64,000 nucleotides of DNA from positions 248,001 to 312,000 of the forward strand of contig JANJGN010000121.1 of assembly GCA_026770705.1 (NCBI GenBank), in the 5' to 3' direction. Source of the DNA: Isurus oxyrinchus. Taxonomy: Eukaryota. Positions 1 through 64,000 of this stretch are shown here, one piece after another (positions within the stretch are counted from its first letter, which is position 1; every line of letters begins with the position of its first letter). A model generated the notes under the pieces. The model searched no databases and was not told where the DNA came from. It saw only the letters and a program-made list of their open reading frames with translations. The translations under genes were made by a program, and so were the position numbers.

Positions 1-11700: not shown

Positions 11701-14700
11701 GTCCAACTGGGGAGAGAAATATCAATATTTAACTCTGGATGTTTTTTCGATCCACTAGACTTGATATCCACCCCCTCCATCACTGGGGCACATTGGCTGC
11801 AGTGTGGACCATCTACAGGACACACAAGGAACTCCCCAAGGTTTCACAATGGATGGAAGAGAATCCTGGACGCAGGAGTGGACAAGTTCATTCTACATTG
11901 GCTCATGGTCCTCAGGAACCTGTTTAGCTTTTTTTCAAATTATTCATTCATGGGATTTATTGCCCATCCCATGTCCATCAGAGGTATTTAAGAGTCAACC
12001 ACATTGCTGTGGGTTTGGAGTGACATGTAGGCCAGACTGGGTAAGGCTGGCAGATTTCCTTCCCTATAGGTGATCAGTGAACCAGGCTTTTTAATCCCAT
12101 TCATCTGCTGTGATAGGATTCACACCCAGGGCCCCAGAGCATCACCCTGGGCCTCTGGAATACCAGCCCAGTGACAATACCTCTCTGCTACCGCTTCCCC
12201 TTAGTGAAGCCAGTCTTCCACCCAACACAGTGTCTACAAGACACACCAATTGAGATCCATTCAGTGCTGATTTACAAGACAGGACAATGGATTAGGAGCC
12301 CTCAGAACTCCCCCCATTATCACCGTCATGAATCACTAATTAGCCTAACATTCTTGTCTGCTCTTCAACACAGCTGATTGGCTAATGTGATTCAATCTGA
12401 TTGGTGTTCATTCCCTCTTCAATGTTTAAGGAATCACCAATCACTCGGCCTCTAGTTATTCTCCTCCCCACAAGAGGGAACATTCTCTGTCTACCCAATC
12501 AATCAAAACATTTCATCTAAACCTAGTGGTGCTTGAGTATATAGTCGGGAATCCAGGGCAATGGAGCATCAGGAGATGAGATGGAAACCCTGTGAGGTGG
12601 AACGTCACTGAGGCCATCCGAGTTGAAGCGACTTTTGGAGAGAATTCCAAGGCAAGATCTTCGAAGTTGAAGATTGGAATCCCTCATGAGAGAAACAGAG
12701 TTTCAGTGAGATTGGTTGACTGACAGTGTTCACTGATGTCCGGGTGGGTTGTTGTGAAATCCATGGGCTCTATCTTGGTCGCGTTTACAATTTAATGAGT
12801 AATGTGGCTGTGAGACCACAGTTTGCCTGTTAATTCACATGAGCTCATATTAATCCAGAATGTTAGGGTATAAGGTGGATATTGTGAATTATTTTATCTT
12901 TCTGAGCTGGTGCAGTAACGTTTATTTTTATTTGTTTAAAAGCCATGGAATCTTGTAGCTTTATTCTCTTGGCAAGCGTCTTAAATCTCAAACCTCGTCT
13001 ACTTGAAACAAAATATTATTGGTTCCTAACTGTAAATTACGAAAAAAAATTGGTTTCTGTTCCTCCATCAGCAACTCTTCAGAATCCTGCTGAAGTCACG
13101 GATATTTCAGAAGGACAGGGAACAAGAGGTTTCTGGTATCAGCGTTTTGTGTGGGGCCCAGTTCAGTTTGAACAAATAAACAACACCATCTTTGAAAGTC
13201 ATGAACCCACCGCAGCGGCACCTCCGACACATGCAGAGCTCAGGCGAGAGGCGCTTTGTTAGTGTGTTTCACAGGGTCTGCTGGAGTAGGGTCAGTGCTG
13301 AGAGGGTCTGCTCAAGGATCATAACAACCTGCACTTGCACCTTCCAAGTAATAAGATTTTGTAAATGTATTCATTCATGGGATGTGGGCGTCGCTGCCAA
13401 GGCCAGCATTTACTGCCCATCTCTAATGTCCCGTGACATAATCTCTGTAGCAGAGTAGAGACAATCATGATCACTCAGGATATTTGACATCTATCCACAT
13501 GAGCAGCTTTGACTTCCTTCTCTCTTTCAGTTATCTTACTCCCTTATTGAAGTTTCTAGCATGGTGAGAACTGGATGGTTTGCTCGGACATTTCAGAGGA
13601 ACCACGTTGCTATGAGTCTGGAGTCACATGTAGGCCAGACCAGATATAGACGGCAGATTTCCTTCCCTAAAGGCCATTAGTGAACCAGATGGGTGTGTAT
13701 GACAATCGATGATAGTTTCATGGTCTCCATTACTGAGACTGACTCCCATTAGTGTAAACAGAGTGAACAGTTTTCCATTGATCCCACCTTTCCCGTTCTC
13801 TCCGGTATTTTACACACTATTGCTCGATAATTTGATTCTGCCAAGGACCCCTTGGAAAATCATGGACCCCAGTAAGACAACCGATGGAATAAGGAATCTC
13901 TTTGGATTCTCATTGTCTCAGGAATCTCTTTGGATCCTCATTGTCTAAGGGATTATTTCTGATCCACACCCCATATTGTTGTATTGTTGATTCCGATGCA
14001 GCATTGTAGACTGACTTGTCCCCAAGCTCAGCACTGACCCTACTCCAGCAGACCCTGAGAAACACACTAACAAAGTGCCTCTAGCCTGAGCTCTGCATGT
14101 GTCGGAGATGCCGCTGTGGTGGGTTCATGACTTTCAAAGATGGTGTTGTCATTTTTTTTGTTCCAACTGAACTGGGCCCCACATGAAATGCTGATACCAG
14201 AAACCTCTTGTTCCCTGTCCTTCTGAAACATCTGTGATTCAGCAGGATTCTGAAGATTTGCTGACAAGGGTCTTAAATTGTCTGATTGTTGATTGATACA
14301 ACACAGGAGGAGCTCATGTGACTCATCGTGCATGTGCTGGCTCTTTCCCAATTCCTCTCCAGCACCTTTCACACAGCCCTGCAAATTTCCCTTCAAGTAT
14401 TTATCCAGTTCCCCTTCTGAAAGTTCCTGTTGAATCTGCTTCCACCGCCCTTTCAGGCAGTGAGTCAATGGTCTCTCTCTGAGCTGCAACGTGCCCAGAT
14501 TCTGTGAAATTTAAACTCTGCAGCAGATCAGAGACACTCATGATAACTCAGAATATTTGACAGTTTTACACACAGACAGCTTTGCCTCCCTTCTCTCTTT
14601 CAGTTATCTTGCTCCCTTATTGAAGTATCTAGCATGGTGAGAATGGAGAGGAAGTGTGACACTGAACAGCCTGTCTATTCTAGGAGCTGCTGTGCTGTCT

Positions 14701-15177
14701 TCATGGGAAGTTTTGAATAATGGCAGCAAAGGATACAAATTTCAGGTTATTGCTATCGGAAAACTCTCATTAGGATAGGCTTCACCCACCAGGTTTTATC
14801 CCTGCTTCTCTATTCAATCCATCAATCCCCATTGCTCACTGACCAACGTCTGACAGCACCTGAATTTTGAGATTCTGCTCTCGCTGCTACAAACCTGCCT
14901 ATCCCTGTACACTCCTCCAGCCCCTACAACCCTCCAAGGCCTCTGCTGTCCTCCAATTCTGCTGTCAGACAGGGAGTCAGTGTATATCAGTGACCACAGG
15001 GGTGATGGATGAATGGGACATAGTGTGAGTTTGTACACTGGCTCACTGCTAAATCAGTTCCCAATTAGAGGTCAATAAGAATGTTCTTTTACAAAGACTA
15101 TTAACCATAAATCTGTCCGAGCTGATGATGATCTTACCTTGGAGAAGTGACAGGAGGAAGTAAGATTTCCCGATCAT
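469..15177 (-). CDS. Gene A (spliced, 3' end off-window): long-stalk Siglec-like receptor, L-V-C-miniC2-(linker+C2)x7-TM-cytoplasmic
   Basis: Exons 15138-15177, 11341-11706, 10185-10481, 9873-9965, 9575-9622, 8933-9214, 8629-8676, 7990-8271, 7601-7648, 6959-7240, 6480-6527, 5838-6119, 5401-5448, 4756-5037, 3498-3779, 3091-3138, 2462-2743, 1245-1341, 469-550. All have AG/GT boundaries with matching phases and sum to 3237 nt (1079 codons) with no stop. Confidence 0.82.
1245..1341 (-). CDS. Gene A transmembrane exon (RDSSKWTVGLFTAGIMLSVFLAGIFIFICVRK)
   Basis: tttttacag acceptor, gtaagt donor, uncharged hydrophobic stretch followed by RK; identical to 22069-22165. Confidence 0.88.
1892..2135 (+). 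mobile_element. RTE-like LINE 3' fragment
   Basis: LVLTTIEGE..RKG..W resembles the RTE ORF C-terminus; longer copy at 25886-26190 with ISWMDRKTNEWL. Confidence 0.5.
2159..2230 (-). pseudogene. 3' remnant of a C2 exon (DYQSVAENEHGAVEGFITITVE)
   Basis: Last ~22 codons plus the gtgag donor of the C2 exon; the upstream part is replaced by unrelated sequence; Cys changed to Ser; same relic at 26214-26285. Confidence 0.7.
2462..2743 (-). CDS. Gene A Ig C2-type exon, repeat 7
   Basis: 282 nt, phase 1-1; C..W..DTGDYQC Ig signature. Confidence 0.88.
3091..3138 (-). CDS. Gene A 48-nt linker exon (LLHWSLSISSDSVLKE)
   Basis: tcctctctcag acceptor, AAG|gtaaa donor, phase 1-1, conserved across repeat units. 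Confidence 0.7.
3498..3779 (-). CDS. Gene A Ig C2-type exon, repeat 6
   Basis: 282 nt, phase 1-1, Ig signature. Confidence 0.88.
4756..5037 (-). CDS. Gene A Ig C2-type exon, repeat 5
   Basis: 282 nt, phase 1-1, Ig signature. Confidence 0.88.
5401..5448 (-). CDS. Gene A 48-nt linker exon
   Basis: Same splice sites and frame as the other linker copies. Confidence 0.7.
5838..6119 (-). CDS. Gene A Ig C2-type exon, repeat 4
   Basis: 282 nt, phase 1-1, Ig signature; AT-rich acceptor. Confidence 0.85.
6480..6527 (-). CDS. Gene A 48-nt linker exon
   Basis: Encodes LLHWSLSMSSDSVLKE; canonical splice sites. Confidence 0.7.
6784..6950. other. Assembly gap inside the C2 tandem array
   Basis: Run of N. 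Confidence 1.
6959..7240 (-). CDS. Gene A Ig C2-type exon, repeat 3
   Basis: 282 nt, phase 1-1, Ig signature. Confidence 0.88.
7601..7648 (-). CDS. Gene A 48-nt linker exon
   Basis: Canonical splice sites, phase 1-1. Confidence 0.7.
7990..8271 (-). CDS. Gene A Ig C2-type exon, repeat 2
   Basis: 282 nt, phase 1-1, Ig signature. Confidence 0.88.
8629..8676 (-). CDS. Gene A 48-nt linker exon
   Basis: Canonical splice sites, phase 1-1. Confidence 0.7.
8933..9214 (-). CDS. Gene A Ig C2-type exon, repeat 1
   Basis: 282 nt, phase 1-1, Ig signature. Confidence 0.88.
9575..9622 (-). CDS. Gene A 48-nt linker exon
   Basis: Encodes LLHWSLSISSESVLKE; canonical splice sites. Confidence 0.7.
9873..9965 (-). 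CDS. Gene A internally deleted C2 exon (31 aa, DAPQNLSFTSLDMINASSINIIEGFITITVE)
   Basis: Both splice sites intact; 189-nt in-frame deletion between two GAGGGG sites. Confidence 0.65.
10185..10481 (-). CDS. Gene A Siglec domain-2 C-set exon
   Basis: DFTDKPTI..SCTFNTTCNGTAAPVLTW..SVLTLIPSLKHHGHTLSCRV resembles CD33/MAG domain 2, including the extra inter-domain Cys; 297 nt, phase 1-1. Confidence 0.9.
11341..11706 (-). CDS. Gene A Siglec V-set exon with the essential Arg
   Basis: EGSCVRIPC, GDCSLII and DAGPYFFRIE..SYSY give the Siglec cysteine pattern (no F-strand Cys) and the YFFR motif as in CD33. Confidence 0.93.
13070..14265. repeat. Inverted repeat, arms about 235 bp (13070-13302 and 14027-14265)
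   Basis: The arms are reverse complements, for example aacaccatctttgaaagtcatgaacccacc and its reverse complement. Confidence 0.85.
15138..15177 (-). CDS. Gene A signal-peptide exon, coding part (MIGKSYFLLSLLQ)
   Basis: ATG, 13 codons, then G|gtaag; joins the V exon to give ...LLQVGLS-QE; exon acceptor at 15219. Confidence 0.8.
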
Positions 15178-15609
15178 TGTCTGCTCCCAGATATTTCCTC
15201 AGCATCTAACTCTGAAGTTCTGAAAGAGAAAAGAGTTAATGAGACTTCACCTCTTGTCCGAATGCTCTCGAGAGATCAGAACTGCTTTTAGACAATATCT
15301 TCACAGACTAATTTGATTCTCTGTGGGATGATAGGTGTTCTGCAGAGAGTTACAAGCCTTTCAGAAAGAAAAACAATGAAGGACTTGCATTTCTATAGCA
15401 CCTTTCACCACCTCAGGATGCCCCAAGCTCATGTCCCTTGAGCTAGAAAGATGTTCTGTACAACAGACTTGAGTCTCACACCCAGATCTCAATAATCAGT
15501 AGAAATCTTTCAAAGGCATCGATCATTGGAATCTGTCTTTATAAAGTCACAACATCAACAAAGGACGGTGTTGGTCGTGGAAGTGAATTCCAATCGTTCT
15601 GTTACTTAC

Positions 15610-15750
15610 CCAGGACCTGTCCGACTGCTCGCCTGGGGAGGAACTGCCCACACGCTCTGCTTGGGCTGAATGACCTCTTCCTGTGCTGCTCCCTCTGTGT
15701 ATTTAATTAGAAAGAGCTGATGTGTCTCAGTGAGTCAAAATGAGGAAGCT
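15610..15750 (-). promoter_or_regulatory. Putative 5'UTR exon (15610-15694) and promoter with AP-1 (TGAGTCA) and ETS/PU.1-like (GAGGAAG) sites
   Basis: TGG|gtaagt donor at 15610; motifs at 15731-15748; block repeated upstream of every leader exon. Confidence 0.5.
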
Positions 15751-15899
15751 GGAACAAAGTGGGAGAACAGCACTTTGCTGTGCACTGTCAGTAAACCCTG
15801 TGTCTGTATAAGAATATAAGAACAGAACAAGTAGGATCAGCTGGACACCCTGACATTTTCATTCTTTATATTCCATCCACTCATTATTTTATCCACTCA

Positions 15900-16265
15900 C
15901 GGAAACTATTTATCTCCCTCTGCAGCCTCTTTGTGTCCTCCTCAGAACTAGCTTTCCTGCCCAGCTTATATATTTCCTACCTATCTTCACCACACAGTCA
16001 GAAAATCTGCCTACAGTACAGTCAGTCCCTTCATCCAAGTCACTAATGTAGATAGTGAATAGTTGAGGCCTCAGCACTGATCCCTGTGGCTCTCCACTAG
16101 TTACAGTTTACCAAGCTGAAAATCACCCATTTATCCTGGCTCTCTGTTTCCTGTCAGTTAGCCAGTCCTCTATCCGTATTAATATATCACCCCCAACACC
16201 ATCCAATTTCACCCTGTGCTGTATCCTTTGATGTGGCACCTTATCGAAAGCCTTTTGGAAATGCA
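15900..16265 (-). mobile_element. CR1-like LINE RT fragment
   Basis: Degenerate VPQGSVL and FQKAFDKVPH coding remnants on the minus strand. Confidence 0.6.
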
Positions 16266-16266
16266 A

Positions 16267-17095
16267 TGTCATGAAGAGATATTTGTGTGTAACGTGTGCT
16301 TGGAAATAATATTTTCAAATAGAATTCTAGTGGTGGTCCATGTATAGGGGTGTGTCTGTGTGTGTCTTAATTGGATTAAAGCCAGCTGCTCTGTGTGCTT
16401 TGATGTTTAGTAGTTTTGAGATGTTAATTGGGTGAATTGTGAGGAGAACAGTAAAGTGTTCATTTGCAATTGTTGAATAAACCATTCCAGACTGGGGGTA
16501 AAATCTTGCACCTAGTTAGAAGGAGCCAAAAGATGTGTTTTTTCTTGAACTTACTAATGAAATTGGTGCTATGAAAGGGGGTTTTATTGTTCGAAGAGCT
16601 GGAGTTCAGAAGACCGAGTGATACAATGGAAAATTTACATTCAAAGGGAAAGCTAGCTATATAAAGGAAGGAGTTTGTGTGTGTGAGGCAGGAGCATTTC
16701 AGACCGAACCAGCCTGTAGCCTCCAACCAACTTGCAAAGGAACCTCATTCGGAACTCGTAATGTCAAATGTGCTTTGCCTGGTGTCTATATTATGTCAAT
16801 GGTTCATTGTTGCCTTAGTAGAGATTTACGTGGGGTTGATTAATTTGGTGATTTGTTAAAAAGTTATTATAATAGTTATTTGTAGCCAATGTGTATGTGT
16901 TAATTTTGTTGTTAAATTAATAAATGGTTTATTTAGTTTTATATAAAAAAACCCACAAGCCTCCGTGGTCTTATTCCTACTGAATTCAACGACTTCATCT
17001 CGAAATTACAAATAGCAAAATTAGGTTATGACAGTTGTTTCAATTTTCCCTCTGGGATTTGAACAACTCAGCCTTTACCCTTGGCTGTGTCATAG
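16267..17095 (+). mobile_element. Solo-LTR-like element, related to 20416-21128
   Basis: Interrupts CR1 sequence; shares collinear blocks with the second copy; polyA-like signals; boundaries approximate. Confidence 0.4.
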
Positions 17096-17815
17096 TCCCT
17101 AATACACCACATCTACAGGTTCCCATTTATCCAATCCACTTGTTACATCCTCGAGGAAATCTAATTATTTTTTCAAACATGATATCCCTTTCACAAACCC
17201 ATGTTGACTCTGTCTGATTGAATTATGGATTTCTAAATGTCCTGCTGCTCCCTCCTTCATAATGAATTCTGGTATTTTCCCAATGACAGATATTAGACTA
17301 ACTGACCTGTGGTTTCTTGCTTTCTGCCTCCTCCCTTTATTGAACAGAGGTGTTTTATTTATGTTTTTCCAATGCGCTGGGACCTTCCCATAATCTAAGG
17401 AATTCTGGAAGATTACATCCAATGCATCCACCGTCTCTGCAGCCATTTCCTTTCAGACCCTCACATTCAGGCCGTCTGCTCCATGGGACTTGTCAGCATT
17501 TGTCTCATTAGTTTTCTTAATACTTTTTCTCTGGTGATAGTGATTGTTTTATGTTCCTCCCTCCTTGTTGCACCGTGACTTTCTCCTGCTATTGGGATGG
17601 TTTTAGAGATTTTTACTGTGAAGACAGACCCAAAATTCTTGTTGAAAGTCTCTGTCATTTCCTTGTTTCCCATTATTAATTCCCCAGTCTGATTTTCTAT
17701 GTGTCCCATTATTACTGTAGCTTCTCTCTTATTTTAATGTACAACATCTCACTGTCATTGTTTATGGTTCTTGCTAGTTTACTCTCATATCATCATTTCT
17801 GCCTCTTTATTATTC
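17095..17815 (-). mobile_element. CR1-like LINE ORF2 fragment
   Basis: WKNINKTPLFNKGRRQKARNHRSVSLISVIGK and SQHGFVKG are typical CR1 RT-region motifs. Confidence 0.85.
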
Positions 17816-19256
17816 TGCTGGGATCCTTCAGGTCAGATTTTTGACCTCGGCAGGGGTGCACAGGTCTGGGGGCGGTGAGGAATCCGACTATCGCCCGCGA
17901 TCAGCTCCGCGCTGCGATTTGACGTGGGCGGGCTAATAAAGGCCTGCCAGCATAAGATGTGGCTGCAGAATGAGTGCAAAGGGGCGGGCAGAGGTGGGTG
18001 CTTAGTGACTGCTTGGACCAATGGTGACCCAGCGGCCGATTGAAATCTGGCCACGGCAACCTTCAAAAGGCTTCCGGTGAAGGACGTTGAAATCATGGTG
18101 GACAGCGTTCCGGGTGGAGGGGCATTCGGCCCTGCGTTTCCCTGATGAGTGATGCTGCCCTCTTGGAGGGTGTGGATATTGACCCCCCTGATCCCCCTCC
18201 CCCACTTCGCCATTCTATCCTGGGAGACCTGCCAGGTTCCTTGTTCCAGCTGCGATGGGCAGCCCTTCCACACTTTCCTGTGGGCCCCACCCTTCATGTC
18301 CAAAAGCGCTAAGTTAGAGCAGGGATGGAGAAATGAACAGGGGGCGTGGGATAAGTGTGGGGGTCTCACAGCCAGAACAGATGCTGCCTCGGGAGTGGGG
18401 GGGAGGTTTCACCAGCTCTCTGTCTTAACATCGTAACCACAGTGTGAAGATTGTCCCCATTCCCTGTATCTTAATAATATTGTAAAGACAACTGGGAGAT
18501 GTGCTGCAATCACTGAGAAAGTATCTGGTGTGCTTACAGCACCACCACTGGCAAGAGAGTGTAAGTACAGTGTGACATGTTTACATGGGAAATTCTCATG
18601 ATAAATGTGGACACAGGAATTTACATAATTTGGTGGGGAAATGCAATGACATGAAGTAACAGATTGGAGCAGGGAGGTTGTCCCAGAGTAAGATGTTTAA
18701 TAAAAATATATCTGTACAGAGTTGTCTGGGCATTTCAATCCCTTGTGACAATAAATGTAATATTATAGAAAATGCAAAAGCTTCTTGTAATCTATCACAG
18801 AATAAACAAGTTGCAGAATTCAGAAAGCACATTCTGAAATGTTAACAATGTTCAGTGACGTCACATTTCTGCTAATTACTATTCGGCCATGTTGGCTGCA
18901 CGCAGTCAGGCAGTCCCTCGGTTGTGATGTGTCCACACAGCAGGACTGGGATGCATCAGCATCAAAGGACATGCTTAGTTGTTGCCGTGCAATGCATTTA
19001 TTGCGAGCCTGTTGCACACACGCCCTGTCGAAGGATTCTCCGTGTTTGCATTCTGAATCGAGGCAGATAAACGTTACTACAACAACTTGCATTTATATAG
19101 CACACTTAAAGTAGCAAACTGTCCCAAAGCTCTTCAGGGGATTGTTAACCACATATAAATCCATCTCTGAGACAAATAATGAGATATAAGGGACAGGTGA
19201 CAAAAAGCTGAGTTAACAAAGCCAGTTAATAAGGACCATGTTAAAGGAGGAGAGAG

Positions 19257-19431
19257 NNNNNNNNNNNNNNNNNNNNNNNNNNNNNNNNNNNNNNNNNNNN
19301 NNNNNNNNNNNNNNNNNNNNNNNNNNNNNNNNNNNNNNNNNNNNNNNNNNNNNNNNNNNNNNNNNNNNNNNNNNNNNNNNNNNNNNNNNNNNNNNNNNNN
19401 NNNNNNNNNNNNNNNNNNNNNNNNNNNNNNN
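19257..19431. other. Assembly gap
   Basis: Run of N. Confidence 1.
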
Positions 19432-19657
19432 GAGTGACAGACTGGGAGAAAGAGAGACACTGAATCTCTGTCCCCAATGACTCAGCATCAAGTCGTCACT
19501 GGGGAAACATTTCATTCCAAACCACACCAACCACAGACCCATTCAGTCCCTTCCTCCCTCTCTCCTCCTCTCCCCCAGTGGGTTGTCTCATGTTCCAAGG
19601 AATCACAATCCCTGCCCCCATCCACAAACCTCCTCACCCCCTCTCCCCGTTTCACAA

Positions 19658-19906
19658 TCAGTTTCGCTTGAATCTGATCTGTGCGTATTCCGTCTTCTCT
19701 TCCCTGTGGACAGACCCATCACCACTGGGCACCCTGAAGACTTGGGGATTGGCATAGAGAAGGTCGTTGGGATTGTCAGGGATTCCATGTCCAGCATTGC
19801 CTCCCACTGCACCTTCAGAGAGACCCCGGGGAACTGGGGTCTCCCCCTCGCTAGTTGTGTCTCTGGTTGTGTTCCGGGGCTCAGTAATCAGCACGTTCTG
19901 TTTACC
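19658..19906 (-). CDS. Gene B terminal exon with LLYANP (degenerate ITIM) and TEYAQI (ITSM-like)
   Basis: tttctctgtag acceptor, phase 0; ...DLLYANPQVFRVPSGDGSVHREEKTEYAQIRFKRN* has the motif spacing typical of CD33-related Siglec tails. Confidence 0.85.
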   Translation of the reverse strand, partial: GKQNVLITEPRNTTRDTTSEGETPVPRGLSEGAVGGNAGHGIPDNPNDLLYANPQVFRVPSGDGSVHREEKTEYAQIRFKRN

Positions 19907-22900
19907 CTACAGAGAAATGGAAACAGAAGACATCCTCACATCAATTACTGGCACTGATAGGGTTAAATTATTGTGCAGCCTGGTTAGTGTCAGTCGTGTC
20001 TCAGTTGGTTTAACTCTCTCTCTCATATCATATAAAAGAAACCACCTATGGCAGGGCAGCACTCCTTCAGTACTGACCCCCGACAGCGCAGCACTCCCTC
20101 AGTACTGACCCTCTGTCAGTCTCGGACTCCCTCAGTACTGACCCCCGACAGCGCAGCACTCCCTCAGTACTGACCCTCTGTCAGTCTCGGACTCCCTCAG
20201 TACTGACCCCTGACAGCGCAGCACTCCCTCAGGACTGACCCTCTGTCAGTCTCGCACTCCCTCGGTAATGGCTCTGGTGAGTGCCGGCTTGGATTCTGCA
20301 CTCAGGTGCCTGGTGTGAGGCTCAATAACATGCACCTTGTAATCAGAGAGAGGATGAGAGGGAAGAGAAAGAGAGAAAGGGATAGAGATAGGGTGTTATT
20401 AATCTATTAACGTATGTAATGTAATTGGAAATTGTCTTTTTAAACAGGGGTTTAGTCTGTGGGTGTGTCTGTGAGTGTTTTAATTGGATTAAAGCCAGCC
20501 AGTCTGGGTACTTTGATGTCAAGTAGTTTTGAGATGTAAACAAAGAGGTAAAGGGGTAATTTGCATCTTTAAACAGAGCACTCAATGTCTGGGAGTGAAA
20601 TCTTAAACGAAGCAATGTTTATATTACTAATAAAATTGATACGATGAAGGGTGGAGTTCAAAGGTCCTGATGATACAATGAGAATTTACATTCAAAGAGA
20701 AGCATTGGGTATAACTTGAGCAGTTTTTTGTGTGCAGAGCAGAGGCTTGTAACATCAAAGCAGCTGTAAGCCTACACCTGTCTGCAAAGGAACCAAAGTG
20801 AAAGGAACCTCATTTGGAATTTGTGAGGTGAAAATGCTTTGCTGGAATCTGCTTAAAGTCTATGTGTTGTCTTAGAGGAGATTAGTTTGGGAATTTGTTA
20901 AAGTTATGATAATACTAGTTTGTAGCCATGTGCATATGTTTAACTTGTGTTAATTAATAAATGTCTCATGTAGATTGATATAAAACCATCTCGAGAACTG
21001 GTGGTCTTATTCCTGAATTTAGAGCTGCATCTCAAACATTCCACTGGGAAATATAGGTTATGACAGTTGTTTAAAGTTTCCCTCTGGGATTTGAAACAAC
21101 AGCCTTTAACAGTTGCTGTGTCATAACAGAGAGACAGCATGATACTGAACCATTGCTGACTCCACAGATACAAATCAGTGGGTGACTGGGCTGGGAATCT
21201 GGGACATGTGTTGTCTACACACTGAGATTGAAGCTTTGGAGTGAGTGTAAACAGCTCCTGTACCTGGTGCTTCACAGAGAGTGGACTGGGAATCAATGCA
21301 ATGTCACTGGTCCCTGAAACTCTCTCCGCCATTGCTGTCTTTCTCCTGCAATAACACAATATCACACTGTGGTTATCATATAGCAGAGAGTCAGTGCAGC
21401 ACAGACACAGAGCTCACTGTAACCTTACACCAATGACTGGACTGTCTCTTTAAATCACTTCTGCACAAAGCACAGAATCAAGAAGCTTGACACCATCCAG
21501 GACAAAGCAGCCCGATTGATCTACACCCCATCCACCACATTAAACATTCACTCCCTCCACAACGAACACACAGTGGCAGCAGTGTGTGTACCATCTACAA
21601 GATGCACTGCAGCAACTCAGCAAGGCTCCTTCGTCAGCACCTTCCAAACCCACGACCTCTACCATCTAGAAGGACAAGGGCAGCAGACACATGGGAACGC
21701 CACCACCTGGAAGTTCCCCTCCAAGTCACTCACCATCCTGACTTGGAAATATATCATCGTTCCTTCACTGTCACTGGGTCAAAATCCTGGAACTCCCTCT
21801 CTAACAGCACTGTGGGTGTACCTACACCACATGGACTGCAGCGGGTCAAGAAGGCAGCTCACTACCTCCTTCTCAAGGGGCAATTAGAGATGGGCAATTT
21901 AATAACGGCCTCACCAGTGACAGTCACATTCGATGAAAGAATTTAAAATCTCACAGCTCAGGAGGAAGCCACTCAGCCCATCGTGCCTGTGCTGGCCCTT
22001 TGTAAAAACTGTCCAAATAGTCCTAAGCAAATGTTTATATTAAAATCAAGTTAAATCTTCAGACTTACTTTCTCACACAGATGAAGATGAAGATTCCAGC
22101 CAGGAAAACACTCAACATGATCCCAGCCGTGAACAATCCTACTGTCCATTTACTGGAGTCTCTACCTGTAAAAACAGTCATTAATTACTGCACTACAGGT
22201 TTACAATGATGCTCCGATGTATCTCGAGAAGCGATACACTCACTCAGTGTTTAAATACTCATTCTCGGGCAATGCTGACATTTATTGTCCATCCCTAGTT
22301 TCCCCTTGAGAAGGTGGTGGGGGGTCTTCCTCCTGAACCACTGGTTTGTCCCAAACTGGGAGACCAGTTCAGAGGGCAGGTAAGAGTTAACCATGTTGGT
22401 GTTTGAGACTGGAGTCACATATACACCCAGACCTGTTAAAATGGACAGGTTTCCCTCCCTTAAGATCATTAGTGACCCATATTATATATGTAATTTATAT
22501 ATATATGTATCAACTACCCTCCCTAAAATAATCAATTATCACCTCAATTTCATGCTGTTGTTTGTGGGATCTTGCTGTGCACAAATCAGCTGTTGCGTTT
22601 CTTACATGATGACAGTGAGCTCACTTTGAAACTGCTTCACTGGTTATCGAGCGTTTTGGGAATTCCTAAGTATTTTATCAACGCAAGTCTTATATTTTGA
22701 TTTAATCCATGTAACATTTATATATAATATTTATCAATGTGATCCCTATAGCATAAATTTATAATATTTATCAATATAATCTATGTAACATTTATATATA
22801 ATTTTTATCCATTTAATTTCTGTAATATTTATATATAATGTTTCTCGATCTAATCCATGTAACATTTATATATAACATTTATCAATGTAATATATGTAAC

Positions 22901-25900
22901 ATTTATATCTAATATTTATTCATTTAATCTGTGTAACATTTGTATTTAATTTTTCTCAATGTAATCTATGTAAAATTTATATATAATATTTATCCATTTA
23001 ATCTATGTAACATTTATATATAATATTTATCAATTTAATCTATGTAACATTTATATATAATATTTATCAATGTAATCTATGTAACATTTATATATAATAT
23101 TTATCCATTTAATCTATGTAACATTTATATATAATATTTATCCATTTAATCTATGTAACATTTATATATAATATTTATCCATTTAATCTATGTAACATTT
23201 ATATATAATGTTTCTCAATGCAATCGATGTAACATTTATATATATTTATCAATATAATCCATGTAACATTTATATATAATATTTATCAATATAATCCATG
23301 TAACATTTATATATAATATTTATCAATGTAATCTATGTAACATTTATATATAATTTTTCTTGATGTAATCTATGTAACATTTATATATAATATTTATCAA
23401 TGTAATCTATGTAACATTTATATATAATGTTTCTCGATGTAATCTATGTAATGTTTATATATAATATTTAGTCGTTTGGGGGGAGAACCTGAGTATTGCT
23501 GAGAAAGGACATTTTGTCAAAGCTTTCTGTCTTGCACCCAATGAAGCAGCTTATCTGGGGGAGAGGGTTCCAGATTTCCACTCCCCTTTGTGTGAAGAAG
23601 TGCTTCCTGACATCACCCCCTGAACGGCCTGGCTCCAATTTGACCAAGTGTTGCCATTGTCACATGAGGTCAGGAGATTCAAAGCTTGGTCAAATGGGTA
23701 AGTTGTACACAGCATCTTAGAGGAGGTAGAGAGAGAGGTGGAGAGGTTGAGGGAGGGAATTCTCGAGTTTAGGGATCAAACCAGCTGAGTGGAGATCGAT
23801 CCTGAGCGAGTCTCTCACCTTTGACCCACAGATACATCTTGAACATGGCTTCCCCATGTGGGTTTTGAACCGAGCAGGATGCCATCACTCCCCCCTCATC
23901 CTGGGGTCTCATCAGGGTGAGGGAACCAGTCACCAGATGCCCATCTCTGACCTGCCATGACACAAAACCTCCGTGTGTTTGGTTACCACTGATGTTGGCA
24001 CTGGGCAGGTGCCAGGTGAGGTCTCCGGGTGGGTTGGAGTTGGCCACACAGATGCAGGTGACCCCCTCTGATCTCCGAGTGCACTCCGACTGCTGGGAAA
24101 TCTCCGGCTTATCTGAGGAGGGAAGGACAACAATGAGACAACGTCATAGCAAAGTTAGAGCGTAAGATAGAATCTTCACACTGAAACACTCATTCCTGCC
24201 TTTGTTACCTCCGCACTCAACTATCCCAACACTCTCCTGCCCGACCTCCCATCTTCCACTCTCCGTCAACATCAGCTCATCCCAAACTCTGCTGTCCCCA
24301 TGTCCTAACTCACACCGAGTCCCGTTCACACATCACTCCCTGTTGGTCACTGAGCTACACTGGCTCCCGGTCCGACAATGCCACAATTTTAAAATTTACA
24401 TCGTTTCAAATCCCTCCTTACCCCCTCCCTATCTCTGTTACCTCCTCCAGCCCCTACAACCCTCCCTATCTCTGTTACCTCCTCCAGACCCTTCAACCCT
24501 CCCTATCTCTGTAACCTCCTCCAGCCCCTTCAACCCTCCCTATCTCTGTAACCTCCTCCAGCCCCTACAACCCTCCCTATCTCTGTAACCTCCTCCAGCC
24601 CCTACAACCTTCCTTATCTCTGTAAACTCCTCCAGCCCCTACAACCGTCCCTATCTCTGTAACCTCCTCCAGCCTCTACAACCCTCCGAGATCTCTGTGC
24701 ACCTCCAATTCCAGCCTCTTGACCTTCCCCCGATTCCTATCGCTCCACCATTGGCAGCCGTGCCTTCAGGTGCCTGGATCCTAACTTCTGGAATTCCCTC
24801 CCTCATTTCTCACCTCCTTCGGACAAAATCTGACCACCATCAAAAGCATCTTCCCTTCACCCCCACCCCGTTGGCATTCCAGGGATCATTCCCTCCAGGA
24901 CACCCTGGTCCACTCCTCCATCACCCCTAGCACCTCAACCCTCTCCGATGACATCTTCCCATGCATTTGCAGAAGGTGTAACACCTGCCCCTTTACTTCC
25001 TCCCCCCTCACTGTCCAATGAGCCAAACACTCCTTCCAGGTGAAGCAGCGCTTCATGCAGACTTCCTTCAATTTAATCTACTGCATTCACTGCTCCCAGT
25101 GTGGTCTCCTCTACATTGGAGACACCAAACGCAGACTGGGTGACCACTTTTCAGAATACCTTCGGTCTGTCTGCAAGCATGACCCAGACCTCCCTGTCGC
25201 TTGCCATTTTAACACCCTACCCTGCTCTCATGCCCACATGTCCGTCCTTGGCTTGCTGCATTGTTCCAGTGAAGCCCAACGCAAACTGGAGGAACAGCAC
25301 CTCATCTTCCGACCAGGCACTTTACAGCCTTCCGGTCTGAATATTGAGTTCAACAATTTCTGGTCATGAACTCTCTCCTCGATCTTCACTGCTTTTTGAT
25401 CCCTTTTTTATGTATTCATTTTAATTGTTTTATTTGTTAACTGTTTTCCACTTATTTTTATTATTATTATTTGAAATTCATTTCCATTTTTATTGATTGT
25501 TTTATCCACAGATTTTAGTCTATTTTCGATCTTTATTCCCTCCACCGTCCCCTCCCCCTGCCACACCCCCACGAGGGCCATCTGTCTCTTTCCAGAGTGC
25601 TTACCCTGGTCCGCCCATTATCACACTCTGCTTAATGTCACCATTAGCACCTCCTTTATCCAGTACCACCACTGTTAACAACCCTTTGACCTTGTGTTTA
25701 TGACATCTTCCACAATCTCTCCATTGCCTCCACCTATCGCTGGTTTTCTATCCAGCTCCACCTGTCCCATCGCCCCTCCTTAGACAGGATATATTTCACC
25801 ACATGTCTACTTCCCTTTAGCTCTGAAGAGGAGTCATACGGACTCGAAACGCTAACCCTGTCTTTCTCTCCACAGATGCTGCCAGATGGTCAGAATCAGC

Positions 25901-28900
25901 TGGATGGACAGAAAGACCAATGAGTGGCTTAGATCAAGAGGAGATGTTCAGCAATTAAAAGGGTTGTTCAGGACAGTTAGAGAGAGAAAGTTCATCAAGT
26001 ACGGAGATTGGAAACGAAGACCTGACAGCCTTGTCCTCACAACCATTGAAGGAGAAACTGAGACCAAAAACAGAAAGGGAGAGGAAAAATTGGATGTGTG
26101 GATAACGTGGACTGAGCGAGGATTGAAGAAAACTGGATTAAAAACAACACGATCCCAATGGCTCCACGGAGACCACGGAGACAACAAACAAACAAATGTA
26201 TCTCCACACTCACATTCCACAGTGATGGTTATGAACCCCTCCACTGCTCCATGTTCATTCTCTGCCACACACTGATAGTCACAACCTGGGCCCCCTCTGC
26301 CCTATCAGGTTGGGATAAACAATCCCAAGGGTCAATACAAGGAAGAGCTCTCCCTGGTCAATATCACTCATTAGAAAAGGACCAGTTTTGTCTTCAACCC
26401 AGTGAAGTTTGTGGAATCTTGCTCTGCACATTGTATCCTAATACCGCTAATAGAAATGAAGGATGTCCATACTTACATTGTACAGTCAGTACGAGGGTCC
26501 GCTCCGATGAAACAGATGGATATCTCACTCTGCAGCTGAGAGTGTGTCCGTGGTGTTTGAGTGATGGGATCAGGGTCAGAACAGAAGTATAGGTCAGAGT
26601 GACACCATGCTGAGTTACAGTGTTTGAGACTGATCCAGGTACGTCAGTGGGAGTGTCCCAGGTTAAGACAGGTGCTGCTGTTCCATTGCACGTTGTGTTG
26701 AAGGTGCAGCTTACATCCACACGCTTTCCTGCAATAATTTCAGCAGGGAATATCGTGGGTTTATTTGTGAAATCTAACAGACAGAGAATGGATCCTTTTA
26801 GAGAAATATAACGTGAAGCATCAGTTCAAATAGAAACCACAGTCCCACAAGAGAAAGCACTTTTACAAGGATGATATCAGAACTGAGAGGTTACAATGAT
26901 CAGGAGAGAATTTCCTATTTTCCGACTTAGTGGAGTTTCTGTCACTCAGATGAATTCACTTCCACTTTGAGACAATTGAATTGACAATCCCAGGTGAGGG
27001 TGGGGGAGCAGCTCACAGTTCCTGACACACTGGCTTGTTACTTTCTCCGAAATCTGCCAGATTTAAATTCTATCCTGTTCCCAGCAGGAGAGAATCCATT
27101 TGAACCAATCACTGAACCGGCATCTAAAGCAGGTGATCAGGTTATTGATCACATCACCTTTTCTGGGAGATTCCTGTGAACAAATTGGCTATTGTGTTTC
27201 CCAGATTACAACAAGGGTTTCATTTCAAGAATTATTTCATTGGTTGTGAATCCAATTGCGATGTACAGAGGTGTTGAAAGGCGCTATAGAAATGCGAATC
27301 TATCTTTTGTCGAAATGTAAGACTGTCATACAGGGTTAGGGAGATCGATGGGAGTGGATAACCTGATAACATTGATGTACACGGTCAATACATTTAATCA
27401 TTGATATTAAAGTGAGTATTAGATGTTGCTTTCAGATTGAACTGGAAGCTATCACCAGGATATTGAGAATCAGACAGTATGTTATAATAAGCTGTGTTTT
27501 GTGTTAATATGTAAACGTCACAGTTTGTGTTATTTCCCATTGAGTGTTGGATGTGAATTGTTGAGTAATTATAACACAGCACTTATCAGAAACGTGAAGC
27601 TGGGTTACAGGGTAATAGTTATGGCTCGGACCATTGTCAAATTCTATTCTGAAAAAATAAGGTCCTGCATCTTCCCGTCTGATGTTGTTTATAATCAGGG
27701 AACAGTCGCCATCTTTCAGGTCTCCAGACAGCCGGGTCCGATGGTGGAACCGTGGTAACTCGTGACTGTGATCCTTGGAGTGAAAGGCTATAGACCATTT
27801 AGACCATTTGTTCTGTATGTACCTCCTCATATACCAGATTCCGACATGTGTTTTCTTTACCAAATGTGATGGGTAACTGTAATGACATGGATCTGTACAC
27901 ACGAACCTTCCTGCGCTGTCACCTCTCATGGAGTGTCACCTTTCCACTCTTGTGACAGTCCAACTGGGGAGAGAAATCTCAATATTTAACTCTGGATGGT
28001 TTGTGGATCCACTGAACCCGATATTTACAGATGAGGCTGAATTGGGGGGATGGTCAATACTGAGGAGAATGGCAACAAATTATTTTGGCAGGAAGAATAG
28101 AAAAACAGGATATTATTTAAATGGAGACAGGCTGCAGAATGCAGTACAGAGGGATCTGGGTGTCCTTGTACATGAATCACAGAAAGTCAGCATTCAGGAA
28201 CACCACGGAATGAGGAAGGCAAGTGGAATGTTGGCCTTTATTGCAAAGGGATGGAGTATAAAAGGAGGGAAGTCTTGCAACAGCTGCACAGGGTGAGATT
28301 GTATCAGGAGCAGTGTGTACAGTTCTGGTCTCCTTACTTAGGGAGGGATAGACTTGCATTGGAGGCAGTTCAGAGAAGCTTCACTGGGCTGATTCCTGGG
28401 ATTAAAGGGTTTGTCCTGTGAGGAAATGTTGAGCAGGTTGGGCCTGTATCCATTGGAGTTTAGAAGAATGAGGGGTGACCTTATTGAAACATATCCGATT
28501 CCGAGGGGGCTTGACAGGGTGGATGCTGGGAGGATGTTTCCCCCTCGTGGGGGAATCTAGAACCAGGGAGCACAGTTTCGGAATGAGGGCTCTCCCATTT
28601 AAGACTGAGATGAGGAGGAATTTCCTCTCTCAGAGGGGCGCTAGCCTGTGGAATTCTCTTCCCCAGAGAGCAGTGGAGTCTGGGCCATTGAATAGACTCA
28701 AGGCTGAGTGAGGCAGGTTTTTGATCGACAAGGGAGTCAAGGGTTTGGGGGACAGGCAGGAAAATGGAGTTAAGGCCACAACCAGATCAGTGAGAGCAGG
28801 CTCGAGGGGCCGAATGGCCTGCTCCTGTCCCTATTTCTTATGTTCCTACATTCTTACCTTCTTAAAATATTAAAGCTGCAGAATAAACATGCAAGTGACT

Positions 28901-31900
28901 GACCCGCTCGACCCACCTTCCATCTGGGGGGCCCATGGGGAGGACCCTTCCTGAGCCAGATCCACCAGCCAACATGGTCTGGATCCGAGAACAGGAGACA
29001 CGGGGGGGAGTGACTAACAGGCTCCTTGTGACAGGCCCCGTCTGTCCAATGGCTGGCTTTCAGCTGCCAAGGCCAGAGTGGTCCTTGCTAAAACCAGCTC
29101 AGGACAGGTCAGGACCCCTGTGCAGACCCCCTCCAGCGCTGCAGCCTCTGTACAAACCCCTCATGCGCTTATGGAGAGACACAAACAAGGCTGCACATTA
29201 CCAAGGAGAATCCCCTCTACGGACTAAGGGGCTGACTCATCACCCTAAACTCAGCAAATGAGGAGGCTCTCGCTCGGTATCGGGGCTTGGCATTCGCTCA
29301 ATAAAAATAATCAAATTACATTTTGGTCAGAAATCTAAGGAGGTTGTACATTCCCTCAAAAATAAGATTCGAGCTGGGGTCGCGGGTCAAAGGGCAACAA
29401 CTTATATTTACACAACAACTTTAACATGACAAATCATCCCAAGGTGCTACACAGGAGCGTCATAAAACAAAGTATGTCACCCAGACACATGTGGAGATAT
29501 TAGCGACAGCTGGCCAGAAGAGGTCGGTGTTATGGAGAATCTTCAAAGAGGGATGAAATGGATAGTGAGAGAGAGAGAGATAGAGATATAGAGAGAGAGA
29601 GACAGAGAGAGTGAGAGAGAGGGATGGAGAGGGGCTGAGGGAGGGTATTACAGAGCTCGGGCCCCAGGCAGCTGAAGGCACGGCCGCCGATGTTGTAGTG
29701 ATGGGACCGGGGGATGGTCAAGAGGCTGGAATTGGATGAGCACAGAGACCTCAGTGGGTTGGAGGGGCTGGAGGAGGTTACAGAGAGAAGGAAGGTTGTA
29801 GTGACTGGGGCAGGTTACAGGGGCAGGGAAAGTTGTCGGGACTGGAGCAGGCTACAGTGATAGGGAAGCTTTTAGGGGCAGGAGGAAGTTACAGAAATAG
29901 GGAGGGTTGTAGTGGCTGGAGGAGGTTGCAGAGATTGGTAGGTTTGTTGGGCAGGATCAATTTGCAGATATAGGGAAGCGTTAGATACTTCAAGAGGTTA
30001 CAGAGAATGGGATGGTTGTAGGTACTGGAGGAGGACGAGGAGATTACAGGGATAGTGAGGAAACAAAGATGAAAATTTGGACATTGAGACTTTGCTTGAC
30101 CAGGAGCCAGTCTTGGTCATCGAGCAGAGCAGGTGATAAGGGAATGGGACTTGGTGTGAGTAAGGACGTGGTCAGCAGTTTTGGATGGCCTCAAGTTTAT
30201 GCAGTGCAGAGCGTGTTGTGGAACAGTCGAGTCTGGAGGTAATGAAGGCGTGGATGACGGTTTCAGCAGCAGATGAGCTGAGACAGGGTGATGTCGTGCG
30301 ATGTTACGCAGGTGGAAATAGACGGTGTTAGTGAGGGCGCAGATATGAGGCCGGAAGCTCATCTCAGGATCAAATGGGACAACAAAGCTGTGAACAGATT
30401 GGCTTCAATCTCAGAGAGCTGCCAGGGAGAGGAATGGAGTTGGTAGCGAGGGAACAGAGTTTGGAGCGGGGAATGAAGGCAATGGCTTCAGTCTTTCCAA
30501 TATTTAATTGGAGGGAATTTCTGCCCATCCAGTACTGGATGTCGGATAAGCAGCCTGATAATTTAGCAGCAGTGGAGGAGTCGAGAGAGGTGGTGGTGAG
30601 GTAGAGCTGGGGATCCTCAGTGGACAGGTGAAAACTAACACTGTTCAGATGATGCTGCAAAGCCATTGCAAGTGATTCTCTGGCTACGATGAGATGGATA
30701 AGAATGGAGCCAGGGGAGAGCAGACCCACCCAGCTGGACGACAGTGGAGAGGTGTTGGAGGAGGATGGTGTGGTCGAGCGTGTCAAAGGCTGCAGACAGA
30801 TCGAGAAGGACGAGGAGGGAAAGTTGACCTTTGTCACAGTCACACAGGATGCCATTTGTGACCTTGATAAGAGCTGTTTCAGCACAGTGGCTGGGGTGGG
30901 AACCTGATTGGAGGGATTCAAACATGGAGTTCCGGGAAAGATGGGAACGGATTCGGGAGATGGAAACACGTTCAAGGACTTTGGAGGTGAAAGAGAGGCT
31001 GGAGATGGGACGGGAGATTACGCAGACGAGCAGAAATAGACAAATCATTGCAAATAGTGACACTGGTTAACACGGCCAAAAAACAAGCAAATCAAACATT
31101 ATTATTTCCCATTGAGTGTTGAATGTGAATTGGTGAGTAATTATAACACAGCACTTACCAGAAACCTGAAGCTGGGTTACAGGGGAAACGTTATGGCTCG
31201 GACGATTGCCAAATTTTATCATGAAAAAATAAGATCCTGCATCTTCCCGTCTGATGTTGTTTATAATCAGGGAACAGTCGCCATCTTTCAGGTCTCCAGA
31301 CAGCCGGGTCCGATGGCGGAACCGTGGCAACTCGCGACTGTGACCCTTGGAGTGAAAGGCTATAGACGATTTAGACCATTTGTTCCGTATGTATCTTCTC
31401 ATTTTCCAGATTCCGACCTGTGTTTTCTTTATCAAATCTGATGGATAACTGTAATGACATGGAATCTGTACACACGAACCTTCCTGCGCTGTCACCTCTC
31501 GTGGAGTGTCACCTTTCCACTCTTGTGACAATCCAACTGGGGAGAGAAATATCAATATTTAACTCTGGATGTTTTGTAGATCCACTACACTCGATATCCA
31601 CCCCCTCCATCACTCGGGCACAGTGGCTGCAGTGTGGACCATCTACAGGACACACAATGAACTCCACAAGGTATCACCCCAGATGGAAGAGAATCCTGGA
31701 CACAAAAGCGGAAAAGTTCATTCTACATTGGTTCATGGTCCTCAGGACCCTGTTTCTGCAGAAGCCTGTTCTCCAACAGAACTGAAGTTGGGGACAATGC
31801 ATTTGGAATTCCACTGTCCGGGGCATTGGGTTAACTTGCTGATTTTGTTTTAAATCTAACATCTATTTTTGGTCTGTTGCCTTAAAGGGAGTGTAACTGG

Positions 31901-34900
31901 GAGTCAGGTTAATTAGGAATTTTAGGAGTTATGATAGCAGTCATTGTAGTTATGTATGTGCTTGAAATCCTTTATTTTGATGACAAATATGTTAATTTAT
32001 TGTTTTAAATCTCTAAAGGTATTGGTGGAGTTATTGCTTCTGAATTAAGTGCACACATCTCGTAATAAATACAAATTGCAAAATCATTATGATAGTGTGA
32101 CCAGGATTCTCTCAGGGACTTGGTCTGCCTGGCACACATCACCTGCCATGTGATAACACTGTTGTAATATGCCTTTCAGGGACAGCAGCATGACATCACT
32201 CGAGGGGAAGTGTGTCATGTGATTTTTAGGAACTGGTGTTCGCTAAAGTAAGTTCTCTGTGTATTTGTGTGCGTTAGGCAAAAGGTCTATCTTTAAGTTC
32301 AAGTTTAGTTTGTATTTCTGTATTTGGGTGTTGAGAAAAGGGGGAACTTGAGTTTAAAAGAAGCCAGCATTCCATTGAGGTTTAATGACTGTTGAAGGGA
32401 AGTCAAAACAAATACAAGGTGTAAGAAACTGTGCTGTTGCCTAGCAACAGTGATCCAGAGGGAAGGACCCACAGAGACAGAGAAAAACAGAAAAGTACTT
32501 TCAGTTCTGTTGAAAGGAGTTGCCAGGAGACGCAGCAAAGGAGCGGGACAGATAGTCAGTCCCAAAGTAAAGAAGAAGCCAAAACTATCGAGTGGAACAG
32601 GAGAAAGGGCCCAAGAAAACCTTCTAGTCAAATCTGGAAAAGGCCCTGTTAAGTGAAGTTAAGAGTGAGGAGCAGAAGAAGGCTTCAAGCATAAAGGGAG
32701 AAAGCAGCAGGACACAGGCCTAAAGCAAAATAGGCTTGTGAGAAGCCAGAAGATCCTAGGAGACACCACAAGTTGGTGACTCATTACTACGGCCATGTGA
32801 AGCCATGGTGTTCCATTGACACGGCTGAGCATTGGAGAGACAGGGCGTGGAAGGAAGGCTGAATGCACGTGGCGATCCAGGGGGCAGGAACATGGGAAGG
32901 AGAGTTTGAAATAGTGAAAGTGGACCCTTGTGGAAGGTGTCTGAGTGAAAGTGTCATGTTGGAGGAGATTCCAAAGTGAGTTCTTGGAGAGTGGAGATTG
33001 GAAACTCTCATATGAAAGAAGCTTTTCAGTGAGACTGGTTGGCTCACAGTGTAACAAGCGTCTGGGGACAGATGAGACATAGAATTTGTTTCAAGTGGGC
33101 TCTGCCACTTGCTTTCAGAATGTTGTGTCCCTGACCACAGGTCGTCTATTGGTTTACACGGACTGTGTACTTAGTGTGAACATGAGAATATAAGATAGTT
33201 ATCGTAATTTGTGTTCTACTTATGTATCTGTAAAGGTATAGGTCTGGGTGAAGGAGTAATGTCATATAGTTTGTCATTCCTAGTTTAATAAATGTTTTAT
33301 TCTTTTGTTAGACGTTCATCAGATGACTCCTGTGACTCTGTTCAGTAGCCGCACTCCACATTCCTAAATAAAAAATAAAAGTTAGGACCTATCAAGCTGA
33401 GCTCCACCCTGGGATCTGACTTGCCCAGTAGTAACATCAGCTGGGATGGTAACACCATCCAGTCCAAGTTTCACTTTGGCCTGTGAGCAGAACACAGCTC
33501 ACACAGTTTGGCCGCACGTGTCTCCCAGCTTTCTATCCTTGTATATCTGTTCTCATGTCCCTGTTCTAAATAACTGAACCCACAATGTATTTACCCAATG
33601 CCGTATCAGTGGCTGGTGCCTTTATATCATTATAAAAACATAACATGGTGATCAGTGGTGGCCAAACATTCTGGCAGCAAGATTCAGTACAAGTATGACG
33701 TGGTGAACAGCCTGAGATCGAGCTACATGACATGAGACGACCCTCGACGCTTTGGTCCGACCACAACAGAGACACAGCATCAGAGAGGGTTGAAATCGCA
33801 GTGTACTGACTGCTCAGGAAACCTTTGAAGACACAGTGACGGGAAAGAGCTCAAGTAAAGAGCTGGGGAGCAGACGGATCCCTCGTGGTGAGATTACAGC
33901 ACACGGCCTGTAGGTCAGTGAGTGGGACAGTGTGTATCGCCAGGACCAGCAGCGGGTTAGCTCAGTCAGGGAAGGCGAGTGACCAGGGTGTGGGCTGGAT
34001 CGATAGTGAGCGAGGGAGAGTCAAACACACAAAAACCATTATAAAAATCAGCCCAGAGAAGTTAGTGATTATAACGGGCGGCTTCGAGATTGCTGAACAG
34101 CAAATTGAATAAAAAACAAAGACTCCATTACTCCGTGGTGTGTTCCTGCCACAACCCGTCTTCGTGGGCGGAGCTTCGGAAAAGCGCACGAAAGGGGCTA
34201 AAGCGACACTCATCCCAGGTCCTGTAGGAGAAGGAAGGTCAAAGGAATATTGTCAGAATGTCCACGAAATTCCCCAGTTTGAACTGGGATGTAGCTGACC
34301 GACTATCTGATTTCAGAATGTTTAAACAGCGTACAGAGCTCTGGTTTCCTGATTCAGGTGTGACTGAACCAGACGAGCAAGCCATAAAAATTCACCTCGC
34401 GATTGGGAATGAAGGTCTACACAGGCTGAACACATCAGGATTAACAGCAGAAGAGTGAAAAGATCCCCAATAGATACGGACGATATTGGAAGACAGGTTC
34501 AGAATCAGGTGAAACTCCATATTCATCAACTAGAGTTTATGTCATTTCATCAGCCTACACAATCCATAGACCACTTCATCAGCCGATGTAGAGAAAAGGG
34601 TACGCACTGTGATTTCAAACACAGAGCCTGCAGACAGAGTTGTTGAGTTGGTGATTACATCCACTCCCATGGAAGCCTTCCAGAAAGATCTGCTAGATAA
34701 GACCAAAACCTATAGCATTGAAGAGCTACTCAAGGATGGACATAAATACGAAGTGATCCTCGCAGGTCAACGAAGCTTACAGGTCCTCAGTACAACATCA
34801 ATTGTTGACACACTCACTAGAACATCCAAACCTAGTGAGACGTGTGGAAGGTGTGGCCTTCTGCAGGCACCAAGGAAATGCCCAGCTTTCCACCAATCCT

Positions 34901-36819
34901 GCAAGGCTTGTGGCAGAAAGGGCCATTGACAGCGGCAGGGCACGAGAGCAAAGGCTGATGCAGCTACAAAGAGCCGTGCGCTGATCCAATCAAAATGTAA
35001 GAGTTAACCACATTGACGTGGAGTCTGGAGTCACATGTCGGCCAGACAATTTTGTTCCCTAAAGGGCACTGGTGAACCAGGTGGGATTTCCAACAATGGT
35101 TTTGTGGTCATCACTAGACTTTGAATTTCATCTTTTTATTAAATTCAAATTCCATCATCTATTATGGCAGGATTTGAACCCATATGCTCAGGACATTACC
35201 CTGGGTCTCTGAATTACTCGTCCAGCAACAATACCACTACACCATCACCTCACCTTATTCCATCACTGACAGAGAGCATGTTTGGTGGGCCAGTAGTGAC
35301 CAATTTCGCTACTCTTACCCATTCTACTCTCTCAGAAACCAGAGGGCAACTTTTAAAACTACAAGAGAAGATAAGGAATGTTCATGATAAAAATGGAGGT
35401 GCAGAGTTGCCAAGTTTACAGTTGGGACAAGTTCACATCCAGCATCCCACAGAAGGTTCATGACCACCAGCCGAGGTGACAAGGATTTGTTCAGAACCAA
35501 GGGCCTATGGAGTCAAACACACAAGGGCACAGCGGTGAGGCGGAACCGAGGATAAATCAGATCCATTCCCGCTCCTATTCCATCGAGGAGAAGATCCCAC
35601 ATGAAATCAGGAACAACATCCAAGGGTGACAATCCCACAGATCACTGTGAGCAGTTAAAGACACCTCCGGACAAGGTAACCAGCACAAGATCTGGGTGGA
35701 CCAGAAGGTTAAATCCAAACTTTAGAGAGTCAAATATTTAACAGTTCCATGCACTTATGTAATTGTCAATAAATATGAACATGATATGAGAAACCGTTTG
35801 TTCCCTGCCCTTCTGAAAGATCCATTCCTGCAGCGGGAGCCTGAAGAGTTACTGATAAGAGATTTAATTTATCGGATTGTGGAATGATCCGGAACTGAAG
35901 GAAGCCATTTGGCCCATCGAGCCTGTGCTGGGCCTTTGAAAGATCTGTCCAATTAGTCCCACTCTCACCTCTGCTCTCTCCTCCACAGCCCTGCAAAATG
36001 TCCCCTTCAAGTATTTATCCAGTTCCCCTTCTGAAAGTTCCTGTTGAATCTGCTTCCACCGCCCTTTCAGGCAGTGAGTCAATGGTCTCTCTCTGAGCTG
36101 CAAAGTGATAAGTTTCAATGAAATATAAACTCTGCAGCAGATCAGAAACAATCATGAGAACTCAGAATATTTGACAGTTTTACACACGGACAGCTTTACC
36201 TCCCTTCTCTCTATCAGTTATCTTGCTCCCTTATTGAAGTATCTAGCAAGGTGAGAATGGACAGGAAGTGTGACACTGAACAGCCTGTCTATTCTAGGAG
36301 CTGCTGTGTTGTCTTCATGGGAAATTCTGACAAAATCAGCAAAAGACACAAAATTTCAGGGCATTGTTATCCGAGTCCCAGCATCAGGATAGACCTCATC
36401 CCCCAGTTGGTGTTCCTGATTCTCTAGTCAGCGGATCGCTCCCCTGTCACTGGCTGAACTACACTGACTCCCAGTCCAGCAATGACTCAAATTTCAAATT
36501 CTCATCATTGAGTTCTACCCCACCATCCCCCCTCTACACTCTCTATCTGTGTAACCTCCTCCAACCCTAAATCCCTCTGAGATCTCTGCACTCCTCCAAT
36601 TCTACTGTCAGACAGGGAGTCAGTGTATATCAGTGAGCACAGGGGTGATGGATGAATGGGACTTGGTGTCAGTTTGTACACTGGCTCACTGCTGAATCGG
36701 TTCCCAATCACACTCAATAAGAATGATCTTTTACAAAGACTATTAGCCATAAAACTGTCCGAGCTGACGACGTTATTACCTTCGAGAAGTGACAGGAGGA
36801 AGTAGGATTTCCCGATCAT
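19658..36819 (-). CDS. Gene B (spliced, complete, about 478 aa): Siglec-like receptor, L-V(Arg-less)-C-C2(MAG d5-like)-TM-cytoplasmic tail
   Basis: Exons 36780-36819, 31159-31536, 26477-26773, 23819-24112, 22069-22165, 21264-21345, 19658-19906 are phase-compatible and sum to 1437 nt (479 codons including the stop). Confidence 0.8.
20055..20270. repeat. 33-bp minisatellite with a 66-bp dimer structure
   Basis: Alternating gacagcgcag and gtcagtctcg units. Confidence 0.88.
20416..21128 (+). mobile_element. Solo-LTR-like element
   Basis: TG...CA ends; absent from the paralogous gene A intron; similar to 16267-17095. Confidence 0.45.
21264..21345 (-). CDS. Gene B cytoplasmic exon 1 (RKTAMAERVSGTSDIALIPSPLSVKHQ)
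   Basis: Phase 2 in and phase 0 out; paralog of 469-550. Confidence 0.75.
21475..21950 (+). mobile_element. Non-LTR retrotransposon 3' fragment
   Basis: Same family as 52935-53990 (aagctcgacaccatccagga ... cttctcaaggggcaatta). Confidence 0.6.
22069..22165 (-). CDS. Gene B transmembrane exon
   Basis: Identical to the gene A TM exon. Confidence 0.88.
22700..23470. repeat. 37-bp AT-rich minisatellite (aatctatgtaacatttatatataatatttatccattt)
   Basis: About 20 units; a single unit sits at the paralogous position in gene A (1843-1877). Confidence 0.92.
23819..24112 (-). CDS. Gene B membrane-proximal Ig exon, MAG domain 5 / Siglec-5,-10 last-domain type
   Basis: KPEISQQSECTRRSEGVTCICVANSNPPGDLTWHLP..VTGSLTL..SCSVQNPHG has the C-x7-C-x-C pattern of these domains; 294 nt, phase 1-1. 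Confidence 0.85.
24415..24700. repeat. 37-bp tandem repeat (tatctctgtaacctcctccagcccctacaaccctccc)
   Basis: About 7 units; degenerate reverse-complement arrays at 29750-30050 and 57880-58360. Confidence 0.85.
24830..25885 (+). mobile_element. Penelope-like retroelement 3' part (GIY-YIG endonuclease and terminal repeat)
   Basis: NLIYCIHCSQCGLLYIGDTKRRL..HFNT..EQHLIF..GTLQPSGLN; terminal ctctgaagaggagtcatacggactcgaaac repeat also at 10735-10865, 43775-43905 and 48642-48858. Confidence 0.85.
26214..26285 (-). pseudogene. 3' remnant of a C2 exon in gene B
   Basis: DYQCVAENEHGAVEGFITITVE plus donor; the rest of the exon is missing. Confidence 0.7.
26477..26773 (-). CDS. Gene B Siglec domain-2 C-set exon
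   Basis: 297 nt, near-identical to 10185-10481. Confidence 0.9.
27587..27963 (-). pseudogene. Gene B second V-set exon, inactivated
   Basis: TGA stop at 27926-27928, 1-nt deletion near 27890 (377 nt versus 378), donor GT changed to AT at 27585-27586; retains YFFRIE. Confidence 0.88.
28020..28850 (+). mobile_element. CR1-like LINE 3' fragment
   Basis: Degenerate FADDTKLGG, QRDLGVLVH and FKTEMRRNFLSQR motifs; copy at 56477-57270. Confidence 0.85.
30060..31020 (-). mobile_element. L2-like LINE RT fragment
   Basis: RPISSLSFTSKVLE..ETALIKVTN..LLDLSAAFDTLDH; copy at 58370-59330. Confidence 0.85.
31159..31536 (-). CDS. Gene B V-set exon lacking the essential Arg (YFFMIK)
   Basis: Intact 378-nt phase 1-1 exon with the Siglec Cys pattern; Arg replaced by Met. 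Confidence 0.9.
31760..33455 (+). mobile_element. LTR-like sequences (two adjacent, ending in ...taaca); copy at 60200-61892
   Basis: Non-coding, AATAAA signals, TG..CA-type ends; family not identified. Confidence 0.35.
33644..35720 (+). mobile_element. Degenerate Gypsy-type LTR retrotransposon (PBS-like site, gag with zinc knuckles, integrase-end remnant)
   Basis: aca|tggtgatcagtggtgg PBS-like site; MSTKFPSLNW..; CGRCG..CPA..CKACGRKGH; frameshifted. Confidence 0.75.
36780..36819 (-). CDS. Gene B signal-peptide exon (MIGKSYFLLSLLE)
   Basis: Paralog of 15138-15177; G|gtaat donor. Confidence 0.78.
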
Positions 36820-37269
36820 TGTCCACTCCCAGATACTTCATAAGCTTCTGACTCTCAAACTCTGAAAGAGAAAAGAGTTAATGAGACCTCATCTCTTGTC
36901 CGACAGCTCTCAAGAGATCAGAACTGCTTTTGGACAATGTCTTGACAGACTAATTTGATTCTCTGTGGGATGATAGGTGCTCTGCAGAGAGTTACAAGGC
37001 TTTAAGAAAGAAAAACATTAAAGGATTTGCATTTCTATAGCACCTTTCACCACCTCAAGACGTCCCAAAGCTCATGTCTCTGCACTTCCCTCATCCCCTG
37101 AGCTAGAAAGATGTTCTGTACAACAGACTTGAGCCTCACACCCTGATCTCAATAATCAGTAGAAATCTTTCAAAGGCATCAATCATTGGAATCTGTCTTT
37201 ATAAAGTCACAACATCAACAAAGGACGGTGTTGGTGGTGGAAGTGAATTCCAATCGTTCCGTTACTTAC

Positions 37270-37410
37270 CCAGTACCTGTCCGACTGCTCGCCTGGGGAG
37301 GAACTGCCCACACGCTCTGCTTGGGCTGAATGACCTCTTACTGTGCTGCTCCCTCTGTGTGTTTAATTAGAAAGGGTGGATGTGTCACTGTGAGACAAAA
37401 TGAGGAAGTG
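37270..37410 (-). promoter_or_regulatory. Gene B putative 5'UTR exon (37270-37354) and PU.1-like site AAAATGAGGAAGTG
   Basis: Copy of the 15610-15750 block. Confidence 0.5.
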
Positions 37411-37629
37411 GGTAATCAGTGAGAAGATCGAGGATGTTTTGTGCTCTCAGCAAAACGTTTACCATGTGTGATCTGTCAGCTCATATTTGGGCAGCTGTAG
37501 TCATGAAGCTTCTCCATTGGCTCCGTGGGATTAGACTCCTCCCCCTCACCACTGAGGCTGAAACTCAGGCGATAGAGTCCCCAACACAGGTCTCGGGCCG
37601 TATGATACATTTCAACGACCCCTGTTATC

Positions 37630-39520
37630 ATTACGGAGGGAGTGCTGCACTGTCAGCGGGACTCTACTGTGGGAGTGCTGCACTGTGGGAGGGTCAGTAA
37701 TGTGGGAGTGCTGCACTATCAGAGGGTCAGTAATGAGGGAGTGCTGCACTGTCAGAGGGTCAGTAATGTGGGATTGCTGCGCTGTCAGAGGGTCAGTAAT
37801 GAGGGAGTGCTGCACTGTCAGAGGGTCAGTAATGTGGGAGTGCTGCACTGTCAGAGGGTCAGTAATGAGGGAGTGCTGCACGGTCAGAGGTTCAGTACTG
37901 AGGGAGTGCTGCACTGTCAGATGGTCAGTACTGAGGGAGTGCTGCACTGTCGGAGGTTCAGTACTGAGGGAGTGCTGCACTGTCACCGGGTCAGTAATGA
38001 GGGAATGCTGCACTGTCAGATTGTCTGCACTGAGTGAGTTCCGCACAGTCAGAGGGTCAGTATTGAGGGGGTGCCGGACTGTGGGAGGGTTAGTACTGAG
38101 GTAGAGTGGAGTGTGAGAAGATATCCTTTCATGGCAAAGTTTAACTGGAATTTATTTAAACAGAATTCTTGTACTGTGTGTTATTGCAAAAGAAAGGATT
38201 TGAGGAACTAAGTCTTGTTCCCGTAAGCCTAAAAATAATTTTCATCGATTTCAATGATTTAGCATTGAAACCTCCCTCTTTGTGCACCAGTCTTGATTGA
38301 AACAACTCGCACAGCACTGTGGGAGGGTGAGTACTGAGGGAGTGCTGCACTGTGGGAGGGTGAGTACTGAGGGAGTGCTGCACTGTGGGAGGGTGAGTAC
38401 TGAGGGAGTGCTGCACTGTGGGAGGGGGAGTACTGAGGGAGTGCTGCACTGTGGGAGGGGGAGTACTGAGGGAGTGCTGCACTGTGGGAGGGTGTGTACA
38501 GAGGGAGTGCTGCACTGTGGGAGGGTGAGAATTGAGGGAGTGCTGCACTGTGGGAAGGTGAGTACAGAGGGATGGCTGCACTGTGGGAGGGTGAGTACTG
38601 AGGGAGTGCTGCACTGTCAGTGCGTCTGTACCGAGGGAGTGCTGCACTGTCAGAGGGTCGGAAATGAGGGAGTGCTGCACTGTCAGAGGGTCAGTAATGA
38701 GGGAGTGCTGCACTGTCAGAGGGTCAGTAATGAGGGAGGGCTGCACTATCAGAGGGTAAGTAATGTGGGAGTGCTGAACTGTCGGCGGGTCTGTATTGAA
38801 TGAGTTCCGCATAGTCAGAGGGTCAGTATTGAGGGGGTGCCGGACTGTGGGAGGGTTAGTACTGAGGTAGAGCCGAGTGTGAGAAGGTATCCTTTCATGG
38901 CAAAGTTTAACTGGAATTTATTTAAACAGAATTCTTGTACTGTGTGTTATTGCAAAAGAAAGGATTTGAGGAACTAAGTCTTGTTCCCATAAGCCTAAAA
39001 ATAATTTTCACCGATTCAATGATTTAGCATTGAAACCTCCCTCTTTGGGCACCAGTCTTGATTGAATCAACTCGAACAGCACTGTGGGAGGGTGAGTACT
39101 GAGGGAGTGCTGCACTGTAGGAGGGTGAGTACTGAGGGAGTGCTGCACTGTGGGAGGGTTAGCACTGAGGGAGTGCTGCACTGTCAGAGAGTCTGTAATG
39201 AGGGAGTGCTGCACTGTCAGAAGGTGTGTACCGTGGGAGTGCTGAACTGTCGGAAGGTCAGTAGTGAGGGAGGGATACAGTGCCAGAGGATCAGTACTGA
39301 GGGAGTGCTGCACTGTGGGTGGATGAGTACTGAGGGAGTGCTGCACTGTCAGATTGTCAGCCATGAGGGTGTGCTGCACTGTCAGAAGGTCAGTGCTGAC
39401 AGGGTGCTGCACTTGAAAAGGGTCAATAATGAGGTAGTGCAGCACTGTCAGAGGGACAGTAATGAGGGAGCGCTGCACTGACCGAGGGTCAGGATTGAGG
39501 AAACGCTGCACTGTCAGTTC
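37630..39520. repeat. Three 33-bp minisatellite blocks with a duplicated ~210-bp spacer
   Basis: Blocks 37630-38100, 38310-38865 and 39075-39520; spacer 38100-38310 repeated at 38865-39075. Confidence 0.92.
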
Positions 39521-40214
39521 TGTGCGTGGTCTGCAATGTCCTAAGTGCATTCTAGGCACAGCCCAAGATTCCGCCTGATGTCTGTGTAACAACAACATCA
39601 TGTACATGTCGAGAATAATTCTCACTGTGTTGGTGCAGCAAGACAGTTTTGGAATGGCACCACCACTGGCAGGAGTGTGCAGCTGCAATGTGACGTGTTT
39701 ACATTGAAAATTTCCATTATACAGATGGCCACAGGAATTCATCTGACTGGAAAAAGTGACAACATGAAATAATGTCTTTGAGCCAAGAATCTGGCAGCAA
39801 AATAAGAATTTTAATCCATAAGTATCTACAGAAAAGGCTGAACATTTTAATCACTTGTGTTAATCAATGTAATTTTATTCATAACCCAAATGCTTCTTAC
39901 AATCTATCGCAGCATGAAAAAGGTGCAGCATTCAGAAAGCTCATTCCAATCAGAGAACAGAGTTTAGCAATGTCACATTTCTGTTCATTCCTATTCGACC
40001 ATGTTGGCTGCACACAGCCAGACAATGCCGTGGTATGATGTGTCCACACAGCAGGACTGGGGAGCACCAGGTATAAGGAAAAGTTTCAGCTTGCTGAGGA
40101 GAAGAAGGAGAATCTCTCGTTCCAGGTTTCTCTCCGTACATTAAGAAGCAGGCATGCCAATGTTTCATTGCACTCTGTCTGCTGATGGGAGTCCGCTTGG
40201 AAATTACTGTTTGT

Positions 40215-40820
40215 GCTGATGGAAAGAATAAGCTTTTCATAAATCGAGGGATTGAGTACAAACACAGGGAGGTTATGCTGAACATTTATAAAGCTCTGGT
40301 TAGGTCACAACTAGAGTATTGTGTCCAGTTCTGGTCTCCTCACTTTGGGAAGGAAGTGAGGGTCCTTGAGAGGGTGGGGAGGAGATTGAGCAGAATGGGT
40401 CCAGGGATGAGGGATTTTAGCTACAAGGTTGGGTTGGAGAAGCTGGGGTTGTTCTCCTTGGAGCAAAGGAGATTGAGGGGGGATCTGATCGAGGTGTACA
40501 AGATGATGATGGGTTTAGATACGGTAGACAAAGAGAAGCTGTTGCCATTAGCTGATGGGACAAGGACTGGGGGACACAGATTGAAGATTTTGGACAGAGG
40601 GGGATGTGAGGAGGAACTTTTTTACACAGCGAGTGGTAATGAGCTGGAACTCGCTGCCTACGAGGATGGTGGAAGCGGAGACGATGAATGATTTCAAAAG
40701 GAAATTGGATGGACACTTGTAGAGATACAGGGATAGAGAGGGGGAATGGGACTGACTGGATTGCTCTACAGAGAGACAGCATGGACTTAATGGGCTGAAT
40801 GGTCTCCTACTGTGCTGGAA
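40215..40820 (+). mobile_element. CR1-like LINE 3' end
   Basis: YKALVRSQLEYCVQFWSP..LGLFSLEQRRLRGDLIEVYK. Confidence 0.9.
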
Positions 40821-40938
40821 TGCCTCTCTGATACGAAGGTGATTCTAACCAGGACACTGACCAGTTTCATTACAACTTAACACAACATCACACGTTATTT
40901 GTCCGCACTGACTGACCAGATTGTTGCTGTACAAATCT

Positions 40939-41078
40939 TCAAACAGTCTGTCGACTTCCTTTCACTGTTTGTCTCTCCCAGACACAGACTCCAGCGATAG
41001 TGATAACCACAGCCACAAGGAATATCACAGCTCGTATTCCCAGGATCAGGATCACGTGCAGAATCTCTCCTCCACTGT
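40939..41078 (-). CDS. Gene C terminal TM exon with intramembrane Arg and a short tail (SGGEILHVILILGIRAVIFLVAVVITIAGVCVWERQTVKGSRQTV*)
   Basis: Strong ttttttctgtgtgttctctag acceptor; the phase-1 reading gives a long hydrophobic segment with one Arg and a 12-aa Tyr-free tail. Confidence 0.8.
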
Positions 41079-42750
41079 CTAGAGAACACACAGAAAAAAA
41101 TCATCACTGACTCTCCGCTTTCAATCTCTCACTCTGGCTGAACAATCAAGCTTCATATCACTGCAACATTTGCTGTAATATTGACCCATCCACTGGGATT
41201 CAATGTGGAATGAATGTTTTCATTGTAAACACTCTAAGAGTGGACAATCGGAACTTTCCCCTTGGCGTGGAACATTGGTGAGAATGGATCATTGTGCTGT
41301 TGGACTCCCTGTCCAATGTTTCTCTCCATCGCTGTGTACAGGATTGTGCTGTAGAAAATTCTGGAAACGTTTAGTGCAGGGTGGAAATCCATCTCGGATG
41401 CGTGTGCGAATCGGGCAGGATCGAGATGGACTCCCCCACGGACTTACACCCCCCGCTTAATAAACAGTTCCAGTCTTTACCCAGAGAGAGGGGAGAATGT
41501 GGAACTCACTCCCACAGGGAGTGGTCGAGGTGAACAGTATCGATGTATTTAAGGGGCAGGAGGGTCGGTAACCAGAGGGACACAGATTGACCAACTGGAG
41601 GGGGAGATGAGGAGAATTTGTTTTGACAGAGCGAGTTGTTGTGATCTGGAAGGTTCTGCCTGAAAGGGTGGTGGAAGCAGATTCAATAGGAACTTTCAAA
41701 AGGGAAATTGGATAAACACTTGAAGGAGGAAGATGGGGTAAAGTGGAGTGGTGGTTAGTGGATCTGATTGGATAGAACATTGAAAGACCTGGCACAGCCT
41801 CAATGGGCTGAATGGCCTCCTCCTGTGCTGTATCATTCTCCGCTTCCATGATCTCTCCCCCAGTCAGTAACCACTCCAGATCCCTCTTGAAGGTGACAGA
41901 GAGACAGCAACGACCACACCCACTGACAGCACATTCCCGAGGATCACTACTCTCTGGGAAAAGATGAACTCCCCAACATCCAGCCTATTCCTGCTTCCCA
42001 GAGAGTGTAAACCCTTCAGGGAGGCGCTGAGGAAGTTTTCAATAAAATGAATTATCAAATCTATCATTTGAGTAATAATTTAATTCTGATGAACTCACAG
42101 CTTATGTAGCAAACTGGGAAGTGGGAGTTGCTTGAAAAGCTGGGAAACACAAGGATTAAGTGCTACAATGCCACCACTGGTGGGAGACTGTAACTACAGC
42201 GTGACGTTTACATAGGCAGTCATCATTATAAACAGGGGCATTGGACATACTGGGAAATATGTGCACTGGAAAGGTGAGTAAATGATGTAAGATTTTCACC
42301 AGCAGGAATTCTCGAACTAAACCTCTCCACCTCTCTCTTACTCTCAGATACACAAACAAAATCACACAGAATCAGATAAGGAGGAGTTGGGGCCGGTGAT
42401 TGTTCGAAGGGTTAGCTTTCAGGAAGCTTCTTAAAGGGAGAGAGAGAGTTGGAGAGGCAGAGAGTATCTGTGAGTGTCTCTATGCATCTGACTGTCTGTA
42501 ATAGACTTTGTAATTTCCATATTCTTCCATAAACATGATTGGGAACACAAATCCCAGAATTCAGGCCAACTCTCCAGTGCAGTACTCAGGTAAGCCACAG
42601 GGGAGTGTGTGCTAGTGTGTTTGTTCGTGAGTGTGTCTTTGTAATTGCTCATACATGTGTGTCTGCATGTGTCTATTTAGTTCTGTATATTTGTGTGTGT
42701 TTGTGTAATGTTTGAATCTGAGAGAGATGTTGATGTCTGTGTACACTCAC

Positions 42751-42903
42751 GTTCCACAGTGATGGTTATGAACCCCTCCACTGCTCCATGTTCATTCTCT
42801 GCCACACACTGATAGTCTCCAGTGTCCCGATATGTAATGGGAGGAATCACCAACCACAGCTCATTGTTGGAACTTGTTCTGTTCATTTGGACATTAAGAT
42901 GTC
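42751..42903 (-). pseudogene. 5'-truncated C2 exon of gene C
   Basis: HLNVQMNRT..DYQCVAE..TVE with donor; 5' half and acceptor replaced by unrelated DNA. Confidence 0.8.
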
Positions 42904-43226
42904 AGGGCAGGAATCAAGAAGCCCGTTCGCAGGATTACCAACAGAAAGTGAACCACAATTTATACTTAATGGGAAGAGAGTGCTGATTGGTTGGCAAGTG
43001 GTCTCTGATAGGTGGACGTGTTGCCATGGAGAATGGTGTGTGCGAGATGTAAACTTTAGACAGCTTGTCTCTTTATTCAGCAATAATCAAATAAAGATCA
43101 ATTAACTTCAATCGACTGTGAAGCACTTTGAGAGGTCTGAGAATGTGGACACTGAGAACGGGCTGCACTGTCAGAGGGTCAGCGCTGAGGGAGTGCTGAT
43201 GTAGAATGAAAGGTGTATGTACTTAC

Positions 43227-43523
43227 CTTGCACAGTTAGTACGAGGGTCCGCTCCGATGAAACAGATGGATATCTCACTCTGCAGCTGAGATTGTGTCCG
43301 TGGTGTTTGAGTGATGGGATCAGGGTCAGAACAGAAATATAGGTCAGAGTGACACCATGCTGAGTTACAGTGTTTGAGACTGATCCAGGTACGTCAGTGG
43401 GAGTGTCCCAGGTTAAGACAGGTGCTGCTGTTCCATTGCACGTTGTGTTGATGGTGCAGCTTACATCCACATGCTTTCCTGCAATAATTTCAGCAGGGAA
43501 TATCGTGGGTTTATCTGTGAAAT
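43227..43523 (-). CDS. Gene C Siglec domain-2 C-set exon (intact)
   Basis: 297 nt, open, canonical splice sites. Confidence 0.8.
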
Positions 43524-44382
43524 CTAACAGACAGAGAATGGATCCTTTTAGAGAAATATAACGTGAAGCATCAGTTCAAATAGAAATCACAGTCCCACAA
43601 GAGAAAGCACTTTTACAAGGATGATATCAGAACTGAGAGGTTACAATGATCAGGAAAGATTTTCTTGCTCTTTGGCAGTAGTGTTTCTGTCTCTCAGCTT
43701 AATACACGTTCACTCCGAGACATGTGAATTGAGAACACTGGATGAGAGAAGAGGCTCAGACCAGAGATTGGAGTTAAAAGCAGAATACTGCGGATGCTGG
43801 AAATCTGAAACAAAAACAAAAATTGCTGGAAAGACTCAGCAGGTCTGACAGTATCAGTGGAGAGGAAGACAGGGTTAACGTTTCGAGTCCGTATGACTCT
43901 TCATCAGACCAGAGGTTTGAGTTCACTGGCTTCTCATTTCCTCAGTGATCTGGGTGTTTTATCACCTTGTGGTTTGTTGGATCTTGCTGTGCACAAACTG
44001 CCTGCTGTGTTTAACATCTGTGACCACAATTCAGGAATAATTTCATTGGCTGTGAAGGGATTTGGATCCTCCTGAGGTGGTAAATTGCGCTACAGAAATG
44101 CACATCTTTCTTTTATCGATACGTCAGACTTTTAAACAGGACAGGAGAGATTGATGGGTGTGGATAACCTGATAATACAGTTAATGCTTTTCATCATTGA
44201 TATTAAAGTGAGTATTAGAGGTTGCTTTAGGACTGAACTGGAAGCTATCACCAGGTTATTGAGAATCAGACAGTGTGTTATAATAAGCTGTGTTTTGTGT
44301 TAATATGTAAACGTCACAGTTTGTGTTATTTCCCATTGAGTGTTGGATGTGAATTGTTGAGTAATTATAACACAGCACTTAC

Positions 44383-44413
44383 CAGAAACGTGAAGCTGGG
44401 TTACAGGGTAATA
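44383..44413 (-). pseudogene. V-exon 3' stump (YPVTQLHVS) fused to the upstream intron
   Basis: Flanks match gene A 11341-11360 and 11718 onward; about 345 bp including the acceptor are missing. Confidence 0.85.
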
Positions 44414-45104
44414 TAAATGTCAATATTTAACTCTGGATGGTTTGTCAATCCACTAGACTTGATATCCACTCCCTCCATCACTGGGGCACAGTGGCTGCAA
44501 TGTGGACTAACTACAGGACACACAAGGAACTCCCCAAGGTTTCACAATGGATGGAAGAGAATCCTGGACACAGGAGTGGACAAGTTCATTCTACATTGGC
44601 TCATGGTCCTCAGGACCCTGTTTAGTGAAGCCAGTCTTCCACCCAACACAGTGTCTACAAGACACACAGGGAAACTGTGTAAACATCTCATCTCTCTACA
44701 CCGACTGGTTTGGCTTCGGTTTAACTTTCAGTTATTTTACTTCCTTATTGTGGTTGCTATGGTGAAACTGTGCAGGAAGTGTGAGGGCTGGACTCTCTGT
44801 CTATTCTGACTGCAGCTGTGATGTGGTCGTGGTGTTTCTCAGTAAAATGAAACCCTCTGATCTCCTCCATCGCCGAGGTTTAGGGAGTGAATTCCAGAGC
44901 TCAGGCCCCAGGCAGCTGAAGGCACGGCCGCCAGTATTGGAGTGATGGGAATCGGGGGATGGTCAAGAGGCCGGAATTGGAGTAACACAGAGATCTGGGA
45001 AGTTGTTTGGTTGAGTTGCAGGACGTTACAGAGATAAAGAGATAAGAATGATCTTTTACAAAAACTGTTAAACATAAATCTGTCCATACTGACAATGATA
45101 TTAC

Positions 45105-45144
45105 CTTGGAGAAGTGACAGGAGGAAGTAAGATTTCCCGATCAT
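45105..45144 (-). CDS. Gene C proximal signal-peptide exon (MIGKSYFLLSLLQ)
   Basis: Paralog of the other leader exons, intact donor. Confidence 0.7.
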
Positions 45145-45594
45145 TGTCCACTCCCAGATATTCCATCCACTTCTCACTCTCAAGCTGTGAAAGAGAAAAG
45201 AGTTAATGAGACTTCACCTATTGTCCGACAGCTTTCAAGAGATCAGAACAGCTTTTAGACAATATCTTCACAGAATAATTTGATTCTCTGTGGGATGATA
45301 GGTGATCTGCAGAGAGTTACAAGGCTTTAAGAAAGAAAAACAATGAAGGATTTGCATTTCTATCGCAGCTTTCACCTCCTCAGGATGGCCCAAAGCTCAT
45401 GTCTCTGCAGTTCCCTCATCCCTTGAGCTAGAAAGATGTTCTGTACAACAGACTTGAGCCTCACACCCAGATCTCAATAATCAGTAGAAATCTTTCAAAG
45501 GCATCAATCATTGGAATCTGTCTTTATAAAGTCACAACATCAACAAAGGACGGTGTTGGTGGTGGAAGTGAATTCCAATCGTTCCGTTACTTAC

Positions 45595-45736
45595 CCAGTA
45601 CCTGTCCGACTGCTCGCCTGGGGAGGAACTGCCCACACGCTCTGCTTGGGCTGAATGACCTCTTCCTGTGCTGCCCCCTCTGTGTATTTAGTGAGAAAGG
45701 GTTGATGTGTCTCTGTGAGACAAAATGAGGAAGTTG
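45595..45736 (-). promoter_or_regulatory. Putative 5'UTR exon / promoter block copy
   Basis: Copy of 15610-15750 with GAGGAAGT. Confidence 0.45.
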
Positions 45737-45954
45737 GATCAAAGTAACAGAGCAGCTCATGTTTTGAGATGTTGGTGAACTTTGTGTCCTGACCCTGTGG
45801 TGATATTTCTGCTCACAGGTGGACAGTCAATGACCAGGAGTTTCTCCTGTGGGTCAGTGGGTTTCACAGCCAAATTCAGGGGGTCAGAATGTTGTGGGAT
45901 TCAAGACCCGATTCAGGGGACGTCTGCCCCACAGAGTAGACTGAAACTCCCCAG

Positions 45955-46165
45955 TGTCAGTACTGAGCAAGTGCTGCACTGTCGGATGGTCATTACTGAG
46001 CGAGTGTTGCACTATTGTAAGGTCAGTACTGAGGGAGATCTCCACTGTTTGAGGGTCAGTACTGAGGGAGTGCTGCACTGTCAGAGGGACATTAATCAGG
46101 GAGTGCTGCAATGTTGGAGGATCAGTACTGAGGGAGTGCTGCACTGTTGGAGGGTCAGTAGTAAG
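45955..46165. repeat. 33-bp minisatellite, degenerate
   Basis: About 6 units. Confidence 0.8.
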
Positions 46166-46319
46166 GTGCTGATTTACAAGACAGGACAATGGATTAGGAG
46201 CCCTCAGAACTCCCCCCATTATCACCATCATGAATCACTAATTAGCCTAACATTCCTGTCTGCTCTTCAACACAGCTGATTGGCTAATCTGATTCACTAT
46301 CATTGGTGCACTTTGTATG

Positions 46320-46445
46320 TTCATTGTCTAAGGAATCTCTTTGGATCCTCATTGTCTAAGGAATCTCTTTGGATCCTCATGTCTAAGGAATCTTTTTGGA
46401 TCCTCATTGTCTAAGGAATCTCTTTGGATCCTCATTGTCTGAGGG
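46320..46445. repeat. 28-bp tandem repeat (ctcattgtctaaggaatctctttggatc)
   Basis: About 4 units; about 2 units at the paralogous site 13890-13950. Confidence 0.85.
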
Positions 46446-47230
46446 ATTATTTCTGATCCAAACCCCATATTGTTGTATTGTTGATTCCGATGCAGCATTG
46501 TAGACTGACTTGTCCCCAAGCTCAGCACTGAACCTACTCCAGCAGACACTGTGAAACACACTAACAAAGCGCCTCTAGCCTGAGCTCTGCATGTGTCAAG
46601 AGCAAAGACAAATATGCAAACTGAATATTGACACCTTTGCACACAGACAGCTTTACCTTCCTTCTCTCTTTCAGTTATCTTGCTCCCTTATTGAAGTATC
46701 TAGCAAGGTGAGAATGGACAGGAAGTGTGACACTGAACAGCCTGTCTATTCTAGGAGCTGCTGTGTTGTCTTCATGGGAAATTCTGATTAAAATCAGCAA
46801 AAGACACAAATTTCATTCCTTTGCTATCGGAGTCCAAGCATCAGGATAGACTTCATCCCCCAATATTTATCACTGTTTCTCAACTCAACACCTCACGCCT
46901 TCCGCCACTCGCTGACCTGCACTGGCTCCCAGTCCAGCAGAGCCTCGAGTTTAAGATTCTCATCCTCAATTTCCATTCCCTCCATTCCTCTTCTCCAATC
47001 ACTTTCTCCTCCCACCATGCAAACCTCAAAGTCCTCTGCTCTCCTCCAATTCTGCTGTCAGACAGGGAGTCAGTGTATATCAGTGAGCACAGGGGTGATG
47101 GGTGAATGGGACTTGGTGTGAGTTTGTACACTGGCTCACTGCTGAATCTGTTCCCAATCACAGCTCAATAAGAATTATGTTTTACAAAGATGATTAGCCA
47201 TAAATCTATCCAAGCTGACAATGATATTAC

Positions 47231-47270
47231 CTTGGAGAAGTGACAGGAGGAAGTAAGATTTCCTGATCAT
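47231..47270 (-). CDS. Second (distal or orphan) signal-peptide exon (MIRKSYFLLSLLQ)
   Basis: Intact leader copy with no V exon of its own. Confidence 0.6.
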
Positions 47271-47713
47271 TGTCCACTCCCAGGTATTTCATTGGTTCTC
47301 AAGCTGTGAAAGAGAAATGAGTTAATGAGACCTCACCTCTTGTCCGACAGCTCTCGAGAGATCAGAACTGCTTTTAGACAATGTCTTCACAGACTAATTT
47401 CATTCTCTGTGGGATGATAGGTGCTCTGCAGAGAGTTACAAGGCTTTAAGAAAGTAAAACAATGAAGGACTTGCATTTCTATATCACCTTTCCCCTGCTC
47501 AGGACACCCCAAAGCTCTTGTCCCTGCTCTTCCCTCATCCCTTGAGCTAGAAAGATGTTCTGTACAACAGACTTGAGTCTCACACCCAGATCTCAATAAC
47601 CAGTAGAAATCTTTCAAAGGCATCAATCATTGTAATCTGTCTTTATAAAGTCACAACATCAACAAAGGACTTTGTCGGTGGTGGAAGTGAATTCCAATCG
47701 TTCTGTTACTTAC

Positions 47714-47854
47714 CCAGGACCTGTCCGACTGCTCGCCTGGGGAGGAACTGCCCACACGCTCTGCTTGGGCTGAATGACCTCTTCCTGTGCTGCTCCCTCT
47801 GTGTATTTAATTAGAAAGGGTTGATGTGTCACTGTGAGACAAAATGAGGAAGTG
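47714..47854 (-). promoter_or_regulatory. Putative 5'UTR exon / promoter block copy
   Basis: Copy of 15610-15750 with AAAATGAGGAAGTG. Confidence 0.45.
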
Positions 47855-47959
47855 GTTAGTACCAAGTTAGAAAGCATCTCTTTGCCTCGCACAGTTAGAA
47901 AACTGTTAACCCTTTGCGTGCCAAGAATGTGGCTGAAGGGCCATCGACTGTTCACATGC

Positions 47960-48640
47960 AACAAGCTCGAGGGGGTTGAACGGGCCTTCTCCTGTTCCTG
48001 TGTAACAGGCTTGAGGGGCTGAATGGACCTCTTCCTGTTCTTGTGTAAGAGGCTTGTGTGGCTGAATGGGCCTCCTCCTTTTCCTGTATAACAGCCTCAA
48101 GGGACTGAATGAACATCCTACTCCGCTTCTTGTGTAACATGCTTGAGGGGCTGTTTGGGCCCCCTCATGTTCTTATATAAGATGCTCGTGTGGCTGAATG
48201 AGACTTCTCCTGTTCCTATGTAACTGACTTGAGGGGCTGAATGGACCTCCTCCTGTTCCTGTTCATCAAGCTCATGGGGCTGAAATGACGTCCTTACGTT
48301 CTGGTGTAAGAGGCTCGAAGGTCTGAATGGGCCTCCTCCTGTTCCTGTGTAACAGGCTCGAGGGGCTGAATGGGCCTCCTCCTGTTCCTATGTAACAGGC
48401 TCGAGGGGCTGAATGGGCCTCCTCCTGTTCCTGTGTAACAGGCTCGAGGGGCTGAATCGGCTTCCTCCTGTTCCTGTGTAACAGGCTTGAGGGGCTGAAT
48501 GGCCTCCTCCTTTTCCTGTATAACAGGCTCATGGGGCTGAATGGCCTCCTCCTGTTCCTGTGTAACAGGCTCGAGGGGACTGAATGGCCTCCTCCTGTTC
48601 CTGTGTAACAGTGTCGAGGGGATGAATGTCCTCCTCTCAT
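47960..48640. repeat. 43-bp tandem repeat resembling a CR1 3' tail (gtaacaggctcgaggggctgaatgggcctcctcctgttcctgt)
   Basis: About 16 units; unit resembles the LINE end at 28795-28830. Confidence 0.88.
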
Positions 48641-48641
48641 T

Positions 48642-48858
48642 AAAAATAAATACTGCAGATGTTATAAATCTTCAATAAAAACAGAAACTGCTGCCTTACC
48701 TCAGCAGGTCTGGCAGCAGCTGTGGAGAGAGAAACAGAATTTTTGCTTATAGACTCTGAAGAAGGGTCATACGGACTCGAAATGTTAATTCCGTTTATCT
48801 CTCCACAGATGCTGCCAGACCTACTCAGTTTCTCCAGCATTTTCTGTTTTTATTTCAG
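48642..48858. mobile_element. Penelope-type terminal repeats in inverted arrangement
   Basis: caggtctggcagcagctgtggagaga versus tctctccacagatgctgccagacc. Confidence 0.65.
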
Positions 48859-49973
48859 GTGCTCTCTTGTTCCTGTGTAGCAGGTTCGAGGGGGCTGAAT
48901 GACCTCCTCCTGTTCCTATTCAATGGGCAGTCAAAGTATGCGTCTGATTTGGGACCTCAAACCCAATTCTGTCCTCAGGACATTGACAGATGGGGAGACC
49001 AGTTACAGGTTAATGCCGGAGGATTATTTATTTTCCCAATCTTTTATCCAAGAATGTCATCAAACATAGAGCAGAACCAGGATCAAGGATGTTGGTCTCT
49101 GTGATCTGTAACACATCGCACAGTCCACCCATCCACTCAGCCTTCAGGATGGATGCTCATTGTACTCTCCAAGTGTGAAAGACTAAAATGGTGGTTTATT
49201 GCAGCTCTATTTCATTCTGTTATCAAAGCTGTCTCATCCATCTATGACATATTGAAGAAGGTAAACCTGCAACCAATTTTTCACATCATAATTTCCAATG
49301 TTCATTGGCAACATCAATGTAAACATGTCACGCTGAAATGATGTCCTGCCACCAGTGGTGGCACTGTAGCACATCTGTTATCCTCTGAGCTGCAGAGAAT
49401 TTCTCAAATCTCCAAACAAATTGTTTCCATGTTTCTGGGATTGCTGTTAGTTTTGCGGTTTAACGATGAAGTGTAAAATCCAAATATATATCTGAAAATA
49501 CATTTGATTACAAAATGCTGAGTAAATTTTGCCAATCTCCTCTGCTCCAATTATCCACCGATCCTGCATTTCCTGAAGTCTGCACTGGCTGATGAATATT
49601 CTGTAAACACTGACAGACAGGAAGGTGAATAACAGAATGAAAATTAACTCATAATCACGGACACGGGATTGAATTTGTCCGTTCTGTCCTGGTACATCAT
49701 CGAACGATATCTAAAGACATTTACAATCAGAATGGAGAGAAGGATGTTTCCAACAGTGAGGGACAATTCTGAAGGAGGATGTTCAAATTGAAACCCACAG
49801 ACAATCATCATGGATAGATCATTCCGAAGAAATTCCATCAGATTGTAACAAGAGGTTTAAATCTATTTCCTGGGAGTGAGTTCCTGTGGATATTAGGAAG
49901 GTAAATTGGAGTTTTGAATGATTCTCCCATTCTGTATTCTCCCCACACTGTGTGTGTCTCATTCTTGCTCAGT

Positions 49974-50090
49974 TTATAAATTCCCATACACAGAATCCTT
50001 GGCAAATTCACAGTTTGCGTAAAGATCATCATCTGTATCAGGATTGACTCCGCGGTTAGATTTCATTTCCAGATCCTTCTCATCTTTCTT
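49974..50090 (-). CDS. Gene D terminal exon (KKDEKDLEMKSNRGVNPDTDDDLYANCEFAKDSVYGNL*)
   Basis: tttctattacag acceptor, phase 0; two Tyr motifs in acidic context; ends in ITIM-consensus SVYGNL. Confidence 0.75.
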   Translation of the reverse strand, partial: KKDEKDLEMKSNRGVNPDTDDDLYANCEFAKDSVYGNL

Positions 50091-53000
50091 CTGTAATAGA
50101 AACAGAAATGATCAGAGTGACAATCAGAGTGATCAGTGTTTAGTATTATTGATCCAAATCGAAAATTCCACCCACAATAGATACATTAATTATTGATACT
50201 GAACAGGGTTTGATTATTGATTCTGAACGGGGTTTGATTATTGATTCTGAACGCGGTTTGATTATTGATTCTGAACGCGGTTTGATTATTGATTCTGAAT
50301 GGGGTTTGATTATTGATACTGAACCGGGTTTGTTTATTGATAATGAACGGGGTGTGATTATTGATTCTGAACGGTGTTTGATTATTGATTCTGAACAGGG
50401 TTTGATTATTGATTCTGAACGGGGTTTGATTATTGATTCTGAACAGGGTTTGATTATTGATTTTGAACGGGATTTGATTATTGATTCTGATCGGGGTTTG
50501 ATTATTGATTCTGAAGGGGGTTTGATTATTGATACTGAACGGGGTTTGATTATTGATTCTGAACAGGGTTTGATTATTGATACTGAAAGGGGTTTGATTA
50601 TTGATTCTGAACGGGGTTTGATTATTGATACTGAATGGGGTTTGATTATTGATTCTGAACAGGGTTTGATTATTGATTCTGAATGGGGTTTGATTATTGA
50701 TTCTGAATGGCATTTGATTATTGATACTGAATGGGGTGTGAATACTGATTCTGAACGGGGTTTGATTATTGATACTGAATGGGGTTTGATTATTGATATT
50801 GAATGGGTTTTGATTATTGATTCTGAATGGGGTTTGATTATTGATTCTGAACGGGGTTTGATTATTGATTCTGAACGGGGTTTGATTATTGATTCTGAAC
50901 GGGGTTTGATTATTGATACTGAACGGGGTTTGATTATTGATACTGAATGGGGTTTGATTATTGATACTGAATGGGGTTTGATTATTGATTCTGAACGGGG
51001 TTTGATTATTGATTCTGAACGGTGTTGGGTGTGAGTTTGGTTGGGTTTGGGAGTGACTGTATAAAACATTGCAGATACAGGACTGGAGCAGCCATATCAA
51101 TAACCAGGCTACTGGAGCAGCTGAGAGGCTGTGGATCCTGTGGTGTGTGACTCACCTGATTCCTCAAAGCCCAACCACGCTCACAGTTTTCATAAACAGG
51201 ACTTCGATGTTCATCAACACGATGGTTCGATTTGATTCCTGCTTTCCCCTCGCCTCTCTTCTGTAATAGAGATGGAAATGGACAGAGTGACAATCAACAT
51301 GATGTGTATTCGGTGTTGGGTTTGATTATTGGGGAGAGAGTTCCAGATTTCCACTCCCCTTTGTGTGAAGAAGTGCTTCCTGACATCACCCCTGAATGGC
51401 CTGGCTCCAATCTGAAGTTCCAGCCCCCTTGTTCTGGACTCCACCCGACCTCCACCACCCACCCCCACCCGAGGGAATAGCTTCTCTCTATCGACCCTAT
51501 CGAGTGTTTAATCAGTTTGAACCCCTCAGTTAGATCCCTCCTTAATCTTCTAGACCCGAGGGAATATAATCGTAGACTGTGTGTAACCTGTCTGCACAAT
51601 TTAACCAGAAAAATGTTCTGTACAACAGACTTGAGCCTCACACCCAGATCTCAATAATCAGTAGAAATCTTTCAAAGGCATCAATCATTGGAATCTGTCT
51701 TCATAAAGTCACAACATCAACAAAGGACGGTGTTGGTGGTGGAAGTGAATTCCAATCGTTCTGTTACTTACCCAGGACCTGTCCGACTGTTCGCCTGGGG
51801 AGGAACTGCCCACACGCTCTGCTTCGGCTGAATGACCTCTTCCTGTGCTGATCCCTCTGTGTATTTAATGAGAAAGGGTTGATGTGTCACTGTGAGTCAA
51901 ATCAGGAATTGGGGAACAATTGTGAAAACACTTTCATTGAAACGTTGGGCCTTAGTGTTGTGTTGTAAACAAACTGTTAACCCTTTGTGTCCTGACTCTG
52001 TGACGTGATTCCTGTGTAAAGCTGAGCAGTCGTTGAGCGAGTTTCAATTCACTGCTCACTCCAGGTGTTGAGGTGGATCTTCTGAAGGAGCAGATGTTGC
52101 TCAGCACTCCTTAAAAATGTGAGATACTGAACAACGTGTAAGAGGATGAGAGAGAGAATGAGAAGGAGAGCATTAGTGGAGATAGGAGAGAGAGTGAATG
52201 AGAGAGAGAATTAGAAGGAGAGCATTAGTGGAGATTGGAGAGAGAGGGAATGAGAGAGATAATGAGAAGGAGAGCATTAGTGGAGATAAGAGAGAGAGTG
52301 AATGAGAGAGAGAATGAGAAGGCGTGCATTAGTGGCGATAAGAGAGAGTGAATGAATCATGGAAAATGGAAAGAGATTGCATTCACTAACAAAAGAAAGG
52401 TTTTTATTTGTATAGCAGCATTCACAAACTCAGGAGGTCAGAAGCTATTTTATGGTCCGGGTCAACACTGCCAGTTACAGGACTGAGTTGTGAAACAGTG
52501 AGTGTTGGATGAGATGTTAAACACTAGGTGAACATCAAAACTCTTCAGGGACTGCGAAGGGTTTTGGATTGTAAAAGGTGCTATAGAAATGCAAGTTCTT
52601 TCTATAAGGAGAGAAGTTTGAAGAAAACATTTTCAAAAACAACCAATTAAACCTTCACACTTACTTTCTCACACACTTGAAAATGAAGAATCCACTCAGT
52701 CCAACACTCAAACAGATTCCAGCTCCAAGCAATCCTGCTTTCCATTCATTGGAATCTCGCCCTGTAAAATCAGCCAATGAATGACTCCGGTACAGTTTGA
52801 GAATGGTTCCCTATGTACATGTAGTAATTCTGAACTTGTGAAGTGATATTGTCTATGCATGAAAGGTCTATACAAATAACATTTATCTATGTAATATTTA
52901 TTGATAATATCCATGTACATGCAGGTTTCTATAAGGAGGATTCACATATAACAGAGGTGCCAAGCTGCTGAGGTGACACACAGGACTACATACACACCAA

Positions 53001-56000
53001 ACAGCGGAAACAACATGCTATAGACAGAGCAAAGCGATCCCACAACCAACGGGTCAGATCTAAGCTCTGCAGTCCTGCCACATCCAGTCATGAATGGTGA
53101 TGGACAATAAAGATCTAACAGGAGGAGGATGTTCCACAAATATCCCCATCCTTAATGATGGGGGAGCTCAGCACATCAGTGCAAACAACAAGGCTGAAGC
53201 ATTGGCAACCATGTTCAGCCAGAAGTGCTGAGTGGATGATCCATCTCGGCCTCTTCCAGAGGGTCCCAGCATCACAGATGTCAGCTTTCAGACAATTCGA
53301 TTGACTCCACGTGACATCAGGAATCAGCTGATGATACTGGATACAGCAAAGGCTATTGGCCCTGGCAACAACCCAGCAACAGGAAATAATGTGGCTACAA
53401 GAGCGGGTAAGAGGCTGGGAACTCTGCAGTGAGTAATTCAACTCCTGACCCCCCAAAGCCTGTCCACCATCGGACAAGGCACAAGTCAGGAGTGTGATGG
53501 AATAATCTCCACTTGGCTGGATGAGTGCAGCTCCAACAACACTCAAGAAGCTCGACACCATCCAGGAGCAGCTTGTTTGATCGACAGCCCAGCCACCAGC
53601 ATAAACATTCATACCCTCCACCACTGGCACACAATGGCAGCAATGTGCACCATGTACAAGATGCGCTGCAGCAACTCACCAAGGCTCCTTCGACAGCACC
53701 TTCCAAACCCTTAACCTCATCCACCAAGACAGTTCCAAGTCAGTGAGGTGTGTGACTTGGAGGCGAACTTGAGGTGGTGGTCTGCCCTGGGACTTGGAAC
53801 TATATCGGCCGTTCCTTCACCGTCTCTGGGTCAAAATCCTGGAACTCCCTCCCTAACAGCACTGTGGGTGTACCTACACCACATGGACTGCAGTGGTTGA
53901 AGAAGGCAGCTCACCACCACCTTCTCAAGGGGCAGTTACAGATGGGCAATAATTTCTGGCCTTGTCAACAATACTCACATCCCATGAGCTAATAATAAGA
54001 GAACGTTCAATTCTGTGTAACTCACGTTCCACAGTGATGTTTATGAATCCCTCCACTGCTCCATGTTCATTCTCTGCCACACACTGATAGTCTCCAGTGT
54101 CCCTGGATGTAACGTGAGGAATCACCAACCACAGCTCATTGTTGGAACTTGTTCTGTTCATTGGGACATTAAGATGTCGCCACATCAGGTTAGAAGCTGG
54201 GAAGCTCTCGACAGAGCAGATTATCACTGCAGAATTCCCCTCAATTATAATGATCGATGAAGCGTTAATCATATCAAGAAAATTAATTGAGAGATTCTGT
54301 GGTGCATCTATAAACAAATAAACATCAATTAAGTTACACTGACTGTGAAGCACTTTGAAAGACACTTAGAATGTGAAAGGTATGATCTCAATGTAGGTTC
54401 ATTTTCACAAAGCCCGTAATCCAGGCAGAGACTTCAGTTCAGTACTGAGGGAGTGCTGCACTGTCAGAGAGTCAGTACTGAGGGAGTGCTGCACTGTCAG
54501 AGAGTCAGTACTGAGGGAGCACTGCACCGTCAGAGGTTCAGTGCTGAGGGAGTGCGGCACTGTCAGAGGGTCATTACTGAGGGAGTGCTGTACTGTTGGT
54601 GGGTAAGTACTGAGGGAGTGCTGCACTGTCAGAGAGTCAGTACTGTGGGAGTGCTGTACTGTCAGAGGTTCAGTACATAGGGACAGCTGCACTGTCTGAT
54701 GGTCAGTCCAGAGGGGGTGCTGCACTGTTGGAGGGTCAGAACTCGGGGGGTGCTGCAGTGTGGGAGGGCCAGTACTGAGGGAGCACTGCACTGTTGAAGA
54801 GTCAGTACTGAGGGAGTGCTGCACTATCGAAGGTTCAGAACTGAGGGAGTGCTGCAGTGTTGGAGATTCAGTATTTAGGGACTGCTGCAGTGTCAGAGGC
54901 GAATTTGTATCAGTTAAAGACTATTGATTTGTTGCTAAACACAATGCAGTTGTGGGATCTTGCAGTGTACTATGTAGAGCTTTCTAGCTAATGTAGATGG
55001 AAGGGTGTCCGTTCTTACCTTGCACAGTTAGTACGAGGGTCCGCTCCGATGAAACAGATGGATATCTCACTCTGCAGCTGAGAGTGTGTCCGTGGTGTTT
55101 GAGTGATGGGATCAGGGTCAGAACAGAAGTATAGGTCAGAGTGACACCATGCTGAGTTACAGTGTTTGAGACTGATCCAGGTACGTCAGTGGGAGTGTCC
55201 CAGGTTAAGACAGGTGCTGCTGTTCCATTGCACGTTGTGTTGAAGGTGCAGCTTACATCCACACGCTTTCCTGCAATAATTTCAGCAGGGAATATCATGG
55301 GTTTATCTGTGAAATCTAACAGACAGAGAATGGATCCTTTTAGAGAAATATAACGTGAAGCATCAGTTCAAATAGAAACCACAGTCCCACAAGAGAAAGC
55401 ACTTTTACAAGGATGATATCAGAACTGAGAGGTTACAATGATCAGGAGAGCATTTCCTGCTTTGACACTTTGGTGTTTCTGTCTCTCAGCTTAACACACG
55501 TTCACTCCGAGACACTTGAACTGATAATAGTGGGTGAGGGTGGAGGAGCAGACCAGAGTTTGGAGTGCACTACCCCATCATTCACTCAGCGATCTGGGCC
55601 ATTTATTACTTTGCAATTTGTGGGAGCTTGCTGTGCGCAAATTGGCTGCTGTGTTTCTCACATTACAACAGTAACTACAATTCAGGAATCAGCTCATTGG
55701 CTGTGAAGTGATTTGGTACGTTCTGAGGTGGTGAAAGGTGCTATAGAAATGTGAATCTTTCTTCTGTCGATATGTCAGGCTTCGAGACATTAGAGATTAG
55801 GATTAGAGAGATCGATGGGAGTGGATAACCTGATAACATTGATGGACACTGTCAATATATTTAATCATTGATATTAAAGTGAGTATTAGAGGTTGCTTTA
55901 GGACTGAACTGGAAGCTATCACCAGGATATCGAGAATCAGACAGTGTGTTATAATAAACTGTGTTTTGTGTTAATATGTAAACGTCATAGTTTGTGTTAT

Positions 56001-59000
56001 TTCCCATTGAGTGTTGAATGTGAAATGTTGAGTAATTATAACACAGCACTTACCAGAAACGTGAAGCTGGGTTACAGGGTAATAGTTATAGCTCGGAGCA
56101 TTGTCAAATTCTATTCTGAAAAAATAAGGTCCTGCATCTTCCCGTCTGATGTTGTTCATAATCAGAGAACAGTCGCCATCTTTCAGGTCTCCAGACAGCC
56201 GGGTCCGATGGTGGAACTGTGGTAACTCGTGACTGTGATCCTTGGAGTGAAAGGCTATAGACAATGTTCTCCGTTCCTCATTATTAAACCAGACTCCAAC
56301 TCGTGGTTGGTTTTCCAGACACGATGGATAACTGTAATGACATGGAATCTGTACACAGGAATCTTCCTGCGCTGTCACCTCTCGTGGAGTGTCACCTTTC
56401 CACTCTTGTGACAGTCCAACTGTGGAGAGAAATCTCAATATTTATCTCTGGATGTTTTGTGGATCCACTGAACCCGATATTTACAGATGAGACAGAATTT
56501 GGAGGATGGTTAATACTGAGGAGAATGGCAACAAATTATTTTGGCAGGATGAATAGAAAAACAGAATATTATTTAAATGGAGACAGGATGCAGAATGCAG
56601 TACAGAGGGATCTGGGTGTCCTTGTACATGAATCACAGAAAGTCAGCATTCAGGAACACCACGGAATGAGGAAGGCAAGTGGAATGTTGGCCTTTATTGC
56701 AAAGGGATGGAGTATAAAAGGAGGGAAGTCTTGCAACAGCTGCACAGGGCGTTAGTGAGATTGTAACAGGATCATTGTGTACAGGCAGTTCAGAGAAGCT
56801 TCACTGGGCTGATTCCTGGGATTAAAGGGTTTGTCCTGTGAGGAAATGTTGAGCAGGTTGGGCCTGTATCCATTGGAGTTTAGAAGAATGAGGGGTGACC
56901 TTATTGAAACATATCCGATTCCGAGGGGGCTTGACAGGGTGGATGCTGGGAGGATGTTTCCCCCTCGTGGGGGAATCTAGAACCAGGGAGCACAGTTTCG
57001 GAATGAGGGCTCCCCCATTTAAGACTGAGATGAGGAGGAATTTCCTCTCTCAGAGGGGCGCTAGCCTGTGGAATTCTCTTCCCCAGAGAGCAGTGGAGGC
57101 TGGGCCATTGAATAGACTCAAGGCTGAGTGAGGCAGGTTTTTGATCGACAAGGGAGTCAAGGGTTTGGGGGACAGGCAGGAAAATGGAGTTAAGGACACC
57201 ACCAGATCAGTGAGAGCAGGCTCGAGGGGCCGAATGGCCTGCTCCTGTCCCTATTTCTTATGTTCCTACATTCTTACCTTCTTAAAATATTAAAGCTGCA
57301 GAATAAACATGCAAGTGACTGACCCGCTCGACCCACCTTCCATCTGGGGGTCCCATGGGGAGGACCCTTCCTGAGCCAGATCCACCAGCCAACATGGTCT
57401 GGATCTGAGCACAGGAGACACGGGGGGGGGAGTGACTAACAGGCTCCTTGTGACAGGCCCCGTCTGTCCAATGGCTGGCTTTCAGCTGCCATGGCCAGAG
57501 TGGTCCTTGCTAAAACCGGCTCAGGACAGGCCAGGACCCCTGTGCAGACCCCCTCCAGCACTGCAGCCTCTGTACAAACCCCTCATGCGCTTGTGGAGAG
57601 ACACAAACAAGGCTGCACATTACCGAGGAGAATCCCCTCTACGGACTAAGGGGCTGACTCATCACCTTAAACTCAGCAAATGAGGAGGCTCTCGCTCGGT
57701 ATCAGGGCTTGGCATTCGCTCAATAAAAATAATCAAATTACATTTTGGTCAGAAATCTAAGGATGTTGTACATTCCCTCAAAAATAAGACTCAAGGCTGA
57801 AGGAACAACTGCCGATGTTGGAGTGATGGGATCGGGGGAAGGTCAAGAGGCTTGGATTGGAGGAGCGCAGAGACCTCATATGGTTGGAGTGACTGGAGGA
57901 GGTTACAGAGATAGGAAGGGTTGTACGGTCTGAAAAAGTTAAGAGAGATTGGGAGAGTGTAGGGTCTGGAGGAGATTACAGAGACAGTGAGGGTTGTAGT
58001 GATTGGAGGAGTTACAGAGATAGCGAGGGTTGTAGCGGCTGGAAAAGTTAAGAGAGATTGGGAGAGTGTAGGGTCTGGAGGAGTTTGCAGAGGTAGGGAG
58101 AGTTGTAGTGACTGGGGCAGGTTACAGGGGCAGGGAAAGTTGTCAGGACTGGAGCAGGCTACAGAGATAGGGAAGCTTTTAGGGGCAGGAGGAAGTTACA
58201 GAAATAGGGAGGGTTGTAGTGGCTGGAGGAGGTTGCAGAGATTGGTAGGTTTGTTTTGGCAGGATGAATTTACAGATATAGGGAAGTGGTAGAGGCTTGA
58301 AGAGGTTACAGAGAATGGGATGGTTGTAGGTACTGGAGGAGGACGAGGAGATTACAGGGATAATGAGGAAACAAAGATGAAAATTTGGACATTGAGACTT
58401 TGCTTGACCAGGAGCCAGTCTCGGTCATCGAGCAGAGCGGGTGATAAGGGAACGGGACTTGGTGTGAGTAAGGACGTGGTCAGCAGTTTTGGATGGCCTC
58501 AAGTTTATGGAGTGTGGAGCGTGTGTTGGAACAGTCGAGTCTGGAGGTAATGAAGGTGTGGATGAGGGTTTCAGCAGCAGATGAGCTGAGACAGGGTGAT
58601 GTCGTGCGATGTTACGGAGGTGGAAATAGACGGTGTTAGTGAGGGCGCAGATATGAGGCCGGAAGCTCATCTCAGGATCAAATGGGACAACAAAGCTGTG
58701 AACAGATTGGCTTCAATCTCAGAGAGCTGCCAGGGAGAGGAATGGAGTTGGTAGCGAGGGAACAGAGTTTGGAGCGGGGAATGAAGACAATGGCTTCAGT
58801 ATTTCCAATATTTAATTGGAGGGAATTTCTGCCCATCCAGTACTGGATGTCGGATAAGCAGCCTGATAATTTAGCAGCAGTGGAGGAGTCGAGAGAGGTG
58901 GTGGTGAGGTAGAGCTGGGGATCCTCAGTGGACAGGTGAAAACTAACACTGTTCAGATGATGCTGCAAAGCCATTGCAAGTGATTCTCTGGCTACGATGA

Positions 59001-59975
59001 GATGGATAAGAATGGAGCCAGGGGAGAGCAGTCCCACCCAGCTGGACGACAGTGGAGAGGTGTTGGAGGAGGATGGTGTGGTCGAGCGTGTCAAAGGCTG
59101 CAGACAGATCGAGAAGGACGAGGAGGGAAAGTTGACCTTTGTCACAGTCACACAGGATGCCATTTGTGACCTTGATAAGAGCTGTTTCAGCACAGTGGCT
59201 GGGGTGGGATCCTGATTGGAGGGATTCAAACATGGAGTTCCGGGAAAGATGGGAACGGATTCGGGAGATGGAAACACATTCAAGGACTTTGGAGAGGAAA
59301 GAGAAGCTGGAGATGGGACGGGGGTTTACACGGACAGTGTGAGGGGTGAAAGGTGTAGTGGGGAGGAGATACTTCACTCAGGGGGGAGGTGTCATCACCC
59401 CTCAGCTCGGTTTACATTACAGCTATGATGTGGATTCAATCACACACAATAAGCTCATGGATCTGGGAGCAGAAATAGACAAATCATTAAAAATAGTGAC
59501 GCTGGTTAACACGGCCAAAAAACAAGCAAATCAAACACTATTATTTCCCATTGAGTTTTGGATGTGAATTGTTGAGTAATTATAACACAGCACTTACCAG
59601 AAACCTGAAGCTGGGTTACAGGGGAAACGTTATGGCTCGGACGATTGCCAAATTTTATCGTGAAAAAATAAGGTCCTGCATCTTCCCGTCTGATGTTGTT
59701 TATAATCAGGGAACAGTCGCCATCTTTCAGGTCTCCAGACAGCCGGGTCCGATGGCGGAACCGTGGTAACTCGTGACTGTGTCCCTTGGAGTGAAAGGCT
59801 ATAGACCATTTAGACCATTTGTTCCGTATGTACCTTCTCATTTTCCAGATTCCGACATGTGGTTTCTTTATCAAATCTGATGGATAACTGTAATGACATG
59901 GAATCTGTACACACAAACCTTCCTGCGCTGTCACCTCTCGTGGAGTATCACCTTTCCACTCTTGTGACAATCCAA
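49974..59975 (-). CDS. Gene D (spliced, leader off-window): Siglec-like receptor, V(Arg-less)-V(Arg)-C-C2-TM-tail with three YxN motifs
   Basis: Exons 59598-59975, 56054-56419, 55019-55315, 54026-54307, 52665-52761, 51772-51856, 51156-51260, 49974-50090. With a 40-nt leader they sum to 589 codons in frame. Confidence 0.75.
50188..51022. repeat. 24-bp minisatellite (ggtttgattattgattctgaacgg), about 35 units
   Basis: Fills most of the last intron of gene D. Confidence 0.95.
51156..51260 (-). CDS. Gene D cytoplasmic exon (KRGEGKAGIKSNHRVDEHRSPVYENCERGWALRNQ)
   Basis: ctctattacag acceptor, CAG|gtgagt donor, phase 0-0; paralogous to the terminal exon. Confidence 0.7.
51772..51856 (-). CDS. Gene D candidate 85-nt cytoplasmic exon (GISTGRGHSAEAERVGSSSPGEQSDRSW)
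   Basis: Open reading, phase 2 in and phase 0 out, exactly bridging the TM and YEN exons; same sequence as the putative 5'UTR exon of genes A-C; acceptor is weak. Confidence 0.5.
52145..52355. repeat. About 52-bp purine-rich tandem repeat
   Basis: gagagagaatgagaaggagagcattagtggagata repeated 4 times. Confidence 0.85.
52665..52761 (-). CDS. Gene D transmembrane exon (RDSNEWKAGLLGAGICLSVGLSGFFIFKCVRK)
   Basis: 97 nt with the same boundaries as the A/B TM exon but diverged sequence. Confidence 0.85.
52935..53990 (+). mobile_element. Non-LTR retrotransposon fragments
   Basis: Degenerate ORF2-like peptide (KAEALATMFSQKC..DDPSRPLPEGPSIT..LDTAKAIGP) followed by the same 3' end as 21475-21950. Confidence 0.65.
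54026..54307 (-). CDS. Gene D single C2 exon (same family as the gene A array)
   Basis: 282 nt, phase 1-1. Confidence 0.88.
54435..54900. repeat. 33-bp minisatellite
   Basis: About 14 units; only about 2 units at the paralogous site 10000-10065. Confidence 0.9.
55019..55315 (-). CDS. Gene D Siglec domain-2 C-set exon
   Basis: 297 nt, open, canonical splice sites. Confidence 0.9.
56054..56419 (-). CDS. Gene D proximal V-set exon with the essential Arg (YFFRIE)
   Basis: 366 nt, close paralog of the gene A V exon; extra Cys in YPSCLE. Confidence 0.9.
59598..59975 (-). CDS. Gene D distal V-set exon lacking the essential Arg (YFFTIK)
   Basis: 378 nt, intact, close paralog of 31159-31536. Confidence 0.88.
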
Positions 59976-62081
59976 CTGGGGAGAGAAATATCAATATTTA
60001 ACTCTGGATGTTTTGTTGATCCACTAGACTCGATATCCACCCCCTCCATCACTGGGGCACAGTGGCTGCAGTGTGGACCATCTACAGGACACACAATGAA
60101 CTCCACAAGGTATCACACCAGATGGAAGAGAATCCTGGACACAAAAGCGGAAAAGTTCATTCTACATTGGTTCATGGTCCTCAGGACCCTGTTTGTGCAG
60201 AAGCCTGTTCTCCAACAGAACTGAAGTTGGGGACAATGCATTTGGAATTCCATTGTCCGGGGCATTGGGTTAACTTGCTGATTTTGTTTTAAATCTAACA
60301 TCTATTTTTGGTCTGTTGCCTTAAAGGGAGTGTAACTGGGAGTCAGGTTAATTAGGAATTTTAGGAGTTATGATAGCAGTCTTGTAGTTATGTATGTGCT
60401 TGAAATCCTTTATTTTGATGACAAATATGTTAATTTATTGTTTTAAATCTCTAAAGGTATTGGTGGAGTTATTGCTTCTGAATTCAGTGCACACATCTCA
60501 TAATAAATACAAATTGCAAAATCATTATGACAGTGTGACCAGGTTTCTCTCATGGACTTGGTCTGCCTGGCACACATCACCTGCCAAGTGATAACACTGT
60601 TGTAATATGCCTTTCAGGGATAGCAGCATGACATCACTCGAGGGGAAGTGTGTCATGTGATTTTTAGGAACTGGTGTTCGCTTAAGTAAGTTCTCTGTGT
60701 ATTTGTGTGCGTTAGGCAAAAGGTCTATCTTTAAGTTCAAGTTTAGTTTGTATTTCTATATTTGGGTGTTGAGAAATGGGGGAACTTGAGTTAAAAAGAA
60801 GCCAGCATTCCATTGAGGTTTAATGACTGTTGAAGGGAAGTCAAAACAAATACAAGGTGTAAGAAACTGTGCTGTTGCCCAGCAACAGTGATCCAGAGGG
60901 AGGGACCCACAGAGACACAGAAAAACAGAAAAGTACTTTCAGTTCTGTTGAAAGGAGTTGCCAGGAGAAGCAGCAAAGGATTGGGACAGATAGTCAGTCC
61001 CAAAGTAAAGATGAAGCCAAAACTATCGAGTGGAACAGGAGAAAGGGCCCAAGAAAACCTTCTGGTCAAATCTGGAAAAGGCCCTGTTAAGTGAAGTTAA
61101 GAGTGAGGAGCAGAGGAAGGCTTCAAACATAAAGGGAGAAAGCAGCAGGACACAGGCCTAAAGCAAAATAGGCTTGCGAGAAGCCAGAAGATCCTAGGAG
61201 ACACCACAGGTTGGTGACTCATTACTACGGCCATGTGAAGCCATGGTGTTCCATTGACACGGCTGAGCATTGGAGAGACAGGGCGTGGAAGGAAGGCTGA
61301 ATGCATGTGGAGATCCAGGGGGCAGGAACATGGGAAGGAGAGTTTGAAATAGTGAAAGTGGACCTTTGTGGAAGGTGTCTGAGTGAAAGTGTCATGTTGG
61401 AGAAGATTCCAAAGTGAGTTCTTGGAGAGTGGAGATTGGAAACCCTCATATGAAAGAAGCTTTTCAGTGAGACTGGTTGGCTCACAGTGCAACAAGCGTC
61501 TGGGGACAGATGAGACATAGAATTTGTTTCAAGTGGGCTCTGCCACTTGCTTTCAGAATGTTGTGTCCCTGACCACAGGTCGTCTATTGGTTTACACGGA
61601 CTGTGTACTTAGTGTGAACATGAGAATATAAGATAGTTATCGTAACTTGTGTTCTACTTATGAATCTGCAAAGGTATAGATCTGGGTGAATGAGTAATGT
61701 CATATAGTTTGTCTTTCCTAGTTTAATAAATGTTTTATTCTTTTGTTAGAAGTTCATCAGATGACTCCTGTGACTCTGTTCAGTAGCCGCACTCCACATT
61801 CCTAAATAAAAAATAAAAGTTAGGACCTATCAAGCTGAGCTCCACCCTGGGATCTGACTTGCCCAGTAGTAACATCAGCTGGGATGATAACACCATCCAG
61901 TCCAAGTTTCACTTTGGCCTGTGAGCAGAACACAGCTCACACAGTTTGGCTGCAGGTGTCTCCCAGCTTTCTATCCTTGTATATCTGTTCTCATGTCCCT
62001 ATTCCAAATAAATGAACCCACAATGTATTTACCCAATTCCGTATCAGTGGCTGGTGCCTTTATATCATTATAAAAACACAA

Positions 62082-63865
62082 CATGGTGATCAGCGGTGGC
62101 CAAACATTCTGGCAGCAAGATTCAGTACAGGTATGACGTGGTGAACAGCCTTAGATCGAGCTACATGACATGAGACGATCCTCGATGCTTTGGTCAGACC
62201 ACAACAGAGACACAGCATCAGAGAGGGTTGAAATCGCAGTGTACTGACTGCTCAGGAAACCTTTGAAGACACAGTGACGGGAAAGAGCTCAAGTAAAGAG
62301 CTGGGGAGCAGACGGATCCCTCGTGGTGAGATTACAGCACACAGCCTGTAGGTCAGTGAGTGGGACAGTGTGTATCGCCAGGACCAGCAGCGGGTTAGCT
62401 CAGTCAGGGAAGGTGAGTGACCAGAGTGTGGGCTGGATCGATAGTGAGCAAGGGAGAGTCAAACACATAAAAACCATTATAAAAATCAGGCCAGAGAAGT
62501 TAGTGATTATAACGGGCAGCTTTGAGATTGATGAACAGCAAATTGAATAAAAAGCAAAGACTCCATTACTCCGTGGTGTGTTCCTGCCACAACCCGTCTC
62601 CGTGGGCGGAGCTTCGGAAAAGCGCACGAAAGGGGCTAAAGCGACACTCATCCCAGGTCCTGTAGGAGAAGGAAGGTCAAAGGAATATTGTCAGAATGTC
62701 CACAAAATTCCCCAGTTTGAACTGGGATGTAGCTGACCGACTATCTGAATTCAGAATGTTTAAACAGCGTACAGAGCTCTGGTTTCCTGATTCAGGTGTG
62801 ACTGAACCAGACGAACAAGCCATAAAAATTCACCTCGCGATTGGGAATGAAGGTCTACACAGGCTGAACACATCAGGATTAACAGCAGAAGAGTGAAAGG
62901 ATCCCCAATAGATATGGACGATATTGGAAGACAGGTTCAGATTCAGGTGAAACTCCATATTCATCAACTAGAGTTTATGTCATTTCATCAGCCTACACAA
63001 TCCATAGACCACTTCATCAGCCGACGTAGAGAAAAGGGTACGCACTGTGATTTCAAACACAGAGTCTGCAGACAGAGTTGTTGAGTTGGTGATCACATCC
63101 ACTCCCATGGAAGCCTTCCAGAAAGATCTGCTAGATAAGACCAAAATCTATAGCATTGAAGAGTTACTCTAGGATGGACATAAATACGAAGTGATCCTCG
63201 CAGGTCAACGAAGCTTACAGGTCCTCAGTACAACATCAATTGTTGACACACTCACTAGAACATCCAAACCTAGTGAGACGTGTGGAAGGTGTGGCCTTCT
63301 GCAGGCACCAATGAAATGCCCAGCTTTCCACCAATCCTGCAAGGCTTGTGGCAGAAAGGGCCATTGACAGCGGCAGGGCACTAGAGCAAAGGCTGATGCA
63401 GCTACAAAGAGCCGTGCGCTGATCCAAACAAACCCTGCACAACGGGGTAACTTCAAGCAATAAGAATGACCATCCGCTATCCCATCAGGAACATATACAT
63501 GTGGTGACTGACAAACCAGGAAATGGCGATGATGTACACGACGAGACTAGGAGCGGTGATCGATATTCCACCTCTCACACATATCCTGACGTGGCTTGCC
63601 AATAAATTGTGGATTGTGGTCTTTATTGATCTCTCTGGGCACATCAAATTAACTGAAAATGTTCCCATAGGGGTGGGATTTTCTGGCCCCACCCACTTCC
63701 AAGATTGTCCGGTCCGGCTGAAAGCCAATGGATTTATGTCTGTCCCAGTCTCAGAAACTATCCCATAAACTCAGTTCATGACATAACATTGAAATATGCA
63801 GAAAGATTCAACAATATTGGCAGGTTCAAGGGAGCTGCAACATTACACCTGCAGGAGAATGCAAG
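62082..63865 (+). mobile_element. Degenerate Gypsy-type LTR retrotransposon (duplicate of the element starting at 33644)
   Basis: Same gag fragments; continues into probable pol remnants. Confidence 0.7.
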
Positions 63866-64000
63866 TCTTAAAGACTCCTTGCATTAAAATTAATACAATC
63901 CAACTTTGCTACGCTATCTTGAGCCTTAAATGGCCAATAATTTCTATGCCTTCCAGGTTCATTTGCTCTCTTCTAATTTTGGCTGTGCATCTCTCTCTGT

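Follow-up and report, generated by a model that had tools for sequence, protein, structure and literature searches.

Why would a Siglec-like V domain stay intact after losing the arginine on which canonical sialic acid binding depends? The question is raised by a stretch of 64,000 nucleotides of the Isurus oxyrinchus genome (contig JANJGN010000121.1, positions 248,001 to 312,000; hereafter the window), which lies in a cluster of shark Siglec-like genes on the minus strand. All window genes and exons given below lie on the minus strand. The window contains five V exons, and an earlier note had claimed that in two of them, belonging to genes B and D, the essential Arg was replaced by Met and Thr, respectively. 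Reading of the codons confirmed this: gene B has ATG at 31220-31222 (context YFF-ATG-ATA-AAA) and gene D has ACG at 59659-59661 (YFF-ACG-ATA-AAA), both in open frames. The three remaining V exons (11342, 27588, 56055) read AGA ATA GAA at the motif.

Two V domains and their genes

The V1 exon of gene B (31159-31536) is 378 nt long and stop-free, with an AG acceptor and a GT donor, and encodes an intact Siglec-type V-set domain with Lys at +2 from the Met and a net charge of +10, including a basic C-C' insert (basic/aromatic segment KMRRYIRNKWSKS, 31367-31405). In HMMER alignments the Met is placed opposite the Arg of mouse sialoadhesin 'YNFRFEI' and Siglec-5 'YFFRVE', the essential position being sialoadhesin Arg97. 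The Pfam V-set and Ig_CD22 models both score above cut-off, and the domain has the fold of Siglecs and their Cys pattern (B-strand CxxxxC, E-strand Cys); in the PDB it is closest, by sequence and by fold, to sialoadhesin, MAG, Siglec-5/7/8 and CD33. An AlphaFold2 model built from a 45-row alignment has a pLDDT of 88, and in Foldseek the top matches of the predicted fold are MAG and sialoadhesin (TM about 0.8). Misfolding, which the earlier note had named as a possible refutation, is thus not supported. Chance and sequencing error as sources of the Arg loss were ruled out by the 58 copies in the assembly and the empty reversed control (see below). The canonical Siglec has an F-strand Arg in its N-terminal V domain; the V1 domains of genes B (Met) and D (Thr) do not, and by sequence V1 is classed as Siglec-like (Roman-numeral type) and not as a canonical Siglec V1.

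It had also been claimed that this loss abolishes canonical binding. Such an effect is expected for the salt bridge known from Siglec biology (PMC6288428), and binding is abolished by Arg loss in most Siglecs according to PMC12953582. The latter paper, however, limits the claim, because liposome binding by the Siglec-6 mutant R122A is still at about 75%.

Gene B starts with a leader exon at 36780-36819 (MIGKSYFLLSLLE, phase-1 donor) of a type identical to that of annotated shark homologues. Downstream of V1 lies a dead V2 exon (27588-27964) with a TGA stop, a 1-nt frameshift (377 nt) and a lost donor GT, in which the Arg codon is retained. It is followed by the first C2-set exon (26477-26773), with the B-C-loop Cys used by Siglecs for the V-C2 disulfide, a C2 exon remnant without acceptor (26215-26280), a membrane-proximal Ig exon (23819-24112), an exon for a neutral transmembrane segment (22069-22165), the first tail exon (21264-21345) and the last exon (19658-19906), which ends in a stop and contains a degenerate ITIM-like LLYANP and an ITSM-like TEYAQI. 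Compared with the consensus motifs, the proximal LLYANP is not an ITIM and the distal TEYAQI fits an ITSM. Without its two dead pieces the gene comprises 1437 nt in frame and would encode a 478-residue V1-C2-C2-TM-tail receptor lacking any Arg site; gene B alone would be wholly Arg-less because its V2 is dead. When 23 tail exons were scanned, the proximal motif was YANP in 18, YANI in three and YANT in two, and TEYAQI was retained in 22 of 23.

Gene D has its leader just outside the window (L001:2261-2332). Its intact V1 exon (59598-59975; net charge +9) precedes an intact V2 exon (56054-56419; net charge -5) that retains the Arg and has an extra B-C-loop Cys (56319-56321). A first C2-set exon (55019-55315), a second C2-type exon (54026-54307), a neutral transmembrane exon (52665-52761) and three tail exons with three Tyr motifs (51772-51856, 51156-51260, 49974-50090) complete the order leader-V1(Thr)-V2(Arg)-C2-C2-TM-tail, all in frame and with proper splice ends. 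By its sequence, gene D retains a predicted canonical Arg site one tier below V1. Leaders were found in the window at 15.1, 36.8, 45.1 and 47.2 kb, and a leader search between the V exons at 59.6 and 56.1 kb and between those at 31.2 and 27.6 kb gave none. The idea that the V exons at 56.1 and 59.6 kb belong to separate genes was rejected, there being no leader in between. Hence the Arg-less exons are not the sole V exons of their genes; both are V1 of tandem-V genes, an architecture that the earlier note had not recognised. The blocks at 27-35 kb and 55.6-63.4 kb are duplicates of each other (91-97%).

Several other features of the window should be mentioned. Gene A (1244-15180), used for comparison, has one Arg-bearing V exon (11342-11707), a first C2 exon, a neutral TM, and seven near-identical C2 repeats plus two fragments. 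A further gene at 40942-45147 has a leader, a V exon deleted save for its last ~40 nt (44378-44419), a C2 and half a C2 exon, a TM exon with an intramembrane Arg and a short tail, and an orphan leader at 47232-47273 has no V exon ahead of the next leader. A copy of a tail exon lies ~450 nt upstream of every leader (15610-15690, 37270-37350, 45595-45672, 47714-47794) and likewise in many fetched loci outside the window; it may be a co-opted 5' exon or a source of read-through gene models. Minisatellites of ~33 nt, plus one of 24 nt, are intronic or intergenic (1-260, 20040-20280, 37600-39520, 45950-46170, 54440-54900; 50150-51100) and result in long spurious ORFs.

Copies, tandem V domains and tails

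An exact 21-nt pattern detected 58 Arg-less exons in the assembly, and none in the reversed control. Thr is encoded in 51 of them (49 ACG, 2 ACA) and Met in seven (ATG). The canonical V pattern, also exact, gave 568 matches. Together the two exact patterns reveal at least 626 Siglec-like V exons, on contigs C52, C71, C121 and others; the repertoire is very large even if halved for possible duplicates. A protein search of the same genome listed 150 of 1040 candidates, and the best 78, which were fetched, comprised 58 exons without and 20 with Arg. All 58 match the Arg-less pattern; since the exact pattern finds an equal number, this set is unfiltered for open frames. Collapsing copies within 0.05, 0.2, 0.5 and 1% leaves 55, 50, 38 and 28 groups, a series that sets bounds on how far alleles or assembly duplicates may inflate the copy number.

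The Arg-less V1 exon is intact in 53 of the 58 cases, and another V exon lies downstream in 57. At least one intact Arg-bearing V follows in 53 genes and only a broken V in three (gene B included), one exon is cut off by the locus edge and one has no further V. Tandem V-V genes with the outer Arg lost are thus represented by gene D and 52 further copies, and Arg is present in all 86 complete non-first V exons. Five loci or pairs (L007/L081, L008/L082, L014/L087, L018/L091, L050) pass from V1-V2 directly to TM, as in basking-shark P0013, and no C2 exon was found in these genes.

The two V domains are also distinguished by their cysteines. Of the 86 non-first V exons, 83 have a Cys in the B-C loop (81 by scoring, 2 by eye), whereas the 81 first V exons that were scored have none (one was unscored); the corresponding counts in other sharks, leaving out three read-through proteins, are 37/49 and 1/85. 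Its position equals that of the Cys of the first C2, which aligns with that of MAG; CD33 C169 is an interdomain Cys of this type (PMC7426717). The partner Cys of V1 (Cys20) is kept in all 58 Arg-less exons. We infer from these positions that V1 and V2 form an evolved unit, probably joined by a Siglec-type interdomain disulfide.

As for the tails of the 58 Arg-less genes, 25 combine a neutral TM with ITIM/ITSM-type motifs and 10 a neutral TM with multiple Tyr; nine have an intramembrane Arg, four an Arg-to-Gln change, two are broken and eight were not reached. The layout of Siglecs (C2-set domains, a single TM, Tyr-based tail motifs or a charged TM) is present, and so is that of paired receptors, with near-identical ectodomains on inhibitory-type versus charged-TM tails (25 versus 9). 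An identical V1 protein is found on the ITIM/ITSM-type gene B and on the Arg-TM gene L005. In loci L120-L123 the intramembrane Arg is changed to Gln in four activating-type TM exons, all with a 369-nt chimeric V1. The activating-type tail of the shark, with its intramembrane Arg, is unlike that of the primate Siglec-5/14 pair. In primates the DAP12-coupling residue is Lys.

Contigs from four putative RNA runs span the leader-V, V-C2, C2-proximal Ig, Ig-TM and TM-tail junctions; the C2-proximal Ig junction skips the remnant, and intron-type ends are found everywhere except at V-C2. These contigs are from paralogues or relatives and contain neither an Arg-less exon nor a V1-V2 joint. No RNA run was listed as containing the sequence; with best shares of 0.29 (putative RNA runs) and 0.40 (other runs), the runs probably come from relatives and carry no weight for or against expression.

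Charge and the order of events

The earlier note had coupled the Arg loss to a highly basic C-C' insertion. The insertion is real: the C-C' segment of gene B V1 is four codons longer than in 366-nt exons, with a net charge of +6 versus 0 and -1. The coupling did not hold, as 14 intact 378-nt exons of this genome and basking-shark P0001 V1/V5 have the basic insert together with Arg. The insert is therefore older than the Arg loss, and its interpretation as compensation for that loss was rejected on the same grounds.

Other changes do accompany the loss. Lys is at +2 in all Arg-less copies, and among the 48 intact 378-nt copies the changes tracking Arg loss are Glu106Lys (48/48), Tyr43Lys (46), Asp108Gly (42) and Asp63Gly (36); His32Asp is the sole one in the opposite charge direction. 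Distinct intact proteins have a net charge of +4 to +12 without Arg versus 0 to +6 with Arg, a comparison between related copies whose P value overstates the difference. The mean net charge of non-first V domains is -3.8. This charge gain tracking Arg loss is consistent with a shift toward anionic ligands. Other Siglec features persist or vary among the 53 intact Arg-less copies: the A-strand Trp5 of Siglec type is retained in all of them, 51 have His nine residues past the Arg position, where most Arg-bearing V2 domains likewise have it, and the G-strand Tyr-Tyr is changed to Val-Ser in 25, including B and D. There is no F-G-loop Trp in Arg-less V1 comparable to that of Siglec-6.

With regard to the substitution itself, Met (ATG) is probably a CpG mutation of Thr (ACG). 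A direct change from AGA to ATG was rejected: it needs two steps, 49 of the 58 codons are ACG, and ATG and ACA can both be understood as CpG products. In a tree of the copies the Met exons mostly cluster, with weak support, and one AGG copy nests among them. This basic V1 (L009:5235-5606) reads AGG (Arg)-Ile-Lys and has lost its donor; it possibly represents a regain of Arg. In five 369-nt exons the Thr-Ile-Lys end is joined to a different front half, and conversion is therefore indicated.

Among 140 V domains in annotated proteins of other sharks and rays, the position is occupied by Arg in 130, Lys in eight, Ser in one and Tyr in one, and by Thr or Met in none. The ten non-Arg domains (Lys/Ser/Tyr; P0033 V1, P0012 V3, P0009, P0023, P0026) are independent losses. 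A search for homologues of the same length returned three proteins, every one with Arg.

Possible roles of the outer domain

The reading that we favour, tentatively and at a little under an even chance, is that the outer V1 is a cationic sensor of some other anionic surface and that the inner V2 still binds sialic acid. Candidate targets of V1 would be a sulfated glycan, a microbial polyanion or an anionic membrane. The older basic/aromatic C-C' insert may have rendered the Arg dispensable; a single Arg-to-Thr change would then have been amplified, with Met derived from Thr at the CpG. Splicing would join V1 to V2, with the Siglec-type interdomain disulfide as a clamp between them, and gene conversion could have spread the Arg-less head over inhibitory-type and adaptor-coupled tails, giving rise to paired receptors. 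The broader proposal, that one shark lineage has put a cationic non-sialic-acid outer domain on 30-60 two-site paired receptors, each reading sialic acid jointly with a second anionic signature, within a cluster that numbers several hundred Siglec-like V exons, is plausible yet rather doubtful.

Such a shift has precedents. Siglec-6 binds membranes via Lys126/Trp127 (PMC12953582, PMC10122656), and array experiments show 6-O-sulfated GAGs as ligands of many human Siglecs (PMC13331776). Siglec-6 resembles the proposed V1 in that basic and aromatic residues of a loop allow it to do partly without the Arg (PMC12953582, PMC10122656); it differs in keeping Arg122 and in having its Lys/Trp pair in the F-G loop, whereas shark V1 is Arg-less with a basic/aromatic patch in C-C'. 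Several observations count against a cationic sensor: the codon-level signals look neutral and the copies are young (see below), V1 has no F-G-loop Trp of the Siglec-6 kind, the insert occurs with Arg and hence is no replacement for it, Trp5 is kept in 53/53 copies as if the old pocket still mattered, and the lack of Thr or Met among the 140 domains of other species means that there is no conservation across species.

The main alternative is that V1 is a passive spacer or cap: binding by V2 freed V1, tandem duplication and conversion multiplied a single Arg-less copy, and just the fold and frame of V1 matter. We consider this possible, leaning to unlikely. The evidence on constraint bears directly on it. 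Broken exons make up 5 of 58 Arg-less versus 16 of 110 other V exons (P 0.33), and the leader is intact in 19 of 23 upstream regions checked. The 48 distinct 378-nt exons, a set unfiltered for open frames, contain no indels, although 4.8 would be expected at the rate seen in 800 nt of flanking intron (P ~0.009). The 39 positions that other sharks conserve show a depletion of replacements (10 versus 56, P 0.003); mutations private to the Arg-less class show no such depletion (7 versus 24, P 0.22), and the conserved-position signal may therefore be imported by gene conversion. Omega is 1.66, not different from 1 (2dlnL 1.7); whole-exon dN/dS was uninformative, and synonymous, nonsynonymous and stop variants number 18/66/4 versus 21.5/62/4.5 expected. 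The copies are young (median divergence 5.4% over about 3.9 kb), and intactness may thus reflect age. The absence of indels speaks against neutral evolution, which the earlier note had set as a test, and the codon-level signals (omega, stops) agree with it; drift is still a candidate. Constraint looks modest, with no frameshifts but with neutral-looking stops and dN/dS; frame and fold of the Arg-less V1 look maintained, and a ligand-driven function is proposed.

A passive role agrees with the omega near 1, the stops at neutral expectation, the undepleted private mutations, the youth of the copies, the small share of Arg-less exons (58 of at least 626) and the resemblance of Met to a CpG mutation. 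It fits poorly with the loss-tracking changes, most of which raise the charge and which map to strands C and F and the F-G loop, with zero indels, and with the position of V1 as the most exposed domain, an unlikely site for a spacer.

A charge-compensated site, in which Lys106 and Lys43 take the carboxylate and V1 has kept its sialoside binding, perhaps for sulfated or polysialylated forms, seems to us improbable. Lys106 (48/48) and Lys43 (46/48) are nearly constant in the intact 378-nt copies and fall in predicted strands F and C, on the same face if the strands alternate regularly, and Trp5 and the His nine past the Arg position are retained as described. Yet Lys at +2 also stands beside Arg in eight V domains of other sharks, the G-strand Tyr-Tyr has become Val-Ser in 25/53 copies, and, as noted above from PMC12953582, Arg loss abolishes binding in most Siglecs. 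Escape from sialic-acid-mimicking pathogens, suggested in the earlier note and meaning that Arg was dropped so that sialylated microbes miss inhibitory receptors, is very improbable: this explanation has been put forward for human Siglec-XII and, more broadly, for Arg mutations (PMC13358205, PMC6288428), paired tails suit an arms race and V1 might shield V2, but 53 of the 58 genes retain the V2 Arg, the genome still has at least 568 canonical V exons, and nine of the Arg-less heads are on activating-type tails, where escape yields no gain.

Arg loss as such is known from human Siglec-XII and ape Siglec-5/14 (PMC6288428, PMC13358205); the scale of the Arg-less amplification and the charge remodelling are new. 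Human Siglec-XII (SIGLEC12) resembles the shark receptors in having two V-set domains, a lost N-terminal Arg (R122C) and an inhibitory-type tail (PMC6288428). Unlike them, it is a single gene heading for pseudogenisation with sialic-acid binding wholly lost, whereas in the shark the inner V keeps its Arg and the head is amplified to 28-58 copies, strongly basic, and placed on three tail types. Convergence is likelier than orthology, because tandem V domains are widespread in sharks and rays. In great-ape Siglec-5/14, as in the shark, Arg loss is common to an inhibitory and an activating receptor (PMC6288428) and the paired heads undergo conversion (PMC13358205), but there is one V per chain, one pair, and no second Arg-bearing V. 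The annotated tandem-V proteins of sharks and rays (basking P0001, white P0011/P0022) share the leader MIGKSYFLLSLLQ, the tails and the position-specific Cys; their V domains are 60-80% identical, with two to seven in tandem, and the basic insert is present in basking shark. Among annotated proteins, the nearest homologues come from basking shark (80%) and white shark (75%). In a literature covering few subscription papers we found no studies of shark or cartilaginous-fish Siglecs, which receive a passing mention in PMC8455134, and the literature searched gave no match for 'arginine-independent' Siglecs.

The Arg-less Siglecs known from primates occur one gene at a time and are often interpreted as genes on their way out. 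The Arg-less head of this shark has been copied dozens of times, in frame and recharged, onto brake- and trigger-type tails, and it stands over a domain that carries Arg. If V1 binds something, it would follow that a Siglec is able to change the class of its ligand and that two signals can be combined by a single chain; if it drifts, the locus still exemplifies birth-and-death evolution, in a very large cluster that has apparently not been described. Copies with Arg, Thr or Met that are otherwise nearly identical, some with the basic insert and some lacking it, form a natural series for probing what Arg-less domains bind.

What the first reader, a model, noticed from the sequence alone, without database searches (positions are those of the whole stretch)
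40939..41078. Activating-type TM exon with an intramembrane arginine
This reading is not in the ORF track. In phase 1 after a strong acceptor the exon gives ILHVILILGIRAVIFLVAVVITIAGVCVW plus a 12-aa Tyr-free tail and a stop. Established: a basic TM residue with a short tail marks receptors that pair with ITAM adaptors (DAP12, FcR-gamma), as in Siglec-14, -15 and -16. Gene C's C exon and V-C intron (43227-44405) are almost identical to gene A's (10185-11360), as expected for a conversion-linked inhibitory/activating pair.
Basis: partly seen in the sequence, partly recalled or inferred. Interest (0 to 1): 0.8.

Follow-up and report, generated by a model that had tools for sequence, protein, structure and literature searches.

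The report
Shark Siglec activating-type membrane exon
This is a real, spliced exon that gives a shark Siglec-type immune receptor a membrane anchor with a buried arginine and almost no tail, the usual mark of an activating receptor, but related sharks already have such proteins annotated and this particular gene copy has lost its ligand-binding exon.

Summary
The reading is confirmed on the minus strand. After a pyrimidine-rich AG acceptor at 41079-41080, the exon 41078-40917 encodes a hydrophobic span with one Arg, a 12-residue Tyr-free tail and a stop at 40941-40939.

Contigs of three public runs join 41078 directly to the C2 exon at 43227, with GT..AG ends.

The 45-residue peptide matches the C-termini of annotated shark proteins of Siglec-like, CD22-like and SLAM-like types. 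The Arg sits in an invariant ILGIRA motif. Catshark RefSeq models of 272-273 aa have exactly leader-V-C2-this exon.

The window's own gene C is damaged. About 345 nt of its V exon, acceptor included, are deleted. Its C2 exon has four private changes, all nonsynonymous. All four runs show the ancestral letters, and two show a 369-nt V exon instead. Expression of this very copy is not shown.

Adaptor coupling is inferred and the adaptor is unknown. The A/C near-identity tract is confirmed (97.5% over 1219 nt).

This scan found the same exon type before on other DNA of this genome (s1-300793, s1-868675). It is a new member of a known kind.

The parts
40917..41078 (-). TM(Arg) exon, 162 nt. The coding part is 41078-40939, including the stop TGA at 40941-40939. 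The last 22 nt are 3'UTR.
   Evidence: Translation. Exon borders. Contig pieces 40917-41078 in X5 (record 17) and X6 (record 27), and the joint 41078->43227 in X1, X5 and X6. Homologues reach E = 7e-14.
41079..41103 (-). Splice acceptor: pyrimidine-rich tract ending in AG at 41080-41079.
   Evidence: Sequence. It is used as the 3' side of the joint with ends CT..AC on the plus strand, which is GT..AG on the minus strand.
40911..40916 (-). Splice donor gtcagt of a 3'UTR intron. The downstream UTR exon was not located.
   Evidence: Contigs of X5 (390 further letters) and X6 (55 further letters) both leave the window at 40917. The DNA-like contig X19 record 9 runs straight through 40742-41090. 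Sequence.
43227..43523 (-). C2-set exon (297 nt, phase 1 at both ends) that is spliced to the TM exon. It carries four private nonsynonymous changes, at 43292, 43337, 43452 and 43472.
   Evidence: Pfam C2-set_2, E = 1e-8. Joints. Private letters; codon effects. 86% identical to the S. canicula model P0014, which has the ancestral residue at all four sites.
42692..42901 (-). Relic 3' half of a repeat-type Ig exon, lying between the C2 exon and the TM exon. The joined contigs skip it.
   Evidence: tblastn covers only residues 51-115 of the gene A repeat exon. blastn homology stops at 42903. The joint 41078->43227 skips it.
44383..44413 (-). Last 31 nt of the V exon, with its donor. The rest of the exon and its acceptor are deleted; the junction is at 44413/44415.
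   Evidence: Gene A 11372-11716 has no counterpart in gene C. No AG stands upstream of the remnant. Contigs place 31 letters here and carry a 369-letter stretch between the leader and C2 exons.
45105..45183 (-). Leader exon: start codon plus 13 codons and 1 nt, ending in phase 1.
   Evidence: Sequence and translation. Contig pieces 45105-45183/4 in X5 and X6, each with 1 other letter. The same leader peptide opens P0001, P0013 and P0014.
43195..44640 (.). Tract of 95-97.5% identity to gene A (10153-11927, the V-exon deletion aside). It is bounded on both sides.
   Evidence: 97.5% over 1219 nt and 94.8% over 211 nt, but only 89.9% in the leader region; matches fall to 30 per 100 columns below 43200 and to 21 of 52 above 44649.

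Best explanation
The stretch is a genuine last-coding exon of a shark Siglec-type receptor gene. It supplies a very short stalk, a single membrane span with an arginine about one third of the way in from the outer face, and a 12-residue tail with no tyrosine.

Shown:
- The exon is spliced in phase to the C2-set Ig exon.
- The same exon, with the arginine in an invariant ILGIRA motif, ends annotated proteins of at least three kinds of Ig receptor in seven other shark species.

Inferred:
- The buried arginine pairs with the membrane aspartate of a separate signalling chain (DAP12-, FcR-gamma- or CD3-zeta-type), so that a receptor with no signalling tail can activate the cell.
- All Ig exons here are phase 1-1 and the cassette starts in phase 1. 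It can therefore be placed behind any Ig exon, which would explain its spread between families.

In this window the cassette sits behind a damaged front end. Gene C has lost about 345 nt of its V exon, including the acceptor, and has four private amino-acid changes in its C2 exon. The RNA contigs carrying the cassette have a full V exon and the ancestral letters, so they come from an intact allele, a very close paralogue or an orthologue. The copy in the window is most likely a decaying or null version of an activating partner of the inhibitory-type neighbours.
For: - Reading, frame, acceptor and stop.
- The joint 41078->43227, with GT..AG ends on the gene strand, is in X1 (1 contig, side 31), X5 (1 contig, side 162) and X6 (1 contig, side 163). 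These are three studies and two organism labels. It is absent from the DNA-like run X19.
- The library search with the 45-residue exon gave 10 proteins at E <= 0.001. Nine carry the cassette, eight of them at the extreme C-terminus. NCBI names them CD33-like, Siglec-11/12/13, sialoadhesin-like, CD22-like and SLAM family member 9-like.
- Pfam confirms V-set/Ig_CD22 plus C2-set_2 in the Siglec-like proteins, runs of Ig_2/Ig_3 in the CD22-like ones, and a single Ig_3 in the SLAM-like ones.
- Aligning the window exon with 8 of these proteins gives 13 invariant positions, including I11 L12 G13 I14 R15 A16.
- The S. canicula models P0013 and P0014 are leader-V-C2-cassette. They are 82% (31/38) identical to the window in the cassette and 86% (84/98) in the C2 exon.
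- Family assignment: gene A's V exon hits V-set (9e-14) and Ig_CD22. Its best solved relatives are Siglec-5, CD33, Siglec-8 and MAG, and its FFRIE aligns with Siglec-5 FFRVE.
- Damage to this copy.
- General rule of a short tail plus a charged TM residue: PMC13358205, section 8 passage.
Against: - No adaptor was tested or even located by me, so coupling is pure inference.
- The runs are labelled 'RNA? (a guess)' and are Logan contigs. Such contigs can be chimeric between near-identical paralogues and cannot show level or strand.
- No contig in the four runs carries the window copy's private letters. At 43292, 43337, 43452 and 43472 all depth shows the other letter. So transcription of this very copy is not shown.
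- The scan's notes report further copies of the same 140-nt exon elsewhere in this genome. The contigs could stem from one of those.
- Four of four nonsynonymous changes is not significant on its own and could also reflect selection rather than decay.
- The V deletion could be a haplotype variant or, less likely, an assembly fault.
Confidence: 0.75

Rival explanations
1. The locus is intact in most animals. The V-exon deletion and the four private changes belong to one haplotype (a null or variant allele) or to an assembly fault. The spliced contigs would then come from this very locus, which normally makes a full V-C2-TM(Arg) activating Siglec.
For: - The contigs' C2 exon is of gene C type. 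It follows gene C, not genes A, B or D, at all 8 sites that tell them apart.
- The X5 TM-exon piece has 1 other letter in 162, and the leader pieces 1 in about 80.
- The paralogous leader regions in the window are only 83-91% alike.
- No listed contig bridges the deletion junction 44413/44415 in any run.
- Human activating Siglecs are polymorphic nulls (abstracts of PMC4042635 and PMC5701461).
Against: - The unspliced X1 contig 41026-41668 differs from the window at 17 of 643 letters. That is high for alleles of one locus.
- The runs' organisms are coded, so I cannot tell whether any is the window's species.
- Further copies of the exon are noted elsewhere in this genome.
Confidence: 0.3
2. 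The V-less copy is itself functional. Leader spliced straight to the C2 exon stays in frame and would give a small C2-only protein with the Arg membrane span. Such a protein could compete for, or chaperone, the adaptor without sensing sialic acid.
For: - The leader ends in phase 1 and the C2 exon starts in phase 1, so skipping stays in frame.
- The TM exon and its splice sites are intact.
- NCBI's great white shark model P0001 joins the same leader directly to a C2 exon.
Against: - No direct leader-to-C2 joint is listed without letters between. The row 43523->45105 carries 369 letters between (14 joints were not shown).
- None of the four runs shows this copy's private letters.
- The leader alone is a short signal peptide (13 residues).
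- P0001 continues into a repeat-type Ig exon, not into the cassette.
Confidence: 0.12
3. The membrane arginine does not recruit an ITAM chain. It might bind a non-ITAM partner such as a DAP10-type chain, or serve retention or turnover control.
For: - The sequence alone cannot name the partner.
- A 2014 genome screen did not find the FcR gamma chain in cartilaginous fish (PMC4016189, abstract and discussion passages).
- I found no paper on shark DAP12.
Against: - Thirteen membrane positions are invariant across unrelated ectodomains. That is what a specific helix-helix partner would impose.
- A scan note reports a transcribed FcR-gamma gene in this genome (s1-863553; not tested by me).
- The short-tail-plus-basic-residue rule is general (PMC13358205 passage).
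Confidence: 0.12
4. The reading is a chance open frame in an intron or repeat and not an exon.
For: It is absent from the ORF track and has no Pfam hit.
Against: Spliced joints in three runs. Homologues at E = 7e-14 and 1e-11 ending annotated proteins. Single copy in the window.
Confidence: 0.01

Closest known systems
Scyliorhinus canicula RefSeq models 'sialic acid-binding Ig-like lectin 14 isoform X2' (P0014, 273 aa) and 'lectin 13' (P0013, 272 aa); also S. torazame 'CD33-like' XP_072325011.1 (P0002)
   Same: Same leader peptide, same V - C2 - Arg-span order and the same split junction to the cassette. The cassette is 82-84% identical and the C2 exon 86% identical.
   Different: The window's copy has no usable V exon and four private residue changes. 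The catshark models stop seven residues earlier in the tail. They are automatic predictions; no experiment is known to me.
Human Siglec-14 paired with Siglec-5
   Same: An activating and an inhibitory receptor form a pair with near-identical outer domains, and the pair is polymorphic (PMC4042635, abstract only). A membrane Arg, a short tail and DAP12 coupling are recalled, not from a call.
   Different: It is a mammalian CD33-related lineage. The membrane span is not detectably related: the exon search returned only shark proteins. The number of Ig domains differs (recalled).
Human Siglec-16 paired with Siglec-11
   Same: The outer-domain exons are kept alike by gene conversion, and the activating member exists as a non-functional form (PMC5701461, abstract only). 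Here a bounded 97.5% tract is shared with gene A and the activating copy is damaged.
   Different: Here the damage is loss of the V exon. The direction and date of any conversion were not determined.
Macaque activating KIR / KIR2DL4
   Same: An Arg-bearing membrane region was transplanted by recombination onto another receptor's outer part, and the depth of the charged residue decides the adaptor (PMC8102735, abstract and introduction passages).
   Different: There the Arg is at membrane position 4 and pairs with FcR-gamma. Here it is position 8 of the best 21-25-residue hydrophobic window, nearer the position-9 depth that the paper gives for DAP12 partners.
Siglec-15
   Same: V plus one C2 domain. 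Gene A's V exon matches solved Siglec-15 at E = 2.5e-8. A basic membrane residue and DAP12 coupling are recalled.
   Different: Siglec-5, CD33, Siglec-8, MAG and sialoadhesin match far better, at 1e-15 to 1e-13. This is not a Siglec-15 orthologue.

Membership tests
Siglec (sialic acid-binding Ig-like lectin) | N-terminal V-set domain with the essential arginine of the FR motif | tested here: not met
   In the window's gene C only the last 31 nt of the V exon remain, with no acceptor. The feature is met in the neighbour gene A (V-set 9e-14, FFRIE aligned to Siglec-5 FFRVE) and in the relative P0014.
Siglec (sialic acid-binding Ig-like lectin) | C2-set domain following the V domain | tested here: met
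   Exon 43523-43227 hits Pfam C2-set_2 at E = 1e-8. It is 95% identical to the great white shark 'Siglec 12, partial' and 86% to S. canicula 'Siglec 14 X2'.
Siglec (sialic acid-binding Ig-like lectin) | Binds sialylated glycans | not testable with these tools
   This needs a binding assay. The window's copy lacks the binding domain.
Adaptor-coupled activating immunoreceptor | Basic residue inside the membrane span | tested here: met
   A single Arg stands at position 8 of the best 21-25-residue hydrophobic window. It is invariant in the alignment of the window exon with 8 shark proteins and is present in P0011, P0013 and P0014.
Adaptor-coupled activating immunoreceptor | Short cytoplasmic tail without tyrosine motifs | tested here: met
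   The tail is 12 residues with no Tyr. The tails of the 10 C-terminal homologues are 4-12 residues, none with Tyr.
Adaptor-coupled activating immunoreceptor | Physical and functional association with DAP12, FcR-gamma, CD3-zeta or DAP10 | not testable with these tools
   No adaptor gene lies in the window. Only scan notes mention an FcR-gamma gene elsewhere in the genome.
Conversion-linked inhibitory/activating pair | Outer-domain exons and intron nearly identical to a neighbour, with lower identity outside the tract | tested here: met
   Identity is 97.5% over 1219 nt and 94.8% over 211 nt, against 89.9% in the leader region. There is no homology downstream of 43195.
Conversion-linked inhibitory/activating pair | The partner carries ITIM/ITSM motifs | tested here: inconclusive
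   Gene A's tail lies beyond the window start. Gene A shares its uncharged TM exon peptide with gene B. Gene B has a tail exon with LLYANP and TEYAQI.

The most novel reading that the evidence does not exclude
Sharks use one deeply conserved Arg-bearing membrane cassette (invariant ILGIRA, phase-1 start). It has been moved by exon shuffling behind the Ig exons of at least three receptor families: Siglec-like, CD22-like and SLAM-like. One dedicated signalling chain would then serve all of them. Activating copies made this way would turn over fast, as this V-less copy suggests. That would be a modular route to activating receptors, unlike the family-by-family origin described for mammals.
Probability: 0.45. 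Interest if true: 0.55.

Novelty: new member of a known kind. Interest (0 to 1): 0.35.

Why it matters
Paired activating and inhibitory Siglec-type receptors, with exchange of outer-domain sequence between the pair, are best known from primates. This locus shows the same arrangement in a shark gene cluster. The activating partner uses a membrane exon shared with other shark receptor families.

It gives a concrete, testable handle on which signalling chain cartilaginous fish use: the exon, its invariant residues and full-length catshark models. A 2014 survey had reported the FcR gamma chain missing from this group.

The specific copy adds a small point. Here the activating member is the one that is breaking down, as in humans. 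The exon type is already present in public annotation of related sharks and was met twice before in this scan, so the finding is solid but ordinary.

Tried and rejected
- **Chance open frame:** rejected.
- **Origin from the neighbours' TM exon by point change:** rejected. tblastn of the cassette against the window finds only itself (next best E = 0.15), and the uncharged TM exon peptide of genes A and B shows no likeness.
- **TM exon as an alternative end of gene D, A or B:** rejected. The contigs' C2 exon follows gene C at the 8 sites that tell the four genes apart.
- **Pfam on the two TM exons:** no family.
- **Word search with the C2 exon:** one hit only, the great white shark partial model. 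The length window hides longer relatives.
- **Naming the adaptor from the Arg depth:** position 8 is nearer the DAP12-type depth than the FcR-gamma-type depth given in PMC8102735. I do not regard this as decisive.
- **Literature:** four searches found no paper in the held library on shark activating Siglecs or shark DAP12. The whale shark paper's Supplementary file 9 on Siglec families may bear on this.
- **Downstream 3'UTR exon:** I could not locate it, and I could not see the 369 letters of the contigs' V exon.
- **Species:** not established. The nearest named protein is from Carcharodon carcharias.

Full report
**Observation**

The finding gives coordinates without a strand; the reading is on the minus strand. 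Upstream of 41078 the sequence is a pyrimidine-rich tract ending in AG. Translating from 41076 gives 45 open codons. These are a four-residue stalk, a hydrophobic span with one Arg, a 12-residue tail without Tyr, and TGA at 40941-40939.

The two leading bases complete a split codon. The C2 exon upstream (43523-43227, 297 nt) ends with one spare G, so the junction codon is G+AC, Asp.

A six-frame hydropathy scan gave 35 hits:
- 30 on the plus strand, most of them translations of TG-type simple repeats;
- 5 on the gene strand: this exon (score 2.86, second highest of all), the uncharged TM exons of genes A (1318-1250) and B (22142-22074), and one out-of-frame stretch at the C-exon acceptor of genes B and D.

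The exon has no second copy in the window.

**Context**

All genes lie on the minus strand.

| Gene | Exons found |
|---|---|
| A | V exon 11706-11341, C2 exon 10533-10153, seven repeat-type Ig exons, an uncharged TM exon |
| B and D | two V exons each |
| C | 31-nt V remnant, intact C2 exon, 3' half of one repeat-type exon, the Arg exon |

- Gene A's V exon is a Siglec V domain. It hits Pfam V-set at 9e-14 and Ig_CD22 at 1.7e-11.
- Its best solved relatives are Siglec-5 (1.5e-15), CD33, Siglec-8, MAG and sialoadhesin. Its FFRIE aligns with Siglec-5 FFRVE.
- The C2 exon hits C2-set_2 at 1e-8.
- A CR1-type reverse-transcriptase fragment and 33-nt minisatellites fill the spacers.
- The only word-search hit of the C2 exon is 'sialic acid-binding Ig-like lectin 12, partial [Carcharodon carcharias]' at 95% identity. 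The genome is therefore a shark's. I did not establish the species.

**Is the exon used?**

The look-up of sequencing runs with 40820-41130 listed 23 rows, 22 of which hold part of the stretch. All are Logan contigs, labelled 'RNA? (a guess)' or '?'. I laid X1, X5, X19 and X6 on 40600-46500.

- The joint 41078->43227 skips 2148 nt. Its ends are CT..AC on the plus strand, that is GT..AG on the gene strand.
- It stands in X1 (1 contig, side 31), X5 (1 contig, side 162) and X6 (1 contig, side 163). These are three studies and two organism labels.
- X19 covers introns like DNA and does not show the joint.
- The TM exon is thus spliced directly to the C2 exon, and the half repeat exon at 42901-42692 is skipped.
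- Both long contigs leave the window at 40917, where the genome reads gtcagt, while X19 runs straight through.
- So the exon is 162 nt long, and a 3'UTR intron begins 22 nt after the stop. By the usual 50-55-nt rule (established knowledge) that is too close to trigger nonsense-mediated decay.

**Which copy is transcribed?**

- Upstream, the contigs join the C2 exon to 31 letters at 44383-44413 (X1 2 contigs, X5 1, X6 1).
- X6 goes on to the leader exon 45105-45183. Its record 27 (972 nt) has 369 letters between the C2 and leader pieces.
- The X5 row '43523->45105' is also marked '369 letters between'.
- Gene A's V exon is 366 nt. So the transcripts carry a whole V exon that the window's gene C lacks.
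- In the window, gene A's 11372-11716 has no counterpart. The deletion removes the acceptor and all but the end of the exon.
- All four runs differ from the window at 43292, 43337, 43452 and 43472, with all depth on the other letter.
- At those four sites genes A, B and D all have the reads' letter. All four changes alter the protein: R17H, F24I, T62I and T77N of the exon.
- The catshark model P0014 has the ancestral residue at each site.
- At the other 8 sites that separate the four C2 exons, the contigs follow gene C.
- The unspliced X1 contig 41026-41668 differs at 17 of 643 letters.

My reading is that the transcripts come from an intact allele, a very close paralogue or an orthologue of gene C. 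Expression of the window's own copy is not shown. Contigs drop rare variants, so absence is not proven either.

**Relatives of the exon**

The library search with the 45 residues found 10 proteins at E <= 0.001, two of them at <= 1e-10.

- One, P0009, is a repeat protein with ten weak stretches. I set it aside.
- The other nine carry the cassette. Eight have it at the extreme C-terminus.
- In P0011 it is internal, in what looks like a mis-joined model.

NCBI's names and species:

| Name | Species |
|---|---|
| CD33-like, Siglec-12 | Scyliorhinus torazame |
| Siglec-13, CD22-like | Chiloscyllium punctatum |
| CD22-like | Hemiscyllium ocellatum |
| sialoadhesin-like | Rhincodon typus |
| hypothetical protein | S. 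torazame |
| SLAM family member 9-like | Mustelus asterias |
| Siglec-11 | C. plagiosum |

Pfam shows three kinds of outer part:
- V-set/Ig_CD22 with C2-set_2 and Ig repeats;
- runs of Ig_2/Ig_3 without a Siglec V domain;
- a single Ig_3.

Aligning the window exon with eight of the proteins (P0009 and P0011 left out) gives 13 invariant positions: L6, I11, L12, G13, I14, R15, A16, I18, F19, V23, G29, C31 and V32.

A word search restricted to the cassette of P0002 added two S. canicula models of 272 and 273 aa, one named 'lectin 14 isoform X2'. Both are exactly leader-V-C2-cassette. The Arg is present in all 11 cassette-bearing proteins read, and none of the 10 C-terminal tails has a Tyr.

The residue at the splice junction is D, Y, N and N in P0002, P0004, P0005 and P0006. 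This fits a split codon xAC fed by different upstream exons. It is L in P0003, which does not fit (my inference).

**Mechanism**

Shown: the exon anchors a Siglec-type outer part, and its membrane residues are far better kept than the outer parts it is attached to.

Inferred from the general rule (PMC13358205, section 8 passage): the Arg pairs with the membrane Asp of a separate signalling chain.

PMC8102735 (abstract and introduction passages) states that depth decides the partner. Lys at position 9 goes with DAP12. Arg at position 4 goes with FcR-gamma. Here the Arg is position 8 of the best 21-25-residue window. That leans towards a DAP12-type depth but does not settle it.

PMC4016189 (abstract and discussion passages) did not find the gamma chain in cartilaginous fish in 2014. 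A scan note reports a transcribed FcR-gamma gene in this genome (s1-863553), which I did not test.

**The pair claim**

- The tract 43195-44413 is 97.5% identical to gene A. The 211 nt upstream of the deleted V exon are 94.8% identical, and the leader region 89.9%.
- Identity to genes B and D is 82-93%.
- Homology ends abruptly at about 43195 and about 44640.
- This step pattern fits exchange between A and C but does not exclude a recent partial duplication.
- Gene A's tail is outside the window. Its TM exon peptide equals gene B's, and gene B has a tail exon with LLYANP and TEYAQI.

**Comparison and verdict**

The arrangement works like the primate Siglec-5/14 and Siglec-11/16 pairs (abstracts of PMC4042635 and PMC5701461), including a defective activating member. 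It is not their orthologue: the membrane exon has only shark relatives in my search.

Full-length proteins of this build are already in public annotation of catsharks. Earlier follow-ups of this scan reached the same reading for other copies (s1-300793, s1-868675). I re-tested their two main claims here and they held:
- reuse of the exon by three receptor families;
- existing annotation of such proteins in related sharks.

I found no paper on the subject in the held library. The result is a confirmed exon, a new member of a known kind, in a copy that has lost its ligand-binding exon.

Noticed in passing
window 44383-44415 (minus strand): There is a clean ~345-nt deletion of gene C's V exon, acceptor included, relative to gene A 11372-11716. 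Contigs of X5 and X6 carry 369 letters there instead. No listed contig bridges the junction.
   Followed up: partly
window 40911-40917 (minus strand): A 3'UTR intron starts 22 nt after the stop. Two contigs leave the genome at a gtcagt donor and carry 390 (X5) and 55 (X6) further letters. I could not place those letters in the laid stretch.
   Followed up: partly
window 42692-42901 (minus strand): Only the 3' half of a repeat-type Ig exon survives between the C2 exon and the TM exon. X1 contigs that map here continue with 48 loose letters at 42903 and differ at 5 clustered sites, so they come from paralogous exons.
   Followed up: partly
P0001 (great white shark, 153 aa, partial): NCBI's model joins the same 13-residue leader directly to a C2 exon with no V domain, then continues into a repeat-type Ig exon. 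V-less forms may be recurrent in this family, or this may be a model artefact.
   Followed up: no
window 19661-19906 (minus strand): Gene B's tail exon has LLYANP (an ITIM with its last position spoiled) and TEYAQI (ITSM-like), behind an uncharged TM exon at 22142-22074 whose peptide equals that of gene A's at 1318-1250.
   Followed up: partly
window 37600-39520, 45950-46170, 54435-54900, 1-256, 20045-20282: Arrays of a 33-nt minisatellite, open in several frames, recur between the genes. Contig depth there is very high in all runs.
   Followed up: no
window 40571-40817 and 41577-41830: Two ~250-nt copies of an interspersed repeat (70% alike, same orientation) flank the TM exon. Further copies lie at 968-1068 and 35882-36074. 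A CR1-type reverse-transcriptase fragment lies at 40098-40688 on the plus strand.
   Followed up: no
P0011 (Chiloscyllium plagiosum 'Siglec 11', 307 aa): In this model the Arg cassette is internal (residues 48-79) and is followed by a C2 domain. It is probably two neighbouring genes joined by the annotation pipeline.
   Followed up: no

Follow-up and report, generated by a model that had tools for sequence, protein, structure and literature searches.

A Siglec-like gene of Isurus oxyrinchus with a predicted tail of three YxN motifs, likely lengthened by exon duplication

Gene D of a Siglec-like gene cluster in Isurus oxyrinchus is predicted to end in a tail with three tyrosine motifs, a number likely reached through an ancient exon duplication. 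The tail forms a genuine class of its own, conserved among sharks and greatly expanded in copy number. Judged from the sequences, docking of Grb2-family proteins is the likeliest role of its three YxN sites, with a probability of roughly 0.55. The cluster is very large and spans the window (the whole stretch analysed, 64,000 nucleotides of scaffold C121 in a genome of 4.98 Gb).

Gene D and its neighbours

Gene D is located on the minus strand, and all of its exon ends are AG/GT (Table 1). It is predicted to be a Siglec-like type I receptor with an open frame: the joined exons gave 588 residues, composed of leader, two V, two C2, TM and a 102-residue tail. The order of a Siglec-type V-set domain followed by C2-set domains in a type I TM protein is the Siglec layout. 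The 18 best PDB matches of V2 were all Siglecs (Siglec-5, Siglec-8, CD33, Siglec-10, sialoadhesin and MAG among them), with scores of 55 bits for Siglec-5 and 47 bits each for sialoadhesin and MAG; the YFFR of V2 aligned with Siglec-5 and -8, and the essential Arg of the F strand is present. The CD33-related tail arrangement (a proximal ITIM with a distal ITIM-like motif, or a basic TM residue) was not found in gene D. We ruled out that the V exon at 59975 forms a gene of its own, since the gap between V1 and V2 contained no leader and the joined frame was open.

Table 1. Position of the gene D exons and related elements in the window
Feature	Position	Strand	Remark
Leader exon	about 1.3 kb past window end; locus L081 4338-4260		joined frame open
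V1, V-set exon 1	59598..59975	-	Thr at Siglec essential-Arg position
V2, V-set exon 2, Siglec type	56054..56419	-	essential Arg present (YFFRIE)
C2a, C2-type Ig exon a	55019..55315	-	RNA joint 55019/54307
C2b, C2-type Ig exon b	54026..54307	-	RNA joint 54025/52760 (cut +1)
TM exon, 97 nt	52665..52761	-	uncharged helix; phase 2 end; RNA joints
Exon X, 85 nt, first tail exon	51772..51856	-	skippable; joints 52665/51856, 51772/51260
Exon A, 105 nt, exon B duplicate	51156..51260	-	phase 0-0; YENC 51194-51183
24-bp minisatellite, 34.9 copies	50189..51026	.	in A-B intron; removed in RNA joint 51156/50090
Exon B, coding part, 117 nt to TAA	49974..50090	-	YANC 50021-50010; YGNL 49988-49977
Exon X copies	47798-47714, 45679-45595, 37354-37270, 15694-15610; locus L081 4834-4750

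In the homologue search, lamniform sharks were the source of the closest named proteins to the proteins of the gene D cluster. RefSeq already lists proteins with the D tail, naming them generically as Siglec or MAG. We found no study of these tail classes in the literature on shark or cartilaginous-fish Siglecs and on Grb2/YxN, which was available in part and mostly outside subscription journals. The whale shark genome paper names Siglecs in passing in the excerpt available, and its supplementary file 9 may list them (PMC8455134); the other papers cited here by PMC number are likewise quoted from excerpts.

Several other features of the cluster were observed. In gene A (2450-9990), nearly identical C2 exons in tandem numbered at least seven, and the TM exon (1338-1245) was of the ITIM class. 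In gene B the second V exon (27963-27587) appears frameshifted near its start, with the open frame beginning out of register, and an AT-rich tandem array (22700-23470) occupied the intron before the TM exon. Gene C contained a TM exon with arginine and a short tail (41078-40944); in its V exon the match was limited to the final 31 bases (44413-44383), and this exon looks internally deleted. The length of the ectodomain also varied among class D copies.

Tail exons and their splicing

The peptides encoded by exon A and exon B are KRGEGKAGIKSNHRVDEHRSPVYENCERGWALRNQ and KKDEKDLEMKSNRGVNPDTDDDLYANCEFAKDSVYGNL, respectively. Between the two exons, 35 of the 45 intron bases before the acceptors and 59 of the 105 aligned exon bases were identical. 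None of 1000 dinucleotide shuffles of the intron, the exon or both reached the similarity score, and the peptide score was reached in 2 of 2000 shuffles. These tests agree with the sequence-only reading, which had regarded the last two exons as paralogous in acceptor and peptide; both are on the minus strand, with the outer ends that it had given (Table 1). Its proposal that the tail grew by duplication of a YxN exon is supported too, the similarity of intron, exon and peptide being beyond chance. Exon X as a third repeat was ruled out, since 550 and 1305 of 2000 shuffles scored equally high.

Duplicated end exons were also observed in ITIM-class tails (proteins P0025 and P0041; genome G000, C121:538638 and 541625, C150:645250 and 648239), and for this reason tail-exon duplication seems to recur in the family.

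Read in the frame of gene D, the tail tyrosines are VYENC, LYANC and SVYGNL, with Asn at +2 in all three; as had been claimed, only SVYGNL fits the ITIM consensus. Three YxN occurred by chance in a shuffled tail with a frequency of 0.000175 (200,000 shuffles). Both PxxP and CxxC were absent from the tail, and a single juxtamembrane Cys was found. At window position 51203 in exon A, six residues before YENC, there is a His where 21 of 22 complete copies contain Tyr; this further Tyr is also present in several other sharks.

Because the TM exon (97 nt) ends in phase 2, the YxN frame requires exon X. Direct splicing from TM to A as the source of the YxN frame was ruled out, since the frame shifts and a stop is reached 8 nt before the last junction. 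The joints were searched in public contigs presumed to be RNA, in a first set of 4 runs from one sample and a second set of 4 runs from 3 studies and 2 organisms; these contigs pool near-identical copies of the D-type family. The first set contained the joints C2a-C2b, C2b-TM, A-B and TM-A. In the second set, the A-B joint was found in 3 of 4 runs, from 3 studies, and in the fourth run via loose ends; the X-A joint was found in 2 of 4 runs and in a third via a loose end, and the TM-X joint in 1 of 4. All joints of the gene D type had GT-AG ends, and exons A and B were both contained in one single contig of run X5. The base of the window copy at 49989 was in no contig of the 4 runs of the second set, which contained the family majority base throughout. 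Since the contigs show the inclusion joints, the long YxN tail is made by the D family.

The X-skipped form is also made by the D family, in one sample: the TM-A joint 52665/51260 was found in 2 of 4 runs of the second set, both from this sample, and neither run of the second organism contained it. The doubt raised beforehand, that the exons might be spliced in another frame or belong to another transcript, was thus half justified: the transcript check gave TM-X, X-A and A-B joints at the family level, joining the tail through exon X, but also the skip from TM to A in another frame.

In the X-skipped form exon A is read for 33 residues in another frame, tyrosine-free, and the stop is located 8 bases before the last junction; by the usual rule, such a transcript would escape decay. 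Genomic loss of X is an unlikely source of the skip joint, because X was present in 48 of 48 TM-bearing loci of the first locus set (some copies counted twice, and one being the window); loss in unsampled copies is a possible source. In the second locus set X was present in 22 of 23 TM-bearing loci, and the one deletion (locus L076) also takes out the acceptor of exon A. The final 19 residues of the X-skipped frame (52665-51156) are fairly hydrophobic (mean hydropathy 1.85), which could be incidental; this end is open in 20 of 22 copies. Among RefSeq isoforms, catshark P0056 has a short tyrosine-less tail directly after the TM, and white shark P0115 and P0116 represent forms with and without exon A.

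Copies of exon X with 94-96% identity were observed just upstream of the signal-peptide exon of cluster genes (Table 1), and one was joined to the signal-peptide exon in RNA (45183/47714). A box, presumably Ets/PU.1-like, precedes three of the four X copies in the window, with a one-base variant at the fourth. From these upstream copies, exon X seems to have a dual use, serving most genes as a first, 5' untranslated exon and class D as the tail exon that sets the frame.

Conservation across sharks and copy number in the genome

The homologue set was composed of 114 shark and ray proteins and 3 more from a further search. A homologous TM was found in 80 homologues and an X-like segment in 23. 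The X-like models were chosen for their resemblance to exon X, with no regard to the motif; 18 of the 23 contained YxN, and in the other five X runs on into other sequence. Relatives of the D tail were distributed in five shark orders.

In a tree of 28 repeat units, built on a small number of columns (33), the nine A units formed one starred branch (95/88), and two ray rows were long branches. The A units were from white shark, basking shark, Mustelus, whale shark, zebra shark, Hemiscyllium, Chiloscyllium (two) and the window. These sharks represent three galeomorph orders. One old duplication of exons A and B is the simplest reading, because the nine A units from three orders are in one clade. 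The models of Heptranchias and Pristiophorus contained X and B only.

For the motif counts we used 17 genes, namely the window and 16 RefSeq models; these were picked by eye as complete tails, so the count favours the terminal motif. Left out were the isoform duplicates P0030, P0039, P0083 and P0116, the read-through P0058, the ray protein P0010 and P0119. At the terminal tyrosine Asn+2 was much better conserved than the ITIM consensus (17/17 versus 7/17), and a bulky +3 residue was present in 15/17. The proximal tyrosine of exon B had Asn+2 in 15/17 and Cys+3 in 16/17. At the exon A site the numbers were 7/8 and 8/8, respectively; the ninth A unit is without tyrosine, so that it is retained in 8 of 9 rows. 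For the internal sites pooled, Cys+3 was found in 24 of 25 and Asn+2 in 22 of 25. The two tyrosines of exon B were 11 residues apart in all 17 genes, with an acid at -3 in 13.

The sequence-only reading had suggested looking for this tail in other fish. Relatives were found in sharks, and one other match was taken as chance. The searches for the tail outside sharks, which are weak for short tails and leave rays, chimaeras and bony fish as possible carriers, gave 11 matches, all of them shark models; among 1.84 billion representatives only catshark P0119 and P0118, a Cys/Asp-rich repeat protein and the match taken as chance; and in one further search the query alone. In two white shark proteins (P0115 and P0116), the D-type TM and tail follow another leader and a V domain lacking the Siglec Arg, and in catshark P0119 an exon-B-like end follows another TM. 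These proteins may represent tail shuffling between families or fused models.

Counted as matches and not as genes, in an assembly where both haplotypes may sit, exact patterns were found 103 times for the D-type TM exon, 76 times for exon A and 136 times for exon B, and 105 times for the ITIM-class end and 212 times for the TM-arginine exon; the reversed-pattern controls gave 0 matches. The D tail stands beside the ITIM/EYAQI class and the TM-arginine class, as expected from the claim of a third class in the cluster. Because 103 D-type TM exons compare with about 105 ITIM ends and 212 TM-arginine exons, this third class is predicted to be a large part of the very large Siglec-like repertoire of this shark.

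We fetched 40 exon-B loci, 20 among the best matches and 20 chosen without an exact A match nearby. Twenty-two contained TM-X-A-B, 17 were orphan B with no TM exon in line, and one was without X and the start of A. Among the 22 complete tails, 20 were open and 19 retained three YxN; 13 of these 19 had canonical splice sites throughout. The first AG of exon A was lost in 5 copies, where another AG follows in frame, and the donor was lost in 1. The orphan loci (L018, L024, L062, L064-L069, L071-L073, L075 and L077-L080) had a head-to-head arrangement, most of them some 4 kb upstream from the first exon of a gene in opposite orientation, and might be inversion remnants or have a regulatory role.

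Candidate partners of the tail and known receptors

Grb2 docking is favoured because Asn+2 is common to all three sites and the ITIM is not conserved. YxN is the ligand of the Grb2 SH2 domain, and three LAT sites allow branched Grb2-SOS1 aggregates, while two do not (PMC3291652). Under Grb2 docking, V2 with its retained Arg would bind sialylated ligands and cluster the receptor. Src- or Syk-family kinases would phosphorylate the tail tyrosines, two of which are preceded by an acidic stretch. Up to three Grb2 or Grap molecules could then bind directly and form a small NTAL/LAT-like scaffold, which may couple to SOS-Ras-ERK or Gab/PI3K. Splicing would set the number of sites at three with X, A and B, two without the symmetric exon A and zero with X skipped; exon A might be the valence step, since in LAT modelling the third site permits branching. 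The output would lean slightly to co-stimulation, because the SHP-binding ITIM is not conserved, with CD22-like damping through Grb2 nearly as likely. Precedents exist in both directions: in CD22, Grb2 damps calcium signals (PMC5302901), NTAL acts both ways (PMC3342071), a YxN site of catfish IpLITR 1.1b is proposed to stimulate (PMC4810170), and prolectin is a precedent for a Grb2-type site on a lectin receptor (PMC2709368).

Against Grb2 docking, Cys+3 and the 11-residue spacing of exon B are left unexplained. The Asn+2 may also be inherited from an ITIM, because it is present at the proximal tyrosine in 24 of 35 ITIM-class models from sharks, a count with isoforms; gene B of the window has it too (LLYANP). 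Class D is distinctive in its repeated YxN, Cys+3, fixed spacing and the absence of a distal EYAQI. The ITAM-like spacing (17/17) and Cys+3 (16/17) of exon B leave some probability to readings through Syk and STAT3; neither these two features nor the skip form had been part of the sequence-only reading.

It is unlikely that exon B is an ITAM-like unit, in which the two tyrosines would engage Syk/ZAP70 via its tandem SH2 domains and the receptor would activate directly, as is thought for ITAM-like CEACAMs. The spacing YxxC-x7-Yxx(L/I/V) in 17/17 genes and the acid at -3 in 13/17 resemble such a unit, and P0058 and P0119 have the same spacing, whereas in the ray protein P0010 it is 9. Measured against the consensus D/ExxYxxL/Ix6-8YxxL/I (PMC2832619), Leu or Ile was found at the first +3 in 0/17 and at the second in 6/17 (Val in 9). 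Pfam gave no ITAM match for 9 of 9 proteins, with weak matches filtered, and the ITAM-like reading leaves Asn+2 and exon A unexplained. A possible likeness between exon B and the ITAM of Ig-alpha was not borne out, as no match was found.

The chance is slimmer that this is an ordinary inhibitory tail, in which SHP-1/2 or SHIP would be recruited to the terminal SVYGNL, with an accessory role for the other tyrosines. The window and 22/22 complete genomic copies have SVYGNL in agreement with the consensus, and the D-type TM exon is paralogous to the ITIM-class TM exon (75% DNA identity). But among the 17 genes the fit is limited to 7, and in the other 10 the consensus is broken at -2 or +3 with Asn+2 retained; the distal EYAQI-type motif is missing, and an ITIM-class end exists separately in this genome (105 exact matches).

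A tail for uptake only, with YxxPhi at its end as the sorting signal, or the remnant of a decayed ITIM that multiplied along with the cluster, is very improbable. YxxPhi is present at the terminus of 15/17 genes, and copy number owes much to bulk duplication, as seen from the 17 orphans among the 40 exon-B loci; however, the motifs and their spacing have been retained across five shark orders with diverging flanks, and exon A kept its tyrosine in 8/9 rows.

Least probable of all is a docking of STAT3 on the internal YxNC as YxxC sites, with the terminal YxxV/L, as proposed for human TLT2: Cys+3 is kept at 24/25 internal sites, also where Asn is lost (YKSC, YESC), but the support comes from one paper, which describes YxxC as the STAT3 site of G-CSFR and two such tyrosines in TLT2 (PMC7516513), the Cys could instead serve lipidation or redox control, and the terminal Asn+2 is left unexplained.

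A far-reaching form of Grb2 docking can be advanced tentatively and is itself rather unlikely. About a hundred shark receptor genes would have their own LAT/NTAL-like trivalent Grb2 scaffold, on which sialic-acid binding would seed branched Grb2-SOS clusters without a separate adaptor; exon skipping would switch the valence among 3, 2 and 0, and the duplication from two to three sites would have crossed the branching threshold and been kept in three orders.

The usual view of paired receptor families is that of two arms, with ITIM tails on one side and adaptor-coupled charged helices on the other. If Grb2 docking is right, the D tail would be a third, adjustable signalling arm beside the predicted inhibitory and activating shark Siglecs. 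A multivalent Grb2 scaffold with splice-set valence would offer a natural series of 3, 2 and 0 sites for relating valence to receptor clustering, and would bear on the origin of the lone Grb2 sites in CD22 and Siglec-10.

Among known systems, the marsupial ITAM-bearing CEACAMs, prolectin, IpLITR 1.1b and TLT2 also have tail tyrosines outside the plain scheme of ITIM or adaptor coupling (YxN or YxxC), but their ectodomains or tails are unrelated and, in the excerpts, none has a triple YxN made by duplication. In the long and short forms of CEACAM1, the tyrosine motifs are likewise lost through a frame shift when a tail exon (exon 7) is skipped (PMC2490704). CEACAM1 belongs to another Ig family and its motifs are two ITIMs, whereas the skip form of gene D reads on into exon A. 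The shark ITIM-class receptors (gene B; "Siglec-13-like" and "MAG-like" in RefSeq) share the V/C2 exons, a paralogous TM and a proximal tyrosine that is often YAN, but end in LLYAx and EYAQI, with exons X, A and B absent.

The sequence-only reading had regarded several YxN sites as typical of LAT and NTAL rather than of CD33-type Siglecs. The several YxN of gene D stood, but Siglecs also carry YxN: in CD22 the motif YENV binds Grb2, and Siglec-10/G likewise have a site for Grb2 (PMC6286995), the Grb2 sites of both being described also in PMC3342095. CD22 and Siglec-10/Siglec-G resemble gene D in the Siglec ectodomain, the uncharged TM and the Grb2 site in the tail (PMC6286995, PMC3342095, PMC5302901). 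They have one Grb2 site beside ITIMs, in contrast to three YxN and no conserved ITIM in gene D. LAT and NTAL/LAB have several YxN per tail and a variable Grb2 valence (PMC3342071, PMC3291652), with few extracellular residues and CxxC (PMC3342071); tail searches, weak for short tails, found no sequence homology between them and gene D. The extracellular part of gene D comprises four Ig domains (about 460 residues), followed by the single juxtamembrane Cys. Because of the four Ig domains and the missing CxxC, gene D falls outside the definition of a transmembrane adaptor; its tail would work like an adaptor tail if Grb2 docking is right, while the protein itself is not a transmembrane adaptor.

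Follow-up and report, generated by a model that had tools for sequence, protein, structure and literature searches.

A tandem V-set Siglec-like receptor gene of Isurus oxyrinchus with a predicted disulfide between its two V domains

The main product of gene D of Isurus oxyrinchus is probably a Siglec-like receptor of the build V1-V2-C-C-membrane-tail, in which the outer V-set domain (V1) is stapled onto the inner one (V2) by a predicted disulfide, a reading to which we assign a probability of about 0.68. The proposed bond would join the spare cysteine of V1 to a cysteine in the BC loop of V2, copying the disulfide between domains 1 and 2 of Siglecs and giving a fixed head. On this proposal the inner V of elasmobranchs gained a cysteine at the place where domain 2 of Siglecs has one, so that it may accept a bond from the domain above and offer its own spare cysteine to the domain below. 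V domains would thereby be stackable, and up to seven intact V exons have been seen.

The window analysed is a stretch of 64,000 nucleotides (G000:C121:248001-312000) in which gene D lies on the minus strand. Its exons and the sites discussed below are, in window positions except for the leader:

L001:2299-2260, 1.3 kb past the window end: leader exon, the sole leader of gene D
59598..59975 (-): V1 exon, outer V-set domain, 378 nt, with Thr at the sialic-acid Arg site
59911..59913 (-): −5 Cys codon of V1, equivalent of CD33 C36 and MAG C37 (numbering as in the available text of PMC6669322), proposed donor of the V1-V2 disulfide
59659..59661 (-): ACG (Thr) codon of V1 at the essential Arg site
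56420..59597 (-): V1-V2 intron, 3178 nt, mostly repeat-derived, with no leader exon
56054..56419 (-): V2 exon, inner V-set domain, 366 nt, with Arg retained and an extra BC-loop Cys
56319..56321 (-): TGT codon of the V2 +7 Cys, proposed acceptor of the V1-V2 disulfide
56115..56117 (-): AGA codon of the essential F-strand Arg of V2
55019..55315 (-): first C-type Ig exon (Ca), equivalent of Siglec domain 2, with its +6 inter-domain Cys at 55230-55232
54026..54307 (-): second C-type Ig exon
52665..52761 (-): transmembrane exon, a hydrophobic stretch free of charged residues
51772..51856 (-): cytoplasmic exon 1, phase 2-0, resembling the tail of basking shark protein P0010
51156..51260 (-): cytoplasmic exon 2, with the Tyr motif PVYENC
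49974..50090 (-): last coding exon, with DLYANC and the C-terminal SVYGNL, which we take to be ITIM-like by the ITIM consensus

Spliced in this order, the leader, both V exons, two C-type exons, the membrane exon and three tail exons form one open frame of 588 aa, all nine exons being intact. An earlier note on this DNA had described two intact phase 1-1 V exons that each begin with the end of a signal peptide, and the coordinates, borders and frames agree with it: both exons are open and in phase 1-1, are bordered by AG acceptors and GTAAGT donors, and start with (V)GLSQEW, the signal-peptide end. That an Arg-less V precedes an Arg-bearing one also holds, V1 reading YFFTIKF and V2 YFFRIEF. 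Two fused genes, with a leader between V1 and V2, could be ruled out from the lack of any leader exon in the intervening intron. With its C-type domains, single membrane span and tyrosine-motif tail gene D has the build of a Siglec, and it is likely to signal in an inhibitory manner via the tail tyrosines. Among the five near-identical copies examined on other contigs, four have both V exons intact and one has a partial V1. A minisatellite (window 50186-51026) is found in the intron separating the last two tail exons.

The Siglec character of the extracellular domains is evident at several levels. All of the top 18 matches of V2 to solved structures are Siglecs (best E 8.5e-14), a homologue model superposes on sialoadhesin with Z 17.7 and an rmsd of 1.8 over 115 aligned residues, and in alignments with Siglec-5 and Siglec-8 the Arg of V2 (YFFRIEF) falls on their F-strand Arg. 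The alignment also includes the intra-sheet B-E cysteine pair that Siglecs have instead of the common B-F pair, given as C41-C101 for CD33 in the available text of PMC6669322, with C26 and C87 invariant and Phe at the F-strand Cys site. The spare cysteine at −5 occurs in 39/39 intact V exons counted and is invariant in alignment A2. As had been noted earlier for domain 2, the inter-domain Cys of Ca lies at +6: this exon reads SCTFNTTC, and its +6 Cys aligns with the second Cys of domain 2 in CD33 and MAG. The essential F-strand Arg, present in V2, is replaced by Thr in V1, the N-terminal V of gene D, for which reason the gene is termed Siglec-like, as is done for Siglec-XII. V2 would be the sole gene D domain able to engage sialic acid in the canonical manner; V1, whose C-C' loop is basic and Trp-rich and which has Asp at +7, may serve as a cap, or may bind another ligand via its basic loop. 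The two V exons share 86% likeness at the DNA level, which points to a duplication or exchange inside the shark family.

The proposed acceptor, the cysteine of the V2 motif IPCHYSYPSC seven residues past the B-strand Cys, had been thought unique to V2. Its presence at +7 is confirmed, although it is anything but unique, since the exact 26-base Cys-type motif has 234 matches in the genome (a number that haplotype duplicates may inflate) and the residue was found in homologues from 10 shark and ray genera. What it follows is position in the chain. A survey of 873 kb of the same contig (C121:48001-921000) listed 42 units, 36 of which combine a leader with a complete V and a C exon, and 11/36 of these have two to four V exons; the other six, in which no leader lies close by or no complete V is present, were left out, and one broken V without a C exon is unlisted. 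In this cluster the +7 Cys is carried by 11/14 later V exons, 0/11 first, 0/17 intact single and 2/8 broken single V exons, the later exons not being independent counts, as they share one upstream-intron class with which the Cys could travel. Two tandem units among the six excluded fit the pattern as well. A database set of 84 shark and ray relatives longer than 219 residues, made up of predicted gene models that include isoforms of the same locus, holds tandem V domains in 30/84; here the Cys is seen in 38/47 later, 0/26 first and 1/53 single domains, nine domains not being scorable, and the only single domain that bears it has no signal peptide and begins like a later V. Every taxon with tandem models (11/11), two rays among them, has the residue. 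Among 121 alignment columns +7 is by far the most position-linked (45/56 later vs 1/98 tip domains). Departures from the pattern comprise the later V domains without the Cys (9/47 in the database and 3/14 in the own cluster), which include the final V in each of the two rays and a chain reading D-C-D-C-H-H-C, and a Cys-bearing V directly after the leader in four white shark models (P0103, P0105, P0107 and P0111). The pattern recurs in two long arrays:

L014-L015, C52:1871380-1887050: seven-V array
L017-L019, C189:689526-705201: seven-V array, the two being probably mutual copies

One has the Cys in 6/6 later exons and its probable copy is identical in pattern; their later V exons all combine Arg and Cys, one exon being split by a tile border. 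By its sequence distribution, the +7 Cys is a mark of non-first position and part of a family-wide design of which gene D is one ordinary example.

It is a separate question whether the residue was kept for its position or merely carried there. The 3' part of the intron ahead of V2 belongs to a class seen only before later V exons, and V2 itself is a mosaic, its upstream intron and Cys region resembling later exons and its C-C' region resembling single exons at 95-97.5%. On a rival account the Cys is a passenger of a duplicated later-V cassette, the tandem exons being unselected by-products of a fast-duplicating cluster and gene D perhaps little used. The single upstream-intron class common to later exons, the many broken exons in the cluster and independent contrasts on supported branches that do not reach significance (p 0.5-1, with three supported pairs in one set and four in another) would all suit this account. 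However, the Cys has been maintained across sharks and rays, no other column follows position nearly as well, and the residue remains while neighbouring parts of the exon are exchanged; gene D, moreover, is intact over its nine exons and both V exons are intact in 4/5 of its closest copies, and we consider the passenger account decidedly unlikely. A start of EPSQ in place of the signal-peptide end, found in 8/14 later vs 0/36 tip exons, suggests an adaptation of exon starts to the inner place, V2 itself keeping GLSQ.

What the cysteine may do is suggested by known Siglecs. According to the available parts of the two structural papers, domains 1 and 2 are joined by C36-C169 in CD33 (PMC6669322) and by C37-C165 in MAG (PMC5150538), in both cases from the −5 Cys to a Cys in the BC loop of domain 2. 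As Ca has the +6 Cys, V2 and Ca make an ordinary Siglec pair, so that only V2 could offer a partner to the spare Cys of V1, and its +7 Cys occupies the equivalent loop. The ectodomain accordingly counts 12 cysteines with both V domains, all of them pairable, as against nine without V1 and eight without V2. Predicted structures bear on the geometry. In an initial model of a V-V-C protein (P0104) the V1-V2 linker has a pLDDT below 50, so that the V-V angle is uninformative, and the Siglec matches are not taken by V1-V2. An AlphaFold2 model of a V-V protein of the basking shark (P0011, pTM 0.48), in which residues 17-261 were superposed as one unit, matches domains 1-2 of Siglec-10 with Z 14.9 and an rmsd of 3.8 over 209 aligned residues, and CD33 with Z 15.1 and an rmsd of 4.8 over 206, to be read in view of model pTM values of 0.48-0.54, a low-confidence linker and the possibility that AlphaFold2 copies known Siglec geometry. 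The same pair superposes at 4.5-5.1 A on Siglec-5, 7.5 A on MAG, 7.8-8.0 A on JAML and 13-17 A on Fab chains (both domains aligned), and the V2-Ca pair of a homologue model superposes at 2.9-3.8 A on CD33 and Siglec-10. The predicted V-V stacking thus resembles that of Siglec domains 1-2 and fits the proposed bond. The suggestion in the earlier note that the two cysteines could pair is in this way backed by the position of the residue, by the even and odd Cys counts and by the predicted geometry.

The same V-V protein could also use its extra Cys otherwise, bonding to its counterpart in another receptor molecule, or to a different partner, to form a covalent dimer and leaving the V1 Cys free. 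Precedent exists in that unpaired C36 of CD33 makes intermolecular disulfides (available text of PMC6669322), and an unpaired Cys is tolerated in tandem-V proteins of other vertebrates. Dimerisation would, however, leave unexplained why first and single domains, where the residue would be most exposed, avoid it, and the predicted stacking is that of Siglec domains 1-2. We give this arrangement only a very slight chance.

A further question is whether both V exons enter the same transcript. In mutually exclusive exon clusters of the Dscam type, joint inclusion is barred by steric constraint, reading frame or spliceosome class, or competing docking and selector RNA pairings operate. No such bar exists in gene D, in which the intron measures 3178 nt, both V exons are multiples of 3 and the GT-AG donor class is the same. 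A docking/selector scan (L021) returned 18 inverted pairs of 72-87% complementarity, the longer ones in the repeat-rich intron and none at both acceptors. The earlier note had raised a switchable head as an alternative to the double-V protein, with cells choosing V1-only, V2-only or both and so altering sialic-acid binding on one tail, as in CD33. Both exons are indeed symmetric and begin with the signal-peptide end, which V2 keeps, so that V1 could be skipped; the V1-only form would have an even Cys count of eight, and gene B, a paralogue described below, retains an Arg-less first V above a dead second V. Among gene models, the first V of P0012 is missing from white shark isoform X4 (P0103), and the isoforms of the catshark differ in the V exons used. 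CD33 provides the precedent, its symmetric V exon being skipped in CD33m with removal of sialic-acid binding (available text of PMC8615218). Against this stand the freedom of the two exons to be included together and the exposed free Cys of a V2-only form, of a kind carried by 0/28 intact tip domains here, while all 15/15 isoforms listed for the basking shark retain the same 7 V domains.

Transcript evidence consists of contigs from runs guessed to be RNA (18 such runs were listed, none being on record as RNA), in which paralogues number in the hundreds and joints are unassignable to gene D: a V-to-C joint is bridged in 4/4 runs, and in 4/4 runs of one sample, leader-to-V in 3/4 and leader-to-C in 1/4, and a V-end to V-start joint in runs X1 and X7, where the letters mark paralogues. 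V-V splicing thus occurs within the family. The leader joints agree with head switching, yet they fit single-V and V-deleted paralogues equally well because the exon start is common to them. In four runs of one sample at 97% likeness, the joints listed included none at the borders of V1 itself, and none specific to V1 was found among the 15 listed of more than 400, in contigs so rich in paralogues that absence is not demonstrable. A regulated head switch is not supported, and as the main function of the tandem exons it appears unlikely given the absence of exclusivity and the free thiol of a V2-only product; what stands is the skipping of a first V in the white shark model. Minor V-skipped transcripts probably exist, but not as the organising principle, which we take to be the joint V1-V2 head.

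Loss of the sialic-acid Arg follows chain position too, being limited to first domains (6/11 first vs 0/28 other intact exons). The six Arg-less first domains form one clade in a tree of shark and ray domains only, which implies that the Thr/Met type of loss was one event; the Arg-less motif has 53 exact matches in the genome, and in the database set first domains of other species have Arg or Lys in 30/30. A second loss, distinct from the Thr/Met type, is seen in the seven-V arrays, whose first V carries Ser at this position.

The closest architectural parallel is Siglec-12, described in the available text of PMC7876704 as unique among Siglecs in having two V domains. Like gene D, Siglec-12/Siglec-XII has two N-terminal V-set domains on C-type domains, a tyrosine-bearing tail and an outer V that has lost its Arg. 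Human Siglec-XII has lost the Arg in both V domains (R122C in the outer one; available text of PMC7876704 and PMC6288428), whereas in gene D it has been retained in V2. At +7 of V2, the Siglec-12 of a snub-nosed monkey has Tyr rather than Cys, and the shark genes, of which there are hundreds, have anywhere from one V exon to seven or more. The comparison with Siglec-12 made in the earlier note therefore holds for the two-V architecture and is architectural only, the monkey protein examined being free of the extra Cys. With CD33 and MAG the proposal shares a spare Cys at −5 that pairs with a BC-loop Cys of the domain following it, but its partner sits in a V-set domain at +7 and not in a C-type domain at +6, the linker is two residues longer, and the link could be repeated along the chain. 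CD33m differs in that CD33 has a single V, gene D having two and a choice of head that is only proposed.

Among 137 newly listed representatives, several of whose domains were not parsable, tandem-V Siglec-like models occur in frogs, bony fish, a turtle and a lynx, and 19/20 of the later domains scored in other vertebrates have no BC-loop Cys, the exception carrying one at +4. One protein, P0129 (1128 aa), has seven tandem V domains that carry Ser where the −5 Cys would be, which may be the converse way of dealing with a spare cysteine. A literature search, whose coverage extended little into subscription papers, returned nothing on shark multi-V Siglecs or on the +7 Cys, and Siglecs are named once in the available text of the whale shark genome paper (PMC8455134).

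Gene D belongs to a very large Siglec-like expansion, a V2 query giving 150 scored matches among 1062 first-look candidates, spread over contigs C52, C71, C121, C150, C189 and others, although these numbers may be raised by haplotype duplicates. Among named relatives, proteins of the basking shark and the white shark come closest. At C52:2282412-2296516, eight Cys-type V motifs recur at a spacing of about 2.04 kb, which suggests that one gene there has eight or more inner V exons. Within the window, gene A (2150-10490) has its second C-type exon in seven full, near-identical tandem copies plus fragments. Gene B (27587-31536) is a paralogue whose first V is intact and Arg-less (Met) and whose second V is dead through a stop, a frameshift and a lost donor. 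Gene C (43213-47286) contains two leader exons, and of its V exon only about the last 37 bases survive, a deletion that could explain the leader-to-C joints.

Sharks and rays hold many multi-V genes in which the problem of the spare cysteine has apparently been solved by a residue missing from the tandem-V proteins of other vertebrates. More tentatively, and with rather less than even confidence, the family may have arrived at a stackable Siglec V module that builds stiff rods of up to 7-8 sugar-binding domains, some 50 copies of which in this genome would be capped by an Arg-less, basic outer domain reading a non-sialic ligand, making a two-input receptor in a gene family numbering hundreds. 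If the bond is real, it would provide a simple rule for the building of multivalent Siglecs, and with it a direct test of whether the inner V binds sialic acid beneath its cap.
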